Origin: an uncultured Candidatus Rokubacteria bacterium
Lineage (GTDB): Bacteria; Methylomirabilota; Methylomirabilia; Rokubacteriales; DASRDR01
Assembly: GCA_963708025.1 (NCBI GenBank)
Contig: CAVPSB010000030.1
Span: 47,455-111,454, forward strand
DNA length: 64,000 nt
Reading direction: 5' to 3'
In this document: one piece after another, positions 1 to 64,000 of the stretch
How positions within the stretch are numbered: the stretch's first letter is position 1
Layout: each line of letters starts with the position of its first letter
Translations under genes and position numbers: made by a program
The notes under the pieces: model-generated
Seen by the model: the letters and a program-made list of their open reading frames with translations, nothing else
What the model was told of the DNA's origin: nothing
The model's database searches: none

Positions 1-235
1 CGGACGCTTGACCGTCAAGTAAATTGTGAGTGACGGCGGAGCGGGGGCAGGACGGACGGGGCGAGCCTACGCAGAGAGGTCTCGGCAGGATCGGCGGCTG
101 AGGAACTCCGCTTCGAGCGGACACCCACGCGGAGACGCTTCGTGCCTCTGGCGTGAGTACCCGGCCGCCGCAACCCTCTCCTGGGGAGGTTCCGGAGGGG
201 CTCCTTGACGATCAGTGGGCCCCCCTCCGGTGGCC

Positions 236-1330
236 TCAGACGCCCAGCTCCCGCGAGGTCATCTTGTAGCGGAACTTGTCCGGGTCGAGACTGTCGAGGC
301 GGGCCCCGGCGGTCTCGGCCTGCGGGTACATCAGGAACGCGACCGGACCGTGCGCCGATTGGGGCAGCTTCAGGTCGTGAGCGTAGTTGTAGGCGAGCCA
401 GTTCATCTCCCAGGCGCCGAAGAGCTTGCCACGGGCTTGCTTCACCAGGGGGTCGCTCAGCGGGATCCCGCCCCGCTCCTCGAGCACGAGCTTGCGGACG
501 TCGGCCGGGTCGACCGGGATCCAACCCTGTCCGGTGAGGTAGAACTCGGCGCGGCAGTGCTGCGCCCTGGTGATGTCGCCGCTCCGGCCGAGGCTCTTGT
601 AGTCGGCGGAATCGGCGACCCGCACGCCGTAGACGTCCCGGGCGGGGATGCCGACGGCACGCGCCAGGCCCACGAACAGCGCGTTGAGATCGGCGCACTT
701 GCCGCCCAGGTTGCCGGTCTCGAGCATGCCGCGGATGTCGCCGATCCCGCAGCCCCGCACCTTGGGATCGCGGAAGGTGTTCTCGACGATCCACTCGTAG
801 ATGGCGTGCGCCTTGTCGAGGTCGGTCTTGCTCCCCTTGGTGATCTCCCGGGCCGTCTTCTCCACGATGCCGTCGGTCCGGATCAGCTCCGTGGACTCGA
901 GGTACCGGGCCAGGGCGGCCTTGTCCTCCCGGACCCCGGCGCCGGGGCCCCGGGGATCGACGGCGCGGTCGCGGGTGGCGAAGCGGGTGGTCAGCTCCAC
1001 GACCGGCGCCGCCTCGCCCTCGGCCCACTCGGCGAAGAAGATGCCGGCGCCATACTTGGGGTCCTGGACGACGCGGGCCGCCTTCGGGTTGCCGGTCCAG
1101 CTCTGACCGAGACCCTTCTGGTAGTCCGTGTCGGTCGTGAGCGGCAGGGGCAGCCACGCCCGCGTGACCCCGGCGGGGCCCGCCACCTCGACACGGGTCG
1201 TGATCTCGAAGGTGCGCCACCGCTCTCCAGCCTTCGGCTCGCCCGCGGCGCGGACCCAGCGCGGCGCGGCGCCGAGCGCGGCGGCAGCGGGGAGGGCAGC
1301 CGTCAGCCTGATGAACGTCCGTCGGTCCAT
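236..1330 (-). CDS. Tat-exported transglutaminase-like domain protein
   Basis: N-terminal DRRTFI twin-arginine signal; GGKCADLN, QHCRAEF and WIPVDP motifs give a Cys-His-Asp triad. Confidence 0.85.
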   Translation of the reverse strand: MDRRTFIRLTAALPAAAALGAAPRWVRAAGEPKAGERWRTFEITTRVEVAGPAGVTRAWLPLPLTTDTDYQKGLGQSWTGNPKAARVVQDPKYGAGIFFAEWAEGEAAPVVELTTRFATRDRAVDPRGPGAGVREDKAALARYLESTELIRTDGIVEKTAREITKGSKTDLDKAHAIYEWIVENTFRDPKVRGCGIGDIRGMLETGNLGGKCADLNALFVGLARAVGIPARDVYGVRVADSADYKSLGRSGDITRAQHCRAEFYLTGQGWIPVDPADVRKLVLEERGGIPLSDPLVKQARGKLFGAWEMNWLAYNYAHDLKLPQSAHGPVAFLMYPQAETAGARLDSLDPDKFRYKMTSRELGV

Positions 1331-1555
1331 TCCGGTCTCCTTGTCTGCTGGCGTGGCGGGTCCGAAACCCGATACGGCTCCGTGGTCGATCCCCTCATGC
1401 TGGGCACAAGCACGACCCTAGTCAAATCGGAAATTCCCGTGAGATCAGCGATTCTGCATTGGGCCGGGCGATGAACCCGCCTCCGGCTCGCCACCGGCTC
1501 GCCGCCCTCTTGACGGCGGACGGGTCCCGGCCCCACCCTGAGCCAAGTCCCACGC

Positions 1556-2053
1556 ATGCGCCTCCTCATCATCCGCCACGCCATCGCGGTACCCCGGGGG
1601 ACGCCCGGTATTCCGGACGACGAGCGCCCCCTCACCGCCCGGGGCCGCCGGCGCTTCCGGAGGGCGGCGCGCGGCCTGGCGCGGATCGTCGACCGCCCCG
1701 ATGTGCTCCTCACAAGCCCGCTGATCCGTGCCCTGGCGACGGCCGAGATCGCGGCCCGGGCGTGGGGCCGGATCAAGCCGACGGTCGAGCCGGCGCTGGC
1801 GCACGGCAACCCCGCGCGGGTGCTGGCCGCCCTCGCCGCCGGGCCGGCCGACGCGACCATCGCGGTGGTCGGCCACGAACCGTATCTCTCGGGGCTCCTG
1901 TCGACGCTCCTGGGGGGCGCCGAGGCCGACCGCCTCACCTTCCGCAAGGGCGGCGCGGCGCTGTTGGAGCTGGCCAGCCCACCGGCGGAGGGTGGGCGGC
2001 TCCTGTGGTTCCTGCCCCCGAAGCTCCTCCGGCGGCTGGCCCGCCGGGGATGA
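1556..2053 (+). CDS. sixA: SixA-type phosphohistidine phosphatase
   Basis: LIIRHA, RPLT, TSPLIRA and VGHEP motifs; directly upstream of ppx-ppk. Confidence 0.85.
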   Translation: MRLLIIRHAIAVPRGTPGIPDDERPLTARGRRRFRRAARGLARIVDRPDVLLTSPLIRALATAEIAARAWGRIKPTVEPALAHGNPARVLAALAAGPADATIAVVGHEPYLSGLLSTLLGGAEADRLTFRKGGAALLELASPPAEGGRLLWFLPPKLLRRLARRG

Positions 2054-2127
2054 CGTGACAGGACCGTGTCGAGCAGGCGACAATCGCATGAAGGTGCACA
2101 TCCCGGTGGATAGGGGTGGATATCTCC

Positions 2128-2173
2128 GTAACGGATGGGTAATTTGACCCGTAAAGCCTCGGCCAGGCATACT
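2128..2173 (+). promoter_or_regulatory. Pho-box-like direct repeat and candidate -10 upstream of ppx-ppk1
   Basis: GTAAC(2128)-N6-GTAAT(2139), GTAAA at 2151, CATACT at 2168. Confidence 0.45.
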
Positions 2174-2179
2174 CGACGC

Positions 2180-3109
2180 GTGTCCGAGCTGGTCGCCCTG
2201 CTGGAGCTCGGCTCGAACGCCACCCGCTGCCTGCTCGCCCGGATCACCCCGGGCGTGGGCTTCCGTGTCCTCGCCGAGGAACGGGTGCAGACACGGCTCG
2301 GCGACGGTCCACCCGGCGCGCTCTCCCGGGAATCGGTGGACGCGACGGCGGACACGGTCCATCGGTTCCTGAGCCGGGTCCGGAACGGGAACGACGAGCC
2401 ACCCCGCGTCATCGGCGTGGCGACGTCCGCCGTCCGCGACGCGGAGAACCGCGACCGCCTCCTGGCGCGGCTCCGGCGGCGCGAGGGCGTGGACGTCCAG
2501 GTGCTGAGCCCGGGCCAGGAGGCCCGGCTCGGCGTGCTGGCCGCCCGCTGGAGCCTCACGTTCCGGAGCGGCCTCATCGCGGACCTCGGCGGATCGAGTC
2601 TCCAGCTCACGCGGCTCCGCCGCGGGGAGGTCGTGTCCACCGCGAGCCTGCCGCTCGGGTCGGTGCGGGCCACCCGCCGGTTCTTTCACCACGATCCGCC
2701 GAAGCCCAAGGAGCTGCGGGCGTTCCGGCGAGCGGTCGGCGAGGCCCTCCTCGACGCCCTCCCGCCCACCCGGCGCGGCGAGAGCGTCGTGGGACTCGGC
2801 GGCACCGTGCGCACGCTGGCCCGGATGCACCTGCGGGCTCACGGGATCCGCCGGGCTTCGCGCCAGGGCCTGCGCCTCCGGCAGTCCGACGTGACCGAGA
2901 TCCGCGAGCGGCTGGAGCCGCTGCCGGCGCGGCGGCGGCGACGGCTCCGGGGGCTCAAGGCCGAGCGGGCGGACGTGATCCTGGCCGGAGCCATCGTGAT
3001 CGAGGAGCTGATGCGGCTGGGCGGTTACCTGACGATGATCGTGTGCACGCACGGCGTGCGCGACGGACTGCTCCTGCGGGAGGCGTTCGACGGGGAGGGG
3101 GAGCAATGA
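2180..3109 (+). CDS. ppx: Ppx/GppA family exopolyphosphatase, short form without HD domain
   Basis: ELGSN, ATSAVRDAEN, DLGGSS, GLGGT, RADVILAG and GVRDG motifs; GTG start at 2180 is inferred. Confidence 0.88.
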   Translation: MSELVALLELGSNATRCLLARITPGVGFRVLAEERVQTRLGDGPPGALSRESVDATADTVHRFLSRVRNGNDEPPRVIGVATSAVRDAENRDRLLARLRRREGVDVQVLSPGQEARLGVLAARWSLTFRSGLIADLGGSSLQLTRLRRGEVVSTASLPLGSVRATRRFFHHDPPKPKELRAFRRAVGEALLDALPPTRRGESVVGLGGTVRTLARMHLRAHGIRRASRQGLRLRQSDVTEIRERLEPLPARRRRRLRGLKAERADVILAGAIVIEELMRLGGYLTMIVCTHGVRDGLLLREAFDGEGEQ

Positions 3110-5190
3110 CACCGGACGGGCTCGTCAACCGGGAGATGTCCTGGCTGGAGTTCAACCGCCGGGTCCTGGAGGAGGCGCAGGACGAGAGCGTGCCGCTCCT
3201 GGAGCGGGTGAAGTTCCTGTCGATCTTCAGCTCGAACCTCGACGAATTCTTCATGATCCGGGTGGCGGGGCTCAAGCGGCAGGTCCACGCCGGCGATCAC
3301 GAGCGGGGATTGGATGGGCTGACCCCGGCCGAGGCCATGGCCGCCGTCGCGGTGCGCACGCACGAGCTGGCCGACGAGCAGCACCGTTGCTTCCTGGAGG
3401 ACATCCAGCCCCGGCTCGCCGCCGAGGGGATCCGGATCCTCCGGCCCAAGGAGATCACCGAGGCGCAGCACGGGTTCCTCGACGGGTACTTCCGGCACAC
3501 GCTGCTCCCGATCCTGACGCCGCTGGCGATCGACCCCGGGCATCCGTTCCCCTACCTCGGCAACCGCTCGCTGGTCCTGGTGGCCTCTATCCGGCCGGTG
3601 GCCGCCTCGGCCCTGCCCCGGACCACGCTGGCGGTCGTCCACATCCCCGGCCAGGTGGTGCCGCGCTTCGTCGCCCTCCCCGGGCCGGCCGGCCAGCACG
3701 CCTTCATGCTGCTGGAAGACGTGATCCGGCTGCACCTGCCGAGCCTGTATCACGGCTACGAGATCCTCTCCTGCCACGCCATCCGCGTGACGCGCGACGC
3801 CGAGATCGAGCTGCCGCGGGGCCGCATCCAGGACCTCATGACCAGCATCGAGGAGAGTCTGCGGGAGCGGCGCATGGCGACGGCGGTGCGGCTGCAGTAC
3901 GAGGCCGACCTGCCGGCGGGGGTGCTGGCGACCCTGGTTGACGAGCTGGAGCTGGGCCCCGAGGACTTGTACGAGGGCGAGGGGTTCGCGGCCTTTTCCG
4001 ACCTCATGCAGCTCTACGCGGCGGTGGACCTCCCACGCCTCAAGGACCGCCCGCTGCCGCCCCACCCGGTGCCGGCCTTCGAGGCGGCGCCCGATCTCTG
4101 GGCGGCCATCCGGGAGGGCGACGTCCTCGTCCACCACCCCTACCAGCCGTTCGACGCCGTGACACGCTTCGTCCGGGATGCCGCCGTCGATCCCCGGGTG
4201 CTGGCCATCAAGATGACGCTCTATCGGGTGAGCCCGACCTCCCCCATCGCTCAGGCGCTCACGCTGGCCGCGGAGAAGGGCAAGGAGGTCGCGGTGCTCG
4301 TCGAGCTGCGGGCGCGCTTCGACGAGGAAGCCAACATCCGGTGGGCGCGGGCGCTGGAGGAGGTCGGCGCCCACGTCGTCTACGGCCTCGTCGGCTTCAA
4401 GACCCACTGCAAGGCGTGCCTGGTCGTCCGCCAGGACGCCGATGGGATCCGCCGCTATTGCCACCTGGCGACGGGCAACTACAACGTCCGTACCGGCGGG
4501 CTCTACTCCGATCTCGGGCTCTTCACCTGCCGCGAGTCGTTCGGCGAGGACCTCACCGAGCTGTTCAATCTCCTCACGGGCTACACGCACCCCCGCGGCT
4601 TCAACCACCTCATCGTCGCGCCCTTCCAGCTCCGCGACGCCGTCATCGAGCGCATCCGGCGGGAAGCCGAGCACGCGCGGGCCGGCCGGCCGGCCCGGCT
4701 CATCGCCAAGATGAACAGCCTGGTCGATGTCAAGCTCATCGAGGAGCTGTACGCGGCGAGCCAGGCCGGGGTCGAGACCGACCTGATCGTGCGGGGCATC
4801 TGCTGCCTGCGACCCGGGGTCCCCGGCCTCTCCGACCGGATCCGGGCCATCTCCATCATCGACCGCTTCCTCGAGCACGCGCGGATCTTCTACTTCGAGA
4901 ACGACGGGACGCCCGAGTATCTCCTGGCGTCGGCCGACTGGATGCCCCGCAACCTCGACAAGCGGGTCGAGGTCGCCTTCCCGATCCTGGATCCCCGCCT
5001 GCAGGCGCAGATCCGGCAGATCCTGGACGTCCAGCTCGCGGACACGGTCAAGGCGCGGGAGATCCTGCCCGACGGGCGGTCGCGGCGGATCGCCCACGAG
5101 GGGAGCTCGCCGCTCCGGTCCCAGGAGCGGCTGTACGAGCTGGTCGGCGCCCTGGGCTCGGCTCCGGAGCGGCGGGTCACCGAAACGTAA
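3106..5190 (+). CDS. ppk1: Polyphosphate kinase 1
   Basis: NREMSWLEFNRRVL, SSNLDEFFMIRV, HHPY, ARFDEEANI, KTHCK and SADWMPRN motifs; ATGA overlap with ppx. Confidence 0.96.
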   Translation: MTPDGLVNREMSWLEFNRRVLEEAQDESVPLLERVKFLSIFSSNLDEFFMIRVAGLKRQVHAGDHERGLDGLTPAEAMAAVAVRTHELADEQHRCFLEDIQPRLAAEGIRILRPKEITEAQHGFLDGYFRHTLLPILTPLAIDPGHPFPYLGNRSLVLVASIRPVAASALPRTTLAVVHIPGQVVPRFVALPGPAGQHAFMLLEDVIRLHLPSLYHGYEILSCHAIRVTRDAEIELPRGRIQDLMTSIEESLRERRMATAVRLQYEADLPAGVLATLVDELELGPEDLYEGEGFAAFSDLMQLYAAVDLPRLKDRPLPPHPVPAFEAAPDLWAAIREGDVLVHHPYQPFDAVTRFVRDAAVDPRVLAIKMTLYRVSPTSPIAQALTLAAEKGKEVAVLVELRARFDEEANIRWARALEEVGAHVVYGLVGFKTHCKACLVVRQDADGIRRYCHLATGNYNVRTGGLYSDLGLFTCRESFGEDLTELFNLLTGYTHPRGFNHLIVAPFQLRDAVIERIRREAEHARAGRPARLIAKMNSLVDVKLIEELYAASQAGVETDLIVRGICCLRPGVPGLSDRIRAISIIDRFLEHARIFYFENDGTPEYLLASADWMPRNLDKRVEVAFPILDPRLQAQIRQILDVQLADTVKAREILPDGRSRRIAHEGSSPLRSQERLYELVGALGSAPERRVTET

Positions 5191-5229
5191 CCGACGCGTC
5201 ATCAAACCGCAACACGCCCGGTCTAAGGT
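5176..5229 (+). promoter_or_regulatory. Pho-box-like four-repeat promoter
   Basis: GTCAC-N6-GTAAC-N6-GTCAT-N6-GCAAC, 10 nt, then TAAGGT. Confidence 0.6.
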
Positions 5230-5238
5230 CGGAGCGTC

Positions 5239-5457
5239 ATGACCACGGTCGGGCAGTCGCTGCAGCAGCTCGTCCTGTTCGGGCTCTTCGTCCTCGTCTT
5301 CCTGGGCTCGACCCAGCTCTTCCTCGCCTACCGCTGGCGGCGGGCGCTCGACCGGGACGAGGCGCGGGCATACGTCCCCCACGCCGACCCGTGGCTGCCG
5401 GCCCTGCTGACCCTGATCGGGGCCGGCTGGACCCTCCTGCTGTACGTCCTCCGCTAG
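5239..5457 (+). CDS. Small two-TM membrane protein (72 aa)
   Basis: Two hydrophobic segments; GGAG before the ATG; has its own Pho-like promoter. Confidence 0.6.
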   Translation: MTTVGQSLQQLVLFGLFVLVFLGSTQLFLAYRWRRALDRDEARAYVPHADPWLPALLTLIGAGWTLLLYVLR

Positions 5458-5654
5458 ATCCTTTGGGGGGTCTCGGAAGACTCCTCCGATGTCCCCGCGT
5501 CGTGGGGGCGGCGAAGCCGCCGCCGCTCGGACGGTCGTCGTGGCCCACACGTTGCACTGCACGCGACAGGACATGCTCCGACGAGCTCCTAACTCGCGCG
5601 TCGCGACTGGCCCCGGCGGGCCGCAGTGTCGCATCGGCAGAGTCCGCCGTGACC

Positions 5655-5699
5655 GTAACAGTTTCGTAACTGGAAACCGCTCGTCCGGGCTCCTACACT
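5655..5699 (+). promoter_or_regulatory. Conserved operon promoter (GTAAC-N6-GTAAC ... TACACT)
   Basis: Related copies at 29117-29160(-) and 37857-37902(-). Confidence 0.6.
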
Positions 5700-5794
5700 G
5701 ACCGCGAGTGCCGTGCGCGACGCCGCCGGAGTCGCCGTTCGGCGGCACGCGCATCCGATCGGATCACCACATCGCATGTCGGAGGGCTTCCCAG

Positions 5795-6094
5795 ATGGGG
5801 TTTCATCCTCTGTCTTTCTTTCTCGGTCTCGGTGCGGCCGCCGCGATGCCGCTGCTGACTCGCGTGTTCCGTCCCGCCGCGGTCCAGATCGCGGTGGCCG
5901 GCATGGGCGTGTTCGACGAGGTCCGTCGGGTCCTCGCCGAGCAATTCGAGGCCATGGAAGACATCGCCGCCGAGGCACGGGCCAAGCGTGAAGAGAGCCT
6001 GGCCGAGGCCGCGATGGAACCGTCGAACGGCTCAGAGGCCGAGGCGGCGGTCGGACGCCCGAGTCGGCGGCCCCGGAGGCAGCGGACCGCATAG
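5795..6094 (+). CDS. DUF5132-like small protein with hydrophobic Gly/Ala-rich N-terminus
   Basis: FFLGLGAAAAMPLL...EAMEDIAAEARA resembles small proteins of P1B-ATPase/fez-type operons; GGAGGG RBS. Confidence 0.6.
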   Translation: MGFHPLSFFLGLGAAAAMPLLTRVFRPAAVQIAVAGMGVFDEVRRVLAEQFEAMEDIAAEARAKREESLAEAAMEPSNGSEAEAAVGRPSRRPRRQRTA

Positions 6095-6096
6095 CC

Positions 6097-6597
6097 GTGG
6101 CGACCCTCCAGGTCGCCCACGACATTCCCGGGAGACTCCGCCTCCGCCTGCGCGCGGCCGTCGAGGGGGACAGCCTGGCGGCGGCGATGCGCGAGCATCC
6201 CGGCGTGACGGACTGCGTGTGGGCGGCCCGCACCGGGAGCCTGCTCCTCCACTACCGTCCGCAGGTGACGAGCGGGACGCTCCTCCGCGACGCCGTGGCG
6301 GCCCGAACCGGTCTGTCGCCGGCCGGCCCGGACGGCGCACCGGCGACCAGCGCCCGGAACGGCGAGCCGCCCCAGCTGGCCACTGCCATCACCCAGGGCA
6401 TGACCGACCTGAACGCTCAGGTGACGCAGGTGACGGGTGGCGCGCTCGATCTCCGCACGCTCCTGCCGCTCGCGCTGGGGGCATGGGCGCTCGCCGAGAT
6501 CTTCCGGGGGCGGGCCGGACCGATGGCCTGGTCAACGGCCCTCTGGTACGCCCATGGCCTGTTCCGCGACTACAACCTGCCCGGCGGCGAGCGGTAG
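6097..6597 (+). CDS. HMA2/CoBaHMA-type domain protein with C-terminal membrane segments (FezC-like)
   Basis: VAHDIPGRLRLRL...TGSLLLHY at the N-terminus; DLRTLLPLALG...WSTALWYA at the C-terminus. Confidence 0.72.
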   Translation: MATLQVAHDIPGRLRLRLRAAVEGDSLAAAMREHPGVTDCVWAARTGSLLLHYRPQVTSGTLLRDAVAARTGLSPAGPDGAPATSARNGEPPQLATAITQGMTDLNAQVTQVTGGALDLRTLLPLALGAWALAEIFRGRAGPMAWSTALWYAHGLFRDYNLPGGER

Positions 6598-6601
6598 CGC
6601 C

Positions 6602-8735
6602 GTGACGGGCCGGGTCGCCCACTCGGTCCGGGGTCGGCTCCGGCTCCGGTATCCGCCCGATTGGCTGCGGCCGCGCCAGGCCGCGATCGAGGGCGAGCTG
6701 GCCCGCGTCCCCGGGGTGCGTGGGGTCACCGCGAGCGGCGTCACGGGCAGCGTCGTGGTCAGATACGACCCGGCCCGCACCGCCGAGCAGGTCCTGGTCA
6801 ACACGCTGTCCGCGATGCACGGGGGATCCCCCCCCGCCGCGCCGACCTCGAACGGAAGGCACACGGTCACGGCGGCCGTCGGGACTCACGCCGCCCCTGC
6901 TCCCGTTCCTGGCCGCCAGCGGCATGTTCGCGGCGACCTTCCTGCCGCTCCCTGGCCCTGTCCTGGCGGGACTCACCCTCGGCTCGGGCTGGCCACTCAT
7001 CCGGCGCGCGGGGCGAACCCTGGCGCGGGACGGTCGCCTCAACGTCGAGGTGCTCGACGCGGCGACGCTCGTCGTGCTCGCCATCCGCGGCAACTACCGC
7101 GCGGCCGCCCTGCTCGTGTGGCTCCTGTCGGCCGGCCAGTACGTCCTGGACAGCACCGTCGTCCGGATCCGCCGGTCCATCCGCGACCTCCTGGCTTCCC
7201 CGGCCGATCCGGTCTGGCGCGAAGACGGCGGAGAGCGCACGCAGGTCCCGATCGGCGCGGTCCAGGCGGGCGACACGATCGTGCTGGCCACGGGAGAGCG
7301 GGTCCCGGTGGACGGCACCGTCGTCCACGGCGAGGCGCTGATCGACCAGCAGCGGGTCACGGGGGAGGGTCTGCCGGTCGAGCGGGTGGCCGGTGACCGC
7401 GTGTACGCCTCGACGATGGTCGAGGACGGCGAGATCGCCGTCCGAGTCGAGCGGGTCGGCATGGAGACCTCCGTCGGCCGGATCATCGAGGCGGTCGAAG
7501 GGGCGGAAGGCGAGAAGCCCGAGCTCCAGCTCTTCGCCGAGGAGCTGGCCGACCGGCTGGTGCTGCAGACGGTCGGCCTGGCGGCGCTGGCATCCGCGGC
7601 GACACGGAGCCTCGATACCGGGATCGCCATCCTCGTCGCCGACTACGGAACACCCGTGCGGGTCGCGATTCCCACTGCCGCCATGGCGGCGCGGATCCGC
7701 GCCGCGCGCGCCGGCATCCTGTTGAAGGGGCCCGGCGTCCTCGAGCGGCTGGCCCGGGTCAACACGGTCGTCTTCGACAAGACGGGAACCCTCACCCTCG
7801 GCGCGCCACAGGTCACCCGCGTGGCGAGCTACGACCCCGCGCTCGATCCGGACGAGATCGTCCGCCTGGCGGCCGCCGCCGAGCGGGGATTCCGGCATCC
7901 GGTGGCCCGAGCCATCGTGCGGCTCGCCACCGAGCGGCGACTGCCCGTCCCCCGGCGGACGGAGACCGAGCTCCGGATGGGTCTCGGCGTCGGCGTCCGG
8001 GCCGACGGCCGCCACGTCCTCGTGGGCAGCCGGCGCTTCATGGAGTCGCACGGCGTCCGGCTGGACCGGGCGGCGGATGACGAGGCGGCCAGCCACCGGG
8101 ATGGCGGCGCCCCGACCTTCGTCGCGGTGGACGGCCAGCTGGCCGGGCTCCTCCGGCTGCAGGACGAGCTGCGGCCCGAGGCGCCGGACGCCGTGCTCGC
8201 GCTCCGGGCCCGCCGGATGCGGAACGTGATCATGGTCTCCGGCGACCACGCCGAGCCGACGCGGGTCATCGCCGAGTCCCTCGGCGTCCGGCACTACTAC
8301 CCGGACCTCCTCCCCGACGAGAAGGCCGAGCTCATCCGGAAGCTTCGCGCCGAGGGTCGGGTCGTCGCGATGGTGGGCGACGGCGTGAACGACGCCCTGG
8401 CCCTCCACCAGGCCGACGTCGGGATCGCCGTGCCGGGAGGCGCCGAGGTCGTGGCCGAGGCGGCCGGCGTCGTCCTCCTGGGGGGCGGCCTGGACAAGGT
8501 CGTCCAGGGTCTCGACATCGCCCGGGAGACCATGGTCGTGTTCCGGCGGGTCGTGGACGTCGCAGCCCAGGTGAATCTCGGCGTGATCGGCCTGGCGTCG
8601 GTGGGCCTGGCGGGCCCGGTCACCTCGATCCTCCTGAGCAACGGAGCGGTCGTCGGGGTGGCGCTCTACACGCTGATTGGAGCCCCGTCCGTGGGCAATG
8701 CCGGGCCGGACCGGGCCCGGGCGGGGTCACGGTGA
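6602..8735 (+). CDS. P1B-type ATPase (P1B-6/FezB-like) with N-terminal HMA2 domain; frameshift at about 6821-6835
   Basis: HSVRGRLRLRY N-terminus in one frame; TGEG, ADYGTP, DKTGT, HP and GDGVND in the next; shift at a G5/C8 homopolymer. Confidence 0.85.
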
Positions 8736-8779
8736 CGTCAACTATTCGTCATCGTCCCGTCACGCCTATCCCTTATCCT
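8726..8779 (+). promoter_or_regulatory. Pho-box-like four-repeat promoter
   Basis: GTCAC-N6-GTCAA-N6-GTCAT-N6-GTCAC, 10 nt, then TATCCT. Confidence 0.65.
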
Positions 8780-8822
8780 GTCGTGCAGGAAGGATACCCT
8801 TGGCAAAGGGGGGCCTGCCTGT

Positions 8823-8975
8823 ATGATTGCGCAGCTGCTGATGGGCTTCGTCACGGACGTGCTCTTCGGCTGGGTCTCGTCGGGCGGCCGGTCGTTCCAG
8901 GCCGAGGTCACGCAGTACATGGAGCGCCGGGGTCTCGTCAACCCGCGGGAGGTGAAGAAGAGCACCACCCGGTAG
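8823..8975 (+). CDS. Small protein of 50 aa (MIAQLLMGFVTDVLFGWVSSGGRSFQAEVTQYMERRGLVNPREVKKSTTR)
   Basis: Not in the ORF track; AAAGGGGG RBS, host-like GC3 codon usage, upstream Pho-like promoter. Confidence 0.55.
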   Translation: MIAQLLMGFVTDVLFGWVSSGGRSFQAEVTQYMERRGLVNPREVKKSTTR

Positions 8976-9041
8976 TCCTCGGCCCCGCCCCTCGCCCGCC
9001 CTCGCCGTAAGCCAGGCTGAGTCGCCTCGCCTCAGCATCGC

Positions 9042-12036
9042 ATGTCCGCCCCATCTCCTGTCCGACCCGCCGGAGGCACCGCCCCGGTGACAGCTCTCTG
9101 CGTCGCCGTCCCCGGGCGCGCCCGGCTCCGTGTCGAACGGGTTGCGAAACGGGAGTGCGGTCGCCCGGCAGCTCGAGACTCGCCTCCATGGTCATCAGGC
9201 GATTGCCGCCGTTCAGGCGAACCCGCTCACCGGCAACCTGCTCGTCCTGTTCGACCCGGCCCGGCTGACCGTGCGGGAGCTGATCGCCGAGGTCGTGCGA
9301 TCCCGGGCTCCGGCGCGTCGCCGCCGCAACGGGCGAGGCGGCCGCGTCACGGCCCCGCGGTCGGCGCCGCCCGACGGGCCGGCGTGGCATGCCCTGCCCG
9401 CCCGCGCGGTCGTCAGGGAGCTGGAGGTCGCCCCCGACACCGGCCTGTCGGGCGTCGAGGCGGAGCGGCGGCTGGCCACGGTGGGACCGAACCGCCTGCC
9501 GGCGCCCGAGCCCCGGTCGGCGCTGGCCACGCTGTGGGACCAGGTGGCCTCGCTGCCGGTCGGGCTCCTCGCCGGAGCCGCGGCGCTCTCCCTCGCCGGC
9601 GGCGCCGTGTTCGACGCCCTCGTCATCCTGGGCGTGGTCGGGATCAACGCGGCGGTCGGCTACGTCACCGAGCGCCGGGTGGATCGCATCCTCGGCGGCC
9701 TGCGGAATGCGACGGTGCCGACGGCGCTCGTCCGCCGCGATGGGAAGGAGACCTTCCTGCCGGCGGCGGCCCTCGTCCCCGGCGACGTCGTCGTCCTCCA
9801 GGCCGGCTACGACGTGCCCGCCGACGGTCGCGTGATCGCGGCCGACCGGCTCGCGCTCGACGAATCGGCGCTGACCGGTGAGAGCCTGCCGGTGCCGAAG
9901 GCGGCCGGCACGGTCTACGCCCCGGAGACACTCCTCGCCGACCGGGCGAACATGGTCTACTCGGGCACCAGTGTCGCCGAGGGCTCGGGCCTGGCTCTCG
10001 TCACCGGCACCGGCGTCGCCACCGAGATGGGACGCATCCGCCAGCTCATCGCCGCGGCGGTGGCGCCTCCGACTCCACTCGAGCGCGAGCTGGACCGGAT
10101 GGGCCGCCGGCTGGTCGGCCTCTGCCTCGGGCTTTCCAGCGTCGCGCTGGGGCTCGGGCTGCTCCGGGGTGTGGCGGCCCTCGAGATGCTGCGGACCTCG
10201 ATCTCCCTCGCGGTGGCGGCGGTGCCCGAGGGCCTGCCGGCCGTCGCGACCACCACCCTGGCGCTCGGCATGCAGCGCATGCTGCGCCGCAACGCGCTCA
10301 TCCGGCGTCTCTCCGCCGTGGAGAGCCTCGGCGCCACGACCGTCATCTGCGTCGACAAGACGGGCACGCTCACCGAGAACCGGATGAGCGTGCACGCCTG
10401 GCACCTGGGCGGGAGCGATCTCGTCGTGAACGGCCGCGCGGCCGAGCTGTCCGACCCGCGACTCCGCTGGGCGCACATGATCGGCGTGCTGTGCAACGAG
10501 GCGGACCTGACCCGGCAGCAGGGCGGAGGCTGGGAGGTGAACGGCAGCGGCACCGAGGGCGCGCTGCTGGCCGCCGCCCGGCAAGCGGGGCTCGACTACC
10601 GGCGCCTGCGGGAGGATCACCCGCTGGTGAGCCTGCGCCCTCGGCTCGCGGACGAGAACTGGATGGCGACGGTTCACGAGGCCGGGCCCGGTCGCCGGCT
10701 GATGATGGTCAAGGGGGCACCGGAGGAGGTCGTGCGGCTCTGCGCCCGACGCCTCGACGGGGCCACCGCGCCGGGCCTGGACGACGACGCCCGGCGCAGC
10801 ATCCTGGAGGCGAACGCCGCCCTGGCGAACCAGGGCATGCGCGTGCTCGGGCTCGCGTTCAAGGAGATCCCGGCCGCGGCGAGCCCGAGCTACGACGACC
10901 TCGCGTGGGTCGGGCTGGTCGGACTCCGGGATCCGATTCGCGAGGGCGTGCGCGAGGCGATCGCGGCCTGCCAGCGGGCGGGCATCCGCACCATCATGAT
11001 CACCGGCGACCAGAGCCTCACCGCCCTGGCCGTTGCCCGCGAGCTCGACCTCGTGCGCAACGGACAGATGCGGGTGGTGGAGGCCTCGCAGCTCGGCGGG
11101 GCGTCGGAGGCCGCCGTGCGGAATTTCGCGCGGGACGTGGCGGTCTTCGCCCGCGTCTCGCCGGCCCACAAGTACCAGATCGTCCGGGCGCTCCAGGCCG
11201 AGGGCGAGATCGTCGCCATGACCGGTGACGGCATCAACGACGCGCCCGCCCTGAAGGCAGCCGACATCGGGGTGGCGATGGGCGCCCGGGGGACCCAGGT
11301 CGCCCGGGACCTGGCCGACGTCGTGCTGCTCGACGACAATTTCGGCTCCATCGTCGGCGCCGTGGAGCAGGGCCGGACGATCCACGCCAACGTCGGCAAG
11401 GCGCTCCGCTTCCTCCTGGCGACCAACTTCAGCGAGATCCTGGTGACCATCGGCGCGCTGGCGCTCGGGATCGCCCGTCCGCTGACGGCCATCCAGCTCC
11501 TCTGGATCAACCTGCTCTCCGACGTGGTGCCGGCGCTGGCGCTCGCCGTGGAGCCGGCGGAGCCCGACATCATGGCGCGGCCGCCCCGGGATCCGGCGGC
11601 GCCGGTCCTGTCCGGGGATGCCCTCCTCCGGATCGCCGGCGACGGCGCGCTGCTCTCGGCCACGACGCTCGGCGCGTACGGCGCGGCACTGGCCCGCCAC
11701 GGCGCGGGCCCTCAGGCCGCCAGCGTGGCGTTCGCCACCCTGGCCTCGGGCCAGCTCCTGTACGCGCTCACCTGCCGCTCCGAGCACCGGCCCGCGGTCA
11801 CGGGCCTCCATCGGAGCCCCGCGCTGCTCGGTGCGGTGGGCGGCACCGTGGCCCTCCAGGTCGCCGCGGTCGCCGTCCCGTCGCTGCGACGTCTCTTGGG
11901 GATCGCGCCCCTCGGACCGGGTGATTGGGGCCTGGTGGCGGCCGGGGCGGCGCTTCCGCTCCTGGTGACGGAGGTAACCAAGGCGCTCCGCGCCCGGCCG
12001 GTGTTGACCGCCGAGCCGACGAGAAGGAGGCGATGA
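9042..12036 (+). CDS. PIIA (Ca2+-type) P-type ATPase with N-terminal HMA2 domain; single-base frameshift at about 9138
   Basis: AVPGRARLRV then GLRN...ANPLTGNLL; TGES, VPEGLP, DKTGT, KGAPE, GDGINDAPAL motifs; paralog of 16793-19786. Confidence 0.88.
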
Positions 12037-12642
12037 ATGGCGACCAAGCGAGAGGACCAGTCGCGGGAGACCACGCAGGACGGCGGCGCGATGCACCGCG
12101 CCATCCGCGGCACCATCACCGGCAGCGAGATCATCTCGGTGGGGGTGCTCAACCTGGTGCGGAGCACGCTCGTGACCGCGCTGTCCGGCGCCCGGGACGT
12201 CGGAAGCGAGGTGGGGATCACCGCGGTGGCGACCGTCCGCGGGACCATCAAAGCCGCCCACGAGATCGGCGGCGACCTCGGCATGGTGGCCCAGTCCGCC
12301 GCTCGCGGCGCGGTCCGGGCCGCCCAGGAGGTTGGCGGCGACGTAGCCGGCGCGGCCCGCCGGGCAGTCGAGGGCACGATCGAGGCAGCGCGCGAGATCG
12401 GCGGCGACGTGGTCGGCGCGGCCCGCAAGGCCGCCGAGGGCGCGATCGACGCCGCCGACCGGATCGGCTCGGCCACCGGCCGAGCAGTGCGACGGACGGT
12501 CGGCGTGGCGGTGCGGCAGGCCCGGGGGGTCAGGCCCGCCCGGGCGACGCGAAAGCAGGCGCTCCGCGCGCGGCCGGTGCGACTCCGCCGCCCCGGGCGC
12601 CCGCGGCCGAAGGGCGGTGGGAGGGGGGCGAGGGCAGAATAG
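12037..12642 (+). CDS. Ala/Gly-rich 22-aa-repeat hypothetical protein, copy 1
   Basis: Starts immediately after the ATPase stop; paralogs at 15170-15537(-) and 28268-28867(-). Confidence 0.75.
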   Translation: MATKREDQSRETTQDGGAMHRAIRGTITGSEIISVGVLNLVRSTLVTALSGARDVGSEVGITAVATVRGTIKAAHEIGGDLGMVAQSAARGAVRAAQEVGGDVAGAARRAVEGTIEAAREIGGDVVGAARKAAEGAIDAADRIGSATGRAVRRTVGVAVRQARGVRPARATRKQALRARPVRLRRPGRPRPKGGGRGARAE

Positions 12643-12647
12643 GGCCG

Positions 12648-12790
12648 CTAGCCGGACTCGAAGCCGTTGCGCAGAGGGGTGGACATGTCGGTCACCCCCC
12701 ACACGTTGCCATGCCGGTAGAAGGCGAGGTTCTCGACGGCGGGGAAGCCCGCCCCACCCTCCGAGCCGGCCTCGCCGCGCCCGACCGGTA
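12648..12790 (-). pseudogene. Fragment resembling PhoX (DUF839) alkaline phosphatase
   Basis: Minus strand reads GEAGSEGGAGFPAVENLAFYRHGNVWGVTDMST, similar to the PhoX GF..xDNLAFD..GNxW..TD motif. Confidence 0.55.
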
Positions 12791-12799
12791 ACCGCCTCG

Positions 12800-13105
12800 C
12801 TACCCGAGGCGGCGGGCGGCTCGTTTCAGCGCCTCGACCCGGTCCTCACGCTCCCGCGGCACGTCGAGATCGGTTGGTCCGAAAAGGCCGTAGGCCGCCA
12901 GCCGCGCGTAGAAGCTCGTCGGAGTAGCCGATGTCGCGGATGGACCCGCCGCGCCGAGGACCGCCACGACGAGCGCGCTGGCGAGGCCCGCCCCGTGCCC
13001 GCCCGGGAGAGCGTCACCCGCGGCATCGCCGCCGGATCCGACCGGGCCGACGATCCGCCTGCCGCCGGGCAACGTCCACTCCGGGACCGTCATCCGGTTC
13101 TCGCC
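12800..13105 (-). pseudogene. Collapsed remnant of a duplicated ATPase-metK operon
   Basis: 12801-12916 matches 15574-15689; 12914-12955 matches about 16550-16590; 12956-13103 matches 18329-18476. Confidence 0.8.
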
Positions 13106-13283
13106 CGCCGTTGGCCACTCGCTCGAGGATACCCGCGAATGGTCGGGCAGGCGCTCGACCGCGAAGCGGAGCGGGCATGGCCGCGCAATAGAAGCGGCCG
13201 TTCGGCACGTGACTCCCTCTCGAGCGCGACAGGGGCAGTCCGGCGACAAGGGGCGACCGCTGGCGCGTCCGCGCAGTCGAGAT

Positions 13284-13326
13284 GTCGTGTCAACGTCATC
13301 AACCCGTGACGTCCCCCGCGTAGGGT
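13284..13326 (+). promoter_or_regulatory. Pho-box-like promoter
   Basis: GTCGT-N6-GTCAT-N6-GTGAC, 10 nt, then TAGGGT; upstream of the alkaline-phosphatase-family gene. Confidence 0.6.
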
Positions 13327-13422
13327 TCCCTCCGGTGCTGTGCGGACCGGTCCGCGCGGGCCGTCCACCCACAAGTCCGAGCCGCCGCCGTCCGGTGCGG
13401 CGCGAAGCCGGAGGTTCACGCC

Positions 13423-15175
13423 ATGGCGTCCACCGTCCGCCCACTGCTCCACGCCCTCCTCGCTGCTGTTGTACCCCGGCGGCTCTGCGCGGTCTTGCTG
13501 GTCCTGGCCGGCGTAGTGCTCGCCGGGGTGGCCCCGGCAGCCCCGCGGGTCATCGTCATCTCGCTCGACGGCGCCACCCCGCGCTTCGTGGACGACTACC
13601 TGGCCCGGGGGGTGCTCGAGCGGGACAGGGGACTCGGCCTCCTCAGGCGGCACGGCATCACCGCGCGGCAGAACGTGACGATCAACCCCTCGCTGACCGC
13701 GCCCGGCCACATCGCCATCGCCACCGGCTCCATCGCCGCTCACAACGATATCGCCGCCAATACCTTCCACCTGCAGGCCAGCCCGTTCACGGCGACCATC
13801 AGCGGGTTCTCGGCTCCGATCGGCGGCTACGACATTCACGGGCCAGCGGAGGCGGCCGAGATCACGGCGGAGCCCTTGTGGCTGCCGCTGCGGGCGGCCG
13901 GCAAGGTGGTGGCGACCGCCACCTTCCCCGGCGGCGATGGCCTCGACATCCGTGTGCCCGGACGCTCACCGAGCCCGATCGTCCAGCCGGCCGCCGAGCG
14001 CACCGTGGACTACACGGTTCCCTTCGGTGCGTTCGCCGGCGTCGGAGCCCAGGGCTTCAGTCTGACCGCGGCCGACTTCTCGGTCGCTCCCAGTTCGACC
14101 ACCGGCCAGCTCGCCGCCGCCGGTCGGACGTCCTTCAGCCCGACACTCCAGAAGGTGACCCCCCTCGAGACATTCACGGTGGGCGGCGTGAGCTACCAGA
14201 TCCAGGTGGCGGCACTCGACACGACGAATGACGGCCTGGTCAACTATGACATGCTGGTGTTCTTCGATACGGCTCACGGGATCCCGCCCGGCCCCTTCAA
14301 CCCTCCGTCCACCGGACCGGCCTACGTCCGCCCGGCGGACAAGCGCTCGGGCCCCTTCTACCTGGAGGGCAGCAGCACCAGAGCGGGCACGGGCTTCTAC
14401 GTGAGCCGGCTCGAGCCCGACCTTTCCAGCGTGCGGATCGCCCGGTACTCTGCCAACGCCATCCCCCGCAACGCCGCCGTCCTCGGCGACGTGGACGACG
14501 TCAACAACCACGCCGGATTCTGGGCGCCCCAGCCCGACTTCCGGATCCCCGAGCGACTGAGCCCGGGTTTCGATCCCTTTCCCGACCTCGAGTTGGAAGC
14601 GATCTACCAGGATCTCGTGCGACTGTTCGTGGACTACCAGACCCGGGTGGGGCTTCGGGCCATCGAACGCTTTCCCGACGCCGACCTGATCATGATCTAC
14701 ATCGAGCAGCCGGACGGATCGGGCCACCAGTTCCTGCTGACCGATCCCCGCCAGCCCACCGACCCCCGCAACCCGGACTCGATCGGCGGCGGGCAGGACC
14801 CGGACAAGGTGGCTCGCTACGCCCGCTACCACGAGGCCGCCTACCGGGCGGCCAGCACCGCCGTGCAGCGGATCATCGAGGCGGTCGGCACCGATCGCCA
14901 CGGCATGCCGAGGAGCAACATCATCGTCGTCTCCGACCACGGCTTCGAGATCTTTCACACTGCGGTCAGCATGATGAACCTGCTCGTCAGCCGCGGCTTC
15001 GACCCGACCAAAGTCCGGGCGGTGACATCGGGTCCGGCTGTCAACGTCTACGTCAACCTGATCGGACGCGGCCCGAGCGGTACCGTGACCCCAGCCGAAT
15101 ACCTGGTCCTCCAGGGCCAGATCGCCGACGCGCTGGCGGAGCTCGTGGACACCAACCCGAATTACACCAACGGCC
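13423..15175 (+). pseudogene. Secreted alkaline phosphatase superfamily (NPP/phosphodiesterase) protein, 3'-truncated
   Basis: Signal peptide; ISLDG, PSLTAPGH, QPDGSGHQ and VSDHG motifs; beyond about 15175 the ORF is just the antisense of another gene. Confidence 0.75.
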
Positions 15176-15537
15176 TCGACCGCCGTCGCCACCGCGGCCT
15201 TGCTCGCCGTCCGGGCAACCTCCGCGAGGTCGCCGCCCACCTCCTGGGCTGCCTGGATGGTGCCTTGCACGGCATGCTTCGCGGCGAGTCCGACGTCACC
15301 TCCGATCTCGGACGTCGCCCGGATGATGCCGCGCACCGCCGTGATCCCGACCGTCGCCACGAGGCCTCCCAGTTCGGCCACGCCCGACAGGCTCGTGAGC
15401 AGGCTGTTCCGGGCCAGGTGGATCACACCGGCGGCGACGATCTCCGCGCCGCTGATCGATCGTTGGAGGGCCGAGGATCCGTTGTCGGCTTCGCTCGATG
15501 GTCGGGGTCGCGTTCCGGTCCTCCGCTTCGTGGTCAT
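15170..15537 (-). pseudogene. 22-aa-repeat protein, copy 2, 3'-truncated
   Basis: EIVAAGVIHLARNSLLTSLSG...AAQEVGGDL is homologous to 12037-12642; runs into the antisense of the phosphatase gene. Confidence 0.7.
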
Positions 15538-15572
15538 GATGCGTCCCCTGTCTCGGATCCTTCCGCCCAAGG

Positions 15573-16796
15573 TTACCCGAGGCGGCGGGCGGCTCGTTTC
15601 AGCGCCTCGACCCGGTCCTCACGCTCCCACGGCACGTCGAGATCGGTTCGTCCGAAGTGGCCGTAGGCTGCCAGCCGCGCGTAGAAGCTGCCTTCGTGCC
15701 GGATGGGCAGCTGGCGCAGGCCGAGGTGGTGGACCACCGCCGCCGGCCGCAGGTCGATGGTCTCCTGCAGGACGCGCGCGAGGTCGGTGTCGGACGCCAC
15801 GCCGGACCCGTACGTCTCGACCGACACGGCGAGCGGCCGGGCCTGGCCGATCGCGTAGGCCAGGTGCACCTCGCACTCCCGGGCCAGCTCGGCGGCGACG
15901 AGGGTCCGGGCCGCGTAGCGGGCGACGTACGCCCCGAGGCGATCGATGTGATCCGGGTTCTTCCCGGACAGCGCGCCGCCGCCGTGTCGCGTGTATCCCC
16001 CGTAGGTGTCCACCATGTTCTTCCGGCCGGTGAGCCCCGCATCCCGACGGGGGCCTCCGACGAGAAAGGCGCCGCCGGGGTTGACGAAGAGCCGGGCCTC
16101 GGCGTCGAAGCTCAGCTCGGTGCGATCCAGGGCCGGACGCAGGACCGCGTCCCGGATGTCGCCCTCGAGCCGGCGCCGGGTGGCGGTGGACGTGCCCGGC
16201 GCGCCGACCGCGGTCGTGTGCTGGACATTGATCACGACCGTGTGAATCCGCACGGGACGCCGATCCTCGAACTGCACGGCCACCTGGACCTTGCCGTCCG
16301 GCCCCAGGTACGGCACGGCCTTCTCGCGCCGCGCCTGATCGAGCCGCCGGGCCAGCCGATGGGCCAGGGCGATGGGCGCCGGCATCCGCTCGGGTGTGTG
16401 CGTGCACGCATACCCGAAGACGGACGCCTGGTCCGAGGCCACGCCGGCGTCGAGCTCCTCCTCCGTCGACTCGACGTCGGGAGCCGGATCGCGGCCGGGA
16501 CGGTGGGCGAAGTTGGTGATGACGCTCGCGTTCTCGGGGTCGAAGCCCTGCTCGTCGGAGTAACCGATGTCGCGGATGACCTGCCGCGCCACGCCGGCCG
16601 GGTCCACGCTCACCGCCGAGGCCGCCGTGACCGCCAGGAACACGAGCCCCGTGGCCACGGCACATTCGGCGGAGACCCGGGCTTCCGGGTCGAGATAGAG
16701 GAACGCGTCGATCACGGCGTCGGAGATCTGGTCGCACATCTTGTCGGGGTGCCCCTGGGTGACCGACTCCGAGGTGAAGACGCTCGTCTTGCTCAC
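15573..16796 (-). CDS. metK: S-adenosylmethionine synthetase, divergent paralog
   Basis: FTSESVTQGHPDK, PDGKVQV, DAGLTGRK, GGGALSGK and YGHFGR motifs; GTGA overlap with the ATPase stop. Confidence 0.9.
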   Translation of the reverse strand: MSKTSVFTSESVTQGHPDKMCDQISDAVIDAFLYLDPEARVSAECAVATGLVFLAVTAASAVSVDPAGVARQVIRDIGYSDEQGFDPENASVITNFAHRPGRDPAPDVESTEEELDAGVASDQASVFGYACTHTPERMPAPIALAHRLARRLDQARREKAVPYLGPDGKVQVAVQFEDRRPVRIHTVVINVQHTTAVGAPGTSTATRRRLEGDIRDAVLRPALDRTELSFDAEARLFVNPGGAFLVGGPRRDAGLTGRKNMVDTYGGYTRHGGGALSGKNPDHIDRLGAYVARYAARTLVAAELARECEVHLAYAIGQARPLAVSVETYGSGVASDTDLARVLQETIDLRPAAVVHHLGLRQLPIRHEGSFYARLAAYGHFGRTDLDVPWEREDRVEALKRAARRLG

Positions 16797-19786
16797 GGGC
16801 CTGGCCTCCTTCCGGCGTCGCCCGGCGCGGGCCGGGACTTGAGCATCTCTCGCGCGAGCAGCGGGGCCACCGCGCCCGCCGCGACGACCCCCCAGGCGCC
16901 GGCGCCGAGGGGGGACGTGCCGAGTAGCCGGCGGAGCGCCGGCACCGTGACGGCCCCGACCTGAAGCGCCAGCGTCCCCGCAAGCGCCCCGATCAGGGGC
17001 GGGTTCTGCGAAAGGCCGCTCAGCGCCGGGCGCGTCTCGGACCGACACGCCAGCGCGTACAGGAGCTGGGCGGTGGTCAGGGTGACGAACGGCACGGTGG
17101 AGCCGGCCGCGCCCGGCCGGCCACCGGCGATCGCGTGCGCTCCGAGGGCCGAGGCGGTCATCACGGCCGCGTCCACGGCGATCCGCCGCATGTCCGCGGT
17201 CGAGAGAAGCGGCTCGTCGCGTGGCCCGGGGGCTCGCCGCATCACGTCCGGCTCGGCCGGCTCCATCGCGAGCGCGAGAGCCGGGAACACGTCGGACAGG
17301 AGGTTCATCCACAGCAGCTGCACCGCGGTCAAGGGTCGGGCGATGCCCAGGGCCATGCCGACGACCGTGAGTAGCACCTCGCCGAGGTTGGTGGCGAGCA
17401 GGAAGCGCACGGCCTTCCGGACGTTGGCGCGGATCGTGCGGCCCTGCTCCACCGCGCCCACGATCGAGCCGATGTTGTCGTCCAGCAGGACGACGTCGGC
17501 CAGGTCCCGGGCCAGTTCCGTCCCGCCCACCCCGATGGCGACGCCGACGTCCGCCGCGCGGAGGGCGGGTCCATCGTTGATCCCGTCACCGGTCATCGCC
17601 ACCACCTCGTCGTCCGCCTGCAGGGTCTGGACGATGCGGTACTTGTCGGCGGGCGACACCCGGGCGAAGATGTCCACCTCCCGCGCCAGCCCCCGGAGGG
17701 CTTCCGGCGGGAGCTGGGCGATCTGCGCCGCCTCGGCCACCCGCAGCTCCCCGTTCCGGTCGAGGCCGAGCGCCCGCCCGACGGCGATCGCGGTGGGGCT
17801 CTGGTCGCCGGTCAGCATGACGACCCGGATGCCGGCCGCCCGGCAGGCGTTCAGGGCCTCCCGCACGCCGGGTCGGATCGGGTCCACCATCCCGACCAGA
17901 CCCGCCCAGACGAGCTGGTCGATCGCGGGCGGCTCGGCTGCCATCCCGTCGTCGTCGCGATAGGCCAGGCCGAGGACCCGGAGGGCGTCGCTGGCCATGC
18001 GGGCATTGGTGCCGAGGATCGCCCGGCGGTCGCTCGCGGTCAGCACCCGCGAGTCGCCGTTCCGGCCAGCAACGTGGCTGGCGAGTCGCAGGACCTCCTC
18101 CGGCGCCCCCTTGACCGCGATAAGCCGATGGCCGTTATCGGTCGAGTGCACCGTCGCCATCCAGTTCTGGCCGACGGCCCTGGGCCGGACCCCGATCCGC
18201 GGGTGGCGGGCTCGCAGCGCCCGGCCATCCACGCCGAGGGCGCGGGCGGACTCCAGGAGGGCGACCTCGGTCCCGCTGCCCAGGATCGTGCCGCCCTCGG
18301 CCTCCGCGACGAGCTCGGCCTCGTTGCAGAGGACCGCCACGACGAGCGCGCTGGCGAGGCCCGCCCGGTGCCCGCCCGGGAGAGGGTCACCCGCGGCATT
18401 GCCGCCGGATACGACCGGGCCCACGATCCGCGTGCCGCCGGGCAGCCTCCACTCCTGGACCGTCATCCGGTTCTCGGTGATCGTGCCCGTCTTGTCGACG
18501 CAGATGACCGTCGTCGCTCCGAGGCTCTCGACGACCTCGAGCCGCCGGACGAGCACGTTCCGCCTGAGCATCCGCTGCATCCCGAGGGCGAAGGTCGTCG
18601 TCGCGACGGCGGGCAGACCTTCCGGCACGGCGGCGACGCCGAGGGCGATGGCCGTTCTCACCATCTCCAGCGCGGAGATGCCGCGCAGCAGGCCAAGCCC
18701 GAGGACGGCGGCGCAGAGCGAGACCGTGATCCCGACGAGGGTCCGGCCCATCCGGTCGAGCTGCCGCTCGATCGGCGCCGGTGGTGGCTCGACCCCGGCG
18801 ACCAGGGCGCGCACCCGGCCGAATTCCGTGCGACTCCCGGTCCCGGTCACGACCGCGAGGCCAGCGCCCTCGCTGACCACGGTTCCGGCGTAGACCATGT
18901 TGGCCCGGTCGGCGAGCGGGGTGCCTTCGGCGTGGACGTGGTCAGCCCGCTTGGCCACCGGCAGGCCTTCCCCGGTCAGAGCGGACTCGTTGACGCTCAG
19001 CCCGCCCGTCACATCCACCAGGCGGCCGTCGGCGCCGACGTCGTGTCCCGCCCTGAGGATCAGGACGTCCCCAGGCACCAGCGAGGCCGTGGAGACGGTG
19101 CGCTCGCGACCATCACGCCGAACCAGCGCCACCGGGTGCGTCAGGCGCTGCAGGGAGCTGAGGATGCCCTCGACGCGGCTCTCGGTCGCGTATCCGACCA
19201 GCGCGTTGGCGGCGACGACACCGAGAATCACGATCGCCTCGAAGGGGGCTCCGCTCACCAGGGACAGGCCGGCGGCGCCGGCCAGGAGCGCCACCGGCAG
19301 GGAGGTGACCTGTCCGGCCAGGATCGCAAGGCCCGAGCGAGGAGTCGGGGCGGGGACACGATTCGAACCGAACCGCGCGAGCCGGGCCTCGGCCTCCTCG
19401 CCGGTCAGGCCGACGGACGGCAGCGTGGCCAGGCGCGCCACGACGTCGGCGGCCGTCGTGGCATGCCAGCGGTCGCCGTCGCGCTCGAGTATCTCGTGAT
19501 CTCCCCCGCGGGTCGGCGGTCGCGACCGCCGCCGCGGCGGCCCCCCGTCGCGATAGCGACGCAGCTCGGCCGCGACCTGGCGGGGGCTGAGGGCCTCGGC
19601 GTCGAAGAGCACGAGGACGCTGCCGGTCAGCGGGTTGGCGTGAACTTCGCGGATGCCGACCCGGATCGCCAGCCGGTCAACGATGCGCCGCGCGACGTCG
19701 GGACGGTGGCGCAGACCCTCGACCCGGGCGCGGATTCGTCCACGCACGGCGACCGAGAGGAAGATCACAGATGGCTGGGCCGTCAT
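16793..19786 (-). CDS. PIIA (Ca2+-type) P-type ATPase with N-terminal HMA2 domain
   Basis: AVRGRIRARV...ANPLTGSVL; VPEGLP, DKTGT, KGAPE and GDGIND motifs. Confidence 0.92.
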   Translation of the reverse strand: MTAQPSVIFLSVAVRGRIRARVEGLRHRPDVARRIVDRLAIRVGIREVHANPLTGSVLVLFDAEALSPRQVAAELRRYRDGGPPRRRSRPPTRGGDHEILERDGDRWHATTAADVVARLATLPSVGLTGEEAEARLARFGSNRVPAPTPRSGLAILAGQVTSLPVALLAGAAGLSLVSGAPFEAIVILGVVAANALVGYATESRVEGILSSLQRLTHPVALVRRDGRERTVSTASLVPGDVLILRAGHDVGADGRLVDVTGGLSVNESALTGEGLPVAKRADHVHAEGTPLADRANMVYAGTVVSEGAGLAVVTGTGSRTEFGRVRALVAGVEPPPAPIERQLDRMGRTLVGITVSLCAAVLGLGLLRGISALEMVRTAIALGVAAVPEGLPAVATTTFALGMQRMLRRNVLVRRLEVVESLGATTVICVDKTGTITENRMTVQEWRLPGGTRIVGPVVSGGNAAGDPLPGGHRAGLASALVVAVLCNEAELVAEAEGGTILGSGTEVALLESARALGVDGRALRARHPRIGVRPRAVGQNWMATVHSTDNGHRLIAVKGAPEEVLRLASHVAGRNGDSRVLTASDRRAILGTNARMASDALRVLGLAYRDDDGMAAEPPAIDQLVWAGLVGMVDPIRPGVREALNACRAAGIRVVMLTGDQSPTAIAVGRALGLDRNGELRVAEAAQIAQLPPEALRGLAREVDIFARVSPADKYRIVQTLQADDEVVAMTGDGINDGPALRAADVGVAIGVGGTELARDLADVVLLDDNIGSIVGAVEQGRTIRANVRKAVRFLLATNLGEVLLTVVGMALGIARPLTAVQLLWMNLLSDVFPALALAMEPAEPDVMRRAPGPRDEPLLSTADMRRIAVDAAVMTASALGAHAIAGGRPGAAGSTVPFVTLTTAQLLYALACRSETRPALSGLSQNPPLIGALAGTLALQVGAVTVPALRRLLGTSPLGAGAWGVVAAGAVAPLLAREMLKSRPAPGDAGRRPGP

Positions 19787-19817
19787 CGCTACGGGCGGCT
19801 CTGGCTCCGTCCACGAC

Positions 19818-19860
19818 ACCCTACCAGTGGTTCGTTACCATGACGCTACGACAACGTTAC
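19818..19860 (-). promoter_or_regulatory. Pho-box-like promoter of the ATPase-metK operon
   Basis: Minus strand: GTAAC-N6-GTAGC-N6-GTAAC, 10 nt, then TAGGGT. Confidence 0.6.
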
Positions 19861-19953
19861 GAAACCTCGAGTCCGGAGGAAGGACCAGCTTGACCTATCA
19901 TGGGCCCTGGGGTGGTGCCCAGCGAGTCCTCGGTGCAGGCTCGGGAAGGATGC

Positions 19954-21363
19954 ATGAAGCGCCTGTTCGTCATCGGGCTCGGGCTCGTGGCCGTGTTGCT
20001 GGTGGCGGCGCTGGCGGCGGCGCTTGCCATCGGGCTGCCACGCAACGCGGCCGGCATGGCCGCCCGCAGCGTGTGCTCGGGAGCCTTCGTCGCCGAACGG
20101 CCGTGGCAGAAGGTGCTGACCGAGGACGTGCTGCCGGCCAGCGGCGTGCTGCAGTTGGTCAACGTGACCGTCAACGTCGCAGCACGCACGGTGAGCGCAC
20201 GCTTTGCCGGCGGCTTCGAGCGCCGCGCGTCGCATCTGGGGCGGCGCGGCTGCGTGCTCGACGCCGAGCCCGACCGCGCCGCCGCGCCGCCGACCCCGCT
20301 CGTCGCTCGCGGCGCGCCCTGGCCCCAGGGTGATTCGCCGCTGCCCCCGGCGCAATGGGGGGACGGGGTCGCCGCCGCTCGGCTGCAGGCCCTGGTGGAC
20401 GAGGCCTTCGTCGGCGCCGGCGATCCCGCCGCGGCGAACGCACGCGGCCTTGCCGTCGTGCACCGCGGCCGGCTGCTCCTGTTGCGCCATGGCCACGGGT
20501 TCGACGCCACGACGCCGTTGCACGGCTGGTCGATGACCAAGACCGTGCTGGGCATGCTCACCCACAAGATCGCTGCCGAGCGGAGGCTCGCGCTCGGCCG
20601 CCCGGTGGTCGAGGCGTTCGGCCCCGGCCGCGAACCGGCCTGGGTCGCCCTCTGGCGCGCCGATGCGCGCAAGGGCATCACCGTGCAAGACCTGCTGTGG
20701 ATGCGCGACGGCCTGGCCAACGTCGAGGACTACGCGCCCTGGGGCGCGGTGCCACGCCTGCTGTGGGGCGGCAAGGACGTTGCCGCCCATGCCGCGGGTG
20801 CCGAGGCCGAGGTGCCGCCGGCCACGCGCTGGCGGTATTCGAGCGCCACCTCGAACCTGCTCGCGCGAGTGCTGCGCGGCAGCTTTGCGACCGATGCCGA
20901 ATACTGGGCCTATGCGAAGCAAGCCCTCTTCGACCCGATCGGCGCCGGCACCGCGGTGCTCGAGACCGACGCCGACGGCACCTGGATCGCGTCGTCATAC
21001 CTGTGGGCGAGCACCGGCGACTGGGCCCGCCTGGGCCTGTTGATGCTGCAAGACGGCCGCTGGGGCGAGCGCCAGGTGCTGCCGCCCGGTTGGCTGGCGC
21101 GTGCGGCGACGCCCTCGCTCGGGAAGGGGGATGGACTTGGCTACGGCGCGCAGACCTGGCTCATCGGCCACCCGAGCGAACGCATGTGCCGTGGCCGCGG
21201 CCTGCCGCCGGATACGATGGCGATGATGGGCCACTGGGGTCAGATCGTCGCCATCGTGCCGTCCCGCCAGGTGGTGACGGTGCGCCTGGGCTGGACCCTC
21301 GACCCCGACGCGTTCCGGCCCTGCGAGTTCGTGGCCGAGGTGCTGAAGGCCGTGAAGGACTAG
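19954..21363 (+). CDS. Serine hydrolase of the beta-lactamase family with N-terminal anchor
   Basis: WSMTK (SxxK), RYSS and GHWGQ motifs. Confidence 0.85.
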   Translation: MKRLFVIGLGLVAVLLVAALAAALAIGLPRNAAGMAARSVCSGAFVAERPWQKVLTEDVLPASGVLQLVNVTVNVAARTVSARFAGGFERRASHLGRRGCVLDAEPDRAAAPPTPLVARGAPWPQGDSPLPPAQWGDGVAAARLQALVDEAFVGAGDPAAANARGLAVVHRGRLLLLRHGHGFDATTPLHGWSMTKTVLGMLTHKIAAERRLALGRPVVEAFGPGREPAWVALWRADARKGITVQDLLWMRDGLANVEDYAPWGAVPRLLWGGKDVAAHAAGAEAEVPPATRWRYSSATSNLLARVLRGSFATDAEYWAYAKQALFDPIGAGTAVLETDADGTWIASSYLWASTGDWARLGLLMLQDGRWGERQVLPPGWLARAATPSLGKGDGLGYGAQTWLIGHPSERMCRGRGLPPDTMAMMGHWGQIVAIVPSRQVVTVRLGWTLDPDAFRPCEFVAEVLKAVKD

Positions 21364-21502
21364 CCGCGACCGGCGATTTTCAACGGTACGCCGCCCGCAC
21401 GAGCGGGCATCGCCGCGTAACGCTCTCGACACCCACGCGTCCAGATCTTTTGGCGCTCCCGTCAGGCTTGCGTCACGTGACGCTGGTAGCGTCGAACCAC
21501 TT

Positions 21503-22018
21503 GGAGGCCTCGGTCTCAAGGGCGAATACGTCCAGCAGATGGACGAGCGGAAGAACCTGGGCCCGGGTGGGAGCAATCTCGACGACGTCACGTCGAAAGG
21601 CTACTACGTGACGGCGACGTTCCTCCTGACCGGTGAGGACTCCGTGCTGAACGGGCCGGTGGTGCCGCGACGGCCGTTCTCCCCGTTCGCCGGGGCGCTG
21701 GGGCCGGGAGCGTGGGAGATCGCCCTCCGCTTCTCGCAGATCGAGTTCGATTCGGACGACCCTCTCGACTTCTTCGACGGGAACCTGGCCAACGGGGTCA
21801 CGGCGGGCAACGGGACGAACCGGGCTCAGGCGCTGACGGCTGGGGTCAACTGGTACCTGAACTCGCGGGTCCGGCTGATGGCCAACTACACCCACTACTG
21901 GTACGACAACGACTTCGCCACCCCGACGAGCTGTCGCCGGAACACCTGCGCCGCCGGGGACCTGCGGCGGGGCGACGACGCCTGGGAGTTCCTCACCCGC
22001 CTCCAGTTCTGGTTCTGA
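21503..22018 (+). pseudogene. Phosphate-selective porin OprO/OprP, C-terminal half only
   Basis: KGEY, GYYVTATFLLTGE, GAWEIALRFS, GVNWYLN motifs and C-terminal RLQFWF; no signal peptide or N-terminal half. Confidence 0.7.
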
Positions 22019-22192
22019 GGCATCGTCGGCCGGCGACGCCCACTCCCGTAGAGTCCGGACGGGGGGACCCCGATCCGGGCGACGACCCCGCCGAGGGGCC
22101 CGGAAGGCGCGCCCCGAGCTCCAGGCGGGATCGGCGGGGCCGGCATGGTCGCCGACCGGGCCGGGACCGTCTCGCTTCCGCCCGCCGGTTTC

Positions 22193-22235
22193 GTCGCGCG
22201 GCCGTCATCACGCTGTAACGCGGCCAGGCTACCCT
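22193..22235 (+). promoter_or_regulatory. Pho-box-like promoter
   Basis: GTCGC-N6-GTCAT-N6-GTAAC, 10 nt, then TACCCT. Confidence 0.55.
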
Positions 22236-22347
22236 CAGAACCCAGCGTGCGGGCGACGACCGCAGAGCCATCGGGTCGTGCTGACACAGACGCCCCGGCT
22301 GGGCGAGGAGCTCTGGGCTCGCGTCCGCCGCCGGTGGCGGAGGCCGT

Positions 22348-22605
22348 GTGGTGGCGATCCACCGGAAGAACCTCCGGCTGGCTCTGGTGCGCCCGATGCC
22401 CGAGGCACCGCTCACGAAGGAGGTCACGGTCGGCTGGGTGTATGTCGAGACCGAGCAGGAGATCCGGCGAGAGTGCCCCGCCGAGCCCCTGGCGTTGGAG
22501 TGGCAGACGCCTGAGCCTGGCAACGACGGGCCGCCACCCGCGGGAGAGATCGAAGGATGGGATGGCAGGTATTCCGTGAGTCGGTCGCAATCATCGGGGG
22601 ACTGA
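22348..22605 (+). CDS. Small hypothetical protein
   Basis: GGAGG RBS, globular-looking composition, upstream Pho-like promoter. Confidence 0.45.
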   Translation: MVAIHRKNLRLALVRPMPEAPLTKEVTVGWVYVETEQEIRRECPAEPLALEWQTPEPGNDGPPPAGEIEGWDGRYSVSRSQSSGD

Positions 22606-22826
22606 TCGCTCTCGGCCTGGCGCTCGGCCTCCTGCTGACGAGCGGCCACTGAGCGGGGCCGTTCGGGTGCCCCCGAAACCGCGGCCCGACACCGCCTCGG
22701 CGTGAGGCTCCCATGCCGGTCCTGACCATCGGCACGCTCGAGGCCATCGAGGTCCCGGCCTCACCCCAGCCGGCCGGCGGCTGGAAGCGGCCGCCCCGAA
22801 AGCGTGGGTGAAGCGGAGGCCCTGGA

Positions 22827-24387
22827 ATGGCTGACATGCTGGGTGCGCAGAATCCCCTGACGGCCGGGCTGCTGCCGACGCTCATCCCCCAGCCGTGCAC
22901 GCTGGTCATCTTCGGCGGCGCCGGCGACCTGAGCCGGCGCAAGCTGCTGCCTGCCGTGTACAACCTGTCCCTCGACGGCTTGCTCCCCGCCAACTTCGCC
23001 GTGGTCGGCTTCTCCAAGTCCGAGATCGGATGACGCGGCCTTCCGCGCCTTCGCCCGCGAGGGCGTGGAGCAAGTTCTCGCGACGGCCGATCGAGGAGAC
23101 GTCGTGGGAGGAATACTCGCGCCTGCTCTTCTACGTGCCCGGCAGCTTCGACGACCCCGGGCCTACGTCGAGCTGCGGCGCCGGCTGGAGAAGATCGAGG
23201 GCGAGCTGCGGCATCCCCGGCAACCGCGTCTTCTACCTCTCCATTCCGCCGAGCCTCGATCGGGACCTGCGTGAACCAGCTCGAGGCCGCGGGATTCGTG
23301 GCCGACCCGCAGGAGGGGCCGACCTCGCGCATCATCGTCGAGAAGCCGATCGGCCGCGACCTGGCCAGCGCACGCGCCATCAACGCCACCCTGGCCCGCG
23401 CCGTTCGACGAGAGCCAGATCTTCCGCATCGACCACTACCTCGGCAAGGAGACGGTCCAGAACATCCTGGTCCTGCGCTTCGCCAACTCCATCTTCGAGC
23501 CGCTGTGGAACCCGAAGTACGTCGACCACGTGCAGATCACGGTGGTCCGAGGAGGAAGGCGTCGGCACGCGCGCCGGCTACTACGAGGAGGCGGGCGCGC
23601 TGCGCGACATGGTGCAGAACCACATCCTGCAGCTCCTGTGCCTGATCGCGATGGAGCCGCCGTGGTCGCTCGACCCCGGACGTCGTGCGCGACGCACAAG
23701 CTGGAGGTGCTGCACTGCCTGCGCCCGATCGCGCGGCGCCGACGTCGAGCAGCACGTGCGTGCGCGCGCAGTACGGGCCGGGCTACCACCACGGCGTCGA
23801 GGTGCCCGGGCTACCGGCGCGAGGACGGCGTGACGCCCGACTCGACCACCGAGACCTACGTCGCGCTCAAGGTGCTTCATCGACAACTGGCGCTGGGCGG
23901 GCGTGCCGTTCTACCTGCGCACCGGCAAGCGCCTGCCGAAGCGCGCCAGCGAGATCGCGGTCCAGTTCAAGGACGGTGCCGCCGATCCTCTTCAACGTCG
24001 ACCGCGACGCGCCGCTCGAGCCGAACGTGCTGACGCTGCGCATCCAGCCCGACGAGGGCATCTCGCTCGCGCATCGTCGTCGAAGCTGCCCGGGCCGAAG
24101 GTGCGCATCTATCCCGTCAAGATGGACTTCCGCTACGGCACGACCTTCGGCGAGTCAGTCGCCCGAGGCCTACGAGCGGCTGCTGCTCGACGTCATGGCC
24201 GGCGACGCCACGCTGTTCATGCGCCGCGACGCGGTCGAGGCGTCGTGGACGTGGGTGACGGCCATCCTCGAGGCGTGGGAGGCGAGTCGGCATCCGCTTG
24301 CTGCCGGAGTACCCCGCGGGCAGCTGGGGGCCGATCGAGGCCGACCGGCTCATCGAGACCGACGGCCGCAGGTGGCGGACACTGTGA
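22827..24387 (+). CDS. zwf: Glucose-6-phosphate 1-dehydrogenase with many frameshifts, probably sequencing errors
   Basis: [47 protein letters not shown] and EAYERLL motifs are spread over several frames. Confidence 0.9.
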
Positions 24388-24403
24388 GGGCGGAAGGGCC
24401 GCG

Positions 24404-25513
24404 ATGAGCCCCACTACGCTGGTCGCCGAGCCACCGCGCACGGTGCGCGTCAGCGCCGTCGAGCACGAGCTGGCGCGACCCTGGCGTCATCCCGACGCGT
24501 CGCCCGACGAGGCGCCGGCCTCCCGGGCCCTGATGGCCAACCTCGTCATCTTCTGCCGCAGCGACGCCGAGGCCGCCGACGTGACCGGCAACATCGCCAC
24601 CATCGTGCCGCGCCATCCCTCGCGGGTGATCCTGCTGGTCGCCGACCCGTCCAGCGACGCCGGCGAGATCACCGCGTCGGTGGCGATCCACGGCCGTCTG
24701 ATGGACGGTTCGCAGCACGTGTGCGGCGAGGTCATCACGCTGCGCGCGGGCGCCCCCGCCCTCCGCAGCCTGCCCGCGACCGTCCGGTCCCTCCTGCTCG
24801 GCGACCTGCCCACCGCGCTCTGGTGGGCGACTCCCGACGCGCCGCCGCTGGCCGGCGAGCTCTTCACCGACCTGGCCCAGCTCGCCGACCAGATCATCTA
24901 CGACAGCTTCGCCTGGACGGATCCGCTGCGGCAGCTCGTCGTCACCGCCGGCTGGATCACCGGCGCCGCTGCCAGCGTTACGTCAGACCTGGCCTGGCGG
25001 CGGCCCAAGCTGTGGCGGCGCATCCTGGCCCAGTCGCTCGATGCCGGCCTGGCACCCGGCGCGTTCGACAACATCAGTGAGGTCCACATCGAGCACGGCC
25101 CGCACACGCTGACCCAGGCGTGGCTCCTCACTGGCTGGCTCGCCTTCCGCCTGGGCTGGCAGCCGCGCGGGGGCAAGGTGCTCCCGGGCCCCGAGGTGTC
25201 GTGGTCGTTCCAGTGGGCGCACGGCTCGCCGCGCGTGCAGATCAAACGGCTGGCCGAGGGCGTGTCGGACATCCGCGCCATCCGCATTGTCACCAAGGTC
25301 GGCAGCCGCGCCGTCACCTTCCGGTTCCAGCTCTCGGAACCAGGCCACGCCAGCGTCATCGCCGACGGACTCTCCGACCGAGTCCTCACCATGACCGCGC
25401 CGGTGCAGTCGCGGGCGGAGCTGGTGGCGCGGCAGCTGCCCGACATCGCGCGTGACCGGCTCTTCCAGTCGAGCGTGGCGCTGGCGCGCACGATGGCCGA
25501 GGCGGTGCTGTGA
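24404..25513 (+). CDS. opcA: Glucose-6-phosphate dehydrogenase assembly protein OpcA
   Basis: Follows zwf; [20 protein letters not shown] and DLAWRR motifs. Confidence 0.85.
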
Positions 25514-26448
25514 AGTCGCCTGCACCGCCACGGATCCGGGTCCTCGTGAGCGGCAGCTCCGGATTGATCGGCTCCGCGCTGCTTCCACGCCTGGCCAGCA
25601 TGGACTGGTCGGTCACCCGGCTCATCCGCTCGAAGCCGGGCCGCGGCGAGGCCGCCATAGCCTGGGATCCTGCCGGCGGCACCATCGACGCCGGCGCCAT
25701 CGACGGGTTCGACGCGGTCGTGCACCTGGCTGCCGAGAACCTGGGTGGCGAGCGCTGGAATCACGGCAAGAAGGCGCGCATCCGTGACAGCCGCGTCGGA
25801 GGCACGCGGTTGCTCGTCGCCGCTCTGGCCGCCCGCGCCCGCCGCCCGCGCACACTCGTCACCGCGTCGGCCACCTCGTACTACGGGGACCGGGGCGCCC
25901 GGTGGGTTAACGAGACGACTCCCGCCGGCAGCGGCTTCCTCGCCCACGTATGCCGCGACGGAGAGGCGGCCGCCGAGGGGGCGGCATGGCGAGGGCTCCG
26001 CGTCGTCCATCTCCGGTTCGGTGCGGTGCTGAGCGCACGGGGAGGCGCGCTGGCGGCGCTGCTGCAGCCGTTCCGGCAGGGGCTGGGCGGTCCGATCGGG
26101 TCCGGGGACCAGTACGTGAGCTGGGTCGCCATCGACGACGCGGTGGCGGCGATCCTGCACGCCGTCCGGACACGGAGCGTGCACGGGCCCGTCAACGTCG
26201 TCGCACCCGATCCGGTGACGAACCGGGAGTTCGTCGAAACGCTCGGACGCGTGATCGGTCGGAAGGCAGGGGCTGGGATGCCAGCCTTCGCCGCCCGGCT
26301 GCTGCTGGGCGAGATGGTGGACGAAGTGATCCTGCCGAGCATCCGGGTCCGACCGACCCGGCTCCTCGAGACCCGCTTCACGTTCCGCCATCCAAGGCTG
26401 GAAGACGCGCTTCGGGCGCTGCTCGGAGACGCGGCGGGCTCGGGGTGA
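25510..26448 (+). CDS. TIGR01777-family NAD-dependent epimerase/oxidoreductase
   Basis: [31 protein letters not shown] and GPVNVVAP motifs. Confidence 0.85.
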
Positions 26449-26654
26449 GATGGCCGACACCCTTCGGCGGACAATCGCGACGGTGATCACGGCGCCGAGC
26501 CGGCCCACCACGCGAGGCGAGTGCGTAGACGAAGGTTCACGGGCGCGTCGCGCGGAGTCTGCGACGCTGCGGCGACGTCGAGTCAGAGAGGAGATTCCCA
26601 TGGACCGCTCCTCCGACCCCGAGAGCGTCGTAGCCAACGACTCATGCTGACGGG

Positions 26655-27101
26655 ATGCCCGACGTGACGAGCGAGGACCGTCGCACGCTGGTCCGAGATC
26701 TGATGACTCCCAACCCCGTCGTGGTCCATACCGAGGACGACGCCGAACAGCTGCTTGACCTCTTCGAGCGGCGGGACTTCAACGCGGTTCCGGTCGTGGA
26801 TGGCGAAGGAAACCTAATCGGGGTCGTGACGAAGTTGAGCTTGCTGCGCCTGTTTCACGGAGCGGCGGACCGCGGATCCGCCGGCCCTACGGCATCGCCA
26901 ACGCTGCGGGTGAGCGATATCATGGACACGCGCACTGTTTCGGTGGATCCCGCGGATTCCCTCGACGCTCTAGTGAAGCAGATGACGCGGAATCGCGTGC
27001 GGAGCGTCCCGGTGGTCGAGCGATCACGAAGCCGTCGCCGGCTGGTTGGCATCGTGAGCCGCGGCGACTTGCTACGGGGCCTCGCCAGGGGCCACGCCTA
27101 A
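26655..27101 (+). CDS. CBS domain pair protein
   Basis: VRDLMT...AVPVVD...GVVT; VSDIM...VPVV...GIVSRGDL. Confidence 0.85.
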   Translation: MPDVTSEDRRTLVRDLMTPNPVVVHTEDDAEQLLDLFERRDFNAVPVVDGEGNLIGVVTKLSLLRLFHGAADRGSAGPTASPTLRVSDIMDTRTVSVDPADSLDALVKQMTRNRVRSVPVVERSRSRRRLVGIVSRGDLLRGLARGHA

Positions 27102-27191
27102 AGGGGGTTCGGACGGGCGAGCCGGGCCTCGGCCGATTCTCGATGCGGCGCTCGGCCCTCGCCCCCGGGGAATCGCCCGGCTAGTCTGAAG

Positions 27192-28265
27192 TTAGGCGTC
27201 GGCGGCGATGAACCGGTCGAGCCGTTCCCGGGCGACGTCGTCCGGCCACTGCTCGGGCGGCGCCTTCATGAGATAGGCGGATGGAGCGAGCAGGGCCCCC
27301 TTGACGCCCCGGTCGAGGGCGATCCGGCAGCACCGGATGGCATCGACGACGACTCCCGCCGAATTGGGGGAGTCCCACACCTCGAGCTTCAGCTCGACGG
27401 TGATCGGCTGATCGCCGAAGCCGCGTCCCTCGAGCCGGATGTGGGCCCACTTCCGGTCCTCGAGCCACGGCACATAGTCACTCGGTCCGATGTGGACGGC
27501 GGTCTCCGGCAGGTCGTGGCGCAGCTCGGCGCGGACGGCGTCGGTCTTCGACATCTTCTTCGACGCGAGCCGCTCCCGCTCCAGCATGTTGTAGAAGTCG
27601 GTATTCCCCCCGACGTTGAGCTGGCTGGTACGCTCCAGGCGCACGCCGCGGTCCATGAAGAGCCGGGTGAGCGCGCGATGCACGATCGTCGCGCCGACCT
27701 GCGACTTGACGTCGTCTCCCACGACCGGCAGCGCCGCCTCCTCGAAGCGCCGCCGCCAGTAGGCCTCCCGGGCGATGAACACCGGGATACAGTTCACGAA
27801 GCCGCAGCCGGCGTCGAGGACCTGCTCGACGTACCACTTGGTCGCCATCTCGCTCCCGACCGGGAGGAAGTTCACGACGACGTCGGTGCGCGTATCCCGG
27901 AGGATGCCGGCGATGTCCGCGGTCGAACCCGGCGCCTTCCGGATCAGGCGCGAGAGATACTGGCCGAGCCCGTCGTGCGTCATCCCGCGCTGAACGGGGA
28001 CCTCGAGCCGAGGCACGTCGGCGAACCGCACCGTGTTGTTCGGCGGGGCGAAGATCGCCTCGCCGAGGTCGCGCCCGACCTTCTGCTCGTCGATGTCGAA
28101 CGCGGCCGAGAACTCGATGTCGCCGACGTGGTACTCGCCGAGCCGCGGACGCATCAGACCGGGGATGAATCCTTGCTCGGGTGCCGATCGATAGTAGTGA
28201 ACACCCTGGACGAGAGCCGAGGCGCAGTTCCCGATGCCGATGATCGCGACGCGGACCTTCGGCAT
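27192..28265 (-). CDS. ino1: Inositol-3-phosphate synthase
   Basis: [34 protein letters not shown] and WDSPNSAG motifs. Confidence 0.95.
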
Positions 28266-28267
28266 TG

Positions 28268-28867
28268 CTACTCCGCCCCCGCCCGCCCGCTCTCTTTCCG
28301 CCGCCCGCGCCCCGGCCGCGATGCAGCCCGCGCACGGGGTGCCGACTTCACAGGTCGCGAAGCCGGGTTCACACGCTTGGCGCCCTGCATGGCGGCCCGG
28401 ACCGTCAGCCGCACCGCTCGACCGGCGGCCGTGCCGATCCGGTCGGCGGCCTCGATCGCCCCCTGGCCGGCCTTTCGAGCGGCTGCCCCGACGTCGGCCC
28501 CGATGTCCTGGGCCGCCTGAATCGTGCCCTCGACGGCCTTCCGCGCGACAGCGCCCACGTCGCCGCCGACCTCGCCGGCCGCCCGGACCGCCCCCCGGGC
28601 CGCGGACTGGGCTACCATCCCGAGGTCGCCGCCGATCGCGTACGCGGCCCGGATGGCCCCGCGGACCGTCGCCACCGCGGTGAGGCCCAGTTCACTCCCA
28701 ACGTCGCGCGCGCCCGACACGGCGGTGACCAGCGTGTTCCGGACCAGGTTCAGCACGCCCACCGAAATGATCTCGCCACCGGTGAACGTGCGGCGGATCG
28801 CCCGCTGCACCGCACCGGCGTCCTGGCCGGGCTCGCGCTGCGGCCGGCCCTTTCGCTTGGTCGCCAT
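28268..28867 (-). CDS. Ala/Gly-rich 22-aa-repeat hypothetical protein, copy 3
   Basis: Highly similar to 12037-12642; ends 2 nt before the ino1 start. Confidence 0.75.
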
Positions 28868-28909
28868 CAAGTCCTCCCTCTCGCAGCCGCAACGCGGCGG
28901 ACCACACCG

Positions 28910-29025
28910 TGGAGCCCATGCCAGATGCGGCCATTCGGACGGCCGCCGGGTGGAAAACGCGGGGTGAGCAGGAACATCGCGGCGGTGGCGTGACCCAGGA
29001 CGAACACGAGTGGGTGACGTCCCAT
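28910..29025 (-). pseudogene. Degenerate 5' copy of the DUF5132-like gene at 5795-6094
   Basis: MGRHPLVFVLG..AAMFLLT / RVFHPAAVRMAASGMG versus MGFHPLSFFLG..AAMPLLTRVFRPAAVQIAVAGMG; same GTCGGAGGGCTT leader. Confidence 0.65.
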
Positions 29026-29116
29026 CCGAAAGCCCTCCGACGACTGAGATGACAATCGGCTCGAGGGCCCGCAGCTTGGCGGGCAGCCTCAGTGCGCCGC
29101 GCGGGACCCTTCATCC

Positions 29117-29160
29117 AGTGTAGGGACCGTTGGCAAAAGACTACGTTACGAAAGGGTTAC
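29117..29160 (-). promoter_or_regulatory. Copy of the 5655-5699 promoter
   Basis: Minus strand: CGTAAC-CCTTT-CGTAAC...CCTACACTG. Confidence 0.6.
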
Positions 29161-29279
29161 GATCCGGGCTTCCCGACGCACCCCGAGGCCGGTGCGGCGC
29201 ACAGGCCCAGATGTATCGGCGCCGTCATCGAGAAGCAATCGAGCGCCGGTACGCTGGCCCTATCGACGGGAGGCCCGAG

Positions 29280-29711
29280 ATGAAAGCGATACGCCCGGCC
29301 GGGACCGCGCATGCCGCGCCCCAGACCCTCGCCGTGATCGCTCACGACAACAAGAAGGTTGACATGGTCGCGTGGGCGACCTTCAACCGTGACACGCTGG
29401 GCCGCTTTCGGCTGCTGGCCACCCGCCACACCGCCCGGCTCGTCCGGGACAAGATCGGGCTCCCGGTCGACGAACTGCTCAGCGGCGCGGAAGGCGGCGA
29501 CGCTCAGATCGCCGCCCTCGTGGCCACCGGCGAGATCGATGCGGTGTTCTTCTTCGTCGATCCGCTCTGCGCGCTGCCTCACGACCCGGACGTTCGCGCC
29601 CTGCTGCGGGTCTGCAACGTCCACAACGTGCCACTGGCCACGAACCTGGCCACCGCGGATCTGATCATCGCCGCGCTGTCCGGGGCCGAGCCCGTCGTCC
29701 TGCGCGAATAG
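29280..29711 (+). CDS. mgsA: Methylglyoxal synthase
   Basis: IAHDNKK, GGDAQI, FFVDP, PHDPDV and PLATN motifs. Confidence 0.92.
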   Translation: MKAIRPAGTAHAAPQTLAVIAHDNKKVDMVAWATFNRDTLGRFRLLATRHTARLVRDKIGLPVDELLSGAEGGDAQIAALVATGEIDAVFFFVDPLCALPHDPDVRALLRVCNVHNVPLATNLATADLIIAALSGAEPVVLRE

Positions 29712-29878
29712 AGCGGCGCCCGACGACTCCGCTTCGGCGGCCGGAGACGGGCTGGTGCGGAACGCGGTGTCGGCGACCTCCGGCGGCCCGATCACCGTCT
29801 GCGCGAACTCTGAGCCGAGGAATGACGATGGCCGATGAACCCGTGGCGGCGCCTGGGAACAGCTGCCTCCGCACGAGA

Positions 29879-30222
29879 TCATCCCGTCGATTCTCGGGTA
29901 GCCGATTCTGGTCGGCATCCGGGTTCGGTCGCGAGCGAAGCTGAGCCCGTATTTGCAGATTTGATCTCTCGAATCGCCACCACGCACGACCACGGAACGA
30001 AGACTCGAAGCCCGCCTGACATCTCCTCTGACTGCCCCCACCGCCGTCCGTCCTCGCGACAACCCCGGCAGGGTGGCCGAGATCGACGAGCGTGCACGCG
30101 AGCGCGACGACGGGTGCTCCCGGTTGCCGAAGGACCGCCGGATCCAGAAGGTGCGGAGACCACGCACACTTCTCGATCCACGTCCGGTCAACAACGAGCT
30201 CGATCCGGTCACCCGCTTTCAT
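29879..30222 (-). CDS. Small hypothetical protein, probable frameshift at a G5 run (about 30035-30039)
   Basis: MKAGDRIELVVD...VVARTDGG continues plausibly as QSEEMSGGLRVFVPWSCVVAIREI in another frame; Pho-like promoter upstream. Confidence 0.4.
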
Positions 30223-30280
30223 GGTCTTCGCCGATGAACGTGATGGCGGGCGATGCCCTCGCCGCTCGACGGGCGGAAGC

Positions 30281-30323
30281 AGCCTACCTGGCGAAGGTTA
30301 CGACGCCATCACTTGCTCGTTAC
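30281..30323 (-). promoter_or_regulatory. Pho-box-like promoter
   Basis: Minus strand: GTAAC-N6-GTGAT-N6-GTAAC, 10 nt, then TAGGCT. Confidence 0.58.
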
Positions 30324-30571
30324 AAGATTGCGGCGGTTGCGCGCTTCTCGACCACCCGCGTGAAGTCTGTCGGCTCGAAGCGGCGGTCGCTATGTTCCCG
30401 AGCAGGTCGGTATTACCCAGGGTTTCGCGAACTCCGCGCTCCCCTGCCAGGTGGACTGTGCGGTGAGGCCTTGGTTGTAGTGACGAGCGTGTGGCGCGCT
30501 TCGACCCCCGCTCGGCGTGGTAAGCTCCCAAGCTGTCCTCGGACAACCTCCGCTCGCGTGGGAAGGCGGCC

Positions 30572-30722
30572 ATGGCCCAGGGATCGGCTCCCGATCTCGC
30601 TCGGATGATCGAAGGGCGTGACTTCGTCGCGCTCCACGAGATGCTCAAGCACTGGTCGCCGCCGACCGCGGCGCGCCTCATCGAAGGTCTCGCCGTGGAA
30701 CAGCAGGCCGTTGCCTTCCGGG
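30572..30722 (+). pseudogene. N-terminal fragment of a MgtE-like magnesium transporter
   Basis: PDLARMIEGRDFVALHEMLKHWSPPTAARLIEGL..EQQAVAFR resembles MgtE_N; no continuation. Confidence 0.45.
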
Positions 30723-31684
30723 CGCGAGTTCGCGGCTCGTGGTCGAGTCCTGCCGCTGGAGCGGAGCAGCGCTGAAGGTCTGCCGAGCAGGGAGGAGCGC
30801 GACGTCGAACGGGGTGGCACCGGGGCGCTGTCACGTTGACCGATCGCCTGGGTGCTCCCGTGTCTGCCCTCAGACGTGCTCGGGCCGGACATCGGACAAT
30901 TCGATCCGGGTCTGTCCCGACGCCGGCCCTCCACCGGATGGCCTCGTGGCCGAGGCCTGCCCGGAGTGCGGGATCACCATGGAGTTCAAGATGCCACATC
31001 CGGATCCGCCGGCCGATCGCGTCGAGACGAGGGTCGCGCGATCGCACCGACAGACGTTCGGCGTGCAGCACGTCGTCGAGTCAGCCGCCTACCCGGGAGC
31101 GCGCCACGCTCGGTGAGGCGCGGATCCGAGCTCAACGGAGATGCCCCGGCGCTAGGGGTTGGCAGGTCGTGTCTGGTGTCACGGAGCGAGCTTGCACTGC
31201 CAGCAAAGGAGACCTTTCGCGGGCGACGTGCCGGGCCTGCGCGGGAGGGCATCGGACACCGAGATCACGGCGGAGACGCCGTGGTGCGGCATCGTCTCGA
31301 GCCGGCCGGACCGCGGGAAGGCCGGCACGGTCAACGCAGCAGTGGGAGCCGGCCGGGCGCCAGCGGCCCCGTCGTCGAAACGTGACGGCGTCGTCATCCG
31401 ATCGCAGGCGGCGCTGGCTATGGTAGCGCTGGAACGACGTGGGTCGAAATGGCCGGCCGCCAGACTACCGACGCTGGATCCGAACACGATCGGCGACCAG
31501 AGGGGTGCGTGGTGGTCGCGGGTTCGCCGCCGATCGCGGACGTGACCTCCTTCCCCCTGAGCTGCCGGGAGGCGCTCGCGCGATGCTGCCTCGGCATCGC
31601 GGACTGAGTCGAGACACCGAGCCGACCCGGTCACCGGTCGCACGGTGTCCGGATCGGCCGCCGGGCCGGTATCGGAGTTAGCCG

Positions 31685-32776
31685 ATGACCACGGCCAGGG
31701 CGGGGGTGCTGGAGGTCCCGGGCGCGCCGTTCGGGCTGCGGGAGTACCCGCTCCGGGATCCGGGGCCGGGCGAGGCGTTGGTCCGCGTGCGCCTGGCCAC
31801 CATCTGCCGTTCCGACGTCCACACCTGGGCGGGGCGACGTCCCGGCCCGCTGCCCACGATCCTGGGCCACGAGATCACGGGGACCGTGGCCGCGCTCGGA
31901 CCCCGGATGGAGCGCGACCTTCGCGGCGACCCGCTGGCGGTCGGAGACCCGGTCACCTGGACGCTGTGCGTCTCGTGTGGGGGCTGTTACTACTGTCGCG
32001 ATCGGGGGCTGCCCCAGAAGTGCGTGTCCCTTCGGAAGTACGGGCACGAGAGCGCCTCCGAGGCCCCTCATCTGCTGGGCGGATTCGCGGAGTACTGCTA
32101 CCTCTTGCCCGGCACCGGGATCGTGCGCCTGCCCCCGGGCCTGGCCGCCGAGGAGGCGGCGCCGCTGAACTGCGGCGCCGCGACGATGGTCGCCGCGGTC
32201 GAGGCGGCCGACATCGGAGCCGGCGACACCGTGGTGGTCCTCGGTCTCGGCCTGCTCGGTCTGTACGCGGTCGCCCTGGCCCGCGCCCGGCGAGCCGGCC
32301 GGGTGATCGCGCTCGATGGGATGGCGTCCCGCCGAGCGCTGGGCGAGCGGTTCACGGCCGACGTGGTCCTGGACCCGGCGGCGCTCGGGCCGGACGCCAC
32401 GGTGGCCCGGGTGCGGGCGCTCGCGCCACCGGATGGAGCCGACGCGGTGATCGAGGCGGCCGGCGACCCCGCGCTGGTGCCTCTCGGGCTGCGGATGCTT
32501 CGCAAGGGCGGTCGCGCCGTCGTCACCGGCCTCGTCTTCCCCGGCGCCGCCCTCACCTTCGATGGGGATCTGCTGGTCCGCCACGCGCTCACGCTGCGCG
32601 GGGTTCACAACTATCTGCCGAGGCACCTGGTGGAAGCCGTCGACTTCGCGGCACGGCACGGAGCCTGTCTCCCGCTGCGTGACCTGGTTGACTCCCGGTT
32701 TCCGCTGGACCGCCTCGACGAGGCCTTCCAGGCCGCCGCCGAGCGCCGAGCGCTCCGGGTCGGGGTGGTGCCGTAG
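31685..32776 (+). CDS. Zinc-binding alcohol dehydrogenase, phosphonate-catabolism-associated type
   Basis: ICRSD, GHE, CGGCYYC...C, GLGLLG and RGVHNY motifs; upstream of phnC. Confidence 0.82.
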   Translation: MTTARAGVLEVPGAPFGLREYPLRDPGPGEALVRVRLATICRSDVHTWAGRRPGPLPTILGHEITGTVAALGPRMERDLRGDPLAVGDPVTWTLCVSCGGCYYCRDRGLPQKCVSLRKYGHESASEAPHLLGGFAEYCYLLPGTGIVRLPPGLAAEEAAPLNCGAATMVAAVEAADIGAGDTVVVLGLGLLGLYAVALARARRAGRVIALDGMASRRALGERFTADVVLDPAALGPDATVARVRALAPPDGADAVIEAAGDPALVPLGLRMLRKGGRAVVTGLVFPGAALTFDGDLLVRHALTLRGVHNYLPRHLVEAVDFAARHGACLPLRDLVDSRFPLDRLDEAFQAAAERRALRVGVVP

Positions 32777-32799
32777 GACGAGCGCCCCGTGGCGGCAAC

Positions 32800-32842
32800 T
32801 TCACGGAATCGTCACGGCTTCTCAACCATCGGACGATAGGGT
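32800..32842 (+). promoter_or_regulatory. Pho-box-like promoter of phnCED
   Basis: TTCAC-N6-GTCAC-N6-TCAAC, 10 nt, then TAGGGT. Confidence 0.62.
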
Positions 32843-32852
32843 CTCGGCAGCC

Positions 32853-33686
32853 ATGGCGATCGGTGTGTCTCCCGCCATCACGCTGGACCGGGTCAGCCGG
32901 ACGTTCGGGGCCACCCGGGCGCTCGACCGGATCTCGCTGCACATCCCGCCGGGGCAATTCGTCGCGGTGATCGGCCGCTCGGGCGCCGGCAAGACGACCC
33001 TGCTTCGGTGTCTGGCGGCGGCCACGCCGCCGACGGAAGGGAGGATCCGCGTGGGAGAGGTCGACCTCGCGACCCTCGGCAGCCCCCAGCTCCGCGTCTA
33101 CCGGGCCCACGTCGCGATGATCTACCAGCAGTTCAACCTGGTGCGGCGGCTCGGTGTCCTCGACAACGTGCTGGCCGGTCGTCTCGCGCACCAGGGCGGG
33201 TGGCGGGACCGGCGACACTGGATGGCGCTGCTCCGGTGGTTCACCCTGGCCGAGCGGGGCGTCGCCCTCCGGTGTCTCGACCACGTCGGGCTCCTCGACC
33301 GGGCGTGGCAGCGCACCGACACCCTCTCCGGTGGCGAGCAGCAACGGGTGGCGATCGCCCGCGCCCTGGCCCAGGCGCCGGGGTTGATCCTCGCCGACGA
33401 GCCGGTGGCGAGTCTGGATCAGATCAACGGCACCCAGGTACTGGAGACCTTGCGCGACACGGCCTCGGTGGCCGGGCTGACGGTGGTCGCCACGCTCCAC
33501 CACCTGGACTACGCGCGACGGTACGCCGACCGGATCGTAGCCCTGGCGGGGGGGCGCCTGGTGTTCGACGGAGCGCCGGCGGACCTGACCGACGCCGGCG
33601 TGAGCCGCATCCTGGACGAGGCGACGCGGACCCCGACTCCCGCGGCGCCGGCGGTCCTGGCCCGGGCGGGGTGGGCGGCATCGTGA
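32853..33686 (+). CDS. phnC: Phosphonate ABC transporter ATP-binding protein
   Basis: [23 protein letters not shown] and [10 protein letters not shown] motifs. Confidence 0.9.
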
Positions 33687-34498
33687 GCGGGCTCCTGGCG
33701 GACGTGCTGGGCGGCCCGCCCCCGGTCGCGCCGCCTCGGCCGAGGCGACTGGGGCGAAGTCTCGGCGCGACGGTGGCCTTCGGCCTGATCCTGGCGGCGA
33801 CGGCCAGGCTCGTCGAGTTGCGCCCCCTGGAGCTCTTGCGGGATGCCGGCAACATCGCGGTGTTCCTGCGCGGCTACCTCCACCCGTCCTTCGTGCACCT
33901 CGACGCGTACCTGTGGGAGTCCCTGGTGACGCTCTCGATCGCGCTCTGGGGCACCGTGCTGGCGGTCCTGATCGCCACGCCGCTGGGCCTCCTGGGCGCG
34001 CGCAATCTGGCCCCGCACCCCGTCGTCTATCAGCTGGCGCGGCGCGCCATGGATGTCCTCCGCGCGGTCAACGAGTTCGTCTTCGCGCTGATGTTCGTGA
34101 CCGCGGTCGGGCTCGGTCCGTTCGCCGGCATGCTCGCCCTCGGCCTCCACACCGGCGGCGTGCTCGGCAAGCTGCTCTCGGAGACGGTGGAGGCCATCGA
34201 CCCCGGCCAGGTCGAGGGCGTCGCCGCCACCGGGGCCTCGCGGCTGCACGTCGTCAGCTTTGCCGTGGCACCGCAGGTGCTGCCGAACTTCGTGTCCTAC
34301 GTCCTGCTCCGGTTCGAATCGGACATCCGCTCGGCGTCGGTCATCGGCATGATCGGCGGTGGGGGGATCGGCTTCTACCTGTGGGACACCATCCGCGCCT
34401 TCAATGACCGCGAAGCGGCCACCGTGATCCTGCTCATCGTGGCCATGGTGATGCTGACCGACGTCGTCTCGGCGCGCGTGCGCCGGATGACCATCTGA
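33683..34498 (+). CDS. phnE: Phosphonate ABC transporter permease
   Basis: GLGPFAG, GVLGKL and RFESDIRSASVIG motifs; GTGA overlap with phnC. Confidence 0.9.
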   Translation: MSGLLADVLGGPPPVAPPRPRRLGRSLGATVAFGLILAATARLVELRPLELLRDAGNIAVFLRGYLHPSFVHLDAYLWESLVTLSIALWGTVLAVLIATPLGLLGARNLAPHPVVYQLARRAMDVLRAVNEFVFALMFVTAVGLGPFAGMLALGLHTGGVLGKLLSETVEAIDPGQVEGVAATGASRLHVVSFAVAPQVLPNFVSYVLLRFESDIRSASVIGMIGGGGIGFYLWDTIRAFNDREAATVILLIVAMVMLTDVVSARVRRMTI

Positions 34499-34511
34499 GG
34501 AGGTTCTGCCG

Positions 34512-35411
34512 ATGCCGAACCGCCGCGCCGTGCTCCGCAGCCTGGCCGCCACCACGATCGGCCTTCTCGTGCTCTCGGCCGGTGCCCGCGGCGAGGACGC
34601 CGGCTGGCCGAAGGAGATCACCTTCGCCATCCTCTCGACCGAGTCGGCGCCGGAGATCGCCCGTCGCTGGCGGCCGATTCTCGACCAGGTCGAGAAGGAC
34701 CTGAAGATCCGGGTCAAGCACGTGACCGCCACGGATTACCGCGGGACCATCGAGGCCCTCAAGTTCAAGAAGGCCGAGGTCGGCTGGCTGGGGCCCAAGG
34801 CCTACGTCGAGGCGACCAACAACAACTACGCGAACGTGGACGCCATCGCCCAGGTCCGGAACGAGAATGGCTCGCTCGGCTACCGGTCCTGCCTGATCGT
34901 CCACACGGACTCCGACGTCTTCATGCCCGAGGACCTGGCCGGAAAGACGTTCGCGTACAACGACCCGAACTCGACCTCGGGCTATCTGGTGCCCACGACC
35001 TTCTTCCTGGGCGAGATGGGGATCGATCCCAAGACGTACTTCGGGAAGGTCACGTTCTCCGGCTCGCACGAGGCGTCGATCCTGGCGGTGGCCAACAAGA
35101 AGGTGGACGTGGCTTCGACCAATCTGCCGGACCTCCAGCAGCTGGTCCGGGAGGGGAAGGTACCCCGTGGCGCGCTGCGCGTGATCTGGGTGTCCAAGCT
35201 GATTCCCAACGACCCGGTGGTCGTGCGCAAGGACTTGCCGGCGACCCTCCGTCAGGCGATCCAGGAGTCCCTGGTGTCCATGAAGCAGCGGGCGCCGGAG
35301 GCCTTCGCCCAGGCGGGCGCCTTCTTCGGCGGCGGGTTCGTGAAGGTCGACGACTCGAAGTACCAGATCGTTCGCGAGCTCAACGAGACCGCCAAGCGCC
35401 TCAAGCAGTAG
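34512..35411 (+). CDS. phnD: Phosphonate ABC transporter substrate-binding protein
   Basis: Signal peptide; DY, DPNSTSGYL, GSHEAS and IPNDP motifs. Confidence 0.9.
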   Translation: MPNRRAVLRSLAATTIGLLVLSAGARGEDAGWPKEITFAILSTESAPEIARRWRPILDQVEKDLKIRVKHVTATDYRGTIEALKFKKAEVGWLGPKAYVEATNNNYANVDAIAQVRNENGSLGYRSCLIVHTDSDVFMPEDLAGKTFAYNDPNSTSGYLVPTTFFLGEMGIDPKTYFGKVTFSGSHEASILAVANKKVDVASTNLPDLQQLVREGKVPRGALRVIWVSKLIPNDPVVVRKDLPATLRQAIQESLVSMKQRAPEAFAQAGAFFGGGFVKVDDSKYQIVRELNETAKRLKQ

Positions 35412-35688
35412 CTCGCGCCGTCAGCGGTTCGGCGGCGCCGGGTCGGCGCCCCCGGCTGTCGCCTCGGTGCCGCGCCCATGGCGTCGTGGAGCAGGACGCG
35501 AAGCGCCCGCGCCGCGCTCCGGCGCCGATTCATCCGAGCCCACCGGCCAGCCACCATTACCGGGACGCGACGTCACCCTAGGATGCGCGGTGTCCGGACT
35601 TCGCCGAGACTTCACCGGCCGGTCATCGGCCAGCAACACCGCCGGCGCACCCTCGATCATGCCACCATTCAGACGAGGAGGTTGACAG

Positions 35689-36144
35689 ATGTACGGACGC
35701 ATCCTGGTTGCGCTGGACGGAAGCCCGCCCGGCGGGCGTATCGTGCCGTGGGTCCGATTGCTCGCCCGAGGCTCGGGGAGTGCGGTGCGCCTGCTGACGG
35801 TATGTCGCCCGGTGCGCGAACCGATCACGGCCCGGGGCCGAACCGTCGCCTACGTGGACCAGCTCGAGGACCGGGCGCGCGGCCACGCGCTGGCGTACCT
35901 CCAGGGCCTCGCCGCGCGGCTGCAGGAGGACGGCATCCCGGCGGCGGTGGAGGTGCGGTTCGGCGATCCGGTCGAGACGATCCTGACCGTGGCCCGTGAC
36001 TCCGCGGTCGATTTGATCGTGATGGGGACCCGGGGAACCCGAGGTCTGGGACGCGTGCTGTCACCGAGCGTGACGCGCGCCATCCTGACACGCGCCCCGC
36101 TCCCCGTCCTGATCGCGCGGCTCCGCGGTCAGCGAGCGGCCTGA
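35689..36144 (+). CDS. Universal stress protein
   Basis: ILVALDGS, GDP...DLIVMGTRG and PVLI motifs. Confidence 0.88.
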   Translation: MYGRILVALDGSPPGGRIVPWVRLLARGSGSAVRLLTVCRPVREPITARGRTVAYVDQLEDRARGHALAYLQGLAARLQEDGIPAAVEVRFGDPVETILTVARDSAVDLIVMGTRGTRGLGRVLSPSVTRAILTRAPLPVLIARLRGQRAA

Positions 36145-36154
36145 GGAGGCGAGA

Positions 36155-37003
36155 ATGCAGGTCAAGACCCTGATGAAGACGTCCTTGGTGACCATCGATC
36201 CGACCGCCACCCTGGCTCAGGCGCGAGAGCTGATGGCGGCGGAGGGAGTGAGGGAGCTGCCGGTGGTGAGGGACGCCCGGCTGGTCGGCATGCTGACGGA
36301 CCGGGACATGCGAGCGGCTGCCGCCTCGACCCTCCCGCCGCTGGCCCGGTACGAGCACCCGCCCCTCCTGGACCGCATGGCGGTGGCCGAGGTCATGACC
36401 CACGACATCGTCACGGCTGGACCGGACACGCCAGTGCGGGAAGCGGCCTGCCTGCTCTCGGGCCTGGGCGGGTCCAGCCTCCCCGTTGTCGATGATGGGC
36501 TGTTCCTGGGCCTGGTTTCCACCCGCGAGCTTCTGGGAGTGCTGGCGGGCGTGCTCGACCATCGACGGCCGGCCGGCTTCCGCCACATCCTGATTCCGAT
36601 CGACGGCACGCTGGCCGGCGCCGACGCTCTCGCCGCCGGCCTCGCCCTCGCCCGCCAGCACGGCGGCGAGACGACGATGTTGCACGTGCTCGTCCCCTTC
36701 GGCCGGTACGCGGTCGCCGAGCTCGTTCCCGCCGCCCTGCTGACCGAGCTGGTGGCTGCCCGAAAGGCGGGTGCGTGTCGTCTGTTGCGCAAGGAGATGC
36801 CATCCCTGGAAGGCGGCCTGGAGGCGGTCGAGGACGACCCGGTCCAGGGCATCGTCCGGGTGGCGGCGCGGATCGACGCCCAGCTGATCGTCATGGCGCG
36901 CCGTTCCCGGGCCCGGTCCCTCGTCGAGGCCGTCGTGCGGGCGGCCCCGTGTCCCGTGCTCGTGGTCGATAGCGGAAAGGAGCCGCCCGATGCTCGTGCG
37001 TGA
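36155..37003 (+). CDS. CBS-pair / universal stress protein fusion
   Basis: N-terminal CBS pair, then FRHILIPIDG...APCPVLVV. Confidence 0.82.
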   Translation: MQVKTLMKTSLVTIDPTATLAQARELMAAEGVRELPVVRDARLVGMLTDRDMRAAAASTLPPLARYEHPPLLDRMAVAEVMTHDIVTAGPDTPVREAACLLSGLGGSSLPVVDDGLFLGLVSTRELLGVLAGVLDHRRPAGFRHILIPIDGTLAGADALAAGLALARQHGGETTMLHVLVPFGRYAVAELVPAALLTELVAARKAGACRLLRKEMPSLEGGLEAVEDDPVQGIVRVAARIDAQLIVMARRSRARSLVEAVVRAAPCPVLVVDSGKEPPDARA

Positions 37004-37412
37004 CTGCATGGTGCGCTCGGTCGCGACGATCGAGGCCGACGTCGCCCTCGGCGGGGCGGCCGCCTCGATGGCGCGTCATGGCGTTCGCCATCTTCCGGTC
37101 GTGCACCGGGGGCGGATGGTGGGGCTGGTGAGCGACCGCGAGCTGCTGGCGGCGCGGCCGTCGCCGGCCACCAGCCTGACCATCGGGGAGATCCGCGCAC
37201 GCCTGAACCAGATCCCGGTGGCCGAGGTCATGGTACGCGATCCGACCTGGGTCGTGCCGGCCACGCCGCTCGCCGAGGCGGCCCGGCTCATGCGAGACCA
37301 CGCGCTGGAGGCCCTGCCGGTGCTCAGGGACGGTCGGCTCGTGGGCCTGGTCACCGAAGGGATCGTGCTCCGCGTGCTGGCGGCGCTCCTCGAACAGCAG
37401 TCGCCCGGCTAG
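36990..37412 (+). CDS. CBS domain protein (AcuB-like)
   Basis: RHLPVV...GLVSDREL...PSPATSL...LPVL. Confidence 0.82.
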   Translation: MLVRDCMVRSVATIEADVALGGAAASMARHGVRHLPVVHRGRMVGLVSDRELLAARPSPATSLTIGEIRARLNQIPVAEVMVRDPTWVVPATPLAEAARLMRDHALEALPVLRDGRLVGLVTEGIVLRVLAALLEQQSPG

Positions 37413-37850
37413 GCGTCCGCAGCGATGAAGCGACCCGTTCCCGGACGACGTCGTCCGGCCACTGCTCGGGCGGCGCCTTCATGAGATAGGCGGAAGGAGC
37501 GAACGGGGCGCCCTTCACGCCCCGGTCGAGGGCGATCCGGCAGCACCGGATGGCGTCGGCGACGACGCCCACCGAGTTCGGAGAGTCCCACACATCGAGC
37601 TTCAACTCGACGGCAATCGGCTGATCGCCGGAGCCTGCCCCTCGAGCCGGATGTGAGCCCACTTCCGGTCCTCGCGCCACGGCACGTATTCGCTCGGCCC
37701 GACGTGGACGGCGGGAATCGTGCCCTCGACGGCCTTCCGTGCGACCGCGCCCCCTCGCCGCCAACCTTGCCGGCCGCCCGGACCTCCCCTCGGGCCGCGG
37801 GATTGGGCCGCCATCCCGAGGTCGCCGTCGATCGAGTACGCGACCGGATC
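37409..37850 (-). pseudogene. Collapsed remnant of a duplicated repeat-protein/ino1 operon
   Basis: 37409-37712 matches the ino1 3' end (27192-27500); 37715-37848 matches about 28519-28653. Confidence 0.8.
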
Positions 37851-37856
37851 CCCGAG

Positions 37857-37902
37857 CGTGTAGGAGTCGGTGGTAGGAGATTCCCAGTTGCGAAAGTGTT
37901 AC
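37857..37902 (-). promoter_or_regulatory. Third copy of the 5655-5699 promoter
   Basis: Minus strand: GTAAC-ACTTTC-GCAAC-TGGGAA...CTCCTACACG. Confidence 0.55.
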
Positions 37903-38065
37903 TGTCCTGGGAGGCACTGCGGGGCCGGACCGTTGCCCCCTTTCGGCTTTCGAGACGACGAGCGCCGTCGTATCGTGGGCTTTACCCGACTGGACCGGGT
38001 CGAAGGCTCGGGAGGGGGTGTTCCCAAGTCTGAGCGGCTCCGGTGACTCATACGGGGGGACGTGG

Positions 38066-39394
38066 GTGAGCACTCATCGGGAAGTTGGGCCTCGGTCGAG
38101 GCAGATCGTCGAGCAGGAGCGCCCGTTCATGGCTCCTGGTCTTCAGGGCTTCGCGCAATACGCAGGCCTGGCGATGGCGCGGGGCCGCGGCTGCACGCTG
38201 ATCGACGAGGACGGTCACGAATACATCGACTTCATCGCCGGGATCGGCGTCGGCAGCGTCGGGCACTGCCACCCGGACTACGTGGAAGCGCTCAAGCGTC
38301 AAGTCGAGACGCTGACCTTCGGCAGCTTCACCACCGAGATGCGGGCGCGGTTCCTGGAGCGCCTGGCGTCGGTCACGCCGGCCGGACTGACCCGCATCCA
38401 GCTCTTCTCCGGCGGCGCCGAAGCCGTCGAGGCAGCGCTGCGGCTGGCCAAGGCGGCGACCGGGCGACACGAGATCATCGGGTTCTGGGGAGGATTCCAC
38501 GGCAAGACGGGCGGGGTTCTGGGTCTGCTCGGTAGCGAGTTCAAGCATCACCTGGGGCCATTCATGCCGGGCCAGTACCTCACGCCGTACGCCGACTGCT
38601 ACCGCTGCCCCTTCCGCCTCCGCTATCCAGCCTGCGGCATCGCCTGCGCCGAGTACGTCCGCGACGTGATCCGCTACCAGACGGCAGGCGAGATCGCCGC
38701 CATCATCGTCGAGCCCATCCAGGGGACGGCCGGCAACGTGGTGCCGCCCGACGGCTTCCTCCGGGCGGTCCAGGCGGTGGCCAAGGACCATGGGGCCTTG
38801 CTGATCGCCGACGAGATGCTGACGGGCTTCGGCCGCACCGGCACCATGTGGGGCTCTCAGCACGACGGCGTCGTCCCGGACGTGATGACGGTGGGCAAGG
38901 GCATGGGCGGGGGATTTCCGCTGAGTGGGGTCATCTCGACGGAGGCCCTGACCAGTCGTCCGCCGTGGTCCAATCCGAGCGCCAGCTCCTCGAGCTACGG
39001 TGGCAACCCGCTGGCCTCGGCGGCGGGGGCCGTGGTCCTGGAGATCCTCTTGAAGGAGGACCTCGTCACGAACGCCGAGCGGGTGGGACGTGCCATGCTC
39101 ACGCGGCTCGAAGCGCTGAAGGAAAAGTATCAGTGCGTGGGCGAGGTGCGTGGCAAGGGCCTGATGCTGGGGGTCGAGCTCGTCAGCGACCGGCGGACCA
39201 AGGAGCCGCTGGCCAGGGACGTCTCCCGAGCGCTGTACCAGGAGTGCCTGCGGCGCGGGCTCGTCGCCATGACGTACTCGCCCTCGATCCGGATCAACCC
39301 TCCGCTGGTGATCCGCGAGGACGAGGCGCTGGCGGGGCTCGCCATCCTGGACGAGGCGCTGGCCGCCGTCGTCAGCGAATACCGGCTCGCCTAG
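38066..39394 (+). CDS. Class III PLP-dependent aminotransferase
   Basis: SGGAEAVE, GFHGKT, EPIQG, ADEMLTGFGRTG and VGKGMGGG motifs. Confidence 0.9.
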   Translation: MSTHREVGPRSRQIVEQERPFMAPGLQGFAQYAGLAMARGRGCTLIDEDGHEYIDFIAGIGVGSVGHCHPDYVEALKRQVETLTFGSFTTEMRARFLERLASVTPAGLTRIQLFSGGAEAVEAALRLAKAATGRHEIIGFWGGFHGKTGGVLGLLGSEFKHHLGPFMPGQYLTPYADCYRCPFRLRYPACGIACAEYVRDVIRYQTAGEIAAIIVEPIQGTAGNVVPPDGFLRAVQAVAKDHGALLIADEMLTGFGRTGTMWGSQHDGVVPDVMTVGKGMGGGFPLSGVISTEALTSRPPWSNPSASSSSYGGNPLASAAGAVVLEILLKEDLVTNAERVGRAMLTRLEALKEKYQCVGEVRGKGLMLGVELVSDRRTKEPLARDVSRALYQECLRRGLVAMTYSPSIRINPPLVIREDEALAGLAILDEALAAVVSEYRLA

Positions 39395-40432
39395 ATGCTG
39401 CGCGGCGCGATGATCGGGCTGGGCAACGTCGCCCTCCACGGGCACCTGCCCGGGTGGCGGGGGCGCCATGATGTGGAGATCGTGGCGGCGACCGACCGGC
39501 AGGGCCGCCAGCGCCTCGAGCTCGCGCGACACCTTCCAGCCGCGCGCTGGTGCGACTCCGCCGCCGCCCTCCTCACCGTCCCGGGCCTGGACTTCGTCGA
39601 CATCTGCACGCCGCCCTCCAGCCACGCCGCCCTGATCCGCACTGCCCTCGAGTGCGGGCTTCACGTGCTCTGCGAGAAACCCCTGGTGGGCTCGCTCGGC
39701 GAGCTGGTGTCGCTGGCTCGCCTGGCCGCCACGAAGGGCGCCGTCCTCCACACCGTTCACAACTGGCACTACGCTCCCATCGTGGACCGCGCTGCCCGGC
39801 TGATTCGTGACGGCCGGGTCGGGCAGGTGACGCGGGTCGTGTGGCACACGCTCCGAACCCAGCCCGCGACGGGGGGCGACGAGTGCCACGGCAACTGGCG
39901 AGTGGACCCCGACGTGGCCGGTGGGGGCGTGCTCACCGACCACGGCTGGCACGTGAGCTACGTGCTCCGGCACTGGATTGGCGCCCATCCGACCGCGGTG
40001 AGCGCGCGGCTGGAGACACGTCGGCACACCCAGTGGCCGGTGGAAGATACGGCCACCCTCCAGCTGGCCTTCCCCGGCGCCACGGCCGAAATCCTGCTCA
40101 CCTGGGCCGGCGACGTCCGGCGCAACTGGGCGGAGGTGACCGGCACCGCCGGGCAGATCGAGCTGTGCGACGACACGCTGGTGCTCCGGCACGGCCGCCA
40201 GGAGCGTCGCTGGCTGTGCCCGCCCGCGCTGTCCAACGGCTCCCATCACCCGGACTGGTTCGGCTCCGTCGCCGAGGATTTCCTGACGCGGGTCAGGGGC
40301 GGGGCGCCGTCCCACGGCAATCTGACCGAGGCGGCGCTGTGCCTGGCCCTGGAGAGCCAGGCGCGCGAATCGAGCCGTCGCGATGGCGAGGCGCTACCGC
40401 TCCGAGTGCCGGAGCTCGACGACGTCGTCTGA
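39395..40432 (+). CDS. Gfo/Idh/MocA family oxidoreductase
   Basis: IGLGNVA, HVLCEKP and GGGVLTDHGWH motifs. Confidence 0.88.
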   Translation: MLRGAMIGLGNVALHGHLPGWRGRHDVEIVAATDRQGRQRLELARHLPAARWCDSAAALLTVPGLDFVDICTPPSSHAALIRTALECGLHVLCEKPLVGSLGELVSLARLAATKGAVLHTVHNWHYAPIVDRAARLIRDGRVGQVTRVVWHTLRTQPATGGDECHGNWRVDPDVAGGGVLTDHGWHVSYVLRHWIGAHPTAVSARLETRRHTQWPVEDTATLQLAFPGATAEILLTWAGDVRRNWAEVTGTAGQIELCDDTLVLRHGRQERRWLCPPALSNGSHHPDWFGSVAEDFLTRVRGGAPSHGNLTEAALCLALESQARESSRRDGEALPLRVPELDDVV

Positions 40433-40586
40433 GAAGGCGGAAATCGAGCCCGATCGCGCATTTGCTTTCCCGCGCGACAAGGGGTCTCGACGCGTGGTGA
40501 GTGCCGGGCTGGTGCCAGGCTCCGGCCGCCAGCGGCCCGATCAGACGGTCCGGGAGGAGGCCCGGGCGAGACCAGGAACGGTCGGG

Positions 40587-40778
40587 TCAGGCTTCATCGA
40601 CGCATCGGACGTGGACGCGTCCGCGCCCGCCCGCATCGTAGTATTCCTCGCCGGTGCGAATCTGCCGCCGGCAGCGCAGGCAGCGATACGGCGCGGTCCG
40701 GCCATGCCGCTGCGTGGACCGGCGCCGGGGGTACCGGCGAGCCTGCGGGTCCGTCAGCGGGCGAGGTGCGCGCGGCAT
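40587..40778 (-). CDS. Small basic zinc-finger-like protein (CxxC...HxxC)
   Basis: CLRCRRQIRTGEEYY...HVRC; starts 14 nt after the methyltransferase stop. Confidence 0.5.
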   Translation of the reverse strand: MPRAPRPLTDPQARRYPRRRSTQRHGRTAPYRCLRCRRQIRTGEEYYDAGGRGRVHVRCVDEA

Positions 40779-40792
40779 GGCCGTCCGGGAAT

Positions 40793-41467
40793 TCAGCTCG
40801 GCGACGGGCGTCGGCGCCCGAGCATCGCGAACCGGGTGAGGTTCGCCGGAAAGTCACCGGCGTGGAGCGTCTCCACCCGGATGTCGCCGAATCCGGCGCT
40901 CTCCAGCGCGAGGCGGAGCTGCGGGACGCGGTACGGCCGGAAGCGATACAGCTGGCCGAGGAGCGCGCCGGGTGGGCCCGCGCGGACCCCGAGCACCAGC
41001 AACAGCCCCCCCGGCTTGAGCAAGAGGTGGAGGCGCTCGAGGGTTTCTTGCAGCGGGACGTGCTCGAGAGCGGCGCCCGCGGTGATCGCGTCGTAGCCCC
41101 CGGGCGGCGGCACCAGCATCCGGCCGTCGTCCAGGCGGCGGAGTCGCTCGGGAGCCCCCAGATCCCCTTCGGCGATCGTCAGTCGCTCGGAGACCTCGGG
41201 CCGGCGCCGGGCGGAGCGTCGCATGACGGCTAGCATACGACGGTCAACGTCGAACGCAACCACTGCCGCCTGGGGGCAACGCCGGAGGAGGTAGTAGGCG
41301 ATGAGCCCGGTGCCGCAGCCGGCGTCCAGGATGTGTGGTTGCCCGGGTAGATCGAGAGGGAGCCGGTCCAGGAACCGTGTCAGCCCACGCCTGAATCCGG
41401 AGAGCGTCAGGGTCACGTCGTAGAGTGAGGCGATCCGCCCGTACGGCAGGCGCCCGGCCTCGCTCAT
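40793..41467 (-). CDS. Class I SAM-dependent methyltransferase
   Basis: ILDAGCGTG, YDAI and LLKPGG motifs. Confidence 0.88.
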   Translation of the reverse strand: MSEAGRLPYGRIASLYDVTLTLSGFRRGLTRFLDRLPLDLPGQPHILDAGCGTGLIAYYLLRRCPQAAVVAFDVDRRMLAVMRRSARRRPEVSERLTIAEGDLGAPERLRRLDDGRMLVPPPGGYDAITAGAALEHVPLQETLERLHLLLKPGGLLLVLGVRAGPPGALLGQLYRFRPYRVPQLRLALESAGFGDIRVETLHAGDFPANLTRFAMLGRRRPSPS

Positions 41468-41481
41468 CGCGCGCGTGTCCG

Positions 41482-43038
41482 TCAGGACAAGAGCGGCTCG
41501 CGCTGGCGCTGCCGGGCCTCCAGAAGTCCGTCAACCACGGAGCGGTCATTGGTCACACGGGGTATCTTGTGCTGATCGCCCAGCTTGCCGTGCTCGCGCA
41601 TCCAGCGGTGGAAGCTGCCGGGCGGTAGCTCCACCAGGCGGGGCGGCAGCATTCCGACGCCATCGGCTCGCTTCGTCCGGTAGTCCGGGTTGAGCCCGGC
41701 CAGGGCCTCGTCGAGCGCGCGCTCGAAGTCCTCGGGGCGGCGGGGCGGACGGCAGAACTCCACGAGCCAGTCGTGGCCCCCCCGCGGCTCCGATGCCGAC
41801 GGGTAGCGGGGCGCCACCGTGAACTCGACGACCTCGGCGTCCGTCCGCCGGCAGGCGTCCCGGAGCGTCCGCTCGACCTCCTCGACGATGACGTTCTCGC
41901 CGAAGGCGTTGACGAAGTGACGGACGCGGCCGGTGATGACGAGCCGGAGCGGGTCGCGCGCCGTGAAGCGCACGGTGTCGCCGAGAAGATAGGACCAGAG
42001 GCCGGCCGGAGTGGAGAGCGCGACCGCATACGGCCTATCCAGCTCGACATCGGCGACGCTGTGACGGCACGGCCACGCGCGCTCCAGGTCCTCGACCGGG
42101 ACGAACTCGTAGAAGAGGCCGTAGTCGAGCATGAGGGTGAGGCCGCCGCTCCGCTCGGTCTGGACCGCCACGAATCCCTCGGAGGCGGGGTACACCTCCA
42201 GGTAGTCGAGGGGCCGTCGAAGCCAGGCGTCGAAGAGCGAGCGGTATGGCACGAACGAGACCCCGCCGTGGATGAAGACCGAGAGGTTGGGCCAGCAGTC
42301 GGCCAGTGCGCCCTCCGCCCCGCCGGCCCCGGCGCCGGGCCGCCGCAGCTGGGCCACGCGCTCGAGGAGGATCAGCATCCAGGACGGCATGCCGGCCAGC
42401 AACCGGAGGTCCTGCCGCGCCACCAGCGAGGCCGTGGCGGCCAGCCGCGTCTCCCAGTCGCCGATGGCGGCGATCGCGGCCCCCGGCGAGTAGCGCTCGC
42501 GGAACCCGGGCGGCAGCGCGCGCACCGCGAGACCGGAGAGGTCGCCGAGCTGACCGCCGTCGCCGTAGGGCGCCAGGGTGGTGGTCCCGCCGAGGAAGAG
42601 CATCGGCCCGCCCAGCAGGTGACGGGCACCCGCCCGCTCGGCGGCCAGCAGGAAGGCGTCCCAGCCGCCCTTGCGGTGGGCGGCCAGCGCCTCGGGCGTC
42701 ACCGGGAGGGTCTTCTCCCCGGCCGTCGTCCCGGCCGTCTTGACCCACCGGAGCGGTCGTCCCGGCCAGGTGACGTCGCGTTCGCCGCGCGCGGCCCGGC
42801 CCCACCAGGACTGGAAGTCGAGGTAGCCGCGCAACGGAACCCGGGCCTGGTAGGCGGTGATCGATCGGATGCCCGCGAAGTCGTGCTGCAGGCCGAAGTC
42901 CGTGCGCGCCGCCCTCGCGACCAGCCGGAAGAGCGTCCCCTCCTGGGTCTCGGGGGCCCGCCGCCACAGGGCATCGAGGGCCCGCCGCCGTCGCGGTCCG
43001 TACCAGGCGAGCGCCGCCGCCACCGCCCGCGCGATCAT
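41482..43038 (-). CDS. GH3 family acyl-acid amido synthetase-like protein
   Basis: KTAGTT, YPASEG, FYEF, GLWSYLLGD, FGENV and QHKIPRV motifs. Confidence 0.85.
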   Translation of the reverse strand: MIARAVAAALAWYGPRRRRALDALWRRAPETQEGTLFRLVARAARTDFGLQHDFAGIRSITAYQARVPLRGYLDFQSWWGRAARGERDVTWPGRPLRWVKTAGTTAGEKTLPVTPEALAAHRKGGWDAFLLAAERAGARHLLGGPMLFLGGTTTLAPYGDGGQLGDLSGLAVRALPPGFRERYSPGAAIAAIGDWETRLAATASLVARQDLRLLAGMPSWMLILLERVAQLRRPGAGAGGAEGALADCWPNLSVFIHGGVSFVPYRSLFDAWLRRPLDYLEVYPASEGFVAVQTERSGGLTLMLDYGLFYEFVPVEDLERAWPCRHSVADVELDRPYAVALSTPAGLWSYLLGDTVRFTARDPLRLVITGRVRHFVNAFGENVIVEEVERTLRDACRRTDAEVVEFTVAPRYPSASEPRGGHDWLVEFCRPPRRPEDFERALDEALAGLNPDYRTKRADGVGMLPPRLVELPPGSFHRWMREHGKLGDQHKIPRVTNDRSVVDGLLEARQRQREPLLS

Positions 43039-43826
43039 CGGCACCCTCCGACCGCGAGCGCGGGCCGGCGCCGAGCCCGGGTGTCCTCGAGCCAGTCCTG
43101 CACGGCCGCCGCGAACACCTCGGGGCGCTCCAGCATCGGCGCATGGCCGCACTCCCCCAGGAGCACGAGGGTCGAGTCGGGAATCAGCGCGTGAAAGCGC
43201 CGGGCAACCTCGAGCGGCGTGACCCGATCGTCCCTCCCCCAGATGAGCAGGGTCGGCACGCGGATCTCGGGCAGCCGCGCCGCCAGGCTGTGGCGCTTGG
43301 CCGAGGCGGCGAGGCAAACCACCCGGCGGGCCAGCGCCCGGTCGGTCACGATGCGGCGGATCCGCTCCACCCATTCGGGCGTCACCAGGTCGGGATCGTA
43401 CAACACCTCCGTCATCTTCTGCCGCACGTACTCAGAGGTCGGGCGGTGCGGCACCCCGCGGGAGAACCCGCGCTCGAACAAGCCCGACGACCCGGCGAGG
43501 ATCAGCCCCGACACGCGATCAGGCCGGCTCAGGGCGAGCTCCAGCGCCAGATGGCCCCCGAGGGAGTTGCCGCCGACCACGGCGGTCGGGAAGTCCAGGA
43601 CGTCCAGGAAGTGCTGGACGTAGCTCGTCAGCTCCGGGAGCGAGACGGCCGGGACGGCCGGATCGAACAGCGGAAGGGACAGGGCCATGGCGCGGCAGGC
43701 GTCCTCCAGGGCGATCAGCGACGCCTCCCAGTGATCCATCTCGCCCATGAGGCCGTGCAACAGCAACACGGGCTCCCCGTCACCGCGCTCGAGCCAGCGA
43801 AAGCTCGAATGACCGACCGTGCTCAT
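43035..43826 (-). CDS. Alpha/beta fold hydrolase
   Basis: LHGLMG, GNSLGG, WGRDD and CGHAPM motifs; ATGA overlaps on both sides. Confidence 0.9.
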   Translation of the reverse strand: MSTVGHSSFRWLERGDGEPVLLLHGLMGEMDHWEASLIALEDACRAMALSLPLFDPAVPAVSLPELTSYVQHFLDVLDFPTAVVGGNSLGGHLALELALSRPDRVSGLILAGSSGLFERGFSRGVPHRPTSEYVRQKMTEVLYDPDLVTPEWVERIRRIVTDRALARRVVCLAASAKRHSLAARLPEIRVPTLLIWGRDDRVTPLEVARRFHALIPDSTLVLLGECGHAPMLERPEVFAAAVQDWLEDTRARRRPALAVGGCR

Positions 43827-44650
43827 GTGATCCTCCTCGTGAGCTGGGGGTAGACCATGGCGCCCCGGTGCCGGAGGGCCAGGAACCGGAGGAGGCTCCG
43901 GATCTGGAGGGAGAGGTGGCGGGGCACCTTGCCCGCGGTCCAGGACCAGTTGACGTGAGCCCGCGTCCGGCCGGCGGTCAGCGCGCGCCACAGCGCCGCG
44001 GAGTCCCGGCCGGGAAACCGGGTGACGGCACTGCCCAGGTACCAGACGTCGTGGGCGTCGCTGCCGGCCGTGACGGGGAGCAGCCACTCGACGTTCCGGA
44101 ACGCTGCCCAGGCGTCGTAGAGCCAGGAGAAGACGCCCGCGTTGTTGACCACCTCGAGGCCGTCCAGGGCGAGGTCCGGGATCATCTGTCCGAGAGAAGG
44201 GTGACCGCGAGCCCGACCGCGGTACGGATGGAAGGGATGGGCGGCGACGGCCAGGCCGCCCTGCGCGTGGATGAGGTCGATGGTCTCCCGCGCCGGCAGC
44301 CGAGGCGGCACCCGCTCCCGGAGGTACAGGCCGAGCAGGTGACCGTTGAGCGTGCTGATCTCCTCGCCGACGATCACGTTGACGCCGAGCTCCGGGTGCT
44401 CCCGCGCGAACTCCCGGCCCTGGAGCGCGCCGCGGATCTCGTCGTGGTCGGTGATGGCCAGCACGTCCACGCGTCCTGCCGCCGCCTGAACGACCGTCTC
44501 GGGCCAGTCGGCCCCATCGCTCCAGCAGGTGTGCACGTGGAGGTCGGCCCGGCCCGAGGCGAGCAGCCGCTGCCGTCCGTAACGGCGCGGCCGCCTCGGG
44601 CGCCGGGCGGGCGGCGTGAAGACCGGTCCGGTTCCGACAGGCGTGATCAT
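43823..44650 (-). CDS. PHP domain phosphoesterase
   Basis: ADLHVHT..SDG, ITDHD, GEEI, AAHP and GSDAH motifs. Confidence 0.9.
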   Translation of the reverse strand: MITPVGTGPVFTPPARRPRRPRRYGRQRLLASGRADLHVHTCWSDGADWPETVVQAAAGRVDVLAITDHDEIRGALQGREFAREHPELGVNVIVGEEISTLNGHLLGLYLRERVPPRLPARETIDLIHAQGGLAVAAHPFHPYRGRARGHPSLGQMIPDLALDGLEVVNNAGVFSWLYDAWAAFRNVEWLLPVTAGSDAHDVWYLGSAVTRFPGRDSAALWRALTAGRTRAHVNWSWTAGKVPRHLSLQIRSLLRFLALRHRGAMVYPQLTRRIT

Positions 44651-44780
44651 CCGAGGCCAGCATGCCCGCCTTCGGTCAAGGCGCTGCCAGCGCATTCGTG
44701 AAGTTTCCGTCTCGCTTCGATGGCGCCCGGTAATCCGAGGGTCATCGAGCTCGAGCCGGCCGTCGGGTACTGTGGACGGG

Positions 44781-45443
44781 ATGACGCCCCGACCCTCAGG
44801 CTGGCTGGCTGCCGAGCTGGTCGCCCTCTGGTTTCTGGTCCCCTTGCTGCTCTGGGCGGGGGCGTTCCCGGGCGTCCATCTCCTGGTCGTCCTCGCCCTG
44901 GCCGGGGGCGGCACCGCCGTGCTGGCGGTCGCGGCTGGAGCCCGCGGTCCGGCGCTCGGCCTTCGCGCGCGGCCTGGCCTCGGCGAATCCCTTCGGGCCG
45001 GCGCGCCGGGTGTCGCGGCCGCCGTCACCCTGCTCCCGCTGGTCGCGCTCGTCCTGCTCGGGCGCGACGGCCTGGGCGCGTGGCCCCGGGCCAGCGCGGA
45101 GGGACTGGTGGGGTTCCTTGTCGTCTACGCGGTCGTCTCGGTCACCGCGCAGGAGTGGCTGTTCTCCTCGTTCTTCTTCTGGCGCTATCGCCGGCTCGCC
45201 CGGGCGTCCATTCTCGACGCCGTCAACGTGGTCAGCTTCGGGCTGGCGCACCTCGTCTACGGGTCAGCGATCTCGGTCGGACTGTCGATGCTCGGACGGA
45301 TCCTGCTGGTTCGCGTGTACCGGCGGCAGAGGAACGTCTGGGCGGTCTGGATCCTTCATGTCGTGCTCGGCGTCGTCGTGTTTCTCGTCGGACTGGGGCG
45401 GTACTTCTATCGGCCGCTGGATCTTCCGATCGCACCGTACTGA
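44781..45443 (+). CDS. CPBP (CAAX/Abi) family intramembrane metalloprotease
   Basis: Multiple TM segments; QEWLF, FGLAH and terminal LH motifs. Confidence 0.7.
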   Translation: MTPRPSGWLAAELVALWFLVPLLLWAGAFPGVHLLVVLALAGGGTAVLAVAAGARGPALGLRARPGLGESLRAGAPGVAAAVTLLPLVALVLLGRDGLGAWPRASAEGLVGFLVVYAVVSVTAQEWLFSSFFFWRYRRLARASILDAVNVVSFGLAHLVYGSAISVGLSMLGRILLVRVYRRQRNVWAVWILHVVLGVVVFLVGLGRYFYRPLDLPIAPY

Positions 45444-46171
45444 ATGCGCGGCCTCTCCGGGAGCGGTGTGGAGGGCCACCCCGCCGGGTGCCGGGACGTG
45501 TCAGTCGCCTCGCTCGGCCGAGCGCGGATGGCCGCCCCGGCGGCGAGGGTTGGCGCCGGGGCCGGGTCGGACGATGGCTCGCCGGCTCGATCGGGGGCGC
45601 CGGGAGCCGGTAATCGGAGGGCTGCGCGCACCCCACCGTCCTCGAGGCGGGCGCCGACGATGTAGTACACCGTTTCGAGAGCGGGGAGGAGGGACCAGGC
45701 GTCGTTCGGAAAGCGCACCGCCAGGAAGAAGCCCCAGATCGACAGCACGGTGCCGACGTACTGGGGGTGCGAGAGGACCGAGAACGGGAAATCGCGGCAC
45801 CAGGGGACCTCGTGGCCCAGGATGTTCCCGTAGAAGACGCCCGCCGAGCCCAGGCGGTAGAACACGCTCCCGTTCAGGAGCTGCCCGGCGACGATCAGGA
45901 CGCCGCCGATCACGAGTGCCGCCGCGCTATTGTCCGGAGGCGCCGACGACCCCTGCTGGTGAACCCAGCACCAGCCCACGAACACCGACATCTGCAGCGC
46001 CTTGAAGCCGTAGAAGAGCTTCCGCACGATGGCGACCGGCTCGCCGAAGCGCGCGAGCCAGGGACGGGCGCACAGCCGCCGAAACGCACCGGGGGAACGC
46101 GCGATGCCCACGTAGCACGCCCGCTCGAGGGCCAGCACGACGGCGGCGACCAGCAGCGACCAGAGGGTCAC
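45407..46171 (-). CDS. PEMT/PLMT-type phospholipid N-methyltransferase
   Basis: LGSAGVFYG...VPWCRDFPFSVLSHPQYVG; C-terminal extension is uncertain. Confidence 0.78.
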   Translation of the reverse strand: MTLWSLLVAAVVLALERACYVGIARSPGAFRRLCARPWLARFGEPVAIVRKLFYGFKALQMSVFVGWCWVHQQGSSAPPDNSAAALVIGGVLIVAGQLLNGSVFYRLGSAGVFYGNILGHEVPWCRDFPFSVLSHPQYVGTVLSIWGFFLAVRFPNDAWSLLPALETVYYIVGARLEDGGVRAALRLPAPGAPDRAGEPSSDPAPAPTLAAGAAIRARPSEATDTSRHPAGWPSTPLPERPRIQYGAIGRSSGR

Positions 46172-46210
46172 TGCCGGTCGCCTCGTTGCGTGCGCGAGGT
46201 CGGCTGCACT

Positions 46211-48457
46211 TCACAGGCGACCGAGGTAACGGGGCGAGTAGGCGGCGACGTCCGTGATGGGATCGGTGAGGAGCTTCACGAACCACACCATCGCCAGACG
46301 CAGGTTGTGCGCCCACACGAGATAGGCCACGCGCCCGCCGACGACCACCAGCGTCCAGACGAACCACTCTCGCGCGACCGCCGCCGCCATCGATCCGAAT
46401 GCGGCGCCGGTCCAGGAGTCGGCCTGCACCAGGTGAGCGACGGGGATCAGCAGATAGGCGGCGAGGATCATCGTCTTGTTGCGCGTGTTGAACCCCAGCA
46501 GCAGCGCTTCCTTGTCGTGGCATGGCGGCTCCAGGACGGCGTGGCCGATTTGCCGCAGGAACAGGGCGGCCAGCCCGATCCACATCGCCGCGGTGAGATC
46601 CCAGAACACGAGCGCGTAGCAGCCGATGAACGCGCTCGAGCTGATGATGTGGAACAGCTGATTGACCACGTTGCTGTGCGATGCGTGGTGGTCGTCCCTC
46701 TTGCGCCGCATCACCTCCGCGTGGAAGCTCTGCACGGGTCGCGGGATCTGCACCAGGCTCCCCACCATTTCCCGCACGAGACGGACTCGCATGATCTTCT
46801 CCCTCCCGGGTTGCAGCTCGGCGCTCAGCCACCAGCCGTCGTCCTTCATGCGGCGAGCGGCCTGGATGAGCTTCGCCTGCAATGCCGCGTAGTCATCGGA
46901 CGTGAAGTCCATGCTGGTCAGGCACCGACCCGTGCCCACCCAGCTCAGCGTAACCCCCTCGGCCCGGAGATAGTACTGCAGCAGCCAGTTGTAGCGGCCG
47001 GGCTCCGTGAAGAGCACCGTCCAGATGGTGCCGAGGTGCACCACCCGGAGGGGCAGCGTCGCCTCGGCGAGTCCCCGATTGGTCGCCTGCACCCACCGGG
47101 CGCACCGCTCGTTCATGTCCTCGTAGAGGGAGGCCGTCGCCGGCTCGGCCAGCCAGCGAAGGAACTCGTTCATGGCCCCCATCACGACCGGGTGGGCGGA
47201 GAACGTGCCGACCACGAACGCCACGCGCATGGGGTGATCGGGATCGAAGCGCTGCATGAGCGCCCGCTTCCCGCAGACGACACCGATGGGCATGCCGCCG
47301 CCCACGGTCTTGCCGTAGACCACCATGTCCGCCTGGACTCCGAAGTACTCCTGCGCCCCGCCGGGAGCGAGCCGGAACCCCGTGTAGACCTCGTCGAAGA
47401 CGAGCGGGATGGCGCACCGGTCGCAGAGCTCGCGCAGCTGGCGCAGCCACCGGGCATACGCCGCCGAGGACTCGCTCATCTTCCGGACGCCGCTGGTCAG
47501 GAGGATGGCATCGCTCGGCGGCGGGGCGTTGGGGTGAAAGGACTGGATCGGATTGATCAGCACCGCCGCGATCTCCTTCGCACGCCGGCGAATGACGCCC
47601 AGCGATGCCGGATCGAGGTCCTTGAGCGTGAGACAGTCGTCGAGGGCGCGCTCGCTGCCCAGCCCGGGCTGCACGCCGTCCCACCAGCCGTGATAGGCCC
47701 CGGCGAAGCTCACGATGAGCTTCCGGCGGGTGTTGAAGCGGGCCAGCCGGACGGCGGCCATGACCGCTTCGGTGCCGCTCATGTGAAAGGACACTTCGTC
47801 CTGCTTCGACACGGCGCGGAGCATGGCGATGTTGTCGGCGACCAGCGGGTGGAGGGGCCCCAGCACCGGCCCGAGGTCCTGGACCCGCTCCAGGCCCTTG
47901 CGCATCCACTCCTTGTAACGCGTGAACCCCGCGACGTTGACGCCGTACGAGCCGCTCACGTCGAGCGTCGCGTGACCGTCGAGGTGCCGGAGCCGGGGAC
48001 CCTCCGACGCGGTGACGACGGCGCACAGGTTGAAGTGCTCCCGCATGAAGCGCGCGAAGGGGAACGGCACCCGGCTGGCGTCGGTGAAGCGCAGATCCGA
48101 GAAGCTGTCGCGGACTGCACGCTCCCAGGCAATGGACTGGGGATACTCCGCCCGGAAGGCGGCGGCCAGACGGCCGATGGCCGCCCGGCGACGCTCCACC
48201 CAGGGTTCCCCGGCGCCATCGGCCCGGAAGAACGCCTCATCCGAGTAGTCGCGCGCTTTCACCCAGCGCGACAGGCGCCGGGCCAGCATCGGCGTCAACG
48301 CCAGCGCGCGCCACGTCGCGACCGCCGCGACGGCCCGGCGCACGGCCAGGATGACGACGAGCCCACCGAGAGCGAGACCGAAGAGCAGCCAGCCGTTGCC
48401 GATCGACGGCAACCCGAAACACGTCGCCCAGCTCTGCAGCGGTTCGATCAGGAACAT
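46211..48457 (-). CDS. Class III aminotransferase (GSA-aminomutase-like fold) with N-terminal TM and C-terminal His-rich membrane domain (Mpo1/DUF962-like)
   Basis: SGTEAVM, YHGW, FDEVYTGFR, YGKTVGGG and GTFSAHP motifs; C-terminal HHASHSNVVNQLFH...RQIGHAVLEPP. Confidence 0.82.
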   Translation of the reverse strand: MFLIEPLQSWATCFGLPSIGNGWLLFGLALGGLVVILAVRRAVAAVATWRALALTPMLARRLSRWVKARDYSDEAFFRADGAGEPWVERRRAAIGRLAAAFRAEYPQSIAWERAVRDSFSDLRFTDASRVPFPFARFMREHFNLCAVVTASEGPRLRHLDGHATLDVSGSYGVNVAGFTRYKEWMRKGLERVQDLGPVLGPLHPLVADNIAMLRAVSKQDEVSFHMSGTEAVMAAVRLARFNTRRKLIVSFAGAYHGWWDGVQPGLGSERALDDCLTLKDLDPASLGVIRRRAKEIAAVLINPIQSFHPNAPPPSDAILLTSGVRKMSESSAAYARWLRQLRELCDRCAIPLVFDEVYTGFRLAPGGAQEYFGVQADMVVYGKTVGGGMPIGVVCGKRALMQRFDPDHPMRVAFVVGTFSAHPVVMGAMNEFLRWLAEPATASLYEDMNERCARWVQATNRGLAEATLPLRVVHLGTIWTVLFTEPGRYNWLLQYYLRAEGVTLSWVGTGRCLTSMDFTSDDYAALQAKLIQAARRMKDDGWWLSAELQPGREKIMRVRLVREMVGSLVQIPRPVQSFHAEVMRRKRDDHHASHSNVVNQLFHIISSSAFIGCYALVFWDLTAAMWIGLAALFLRQIGHAVLEPPCHDKEALLLGFNTRNKTMILAAYLLIPVAHLVQADSWTGAAFGSMAAAVAREWFVWTLVVVGGRVAYLVWAHNLRLAMVWFVKLLTDPITDVAAYSPRYLGRL

Positions 48458-49345
48458 CCCACTCTCCCTTCGCTGGTCAGGAGCGTTTCGAACCGACTCA
48501 CCACACGCTGCCAATCGACCGAGATCGCGTGCAGTCGAGCCTCCCGGCGCATCCTCTCGAGTGATCGTGGCGACCGCGCGAGGGTCGCCGCGCCCTCCAT
48601 GAAGGCGGCGGAGGCGCCGCAGCGGGCCAGCACACCCGTCTCGCCGTGCGTGATGTGCATGCCGGCGGCGGCGTAGTCGTAGGCGACGACGACCAGGCCA
48701 CTGGCCATGGCTTCCAGCGTCACGTTGCCGAACGTCTCCGTCTCGCTGGGGAAGAGGAACACGTCGGCGGAGGCGTAGCAGGTGGCCAGCTGGGTGCCGG
48801 TGCGCATCCCGCAGAAGACCAGGTCGGGGTGCGCCCGCTGGAGGGCGCCCCGCAGCGGCCCGTCGCCGACGATCACGAACCTCGGCGAGCCGCTGGACCG
48901 CTGCATGGCGCGGTAGGCGTCCACCGCGAGGCCGATGTTCTTCTCGGCTGCCACTCGCCCGACGTAGAGGACGGCCAGATCGTCCTCCCCGAGACCCCAC
49001 GACCGCCGCAGTGCCGCGCTGCGACGCTCCGGGGTGAAGAGCTCACTGTCGACCCCGCGGCCGAGCAGCGCCAGGTTCTCGAAGCCGGCGGCGCGCAGGC
49101 GGTCGCCGAGATCGACGCTGGCCACGAAGGTGCCGGCCGTGCGGTTGTGGAAGGTCCGGAGATACCGGAAGACCACGGGCCGCAGCCAGCCCGCCCGATA
49201 GTGCCGCGCGTAGCCGGGGAAGTTGGTGTGGAAGCCGCTGAAGGCGGGGATCCCGAGGCGCCGGGCGATGCTCACCGCCGACCACCCCAGCGGCCCTTCG
49301 GTCGCCACGTACACGACATCCGGCCGATCCGCCGTCCAGCGTCGC
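48448..49345 (-). pseudogene. Glycosyltransferase family 4, 5'-truncated at the junction
   Basis: PDVVYVATEGPLG, FHTNF, GRGVD, VGRVAAEKN and ETFGNVTLEAMASG motifs; N-terminal part missing. Confidence 0.85.
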
Positions 49346-49801
49346 CGACCCGATCAGCGACCCCAGGGACGAGTAGCGGGTGACCAGGATCACCCCGATG
49401 AACACGGGCAGGATGGCGAGCGCGATGAGCGGCTGGAACGCGAGCAGCCCGCCGAAGGCCGGCGCGACGCCGCGTCCGCCGCCGAAGCCCAGGAACGGGG
49501 AGCGGCTGTGGCCGATGATGACCGCCAGGCCTGCCAGGACCTCCACCTCGACCCCGGCCCCGAGGGCACGCGCGAGGAGCACGGCGACCGTCCCCTTGAC
49601 CATGTCCAGCAGTCCCGCCAGGAGCGCCAGGCGGGGCCCGATGGCCCGCATCGTGTTGGCGCCGCCCGTGCGGCCGCTGCCCATCGTGCGCGGGTCCGTG
49701 CCGCCGCTGACCTTGGCCACGATGACGCCGAACGGGATGCCGCCGATCAGGTAGGCGGCGGCCACGATGAGGACGGCGCGCAGGAGGTCGAAGGGTTCCA
49801 C
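49346..49801 (-). pseudogene. plsY: Glycerol-3-phosphate acyltransferase PlsY, 3'-truncated at the junction
   Basis: YLIGGIPFG, GSGRTGGAN, DMVKG, GH..PF..F.GGRGVA and YSSLGS motifs; last helices missing. Confidence 0.85.
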
Positions 49802-49831
49802 GGCTGCGGAGTATAGGCCCGGCGAGGATCC

Positions 49832-50902
49832 CTACGGGCTCGTCGGCCGCGTGGCGAGGGCCTCCACCAGGCGATCGGGCCGCCCCGCGAACCAGGCGGC
49901 GCGACCCGCGTCCGCCGCGCACTCGTCGACGAGCGCGGCGAGGCACGCGTTGACCGGCGTCGGCGTCCCGGTGCTTGCCCCGGCATCGGCGACCGCGCCG
50001 TTGAGCCAGCGGGCCTCCGTGGGAATGCCCGCGTCCTGGATCCGGACATGGAGCCGGAGCGAGGGGGACTTGCCACCACGGGCCCCGGTAATGGCGCGCG
50101 AGACGATCGGGCGCCCGATCGCGACGGGCAGGCCCAGTCCGCGCAGCAGCAGCGAGACGTCGGCGCCGGGTAACGAGACCGGCCGCAGGCCCAGTGACTT
50201 CATGACGGCGACGGCCTCGTGGAGCTGGCGCCGCTCGATGGGGTACGTGCGCGGGTCGGCGTAGATGTCGCCGGGGTCGATGTCCAGGATGGCGCTGGTG
50301 GCGTTGCCCACGAGGTTGCCGAGCAGCTTCGACCACTTCATCGCCGCGGCGTCCGGGTAGACGCGGGCGGGCAGGCCGGCGCGCGACCAGGATGCCGCGA
50401 GGAGGTCCGCGACGGGACCGCCCGCGTCCTCGCCGTCGCCCGGGACCACCGCGACACCCATGCCGCCCGTGCGCATCCGCTTCACGCCGTCGGGCAGCGG
50501 CTCTACCGCGGTCGTGAGCGAGCCGGCCAGCACCGGCCCGTGGCGTGCCGCCCGGGCCAGCGCCTCGGCGCCCACGCCGTTCTGAACGGTCAGCAGGACG
50601 GCGTCAGGCCAGCGGGCCGCGGTCTCGAGCGCACCGTCGAGATGGAAGATCTTGACGGCCAGGACGATGCACGAAGGTTCACCGGCGTCGGCTGCGTCCA
50701 CGATCCGGCGCACGGGCACGACCTGGGACCCGTCTGGACCCTCGATGCGCAGGCGAGTCGCGTCGTCGCCGCCCAGGACGCGCTGGTCGAGCAGGATCAC
50801 CTCGTGACCCGCGGCAGCGAGCATGCCGCCCAGGAACGAGCCCACGGCACCCGATCCGATGACCAGCACCCGGGGCAGGGGGCCGGGGTCGGTGGCGCTC
50901 AC
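49832..50902 (-). CDS. Ketopantoate reductase family protein
   Basis: IGSGAVG, AVK, QNG, KWSKLLGN, TEARWLNG and TPVN motifs. Confidence 0.8.
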   Translation of the reverse strand: MSATDPGPLPRVLVIGSGAVGSFLGGMLAAAGHEVILLDQRVLGGDDATRLRIEGPDGSQVVPVRRIVDAADAGEPSCIVLAVKIFHLDGALETAARWPDAVLLTVQNGVGAEALARAARHGPVLAGSLTTAVEPLPDGVKRMRTGGMGVAVVPGDGEDAGGPVADLLAASWSRAGLPARVYPDAAAMKWSKLLGNLVGNATSAILDIDPGDIYADPRTYPIERRQLHEAVAVMKSLGLRPVSLPGADVSLLLRGLGLPVAIGRPIVSRAITGARGGKSPSLRLHVRIQDAGIPTEARWLNGAVADAGASTGTPTPVNACLAALVDECAADAGRAAWFAGRPDRLVEALATRPTSP

Positions 50903-51104
50903 CGGAGCGCGCCGGGGCGCTTGGGGACGGGGACGGCGGACACGTCGCTCCTCCTGGGACCGGGGCGGTGACTCCTGGCGAGCAGCCACCCCCGTCAGCC
51001 AGAGACCTTACCCGACTGGGCGCAAGGCCGGACGGGCGTCGTCGGTCGGCGGCCGGTCCAGCGGCCGCCGAAGGGGGTCTGCTACGGGGCCTGGCGAAGG
51101 GTCA

Positions 51105-52453
51105 CTATGGGGCCGGCGAAGGTCCCGAAGCCATGCTGGCGGCCATGTCCGCCGCCCGGTACGCCTGCGCGAGGATCTCCACGGGATGCCGGGTGCGTAC
51201 CCCGGTCGCGGTCTCGATATGCCAGCGGCAGGTCTCCGAGTCGCACGCCGCCATCGCCGCGCCCGAGTCCTTGACCTTCCTGAACAGCGGCTCGCCGACC
51301 TTCATCGCGATCGGGTACTTCTCCTTCTTCATCCCGTACGTCCCCGCGATCCCGCAGCAGTCGTGGTCCATGTCCTTCGCCCGGAGGCCCGGGACGAGCG
51401 CGAACAGGTCCAGCGCCGGCAGCCCGATGCCGTGGCTCCGGAGCTGGCACGGCGCGTGGTAGGGGAGGTCCTCGTCGAGGCGTCCGAAGTTGGTGTCGAG
51501 GCGGCCCTCCTCGTGGAGGTCCAGGAGGAACTCGCAGATGTCCCACGTGGCGTGCGACACGGCCTTCGTGTCGTCGTCCCGCATGTCGAGCATCTCCTCG
51601 TACTCGGCCTTGAGCGTGTGCGTGCAGGAGGTGGACGTGCCGACGATGCGATACCCGGCCCGCGCGTATTCCGCGAGGACCTCGTTGTTCTTGCAGGCAC
51701 GCTCGCGGGCGTCGTCGTAGAGACCGTTGCTGATCAGCGGGAGGCCGCAGCACACCTGCTCCGGGATGATCGTCTCGAAGCCGTTCCGCTTGAGCACCCA
51801 GATCGCGGCCTCGGCCACGTGGGGCTCGTAGTAGTTGACCGAGCAGCCGTGGAAGTACACGACGGCCTTGTCGGGTCCGGGTCGGCTCTTGAGGGTGCCG
51901 CCGTCTGGTCGCCTGGACTGGCGCTTCTTCCAGGTCGACTGGAACGTGCGCTTGGAGAACTTCGGGAAGGGCGCCTTGCGGTGGACCCCGAGGGTGATCT
52001 CGAACGCCGAGCGGACGACACGGTTGTGGAAGGCGAAGTTCGCGATCGGGGAGAACAGGACGCCCATCGTCCCGACCAGGTCGGTCTGGGCGAGGCCCCA
52101 GTCGCGCAGCTTGGGGATCCTGCCCTCGCGCAGCCGCCCGCGGGCCTGGTTGTTCATCTCGGCGATCTTCACCCCGGCCGGGCACACGGTGGTGCACCAG
52201 CCGCAGCCGTTGCAGTAGTCCACCGAGTGATCGGGGGACTTCGGGTTGGCCGAGTCGGGCCCTGGATCTGCTGGAGGCCGGCCAGGCGGAACCGCTGGGC
52301 CTGGGGGCCGGAGTACTTCGGGCCCGGGAACAGGTCCGTCACCCGCATGACGGGGCAGACGGTGTTGCAGACGTTGCACTTGAGGCATTCATCCGCCGAG
52401 GCCGACACGTGCCGGTCCTCGGCCGCCTCCCGGACGAGTTCGGCGATGGTCAC
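51105..52453 (-). CDS. glpC: Anaerobic glycerol-3-phosphate dehydrogenase subunit C; frameshift at about 52255-52275
   Basis: CLKCNVCNTVCP, PGPK, CNGCGWCTTVCP and two CCG domains. Confidence 0.9.
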
Positions 52454-53787
52454 TGGTCGGTCCTCACGGCGAGCGGCTCGCGTTCGATCGGGGTGCTCAT
52501 GGCGCCTGCGGTCAGCTCGTTCGCCGCCCGCCAGCCGCTGGCGACGGCGATCCCATCGCCGCACCGCTCGCGGATCGACCGCTGGCCGGCGAGGAGCGCT
52601 CCCGCGACCCGGACGTTGGCGAGGGGCGCCGGTCGTCCGTCGCCGGCCAGCGGCCGGAGGTCGCCATCCGTGCGAATGCCGGCCGCCTCGATCGGGTGGC
52701 CGGCGGGGTCGAGCGCATCGGCGACCAGCCACTCCTCGTGCTCGACGGCGTCCACGTGCAGCCCGAGCAGCGGCTCGACGATGTGACCCTCGTGCGTGGC
52801 CACGAGCCCGCCGCCCGCGATGCCGCCGGTGGCGAGCACCAGCGCCTCCGTCCGGATGACCTGCGACCGCGCGGCGGCCTCCATCTCCACGGCCGTGACG
52901 CGGCCGTCCTCGACGTGGATTCGCGCGACGGCCTCGCCGACCTGCACACGCCCGCCGGCGGCGCGGATGATCTCGCGGAGGACGCGCCAGAGGCGGATGC
53001 CCGGGATGCTGGGCGGGACGAGCGGGATCTCGAATGGCTCCAGCGGCAGCCTCGCCCGGAGCTCGGCCCACGCCTCGGCGTGGCGCTCGAGGCCCGACGA
53101 TCGCGGGCACGGCCACGCGCCGGGCCGCCCACCGGCCGCCTTCTTGATCGCGGCCGCGAACCGGGAGATGTCGCCGGCCCGCAGCGCGGGATCATCGAAG
53201 CGACGGGCAAGGTGCAGGGCGTTGAGGTTGTTGCGGTCTGCCACGCCGTCGAGGTCCACGGTGATCCCGACGACACGATCCGGGCGGTCCGAGCCCATCC
53301 AGACGGCCTCGCGCCCGAGGCTGTCGGCGATGGCCGCCGGCCAGAAGTCCTTGTACCCGGCGGGTCCGGCGATCACGAGGATCTCGTCGGGATCCCACGG
53401 TCGCAGGGCGGCCACCTGGGCGGCGGGGACGATCGCCACGCGCCGCGTCCCGCCGATGGCGGTCGGCACGCGTCGGATCGGCGTGTCGAGGGTCCCCACG
53501 TAGGGCAACCCCTCCGCCTCGAGGCGCTCGAGGAGCCACGCGACCGATGGCGCCACGTCCGGGGCGAGGAAGCCGTACGGGTGGTCCTGCGCCGCGAGCG
53601 AGACAACGCCCTCGGCAGGGGTCGCGGCCCCGGCGGGTCCGGCGACGTCGAGCCCACCGGAGCCCCAGTGGGTGCTCGCGTGGCCCTTGGCGACGAGGGT
53701 GACAGTCGCCCCGGACTCGGCGATGCGGGCCGCGGCGACCAGGCCGGCGAGGCCGGCACCGACGACGACGACGTCAGCGTGCGGCAT
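52450..53787 (-). CDS. glpB: Anaerobic glycerol-3-phosphate dehydrogenase subunit B
   Basis: GAGLAG, EIPLVPPSIPGIRL, LATG...GGL and CGDGIA motifs; short compensated frameshift at about 53095-53120. Confidence 0.88.
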   Translation of the reverse strand: MPHADVVVVGAGLAGLVAAARIAESGATVTLVAKGHASTHWGSGGLDVAGPAGAATPAEGVVSLAAQDHPYGFLAPDVAPSVAWLLERLEAEGLPYVGTLDTPIRRVPTAIGGTRRVAIVPAAQVAALRPWDPDEILVIAGPAGYKDFWPAAIADSLGREAVWMGSDRPDRVVGITVDLDGVADRNNLNALHLARRFDDPALRAGDISRFAAAIKKAAGGRPGAWPCPRSSGLERHAEAWAELRARLPLEPFEIPLVPPSIPGIRLWRVLREIIRAAGGRVQVGEAVARIHVEDGRVTAVEMEAAARSQVIRTEALVLATGGIAGGGLVATHEGHIVEPLLGLHVDAVEHEEWLVADALDPAGHPIEAAGIRTDGDLRPLAGDGRPAPLANVRVAGALLAGQRSIRERCGDGIAVASGWRAANELTAGAMSTPIEREPLAVRTDQ

Positions 53788-55457
53788 CGAGGCTCTCCTC
53801 GCTCAGCATGGGGGCGGGCGCCGAGGCCATCGACTCCAGCCCGAGGACGCCCAGGTAGACGCCATTCGTCATCATCAGCTCCTGGAGCTGGCGGCCCTCG
53901 GCGATGGGCCGGGTGCCCTTGAAGCGCTCCCGGAAGAAGCCTGTCAGCGCGCGATCGGCGATCGCGGCGTGGTGGGCGGGCGTCCCGGGGGAGTACCCGT
54001 CCACGTCGAGGGCGCCAGGCACGGGTTGACCCGTCGCCGCGGTGCGCGCATCCAGGCGCTCGGCCAGCAGGCCCGCGACCCGGAACATGCAGAAGGCGCC
54101 CTGGCAGGGACCCATGCCCACCCGGCTCCCGCGACGGACGTCGTCGATGTCGCACGGCCAGTGGCGGTCGAGGTAGACGTCGACCATCTTCCGGGTCACG
54201 AGCTCGCACTCACACAGCAGGGTCGCGTCGCCTCCACCCTCCTCCTCGTGATCCGCGAGTCGGTGGCCCAGCCAGTAGGTGTGGCCGGTCTCCTGATCTG
54301 GGAGCATCTCGTCGGCGGTGGTGCATGGGGCGCTGATGCCCATCTTGCCCGCAACGACGTCCACGGTCTGCTCGGCCATGAGCCGGTGGGTCGTGAGCTT
54401 GCCGCCGACGATCGACACGAAGTTGTCCACGCCCTGGTCGGCGTGATCGAGGATCGCGTGGGCCCGGGAGATCGAGCGGTTGCCCACGCCCGGGACCGCA
54501 TCGGCGGGGGGCTGGTACAGCGGCCGCACGCCCGCGTAGGCGCGCAGGATCCGCATCCGCGGCAGGTCCGGGAACATCTTGGCGCCCTCGCTGACGAGGC
54601 GCTCGACCTCCGCCCGGGTGATCTCGTAGTCGTCCGGGTCGGGGACCTTGATGTCGGTCGTGCCGAGGATGGCGACGGTGTGGACGGGGACCATGATGTC
54701 GCCGTCGGACGAGCGATGGCAGCGGTTGATCACCGCGTCGGTCATCCGGTGGTTGTAGATCAGCATCGTGCCCTTGCCGGGCGTCATCTCGACGCTGACG
54801 TTGGCGAAGGCCGCGATCTGGCCGGCCCAGGCCCCGGCCGCGGAGATCACGAACTTGGTCCAGACCCGCGAGACCGTGCCGGTCTGCTCGTCGCGCAGCG
54901 TCACCGCGGTGATCCGGTCTCCCTGGACCTCCATGCCGATGACCCGTTGGTAGGTGAGCGCCTCGCTGCCGTGCCGGCGGGCGTCGGCGAGCATCGAAAT
55001 CGATCAGCATCCACGGCTCGATCGACCCGTCCGGCACGCGGAACGCCCGGCGGGTCTTGGGGTTGAGCGCCGGTTCCCGGGCCAGGAGGTCCGCGACCTT
55101 GACCTCGTCGCAGTCCACGCCGCTGGCGTTGCAGTTGTCGGCGAACGCCTCGACGTAGTCGTCGGGGTCGTCGGGCGTCGCGATGAAGTAGCCGCCGGTG
55201 TCCTCGATGCTCGCGGGCGCGATCCGCCGCAGCACGCGGTTCTCGTCGATGCACTCACGGGCCGCGAGCTTGTCCTTGCCGACGTAGCGGCCGCCGGAGT
55301 GGAGCAGGCCGTGGTACCGGCCGGTGGTCCCGGTGCCGAAGTCGCTGCGCTCCACGAGCAGGGACTTGAGTCCTCGTCGGGCCACGTCCCGGAGGATCGC
55401 GGCGCCGGTTGCGCCACCCCCGATGACGAGGACGTCGACGGTGTGCGGCACCGCCAT
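53774..55457 (-). CDS. glpA: Anaerobic glycerol-3-phosphate dehydrogenase subunit A; frameshift at about 55000
   Basis: IGGGATG, GTTGRYHGLLHSGGRY, GGKLTT, CECE and GMGPCQG motifs. Confidence 0.92.
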
Positions 55458-55550
55458 GATGGTCACCTCGCTGCGTGCCCGTGGGCGGGATCGCCCCGGG
55501 CGTGCGTTGCTCACCGGTGCCGGCCGGCTCGGACGGCGGCCCGGTCCACT

Positions 55551-55957
55551 CTATCCCTTGGGCAGGGAGGCTGCTCCCTCGGCCGCCTCCAGGACCTCAT
55601 CCAGGCTCGAGCCCGTGCTCGCCTGGACGGCCGCGATGACGGCCCCCTCCACGATCGGTCCGCGGCTGAGGCGCACGTTCTCGGGGTTGCCGAGCAGCTC
55701 CAGCGCGGTCCGCGTCGCCAGCACGGCGCTGCCGAGGTCCGCGAGGACCACGACGCCAGAACCGGCATCGGCCTCGCCGATGGCCACGGCGATCCGGGCC
55801 GCATCGGTGCCGATGGCGCCGTCCTCCATGCCGCCGGCAGGGATGATCCGGACGTCCGGCCCGGCCATTTGGCCGGCCAGCTCGGCGGTGCCCTCTGCGA
55901 TACGGCTGGAGTGGGAGACCACCACGAGCCCGACGCAGGGGGGTTTGCTGAAGTCAC
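55551..55957 (-). CDS. dhaM: PTS-dependent dihydroxyacetone kinase phosphotransferase subunit DhaM (EIIA only)
   Basis: VGLVVVSHS, AGG..DG.IGT, DLGSA and PIVEG motifs; start uncertain, probable 5' indel. Confidence 0.85.
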
Positions 55958-55977
55958 GACCCTTCCCTCATCAAGTG

Positions 55978-56011
55978 ACAGCCCCGACGCCCGGGTGGGC
56001 GTCGGGGCTGT
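55978..56011. terminator. Perfect 15-bp stem-loop between glpK and dhaM
   Basis: ACAGCCCCGACGCCC-GGGT-GGGCGTCGGGGCTGT; no clear U-tract, so it may be a stabilising or attenuating hairpin. Confidence 0.55.
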
Positions 56012-56034
56012 GTCCGTTCAGGTCCTAACGGGGA

Positions 56035-57534
<1,500 letters not shown>

Positions 57535-57567
57535 GAGGGTTTCTGCTCCCGTGTGTGTGATGGATGC

Positions 57568-58215
57568 CTAGGCCTGGAACCAGGTGTCGGCAGCGGCCTT
57601 GAGCAGGAGATGCGAGGACGTCGCGCCCGGGTCCTGGTGACCCGCGCTGCGCTCTCCCAGGTAGCTCGCCCGACCCTTGCGGGCGACGAGCGGGATGGTG
57701 GCGAGCATGCCCTGCTCGGCTGCCGCGACGGTCGCGGCGAGGGCATCGGCCGGGGCGTCACCCCGGTCGAGACCCCCCCGAAGCGCGTCACGCGCCGGCA
57801 GGAGTGCATCGAGCATGGTCTTGTCGCCGGGCTCGGCTTTGCCCAGGCGCTGGATCCCGGCGACGCCGGCCTCCATCGCCGTGGCGAAGTCGCCGAGCTC
57901 GATGTCGGCCTTGCCGGCCGTCCCGCCCCCGAGCTGGAGGAAGAACGTGCCGTAGAGCGGACCGCTCGCGCCACCGACCGTGGAGACGAGGGTCATGCCG
58001 ACGCCCTTGAGGAAGGCGCCGACGTCGCCGACGGGAAGCGCCGGCAGCTTGGCCATGACGGCGGTGAAGCCGCGGTCCATGTTGATGCCGTGGTCGGCGT
58101 CGCCGATCGCGGAGTCGAGCTCGGTCAGGTCTCCGTTCTCCGGCATGCAGCCTCTCGGCGAGCAGCCGGACCCAGCCACCACGTCGTCGTAGCTGATGCG
58201 TGACGCGCTGCTCAT
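57568..58215 (-). CDS. dhaL: Dihydroxyacetone kinase ADP-binding subunit DhaL
   Basis: LDSAIGDADHGINM, GGASGPLYG, GDKTM and KGRASYLGERS..H.DPGA motifs. Confidence 0.9.
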   Translation of the reverse strand: MSSASRISYDDVVAGSGCSPRGCMPENGDLTELDSAIGDADHGINMDRGFTAVMAKLPALPVGDVGAFLKGVGMTLVSTVGGASGPLYGTFFLQLGGGTAGKADIELGDFATAMEAGVAGIQRLGKAEPGDKTMLDALLPARDALRGGLDRGDAPADALAATVAAAEQGMLATIPLVARKGRASYLGERSAGHQDPGATSSHLLLKAAADTWFQA

Positions 58216-58252
58216 CGTGCTAAGTCCCGCTCCTGGTTGCGGGGTGGACGGC

Positions 58253-59260
<1,008 letters not shown>

Positions 59261-59349
59261 GCGCGATCTCCCCGTTGGGGTTGAGGGCTCGCCGCCGGGC
59301 ACCGGAGGGAATCCCGGCGGCGAGCGAGCCGTTCGTCAGGAGGTTGTCG

Positions 59350-60117
59350 CTACATACCCATCACGCCGACCCAGACACCCTGGAAGACCAGCGCCGCCAG
59401 GATGCCGCCGACGATCGGGCCGACGACCGGGACCCAGGAGTATCCCCAGTCCGAGGGGCCCTTGCCCGGGACGGGCAGGAGCTGGTGGATGATGCGCGGG
59501 CCCAGGTCGCGGGCCGGGTTGATCGCGTAGCCGGTGTTGCCGCCGAGCGACATGCCGATCGACCACACGAGGATCGCGACGGGCAGCGCGCCGAGGGCCG
59601 CCATGCCACCCTTGGCCATCGCCACGCCGTCCTCGGAGCCGTTGGTGCCGAAGGTGAGGATGACGAACACCAGCACGAAGGTGCCGATGACCTCGGCGAC
59701 GAAGTTGAGCCCGTAGTTGCGGATGTTCGGCCCGGTGCTGAAGACCGCGAGCTTGAGGCCCTGGTCCTCGGTGGCCTTGAAGTGATCCCAGTAGTGGATC
59801 AGCACGAGGGTCGCGCCGATAAAGGCACCGACGAACTCACCGGCCAGGTACACGGGGACCTGGTCCCACGGGGTCGACCCGTTGACGGCGAGGCCGATGG
59901 TGACGGCCGGGTTCAGGTGCGCGCCGCTGATGGGGCCAGCGACCACGACGCCCACGAACACGGCGAATGCCCATGCCGCGGTGATGACGATCCAGCCGGC
60001 GTTGTTGGACTTGGACTTCGCGAGCAGGACGCCAGCGACGACGCCATCGCCCAGCAGGATCAGGAGTCCCGTGCCGACCATTTCGGCGATGAAGACGTTT
60101 AGGGCGTTGTATTCCAT
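59350..60117 (-). CDS. glpF: Glycerol uptake facilitator (MIP family)
   Basis: SGAHLNPAVT and YAINPARDLGPR motifs. Confidence 0.93.
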   Translation of the reverse strand: MEYNALNVFIAEMVGTGLLILLGDGVVAGVLLAKSKSNNAGWIVITAAWAFAVFVGVVVAGPISGAHLNPAVTIGLAVNGSTPWDQVPVYLAGEFVGAFIGATLVLIHYWDHFKATEDQGLKLAVFSTGPNIRNYGLNFVAEVIGTFVLVFVILTFGTNGSEDGVAMAKGGMAALGALPVAILVWSIGMSLGGNTGYAINPARDLGPRIIHQLLPVPGKGPSDWGYSWVPVVGPIVGGILAALVFQGVWVGVMGM

Positions 60118-60468
60118 GCGATTGAACTCCCTCTTGTGGATCAACCCCGGACCCCCGGGGTTCCAGCATCCCTCAGCCCAGCCTGCGGCCCTGCGGCGAA
60201 CTGCATCGCGCGGCGCGCATGGGCCGTTCGGGCTCAACCTCCTCCGGTGGCTCCTCCTTTCGCAATCCAGCGGATTGGCGGGCCGCGGCGCTCGGGTCGC
60301 GCGGCGACCCACCGCTGCAGGCGCGGATAGTCGGACTGTAGGGGCACGGACACGCGCGGAATTCAAGACATAGTCGATCCGTTCCGTATCCCTGCCGATA
60401 CCCGGCCGCATCGCCCGCCGTGGGTGCGGGGGCGGCTCTGACGGGGCGCGCGCGGCCCTGACTCCACG

Positions 60469-60628
60469 CGTGTCCCCGAGCGGCGGCGAACCACCACGGG
60501 GTCATTCCGGCGGTTTCCACGAGGGACTGGGACTCGATCGGCGCGATTCCGATCGCCACCTCTCCACGCCGACCATCCAGACGACTCCTCCTCGTGTCAT
60601 CGGGGGGCGACGAACCACCACGGGGCCA
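60469..60628. repeat. Two ~36-bp imperfect direct repeats upstream of glpF
   Basis: Identical core CGAACCACCACGGGG at 60487 and 60611, each preceded by CGTGTC. Confidence 0.6.
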
Positions 60629-60751
60629 GGTCAGGAACCACGCGTCGCAGGCCCGAGTCACGCTCGTCGCAGGCCCCATTGAGTCCGAGGCCAGTCAGGA
60701 CTTGGGTTGGGGACAGGGCGCCAGACCGCATCGCTCGCCGGCACGGTCTGG

Positions 60752-61480
60752 CTACGGCTGGGCGGACGGCACGCGGGGCGGCATCGACTGCCGTGCAGTC
60801 CCGGTCACGGCGTCCGCGAGACAGCGGATGAGGATGGCGCTCGACGCCGCGCCCGGGTCGAGGTGGCCGGCGGAACGCTCCCCGAGGTAGCTGGCGCGCC
60901 CCTTGCGGGCGACCAGCGGGATCGTGGCGGCGGCGCCCGCCTCGGCGGCTTCGGCCATCGCGAGCATCGCGTCCCGTTCCGGGGCGTCCGGCGGTGCAGC
61001 CCGCAGCGCGGCCAGCGCCGGAGACAGGGCATCCAGCATGGTCTTGTCGCCGGGGGCCGCGCGGCCCAATGCGGTGATCCCGTCTATGGCGCCCGCCAGG
61101 GCGATCTCCACGAGCGCCCGCCGGCCGACCTCCTCGTCTCCTGCCCGCTCGGCGAGCTGGGTCCCCGCGGTCATCAGGGCCCGGCCGTAGAGGGCGCCGC
61201 TCGCGCCGCCGACGAGTCCCAGCAGGCGACGGCCCGCCGACGTCATCAGCGTTGCGACGTCGCCGGTCGGGATCGCGCCCGACTCAAGGTCGCCCAGGAC
61301 GGCGCTGAACCCACGGTCCAGGTTGATGCCGTGGTCGCCGTCGCCGATCGCAGCATCCAGCTCGGTCAGCCACAGGCGCCGCTCGTGGATCGCGCGGGCG
61401 GTGCACCGCAGCCAGGCGTCGGCCACGGTCATGACCGTGGCCGACGGGGCGCGATCGCGATGGTGATCGTCGCTACCCAT
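60752..61480 (-). CDS. dhaL: Second DhaL subunit
   Basis: LDAAIGDGDHGINL, GGASGALYG, GDKTM and KGRASYLGERS motifs. Confidence 0.88.
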   Translation of the reverse strand: MGSDDHHRDRAPSATVMTVADAWLRCTARAIHERRLWLTELDAAIGDGDHGINLDRGFSAVLGDLESGAIPTGDVATLMTSAGRRLLGLVGGASGALYGRALMTAGTQLAERAGDEEVGRRALVEIALAGAIDGITALGRAAPGDKTMLDALSPALAALRAAPPDAPERDAMLAMAEAAEAGAAATIPLVARKGRASYLGERSAGHLDPGAASSAILIRCLADAVTGTARQSMPPRVPSAQP

Positions 61481-61483
61481 GGG

Positions 61484-61891
61484 TCAGTCGCGCGGCAGCT
61501 TGGGCAGGGTGCGGGCGCGTTCAGCGGCCGCAGCCACGGCGTCCACGCCGGCGCCACCAGCGGCTGCCACGGCAGCCAGGACCGCACCCTCGACGATGGG
61601 CGCCTCGGTCAGCCGGACGAGCGCCCGATCCGCGCGATCCAGCTCATCGAGCGCCAGGTCCACGGCCATGGACGCACTACCCAGGTCCAGCAACACCAGG
61701 ATGCCGTCCCGGCCGTTCGCCTCCAGGACGCGACGGAGCGCGCCCGCGACCTCGAGGCCATTGGTCCCCAGGCGCCCGCCACTGAGGCCACCCGCTCCGT
61801 CGACGGGGACATCGGGCGCCGCCTGCGACACCATCGCGACGACACCGCGCACGACGTCCGCGCTGTGGGCCACCAGGACGAGACCGATCAT
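61484..61891 (-). CDS. dhaM: Second DhaM (EIIA) subunit
   Basis: IGLVLVAHS, AGG...LGT, DLGSA and PIVEG motifs. Confidence 0.85.
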   Translation of the reverse strand: MIGLVLVAHSADVVRGVVAMVSQAAPDVPVDGAGGLSGGRLGTNGLEVAGALRRVLEANGRDGILVLLDLGSASMAVDLALDELDRADRALVRLTEAPIVEGAVLAAVAAAGGAGVDAVAAAAERARTLPKLPRD

Positions 61892-62008
61892 GCTCAAGCT
61901 CCGTCAGGCTTGGCGCCACGAACCGAGGACCGTCCCGGGGGCATGGCCGACAGGCCGGCGGGCTGCCGGTCCGCGGGGGCGGCGCCGGGTCATACACTAC
62001 GCTCGCGC

Positions 62009-62761
62009 ATGAGTATCCGCAGCGGCGACCAGCCCCCCTTGCCCAACGCAACCGGCCACCGCGAGGCAGGCGCCAGCGGCCGGTCGGACGGCGGCCTGGG
62101 CAGGCGGGATCGGCGCGCGTCCGCGACCTTCACCGGGGCGGACCTCGCGTCCGTCGTCACGCGCGCCGAGCGCCTGCTCGCCCGCAACCGGATCCTCCTC
62201 GACCGCCTCGACGCCGAGCTCGGTGACGGCGATCACGGCGAGAACATGACGGCCGGGTTCGCTCATGCTGTCCGATCCGTCGTCCCGGCGGACCCATCGG
62301 ACGACGTGGGCGACCTCCTGCGCCAGCTCGGCCACCAGCTGGTGTCGGGCGTGGGCGGGGCCGGTGGATCGCTCTACGGCACCGCGTTCATCGAAGCGGG
62401 GATCGCGGTCGCGGGACTCGCCGAGCTCACGCCCGAGGACACGGCCCGCGCCCTCGACGCGGCGGCGGAGGGGCTCGCCCGACGTGGTCGCTGCCGGCTT
62501 GGCGACAAGACGATCTACGACGCCCTGCGGCCGGCCGCGGATGCCTTCGCCGCGGCGATCACGCGGGGCGCGGGCCGGGACGTGGCGATCATGGCGGCCA
62601 TCCGGGCGGCTCGTGACGGCATGCACGCCACGACGCCGCTGATCGCGCGACGGGGTCTCGCGCTGCGCCTGGGTGAGCGATCGCGCGGCCACCAGGACCC
62701 GGGCGCCACCTCGTGCTACCTGCTGTTTCGTGCACTCCTCGCCTCGGGCTCGCGCGAGTGA
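62009..62761 (+). CDS. Third, divergent DhaL-family protein
   Basis: LDAELGDGDHGENM, GGAGGSLYG, GDKTI and RGLALRLGERS..HQDPGA motifs. Confidence 0.85.
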   Translation: MSIRSGDQPPLPNATGHREAGASGRSDGGLGRRDRRASATFTGADLASVVTRAERLLARNRILLDRLDAELGDGDHGENMTAGFAHAVRSVVPADPSDDVGDLLRQLGHQLVSGVGGAGGSLYGTAFIEAGIAVAGLAELTPEDTARALDAAAEGLARRGRCRLGDKTIYDALRPAADAFAAAITRGAGRDVAIMAAIRAARDGMHATTPLIARRGLALRLGERSRGHQDPGATSCYLLFRALLASGSRE

Positions 62762-64000
62762 TGGCGCCGTTCTCCAGCACGGCCGCTCTCACCGAGGCGG
62801 AACTCCGCAGGAGCTTCGAGGAGGCCCAGCGCCAGGCCGACACGGTCTTCGCGCAGTACCAGCTGAGCCAGCTGCTGGCGCTGGGCGGCGACCTCGCCCT
62901 CCTCGCGGGGTCGGTGATCGGGGAGCTGGTCCGCGCGAGTGACGCCGTGGCGGGCGCCGTGTGGCTCACGCATCCTGGCGAGGGCGGCCTCCGGCTGGTC
63001 GCCAGCGAGCCGCTCCCGGAGGAGACGCGGCGCCCGACCATCCCGCCCAGCTTCCCGTCCGTGGCCGCCGCGCAGGACTGGGCTCGCGACGGGGGCTGGC
63101 ACGGTGTCTCGCTCGATGAACGCCGGGACCTGGGCGAGGGCGAGCTTGGTGCCCGGGTGGTCGGGTTCCTGGCCCTGCGCCCCGAGGAGGGCGCGCGGCT
63201 GCCCGCCGACCGTGTTCGCCTCCTCGGCCTCGTGCGTCACGAGCTGGCCATCGCCTTCTCGGCCGCCCAGCTGCGCGAGGAGCTGGCAGGCGAGCAGGCG
63301 CTGCTCGCGGCGATCCTCGACAGCACCACGGAAGGGATCGTCGCCGTGGACGAGCAGCGGCGTGTGGTGCGGGTCGACCGGGCTGCGGTCCCGCTGCTGG
63401 GAGGGCGGGTCCCGCCGGTCGGGGAGCTGTGCGAAACGGTGCTGCGCTGTACAGGCCCCGAGGGGTTGCGATGCGGCGAACGGTGCGGGTCGAGGAGGCG
63501 CTGGCCAGCCGCGAGGCGCCGGTCGAGACGGAGCTGCGCATGACCCTCGAGGACGGGACGGAGGTCCCCATCGCGGCCGCGTTCTCGGCGATGGCCGGGC
63601 GCGAGAAGGGTGCGGTGGTCGTGCTTCGGACGAGCGCGCCGAGCGGGCCGCTGAGGAGCTGCGGGCGAGCTTCCTCGCCGCGGTCTCGCATGAGCTGCGG
63701 ACCCCACTCGCGCTGATCTCCGGCCACGTTGACAGCCTGCTCGGCTTAGGTCTGGACCCAGCGACCGAGCGCCGGACGGTGGAGCGGATCGGCCTCGCGG
63801 CCGCGCGCCTCCAGGCCCTGGTGGACGAGCTGCTCGACCTCACGCAGGCCGAGCACGCGAGCCTCGCGCTCCACCGGGCCAGGGTGAGTGTCGTGGACCT
63901 TCTCGACGAGGCGATCGGCGGCCTGGGCGAGTGGCCCGGGATGCCACCCGTCCACGTCACGGTGCCCGCCGCGGTGCCCGACGTCCACGTGGACGCGGTC
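62761..64000 (+). CDS. Sensor histidine kinase (GAF-like + PAS + HisKA), frameshifted, runs off the window
   Basis: TGATG coupling to the dhaL paralog; AILDSTTEGIVAVD (PAS); SHELRTPLALI (H-box); LVDELLDL. Confidence 0.8.

Follow-up and report, generated by a model that had tools for sequence, protein, structure and literature searches.

A conserved locus of Rokubacteria-type genomes encodes Cys-less P1B and Ca-type P2A ATPases with PacL/Fez-like helper proteins behind a candidate operator common to ppx and phoX

Ferrosome (fez) gene clusters, as described in the preprint of Grant et al. (bioRxiv 10.1101/2020.01.10.902569), encode an R-rich pump, small GxxxG proteins and membrane proteins of an R-rich, HMA-like kind, and give rise to iron-phosphate organelles. 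An equally close experimental model for the locus described here is the PacL/Ctp ‘effluxosome’ of Mycobacterium tuberculosis, portrayed as a plasma-membrane platform (PMC13043812, PMC9374683), in which PacL is reported to cluster several P-ATPases via their N-terminal domains (EMBO J 2026, PMC13043812). DUF1490/PacL is described as related to DUF6110, which is encoded with P1B6 pumps (Boudehen 2022, Nat Commun, PMC9374683), and the account in PMC13043812 gives DUF1490 as reported only from Actinobacteria. A third comparison is offered by Microcystis ccyA, a marker of intracellular Ca-carbonate inclusions, which is flanked by a co-expressed DUF5132 and CoBaHMA-hairpin pair, beside a Ca/H exchanger.

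We analysed a 64-kb stretch of DNA (the window) from an uncultured Candidatus Rokubacteria bacterium, in which genes were called from third-position GC frame analysis, translations and Pfam/NCBIfam searches. Immediately downstream of ppx (2135-3109) and ppk1 (3043-5190), the plus strand encodes a DUF5132-like and PacL/FezA-like small membrane protein, whose Gly/Ala-rich TM segment is accompanied by an E/A-rich helix and an Arg-rich tail (C, 5792-6094); a protein made up of a CoBaHMA/HMA_2 domain, an amphipathic helix and, at its C-terminus, a membrane hairpin of two helices (D, 6097-6597); an HMA_2-P1B-type ATPase (E, 6602-8735); a 50-aa peptide between both pumps, called from its GC3 frame (F, 8823-8975); an HMA_2-P2A (Ca-type) ATPase (G, 9042-12036); and a helical-repeat protein (H, 12037-12642) with 22-aa repeats carrying an EIGGD motif and a disordered Arg-rich tail. 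On the minus strand, an intact HMA_2-P2A (Ca-type) ATPase (L, 16793-19819) is followed by a divergent second metK, encoding SAM synthetase (15573-16790; TIGR01034 393.5 bits, cut-off 309), and a C-terminally truncated H paralog (H2, 15151-15537). The pumps share the locus with genes for a PacL-like single-TM protein (DUF5132), a CoBaHMA protein that ends in a membrane hairpin, a 50-aa peptide and at least one helical-repeat protein with an Arg-rich tail. Every gene listed in a sequence-only reading of this DNA was found at or near the place given for it, but that reading missed two frameshifted genes, the truncation of H2, two gene remnants and a plus-strand phosphodiesterase gene between the operons. 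The four R-rich motifs that it quoted are all present: HDIPGRLRLR in D, HSVRGRLRLR in E, AVPGRARLR in G and AVRGRIRAR in L. The same N-terminal CoBaHMA (HMA_2) domain is found on both pump types, and the three PF19991 matches in the 8.17-Mb genome all lie inside this locus.

The P1B pump E scores 446 bits on TIGR01525 (NCBIfam cut-off 346), and the catalytic motifs DKTGT, TGE and GDGxND are found in the translations of E, G and L. The position of CPC is occupied in E by ADYGTP; TM4 [AS]DYG and TM6 S[HNQ]G are present in all E orthologs (21 loci), and TM4-6 of the 21 orthologs are free of CPC, SPC and any further Cys/His/Met ligand motif. In a FastTree phylogeny of 152 rows, the E clade has support of 100 and is joined to DYG-type and DYSCA-type pumps at 98; in a quick IQ-TREE analysis of 56 rows, the same pumps are joined at 99–100. 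Both trees leave the CPC+HN pumps outside this grouping, and CtpC (‘P1B6-like’ in published descriptions) is its next outgroup. The general P1B family match and the automatic names ‘Cu2+-exporting ATPase’ would be expected of an ordinary heavy-metal (Cu/Zn/Cd) resistance island, but this reading is highly improbable given that the membrane ligand motifs are missing from all 21 orthologs, the N-terminal domain of E has no CxxC, the partner pump is Ca-type, the gene annotation of the window reveals no metal-sensor regulator nearby and E stands apart from CopA-like rows in the trees. We likewise rejected E as an ordinary Cu/Zn pump, based on ADYG at the CPC position and a Cys-less clade joined to FezB-type pumps at 98–100, and as FezB proper, since the FezB signatures D[YF]SCA and HNxxT were not found in E or its orthologs.

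The kinship with fez-type systems proposed earlier is upheld: E, a P1B pump with an N-terminal R-rich/HMA_2 domain and without CPC, clusters away from CPC pumps and with the FezB-type (D[YF]SCA) pumps, at a support of 98–100. As in the ferrosome clusters described by Grant et al., the P1B pump bears an N-terminal R-rich motif (here strands b0-b1 of the HMA_2 domain), a small GxxxG/A-type membrane protein is encoded just upstream, an R-rich HMA-like membrane protein is present and there is a link to phosphate chemistry. The differences are that TM4 reads ADYG(T/L/M)A rather than D[YF]SCA and TM6 S(H/N/Q)G rather than HNxxT, that the partner is DUF5132 rather than DUF6110, that FeoA, DUF4405 and ferritin-like genes are absent, and that this locus has in addition a P2A Ca-type pump with the same N-terminal domain, the 50-aa peptide, helical-repeat proteins and sometimes metK. 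Strictly speaking, the locus is no fez cluster, given the absence of the FezB signatures.

The second pump type resembles calcium pumps. G can be aligned over its full length with LMCA1, the Ca-ATPase of Listeria (PDB 6zhf; E 1e-149), and retains the acidic and amide residues of M4 (Glu) and M6 (Asn/Asp). It differs in having an extra N-terminal HMA_2 domain, about 85-115 aa in these pumps, and in replacing the Ala and Arg of LMCA1 with M5 Glu and M8 Gln, positions that we presume to be comparable with SERCA residue numbers. Both P2A pumps score under the NCBIfam Ca-pump equivalog cut-off of 798 bits (G 582, L 549). Judged by their sequences, two catalytically complete ATPases are encoded, an LMCA1/SERCA-like P2A pump and a Cys-less P1B pump of the FezB-containing clade; the ion specificity of both types, E and G/L, is predicted from homology and conserved-residue chemistry.

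In kind, the helper proteins are like those found in fez and PacL systems. C itself falls short of the DUF5132 cut-off (19.4 bits, cut-off 25), and 18 of the 20 C orthologs match DUF5132 at E ≤ 0.01 (best 4.5e-6); DUF1490 was not matched by C in profile searches. D is a full-length HMA_2 protein (PF19991; 49 bits, cut-off 30, E 8e-13, profile positions 7-151 of 154), whose AlphaFold2 model (pLDDT 82.5) has an additional N-terminal strand and returns HMA domains, KipI (2kwa) and YAM (4q2m) from Foldseek. F matched no Pfam or NCBIfam family, and its orthologs were found by phmmer in 18 of 21 loci. A small membrane protein together with an HMA_2 membrane protein fits the kinds described for fez clusters, as had been suggested. 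The likeness to PacL, as published, lies in an operon that pairs a P-ATPase with a small protein whose single TM segment has a Gly motif and whose cytoplasmic helix is E/A-rich, and in an N-terminal domain type common to several pumps. The two differ in that C matches DUF5132 and not DUF1490, that its Arg-rich tail stands at the place of the metal-binding motif of PacL1 (His-rich in the PacL described), and that the pumps here lack CPC and one is P2A Ca-type.

The DUF5132 protein, HMA_2 hairpin protein and DYG-type pump also occur together in a Rhodospirillales MAG and in a metagenome contig. When FezB-type metagenome loci were scanned with the C profile, 12 ORFs were picked, 11 directly upstream of a FezB-type pump and one in that same metagenome contig; 10 of the 12 match DUF6110 at E ≤ 0.01, nine of these above the 26-bit cut-off. 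DUF5132 is the partner of DYG pumps, parallel to DUF6110 with FezB and DUF1490/PacL with CtpC. The proposed link to calcyanin is also borne out, as the Microcystis ccyA neighbourhood has the same pair; in both settings the DUF5132 protein adjoins Ca transport genes and a CoBaHMA protein (PF19991) that ends in a helical hairpin, and the CoBaHMA fold with its extra b0 strand and basic residues recurs in the predicted model of D. However, this locus has no calcyanin/GlyZip gene and no cax, its Ca transport would be by ATPases rather than an exchanger, and it belongs to another phylum and is known from genes, whereas ccyA is tied to carbonate inclusions.

An E ortholog (E ≤ 1e-120) is present in 22 of 251 genomes of the phylum and in 11 of 68 genera. 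In 20 related loci and a further locus (L011), we found the same order: DUF5132-like protein, HMA_2/CoBaHMA hairpin, HMA_2-P1B ATPase, 50-aa peptide, HMA_2-P2A ATPase, sometimes metK, and a helical-repeat protein with an Arg-rich tail. Among the 21 loci compared, D is present in 21, C in 20 and F in 18, the P2A pump in 19 of the 20 that have downstream DNA, and H-type genes in 19, in constant order. The gene set is thus no chance grouping, since the same order recurs in related genomes.

H matched no Pfam or NCBIfam family, and Foldseek returned only designed helical repeats; its paralog H3, 69% identical to H, is encoded with myo-inositol-1-phosphate synthase at 27192-29160 (minus strand). 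In H2, neither the conserved C-terminal part nor the Arg-rich tail is left, and the gene runs antisense into J (13423 to about 15180, plus strand), a type I phosphodiesterase/NPP (PF01663, E 5.7e-24) with an N-terminal signal or anchor, whose 3' end is lost at the H2 junction. J is strain-specific: it has no homologs at E ≤ 1e-30 in 20 relatives, and none of the 21 orthologous loci contains it. In 3 of 21 loci a metK is found at the position that it has here, and the housekeeping metK elsewhere in the genome has 47% identity to the locus copy. Remnants of a lost copy lie at 12801-13103 (minus strand), as direct repeats: 12801-12916 is 96% like the 3' end of metK and 12953-13103 is 93% like part of L, the P2A ATPase.

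E and G are each split between two frames in this assembly. Translation of E begins at 6602 with the HMA_2 part and passes at about 6800-6886 into the frame of the 6720-8735 ORF, which encodes the pump body; in contigs from run X3 (a related strain) the frame is restored by the absence of 7 nt at 6875-6886, and the E orthologs are intact (open frames of 665-984 aa). G reads from ATG 9042 through ‘RLRVE’ and then shifts near 9136, where X3 contigs lack 1 nt. With two frameshifted pumps (E and G), a truncated H2 and gene remnants, the local copy may be partly dead. That the locus in this genome is a decaying relic of duplication, inversion and insertion, which does nothing here, is nevertheless rather unlikely. 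The frameshifts in both pumps, the common junction at which H2 and J are cut off and the two remnants all fit decay, as does run X1, in which depth at 9136 is 19 and yet no contig has the 1-nt difference of X3. Against decay, GC3 is at least 0.9 on either side of each shift, L, metK, C, D, F and H are intact, and a 403-nt X1 contig (one substitution relative to the window) has one indel within 6716-7119, the interval of the E shift. Moreover, the window holds further broken genes (zwf, a porin fragment and a glpK fragment), which suggests an error-prone assembly; the genome bin has a contamination of 8.18%.

A direct repeat, GTAAC-N6-GTAAC with 11-bp phasing, has seven matches (≤1 mismatch) in the window, compared to 0.08 expected. 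It precedes both pump operons, ppx and the third repeat-protein operon: exact matches lie upstream of the C-H operon (GTAACAGTTTCGTAAC, 5655-5670, plus strand) and of the H3 operon (29145-29160, minus strand), three phased GTAAC-like half-sites forming two overlapping matches lie upstream of L (19834-19860, minus strand), and operator-like sites lie at ppx (2128-2143) and at the end of ppk1 (5176-5191). In the 21 orthologous loci (367 kb) there are 30 sites, 10 of which lie 52-78 nt upstream of C in operon orientation, in 10 of 20 loci. The whole genome has 28 sites. A site also lies 64 nt upstream of phoX, which encodes a Tat-signal PhoX (585 bits). A conserved 11-bp-phased candidate operator is thus common to the operons, ppx and phoX, and the pump operon is apparently switched on together with the polyphosphate genes. 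The Pho-like control suggested earlier gains from the sites at ppx and phoX, but the assignment is thin: none of five PstS-like genes has a site (≤1 mismatch) within 200 nt of the Pfam match, and most of the 21 genomic sites outside the window are intragenic or beside unrelated genes. For these reasons, the operator could belong to a local regulator and not to PhoB.

The site at phoX also bears on a reading in which, under phosphate starvation, the pumps would export Ca2+ and Fe/Mn to load secreted phosphatases (PhoX and the NPP-type J), by analogy with CtpC-type pumps, which provide secreted proteins with metal. PhoX has a Ca/Fe cofactor, and a secreted-phosphodiesterase gene is inserted in the locus. 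We regard this reading as quite unlikely, however, as J is absent from all orthologous loci, PhoX carries a Tat signal and proteins that take the Tat route are usually already folded, with their cofactors in place, when they are exported, and the H proteins are left without a role.

An internal membrane-bounded Ca/metal-(poly)phosphate store, ferrosome- or acidocalcisome-like, had been the original proposal. Here the pumps would fill a lumen, the membrane would be shaped or marked by C and D, and the H proteins would either coat this membrane or bind polyphosphate via their Arg-rich tails. We consider such a store unlikely, although much speaks for it: E is in the clade that holds FezB-type pumps; fez clusters with a similar parts list are described as making iron-phosphate organelles; the DUF5132 and CoBaHMA-hairpin pair also flanks ccyA, with which it is co-expressed, beside a Ca/H exchanger; in Calothrix, distant DFGTG-type relatives adjoin carbonic anhydrase and two Na_Ca_ex genes; ppx-ppk1 adjoin the locus and share the operator; and the basic patches and tails fit an anionic partner. 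In gene content, a Ca pump, polyphosphate enzymes and cation handling occur together as in published descriptions of acidocalcisomes and polyphosphate granules. The genome also encodes an H+-PPase, which is on another contig and thus unlinked here; it too would fit a store. The opposing evidence is that FezB signatures and any calcyanin or GlyZip protein are absent, that ppx-ppk1 adjacency, noted earlier and true in the window, recurs in only one full and one partial case among the 21 other loci, that the member bacteria are uncultured and known from genes alone, and that a plasma-membrane platform fits the parts list equally well.

Considering gene content, conserved residues and the operator together, the locus of these soil Rokubacteria-type bacteria probably encodes a phosphate-starvation-linked PacL/Fez-type platform, whose two pumps would clear the cytosol of Ca2+ and another hard cation. 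The small proteins may gather both pumps in one membrane domain via the pumps' common N-terminal domain, in the manner of PacL with CtpC/G/V. Ca2+ would be carried by the P2A pump, and the other cation, a hard or borderline divalent one (Fe2+, Mn2+ or Mg2+-like), by the P1B pump, each from the cytosol to the far side of the membrane, which may be the periplasm or the lumen of an internal vesicle; a compartment is possible. A PhoB-type regulator would turn the unit on when phosphate is scarce and polyphosphate is turned over, such that the counter-cations of polyphosphate would be disposed of or relocated, or metals would be supplied to secreted phosphatases.

The locus was annotated from third-position GC frames combined with Pfam and NCBIfam matches (window G+C 70-75%), in a genome of 8.17 Mb in 49 contigs that is 99.67% complete with 8.18% contamination. 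Among named relatives, its proteins and loci are closest to MAGs of Candidatus Rokubacteria, Rokuibacteriota or Methylomirabilota, and so it probably belongs to that phylum and not to the actinobacteria. On the plus strand, ppx (polyphosphatase family, 2135-3109), ppk1 (polyphosphate kinase, 3043-5190) and a 72-aa ORF with two TM or hydrophobic segments (5239-5457, GC3 0.97) are followed by an operon of six genes, namely C, a DUF5132-like small membrane protein (5792-6094), D, an HMA_2 domain with a membrane hairpin (6097-6597), E, an HMA_2-P1B ATPase (6602-8735), F, a 50-aa peptide (8823-8975), G, an HMA_2-P2A ATPase (9042-12036), and H, a helical-repeat protein (12037-12642). Next on this strand comes J, an NPP-type phosphodiesterase (13423 to about 15180), and beyond it the minus strand carries a second operon of L, another HMA_2-P2A ATPase (16793-19819), metK, a second SAM synthetase (15573-16790), and H2, a truncated paralog of H (15151-15537). 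The four R-rich motifs quoted in the sequence-only reading are all present, each as the opening strand of an HMA_2 (PF19991) domain. Genome-wide there are three PF19991 matches, every one of them inside the locus.

Both E and G span two reading frames. The HMA_2 domain of E starts at GTG 6602 and the pump body is in the frame of the 6720-8735 ORF, a switch that is bridged by the alignment of an intact 723-aa ortholog, while G runs from ATG 9042 to '...AVPGRARLRVE' and then shifts near 9136. Contigs from sequencing run X3, which derive from a related strain about 93-95% alike, are 7 nt shorter at 6875-6886 and 1 nt shorter at 9136, and these differences give a single open frame for E and for G, respectively. 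A 403-nt contig from run X1 that is near-identical to the window has one indel within 6716-7119; at position 9136, X1 reads with a depth of 19 do not have the 1-nt change found in X3. Other window genes unrelated to the cluster are also in pieces: at 21539-25513 and 56035-56589 we find zwf, with the N- and C-terminal parts of G6PD fused into an OpcA ORF, a phosphate-porin (porin O/P) fragment and a C-terminal glpK fragment, a pattern that points to frequent indels in the contig or to gene decay. Based on the X3 frames, the X1 indel and the other genes in pieces, we lean towards assembly error rather than real decay for the shifts in E and G. Short contigs of a further run, X7, which we guess to be RNA and which may be DNA, cover parts of the locus.

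Two places in the locus bear marks of duplication or rearrangement. Between H and J lie two duplicate fragments (12801-13103), a metK 3' end (96% identity) and a 151-nt piece of an L-type ATPase (93%), from which we conclude that an extra copy of the L-metK unit was lost; these remnants could also mislead assembly. The convergent J and H2 both lack their own 3' end at about 15150-15180, and their meeting point looks like a rearrangement junction; H2, which runs into the 3' end of J, is without the conserved 'AADRIG...' segment and the Arg-rich tail. We rejected J, a strain-specific gene, as a component of the system, as it is missing at all 21 orthologous loci that we compared and no homolog at E<=1e-30 was found in 20 relatives.

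The cluster is an accessory one, patchy in its distribution in the phylum. An E ortholog (E<=1e-120) is found, in one copy each, in 22 of 251 genomes, which include 9 of the 104 of high quality and span 11 of 68 genera. The sequence-only reading made its case dependent on recurrence of the gene set elsewhere, and a comparison of 20 of these loci together with one more (L011) shows such recurrence, with the order C-D-E-F-P2A-(metK)-H found among the 21. D is found at every locus, C at 20 of 21 (the exception is a contig end), F at 18, the P2A pump at 19 of the 20 with downstream DNA (it is missing from L101), an H-type gene at 19 of 21, often in two copies, and metK at 3 of 21. Judged by this survey, the window carries both variants: a metK-less operon from C to H, and a repeat of its back half in inverted orientation, L-metK-H2. 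The adjacency to ppx-ppk1 is true of the window but is not general, since among the 21 loci only one has ppx-ppk upstream in full and one more has a partial ppk-like match. The 72-aa ORF behind ppk1 has no family match, and L110, the sole other locus with ppk upstream, has no space for a counterpart.

The locus metK scores 393.5 bits against the TIGR01034 equivalog cut-off of 309.4, and is 47% identical to the housekeeping metK on another contig. A search for BtaA (PF11899), with metK considered as the SAM supply for betaine lipids, gave no match, and the control was likewise silent everywhere. Some 25 kb from the extra metK, the stretch 40793-46171 encodes a SAM-dependent methyltransferase, a GH3-family protein, a PHP-domain protein and a phospholipid methyltransferase (PEMT).

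E is a P1B pump by the general model TIGR01525 (446.1 bits, cut-off 346.25), and it is without soft-metal ligands in its TM4 and TM6 motifs. TM4 reads ILVADYGTP, with [AS]DYG[TLMAQ][AT] in 21 of 21 orthologs; TM6 reads LLSNGAVV, with S/T-H/N/Q/R-G in the orthologs. FezB of the ferrosome (an iron-phosphate organelle), or P1B-6, is defined by D[YF]SCA in the metal-binding TM helix together with the HN motif (HNxxT) in TM6 (10.1101/2020.01.10.902569). The first of these signatures is absent from E and all 21 orthologs, and the second is absent as well. The R-rich N-terminal motif (HSVRGRLRLR in E, family consensus AHSVRGRLRVRYP) is common to E and FezB, but it also occurs in related P1B pumps and is hence not specific to FezB.

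To place E among related pumps we used the 150 nearest 50%-cluster representatives, a sample that is skewed towards relatives of E because it was chosen as the best matches to E. By motif, these pumps fall into the ADYG (E) type, a large D[YF]GTG class, NAD[YF]GTG with degenerate forms, the D[YF]SCA + HN type that fits the published definition of FezB, and a CtpC-like CPC + HN type. A FastTree phylogeny (152 rows, with four CopA-like pumps as the root) gives the E clade support 100 and nests it in a clade of 98 Cys-less rows (support 93). This larger clade is joined at 98 to 30 FezB-type rows, with the CPC + HN pumps next at 100. A quick IQ-TREE analysis of 56 rows likewise unites the DYG and DYSCA types at 99-100; a single DYG clade has an SH-aLRT of only 1. 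In both trees and within a sample of its own best matches, E does not group with ordinary Zn/Cd/Cu exporters, the outcome by which the sequence-only reading would have been refuted. The proposed kinship to the ferrosome pump holds in part: the R-rich motif and the joining of the Cys-less clade to the FezB types argue for it, but the D[YF]SCA and HNxxT signatures are missing.

The catalytic motifs DKTGT, TGE and GDGxND are all kept in E, G and L. G can be aligned end to end with the Listeria Ca2+-ATPase LMCA1 (E 1e-149), and its Ca-site residues correspond in M4 (Glu of VPEGLP; IPEAL in LMCA1) and M6 (Asn and Asp of INLLSDVVP; INLVNDSLP in LMCA1), whereas in M5 G has Glu where LMCA1 has Ala. 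We infer, on good grounds, that G and L are 'Ca-type' pumps, and keep the term at that level because both score under NCBIfam equivalog cut-offs (TIGR01522, 798.3 bits; 582.7 for G and 548.7 for L). Fusions of HMA_2 to pumps of this P2A family are common in metagenome proteins.

C combines a TM segment that contains GLGAA with a helix rich in E and A, an acidic linker and a tail of the form RRR..RRR. It scores 19.4 bits with DUF5132 (PF17195), under the cut-off of 25, and of its 20 orthologs 18 match this profile at E<=0.01, the best at 4.5e-6; the DUF1490 (PacL) profile matches neither C, the tail of which is Arg-rich, nor its orthologs. With HMA_2 (cut-off 30 bits), D scores 49 and L 30.8, while the N-termini of E (25.8) and G (20.3) are both under the cut-off; orthologs of E and L have precomputed PF19991 annotation. 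In the predicted structure of D (pLDDT 82.5), the HMA fold has one additional strand at its start and is followed by an amphipathic helix and then by a hairpin of two helices, which closes with the invariant ALWYAHGLFRDY. Strands 3-10 and 13-18 of the model precede helix 1, and H8, R13, R15 and R17 are conserved, so that D has the extra N-terminal strand b0, the conserved His, the basic residues and the lack of CxxC that characterize the CoBaHMA fold. A Foldseek search with the model returned HMA domains, KipI (2kwa) and the YAM domain (4q2m), the structures with which CoBaHMA was defined. The predicted complex of D with C scored 0.14 against a mark of 0.32.

F has a hydrophobic N-terminal half and is conserved between the two pump genes at 18 of 21 loci; it could be a pump-regulating micropeptide. 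H is predicted (pLDDT 67) to form one long helix and five 19-residue helices set apart by GGD turns, and to end in a disordered tail rich in Arg. Searches matched it to no family and to no natural fold: Foldseek gave only designed helical repeats (E>=0.014) and Atlas only unnamed clusters. We rejected H as a phasin (PF09361), with just 3 of 21 members matching (best E 0.0057), and as a synuclein or apolipoprotein-like protein, for which Pfam matches are weak and rare and Foldseek finds no natural fold match. There are two more H paralogs, one of which, H3 (28268-28870, with 69% identity to H), shares an operon with the gene for myo-inositol-1-phosphate synthase; in this stretch (27192-29160) the two genes are co-oriented, and an exact GTAAC-N6-GTAAC stands in front.

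The GTAAC-N6-GTAAC direct repeat (11-bp phase) is a candidate operator common to the operons and ppx, which we hold with high confidence. The end coordinates of the cluster as originally outlined (5655..19860) coincide with this repeat. With at most one mismatch the window has 7 sites where 0.08 would be expected: one where ppx starts, one after ppk1 (47 nt upstream of the 72-aa ORF), one before C, two (as three phased half-sites) before L, one before H3 and one at 37887. Genome-wide we count only 28, of which 5 are exact, and the 21 orthologous loci have 30 sites in 367 kb. Of the 20 loci with C, 10 have a site in operon orientation 52-78 nt upstream of C, and one more has a site at 138 nt; in three loci with an H gene ahead of C, the site is upstream of that H gene. 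This conservation upstream of orthologous operons is a phylogenetic footprint. Repeats in 11-bp phase are typical of OmpR/PhoB-type regulators. A scan for sigma-70 promoters and terminators gave nothing above chance.

The sequence-only reading also proposed Pho-like control. In favor of it, the repeat is phased, enriched and conserved, and is found before ppx and 64 nt upstream of a Tat-signal phoX gene; a further site lies upstream of arsR, which is followed by a PstS-like gene. Against a simple Pho box, the other four of five PstS-like genes have no site nearby, and most sites outside the window look like chance. Phosphate-related genes in the window include ppx, ppk1, the phosphodiesterase, the porin O/P fragment and a phosphonate-binding protein. 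On balance, the candidate operator is slightly better than evenly placed to be a Pho box. We did not count GTAAC sites outside the window as a regulon, as most are intragenic or beside unrelated genes (such as ABM, groES, P460 and SBF). An identical 16-mer, GTAACACGTGGGTAAC, occurs in two unrelated places (G000 C16:366553-366568 and C32:228398-228413), and may come from a repeated element instead of being an operator.

Beyond the phylum, two loci, one from a Rhodospirillales MAG (L019) and one a metagenome contig (L154), each carry a DUF5132 protein, an HMA_2 hairpin protein and a DYG-type pump, and D and the pump recur in Paraburkholderia acidipaludis (L018). A metagenome scan returned 77 loci, with 33 ORFs containing D[YF]SCA and DKTGT, and the C profile selected 12 ORFs: 11 immediately precede a FezB-type pump and one, a DUF5132 protein, is in L154. 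Ten of the 12 match DUF6110 at E<=0.01, nine of them above the 26-bit cut-off, and one matches DUF1490 weakly; with the C profile, an upstream ORF of this kind is found in 10 of 29 FezB-type loci. In Boudehen et al. (PMC9374683), DUF1490 (PacL) is related to DUF6110, which is encoded with P1B6 pumps, CtpC is called 'P1B6-like', and DUF5132 is unmentioned. DUF5132 with a Cys-less DYG pump is a third pairing, beside the published DUF6110/P1B6 and DUF1490/CtpC. According to the later effluxosome paper (PMC13043812), PacL proteins cluster CtpC, CtpG and CtpV; this depends on a Gly motif of their TM segment and on E/A repeats, to which the N-terminal domains of the pumps bind. In a Microcystis preprint, ccyA and a Ca/H exchanger gene have DUF5132 proteins and a hairpin protein with CoBaHMA as co-expressed neighbours. 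A Calothrix sp. HK-06 contig (L017, 859-20585) has three HMA_2-P1B ATPases (TM4 DFSHN and DFGTG in the two read) among genes for a beta-carbonic anhydrase, two Na_Ca_ex exchangers, an MntP-like protein, two DUF1345 proteins and Usp, and resembles the Ca-carbonate-related region described for Fischerella. The operon has features of ferrosomes, of mycobacterial effluxosomes and of the CoBaHMA/DUF5132 genes beside calcyanin.

By its sequence, the conserved operon encodes two apparently competent pumps with the same domain tag, PacL-like and CoBaHMA membrane proteins and helical-repeat proteins, and is tied to ppx by a conserved candidate operator. We consider a membrane platform the probable reading, and rank it first because it is the smaller claim: the helper proteins would gather both pumps into one membrane domain, the pumps would clear Ca2+ and a second hard cation from the cytosol, and the unit would be induced with phosphate starvation and polyphosphate turnover. 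Since P-type pumps carry ions out of the cytosol, the parts suit an envelope platform and an internal vesicle alike. That they serve an internal vesicle is in our view rather doubtful, although the kinship to fez, the parallel with iACC, the Calothrix locus with its carbonic anhydrase and Ca exchangers, and basic tails fit for a polyanion all speak for it. Equally unlikely is its fuller form, in which the operon would supply the parts of a bacterial organelle not seen before, a membrane-bounded store induced by phosphate starvation: the Ca pump and the FezB-related pump would load Ca2+ and a second metal onto (poly)phosphate, the DUF5132 and CoBaHMA proteins would mark the membrane, and the Arg-tailed helical-repeat proteins would form a coat. 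If this were true, ferrosomes, mycobacterial effluxosomes and cyanobacterial Ca-carbonate inclusions would all use variants of one ancestral module, a 'small TM protein plus CoBaHMA-tagged pump'.

Earlier publications cover the component families and the link of PacL, DUF6110 and P1B6. In the literature searched, we found no description of the operon, of the pairing of DUF5132 with a DYG pump, of a CoBaHMA-tagged Ca-type pump within this operon, of the H and F families, or of the GTAAC-N6-GTAAC operator, and the Microcystis preprint alone had DUF5132 together with PF19991. Research on ferrosomes (FezB and its small GxxxG proteins), on effluxosomes (PacL and the Ctp pumps) and on the CoBaHMA/DUF5132 genes beside calcyanin has so far kept to separate lines; here a CoBaHMA domain is fused to a putative Ca-type P2A pump within a conserved operon, with a candidate operator that is common to ppx and phoX. 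CoBaHMA domains may be address tags that draw different pumps into one membrane domain, and an entire clade of 'heavy-metal' ATPases that lack soft-metal ligands may transport hard cations. Cation pumping may be coupled to the phosphate and polyphosphate economy in abundant uncultured soil bacteria.
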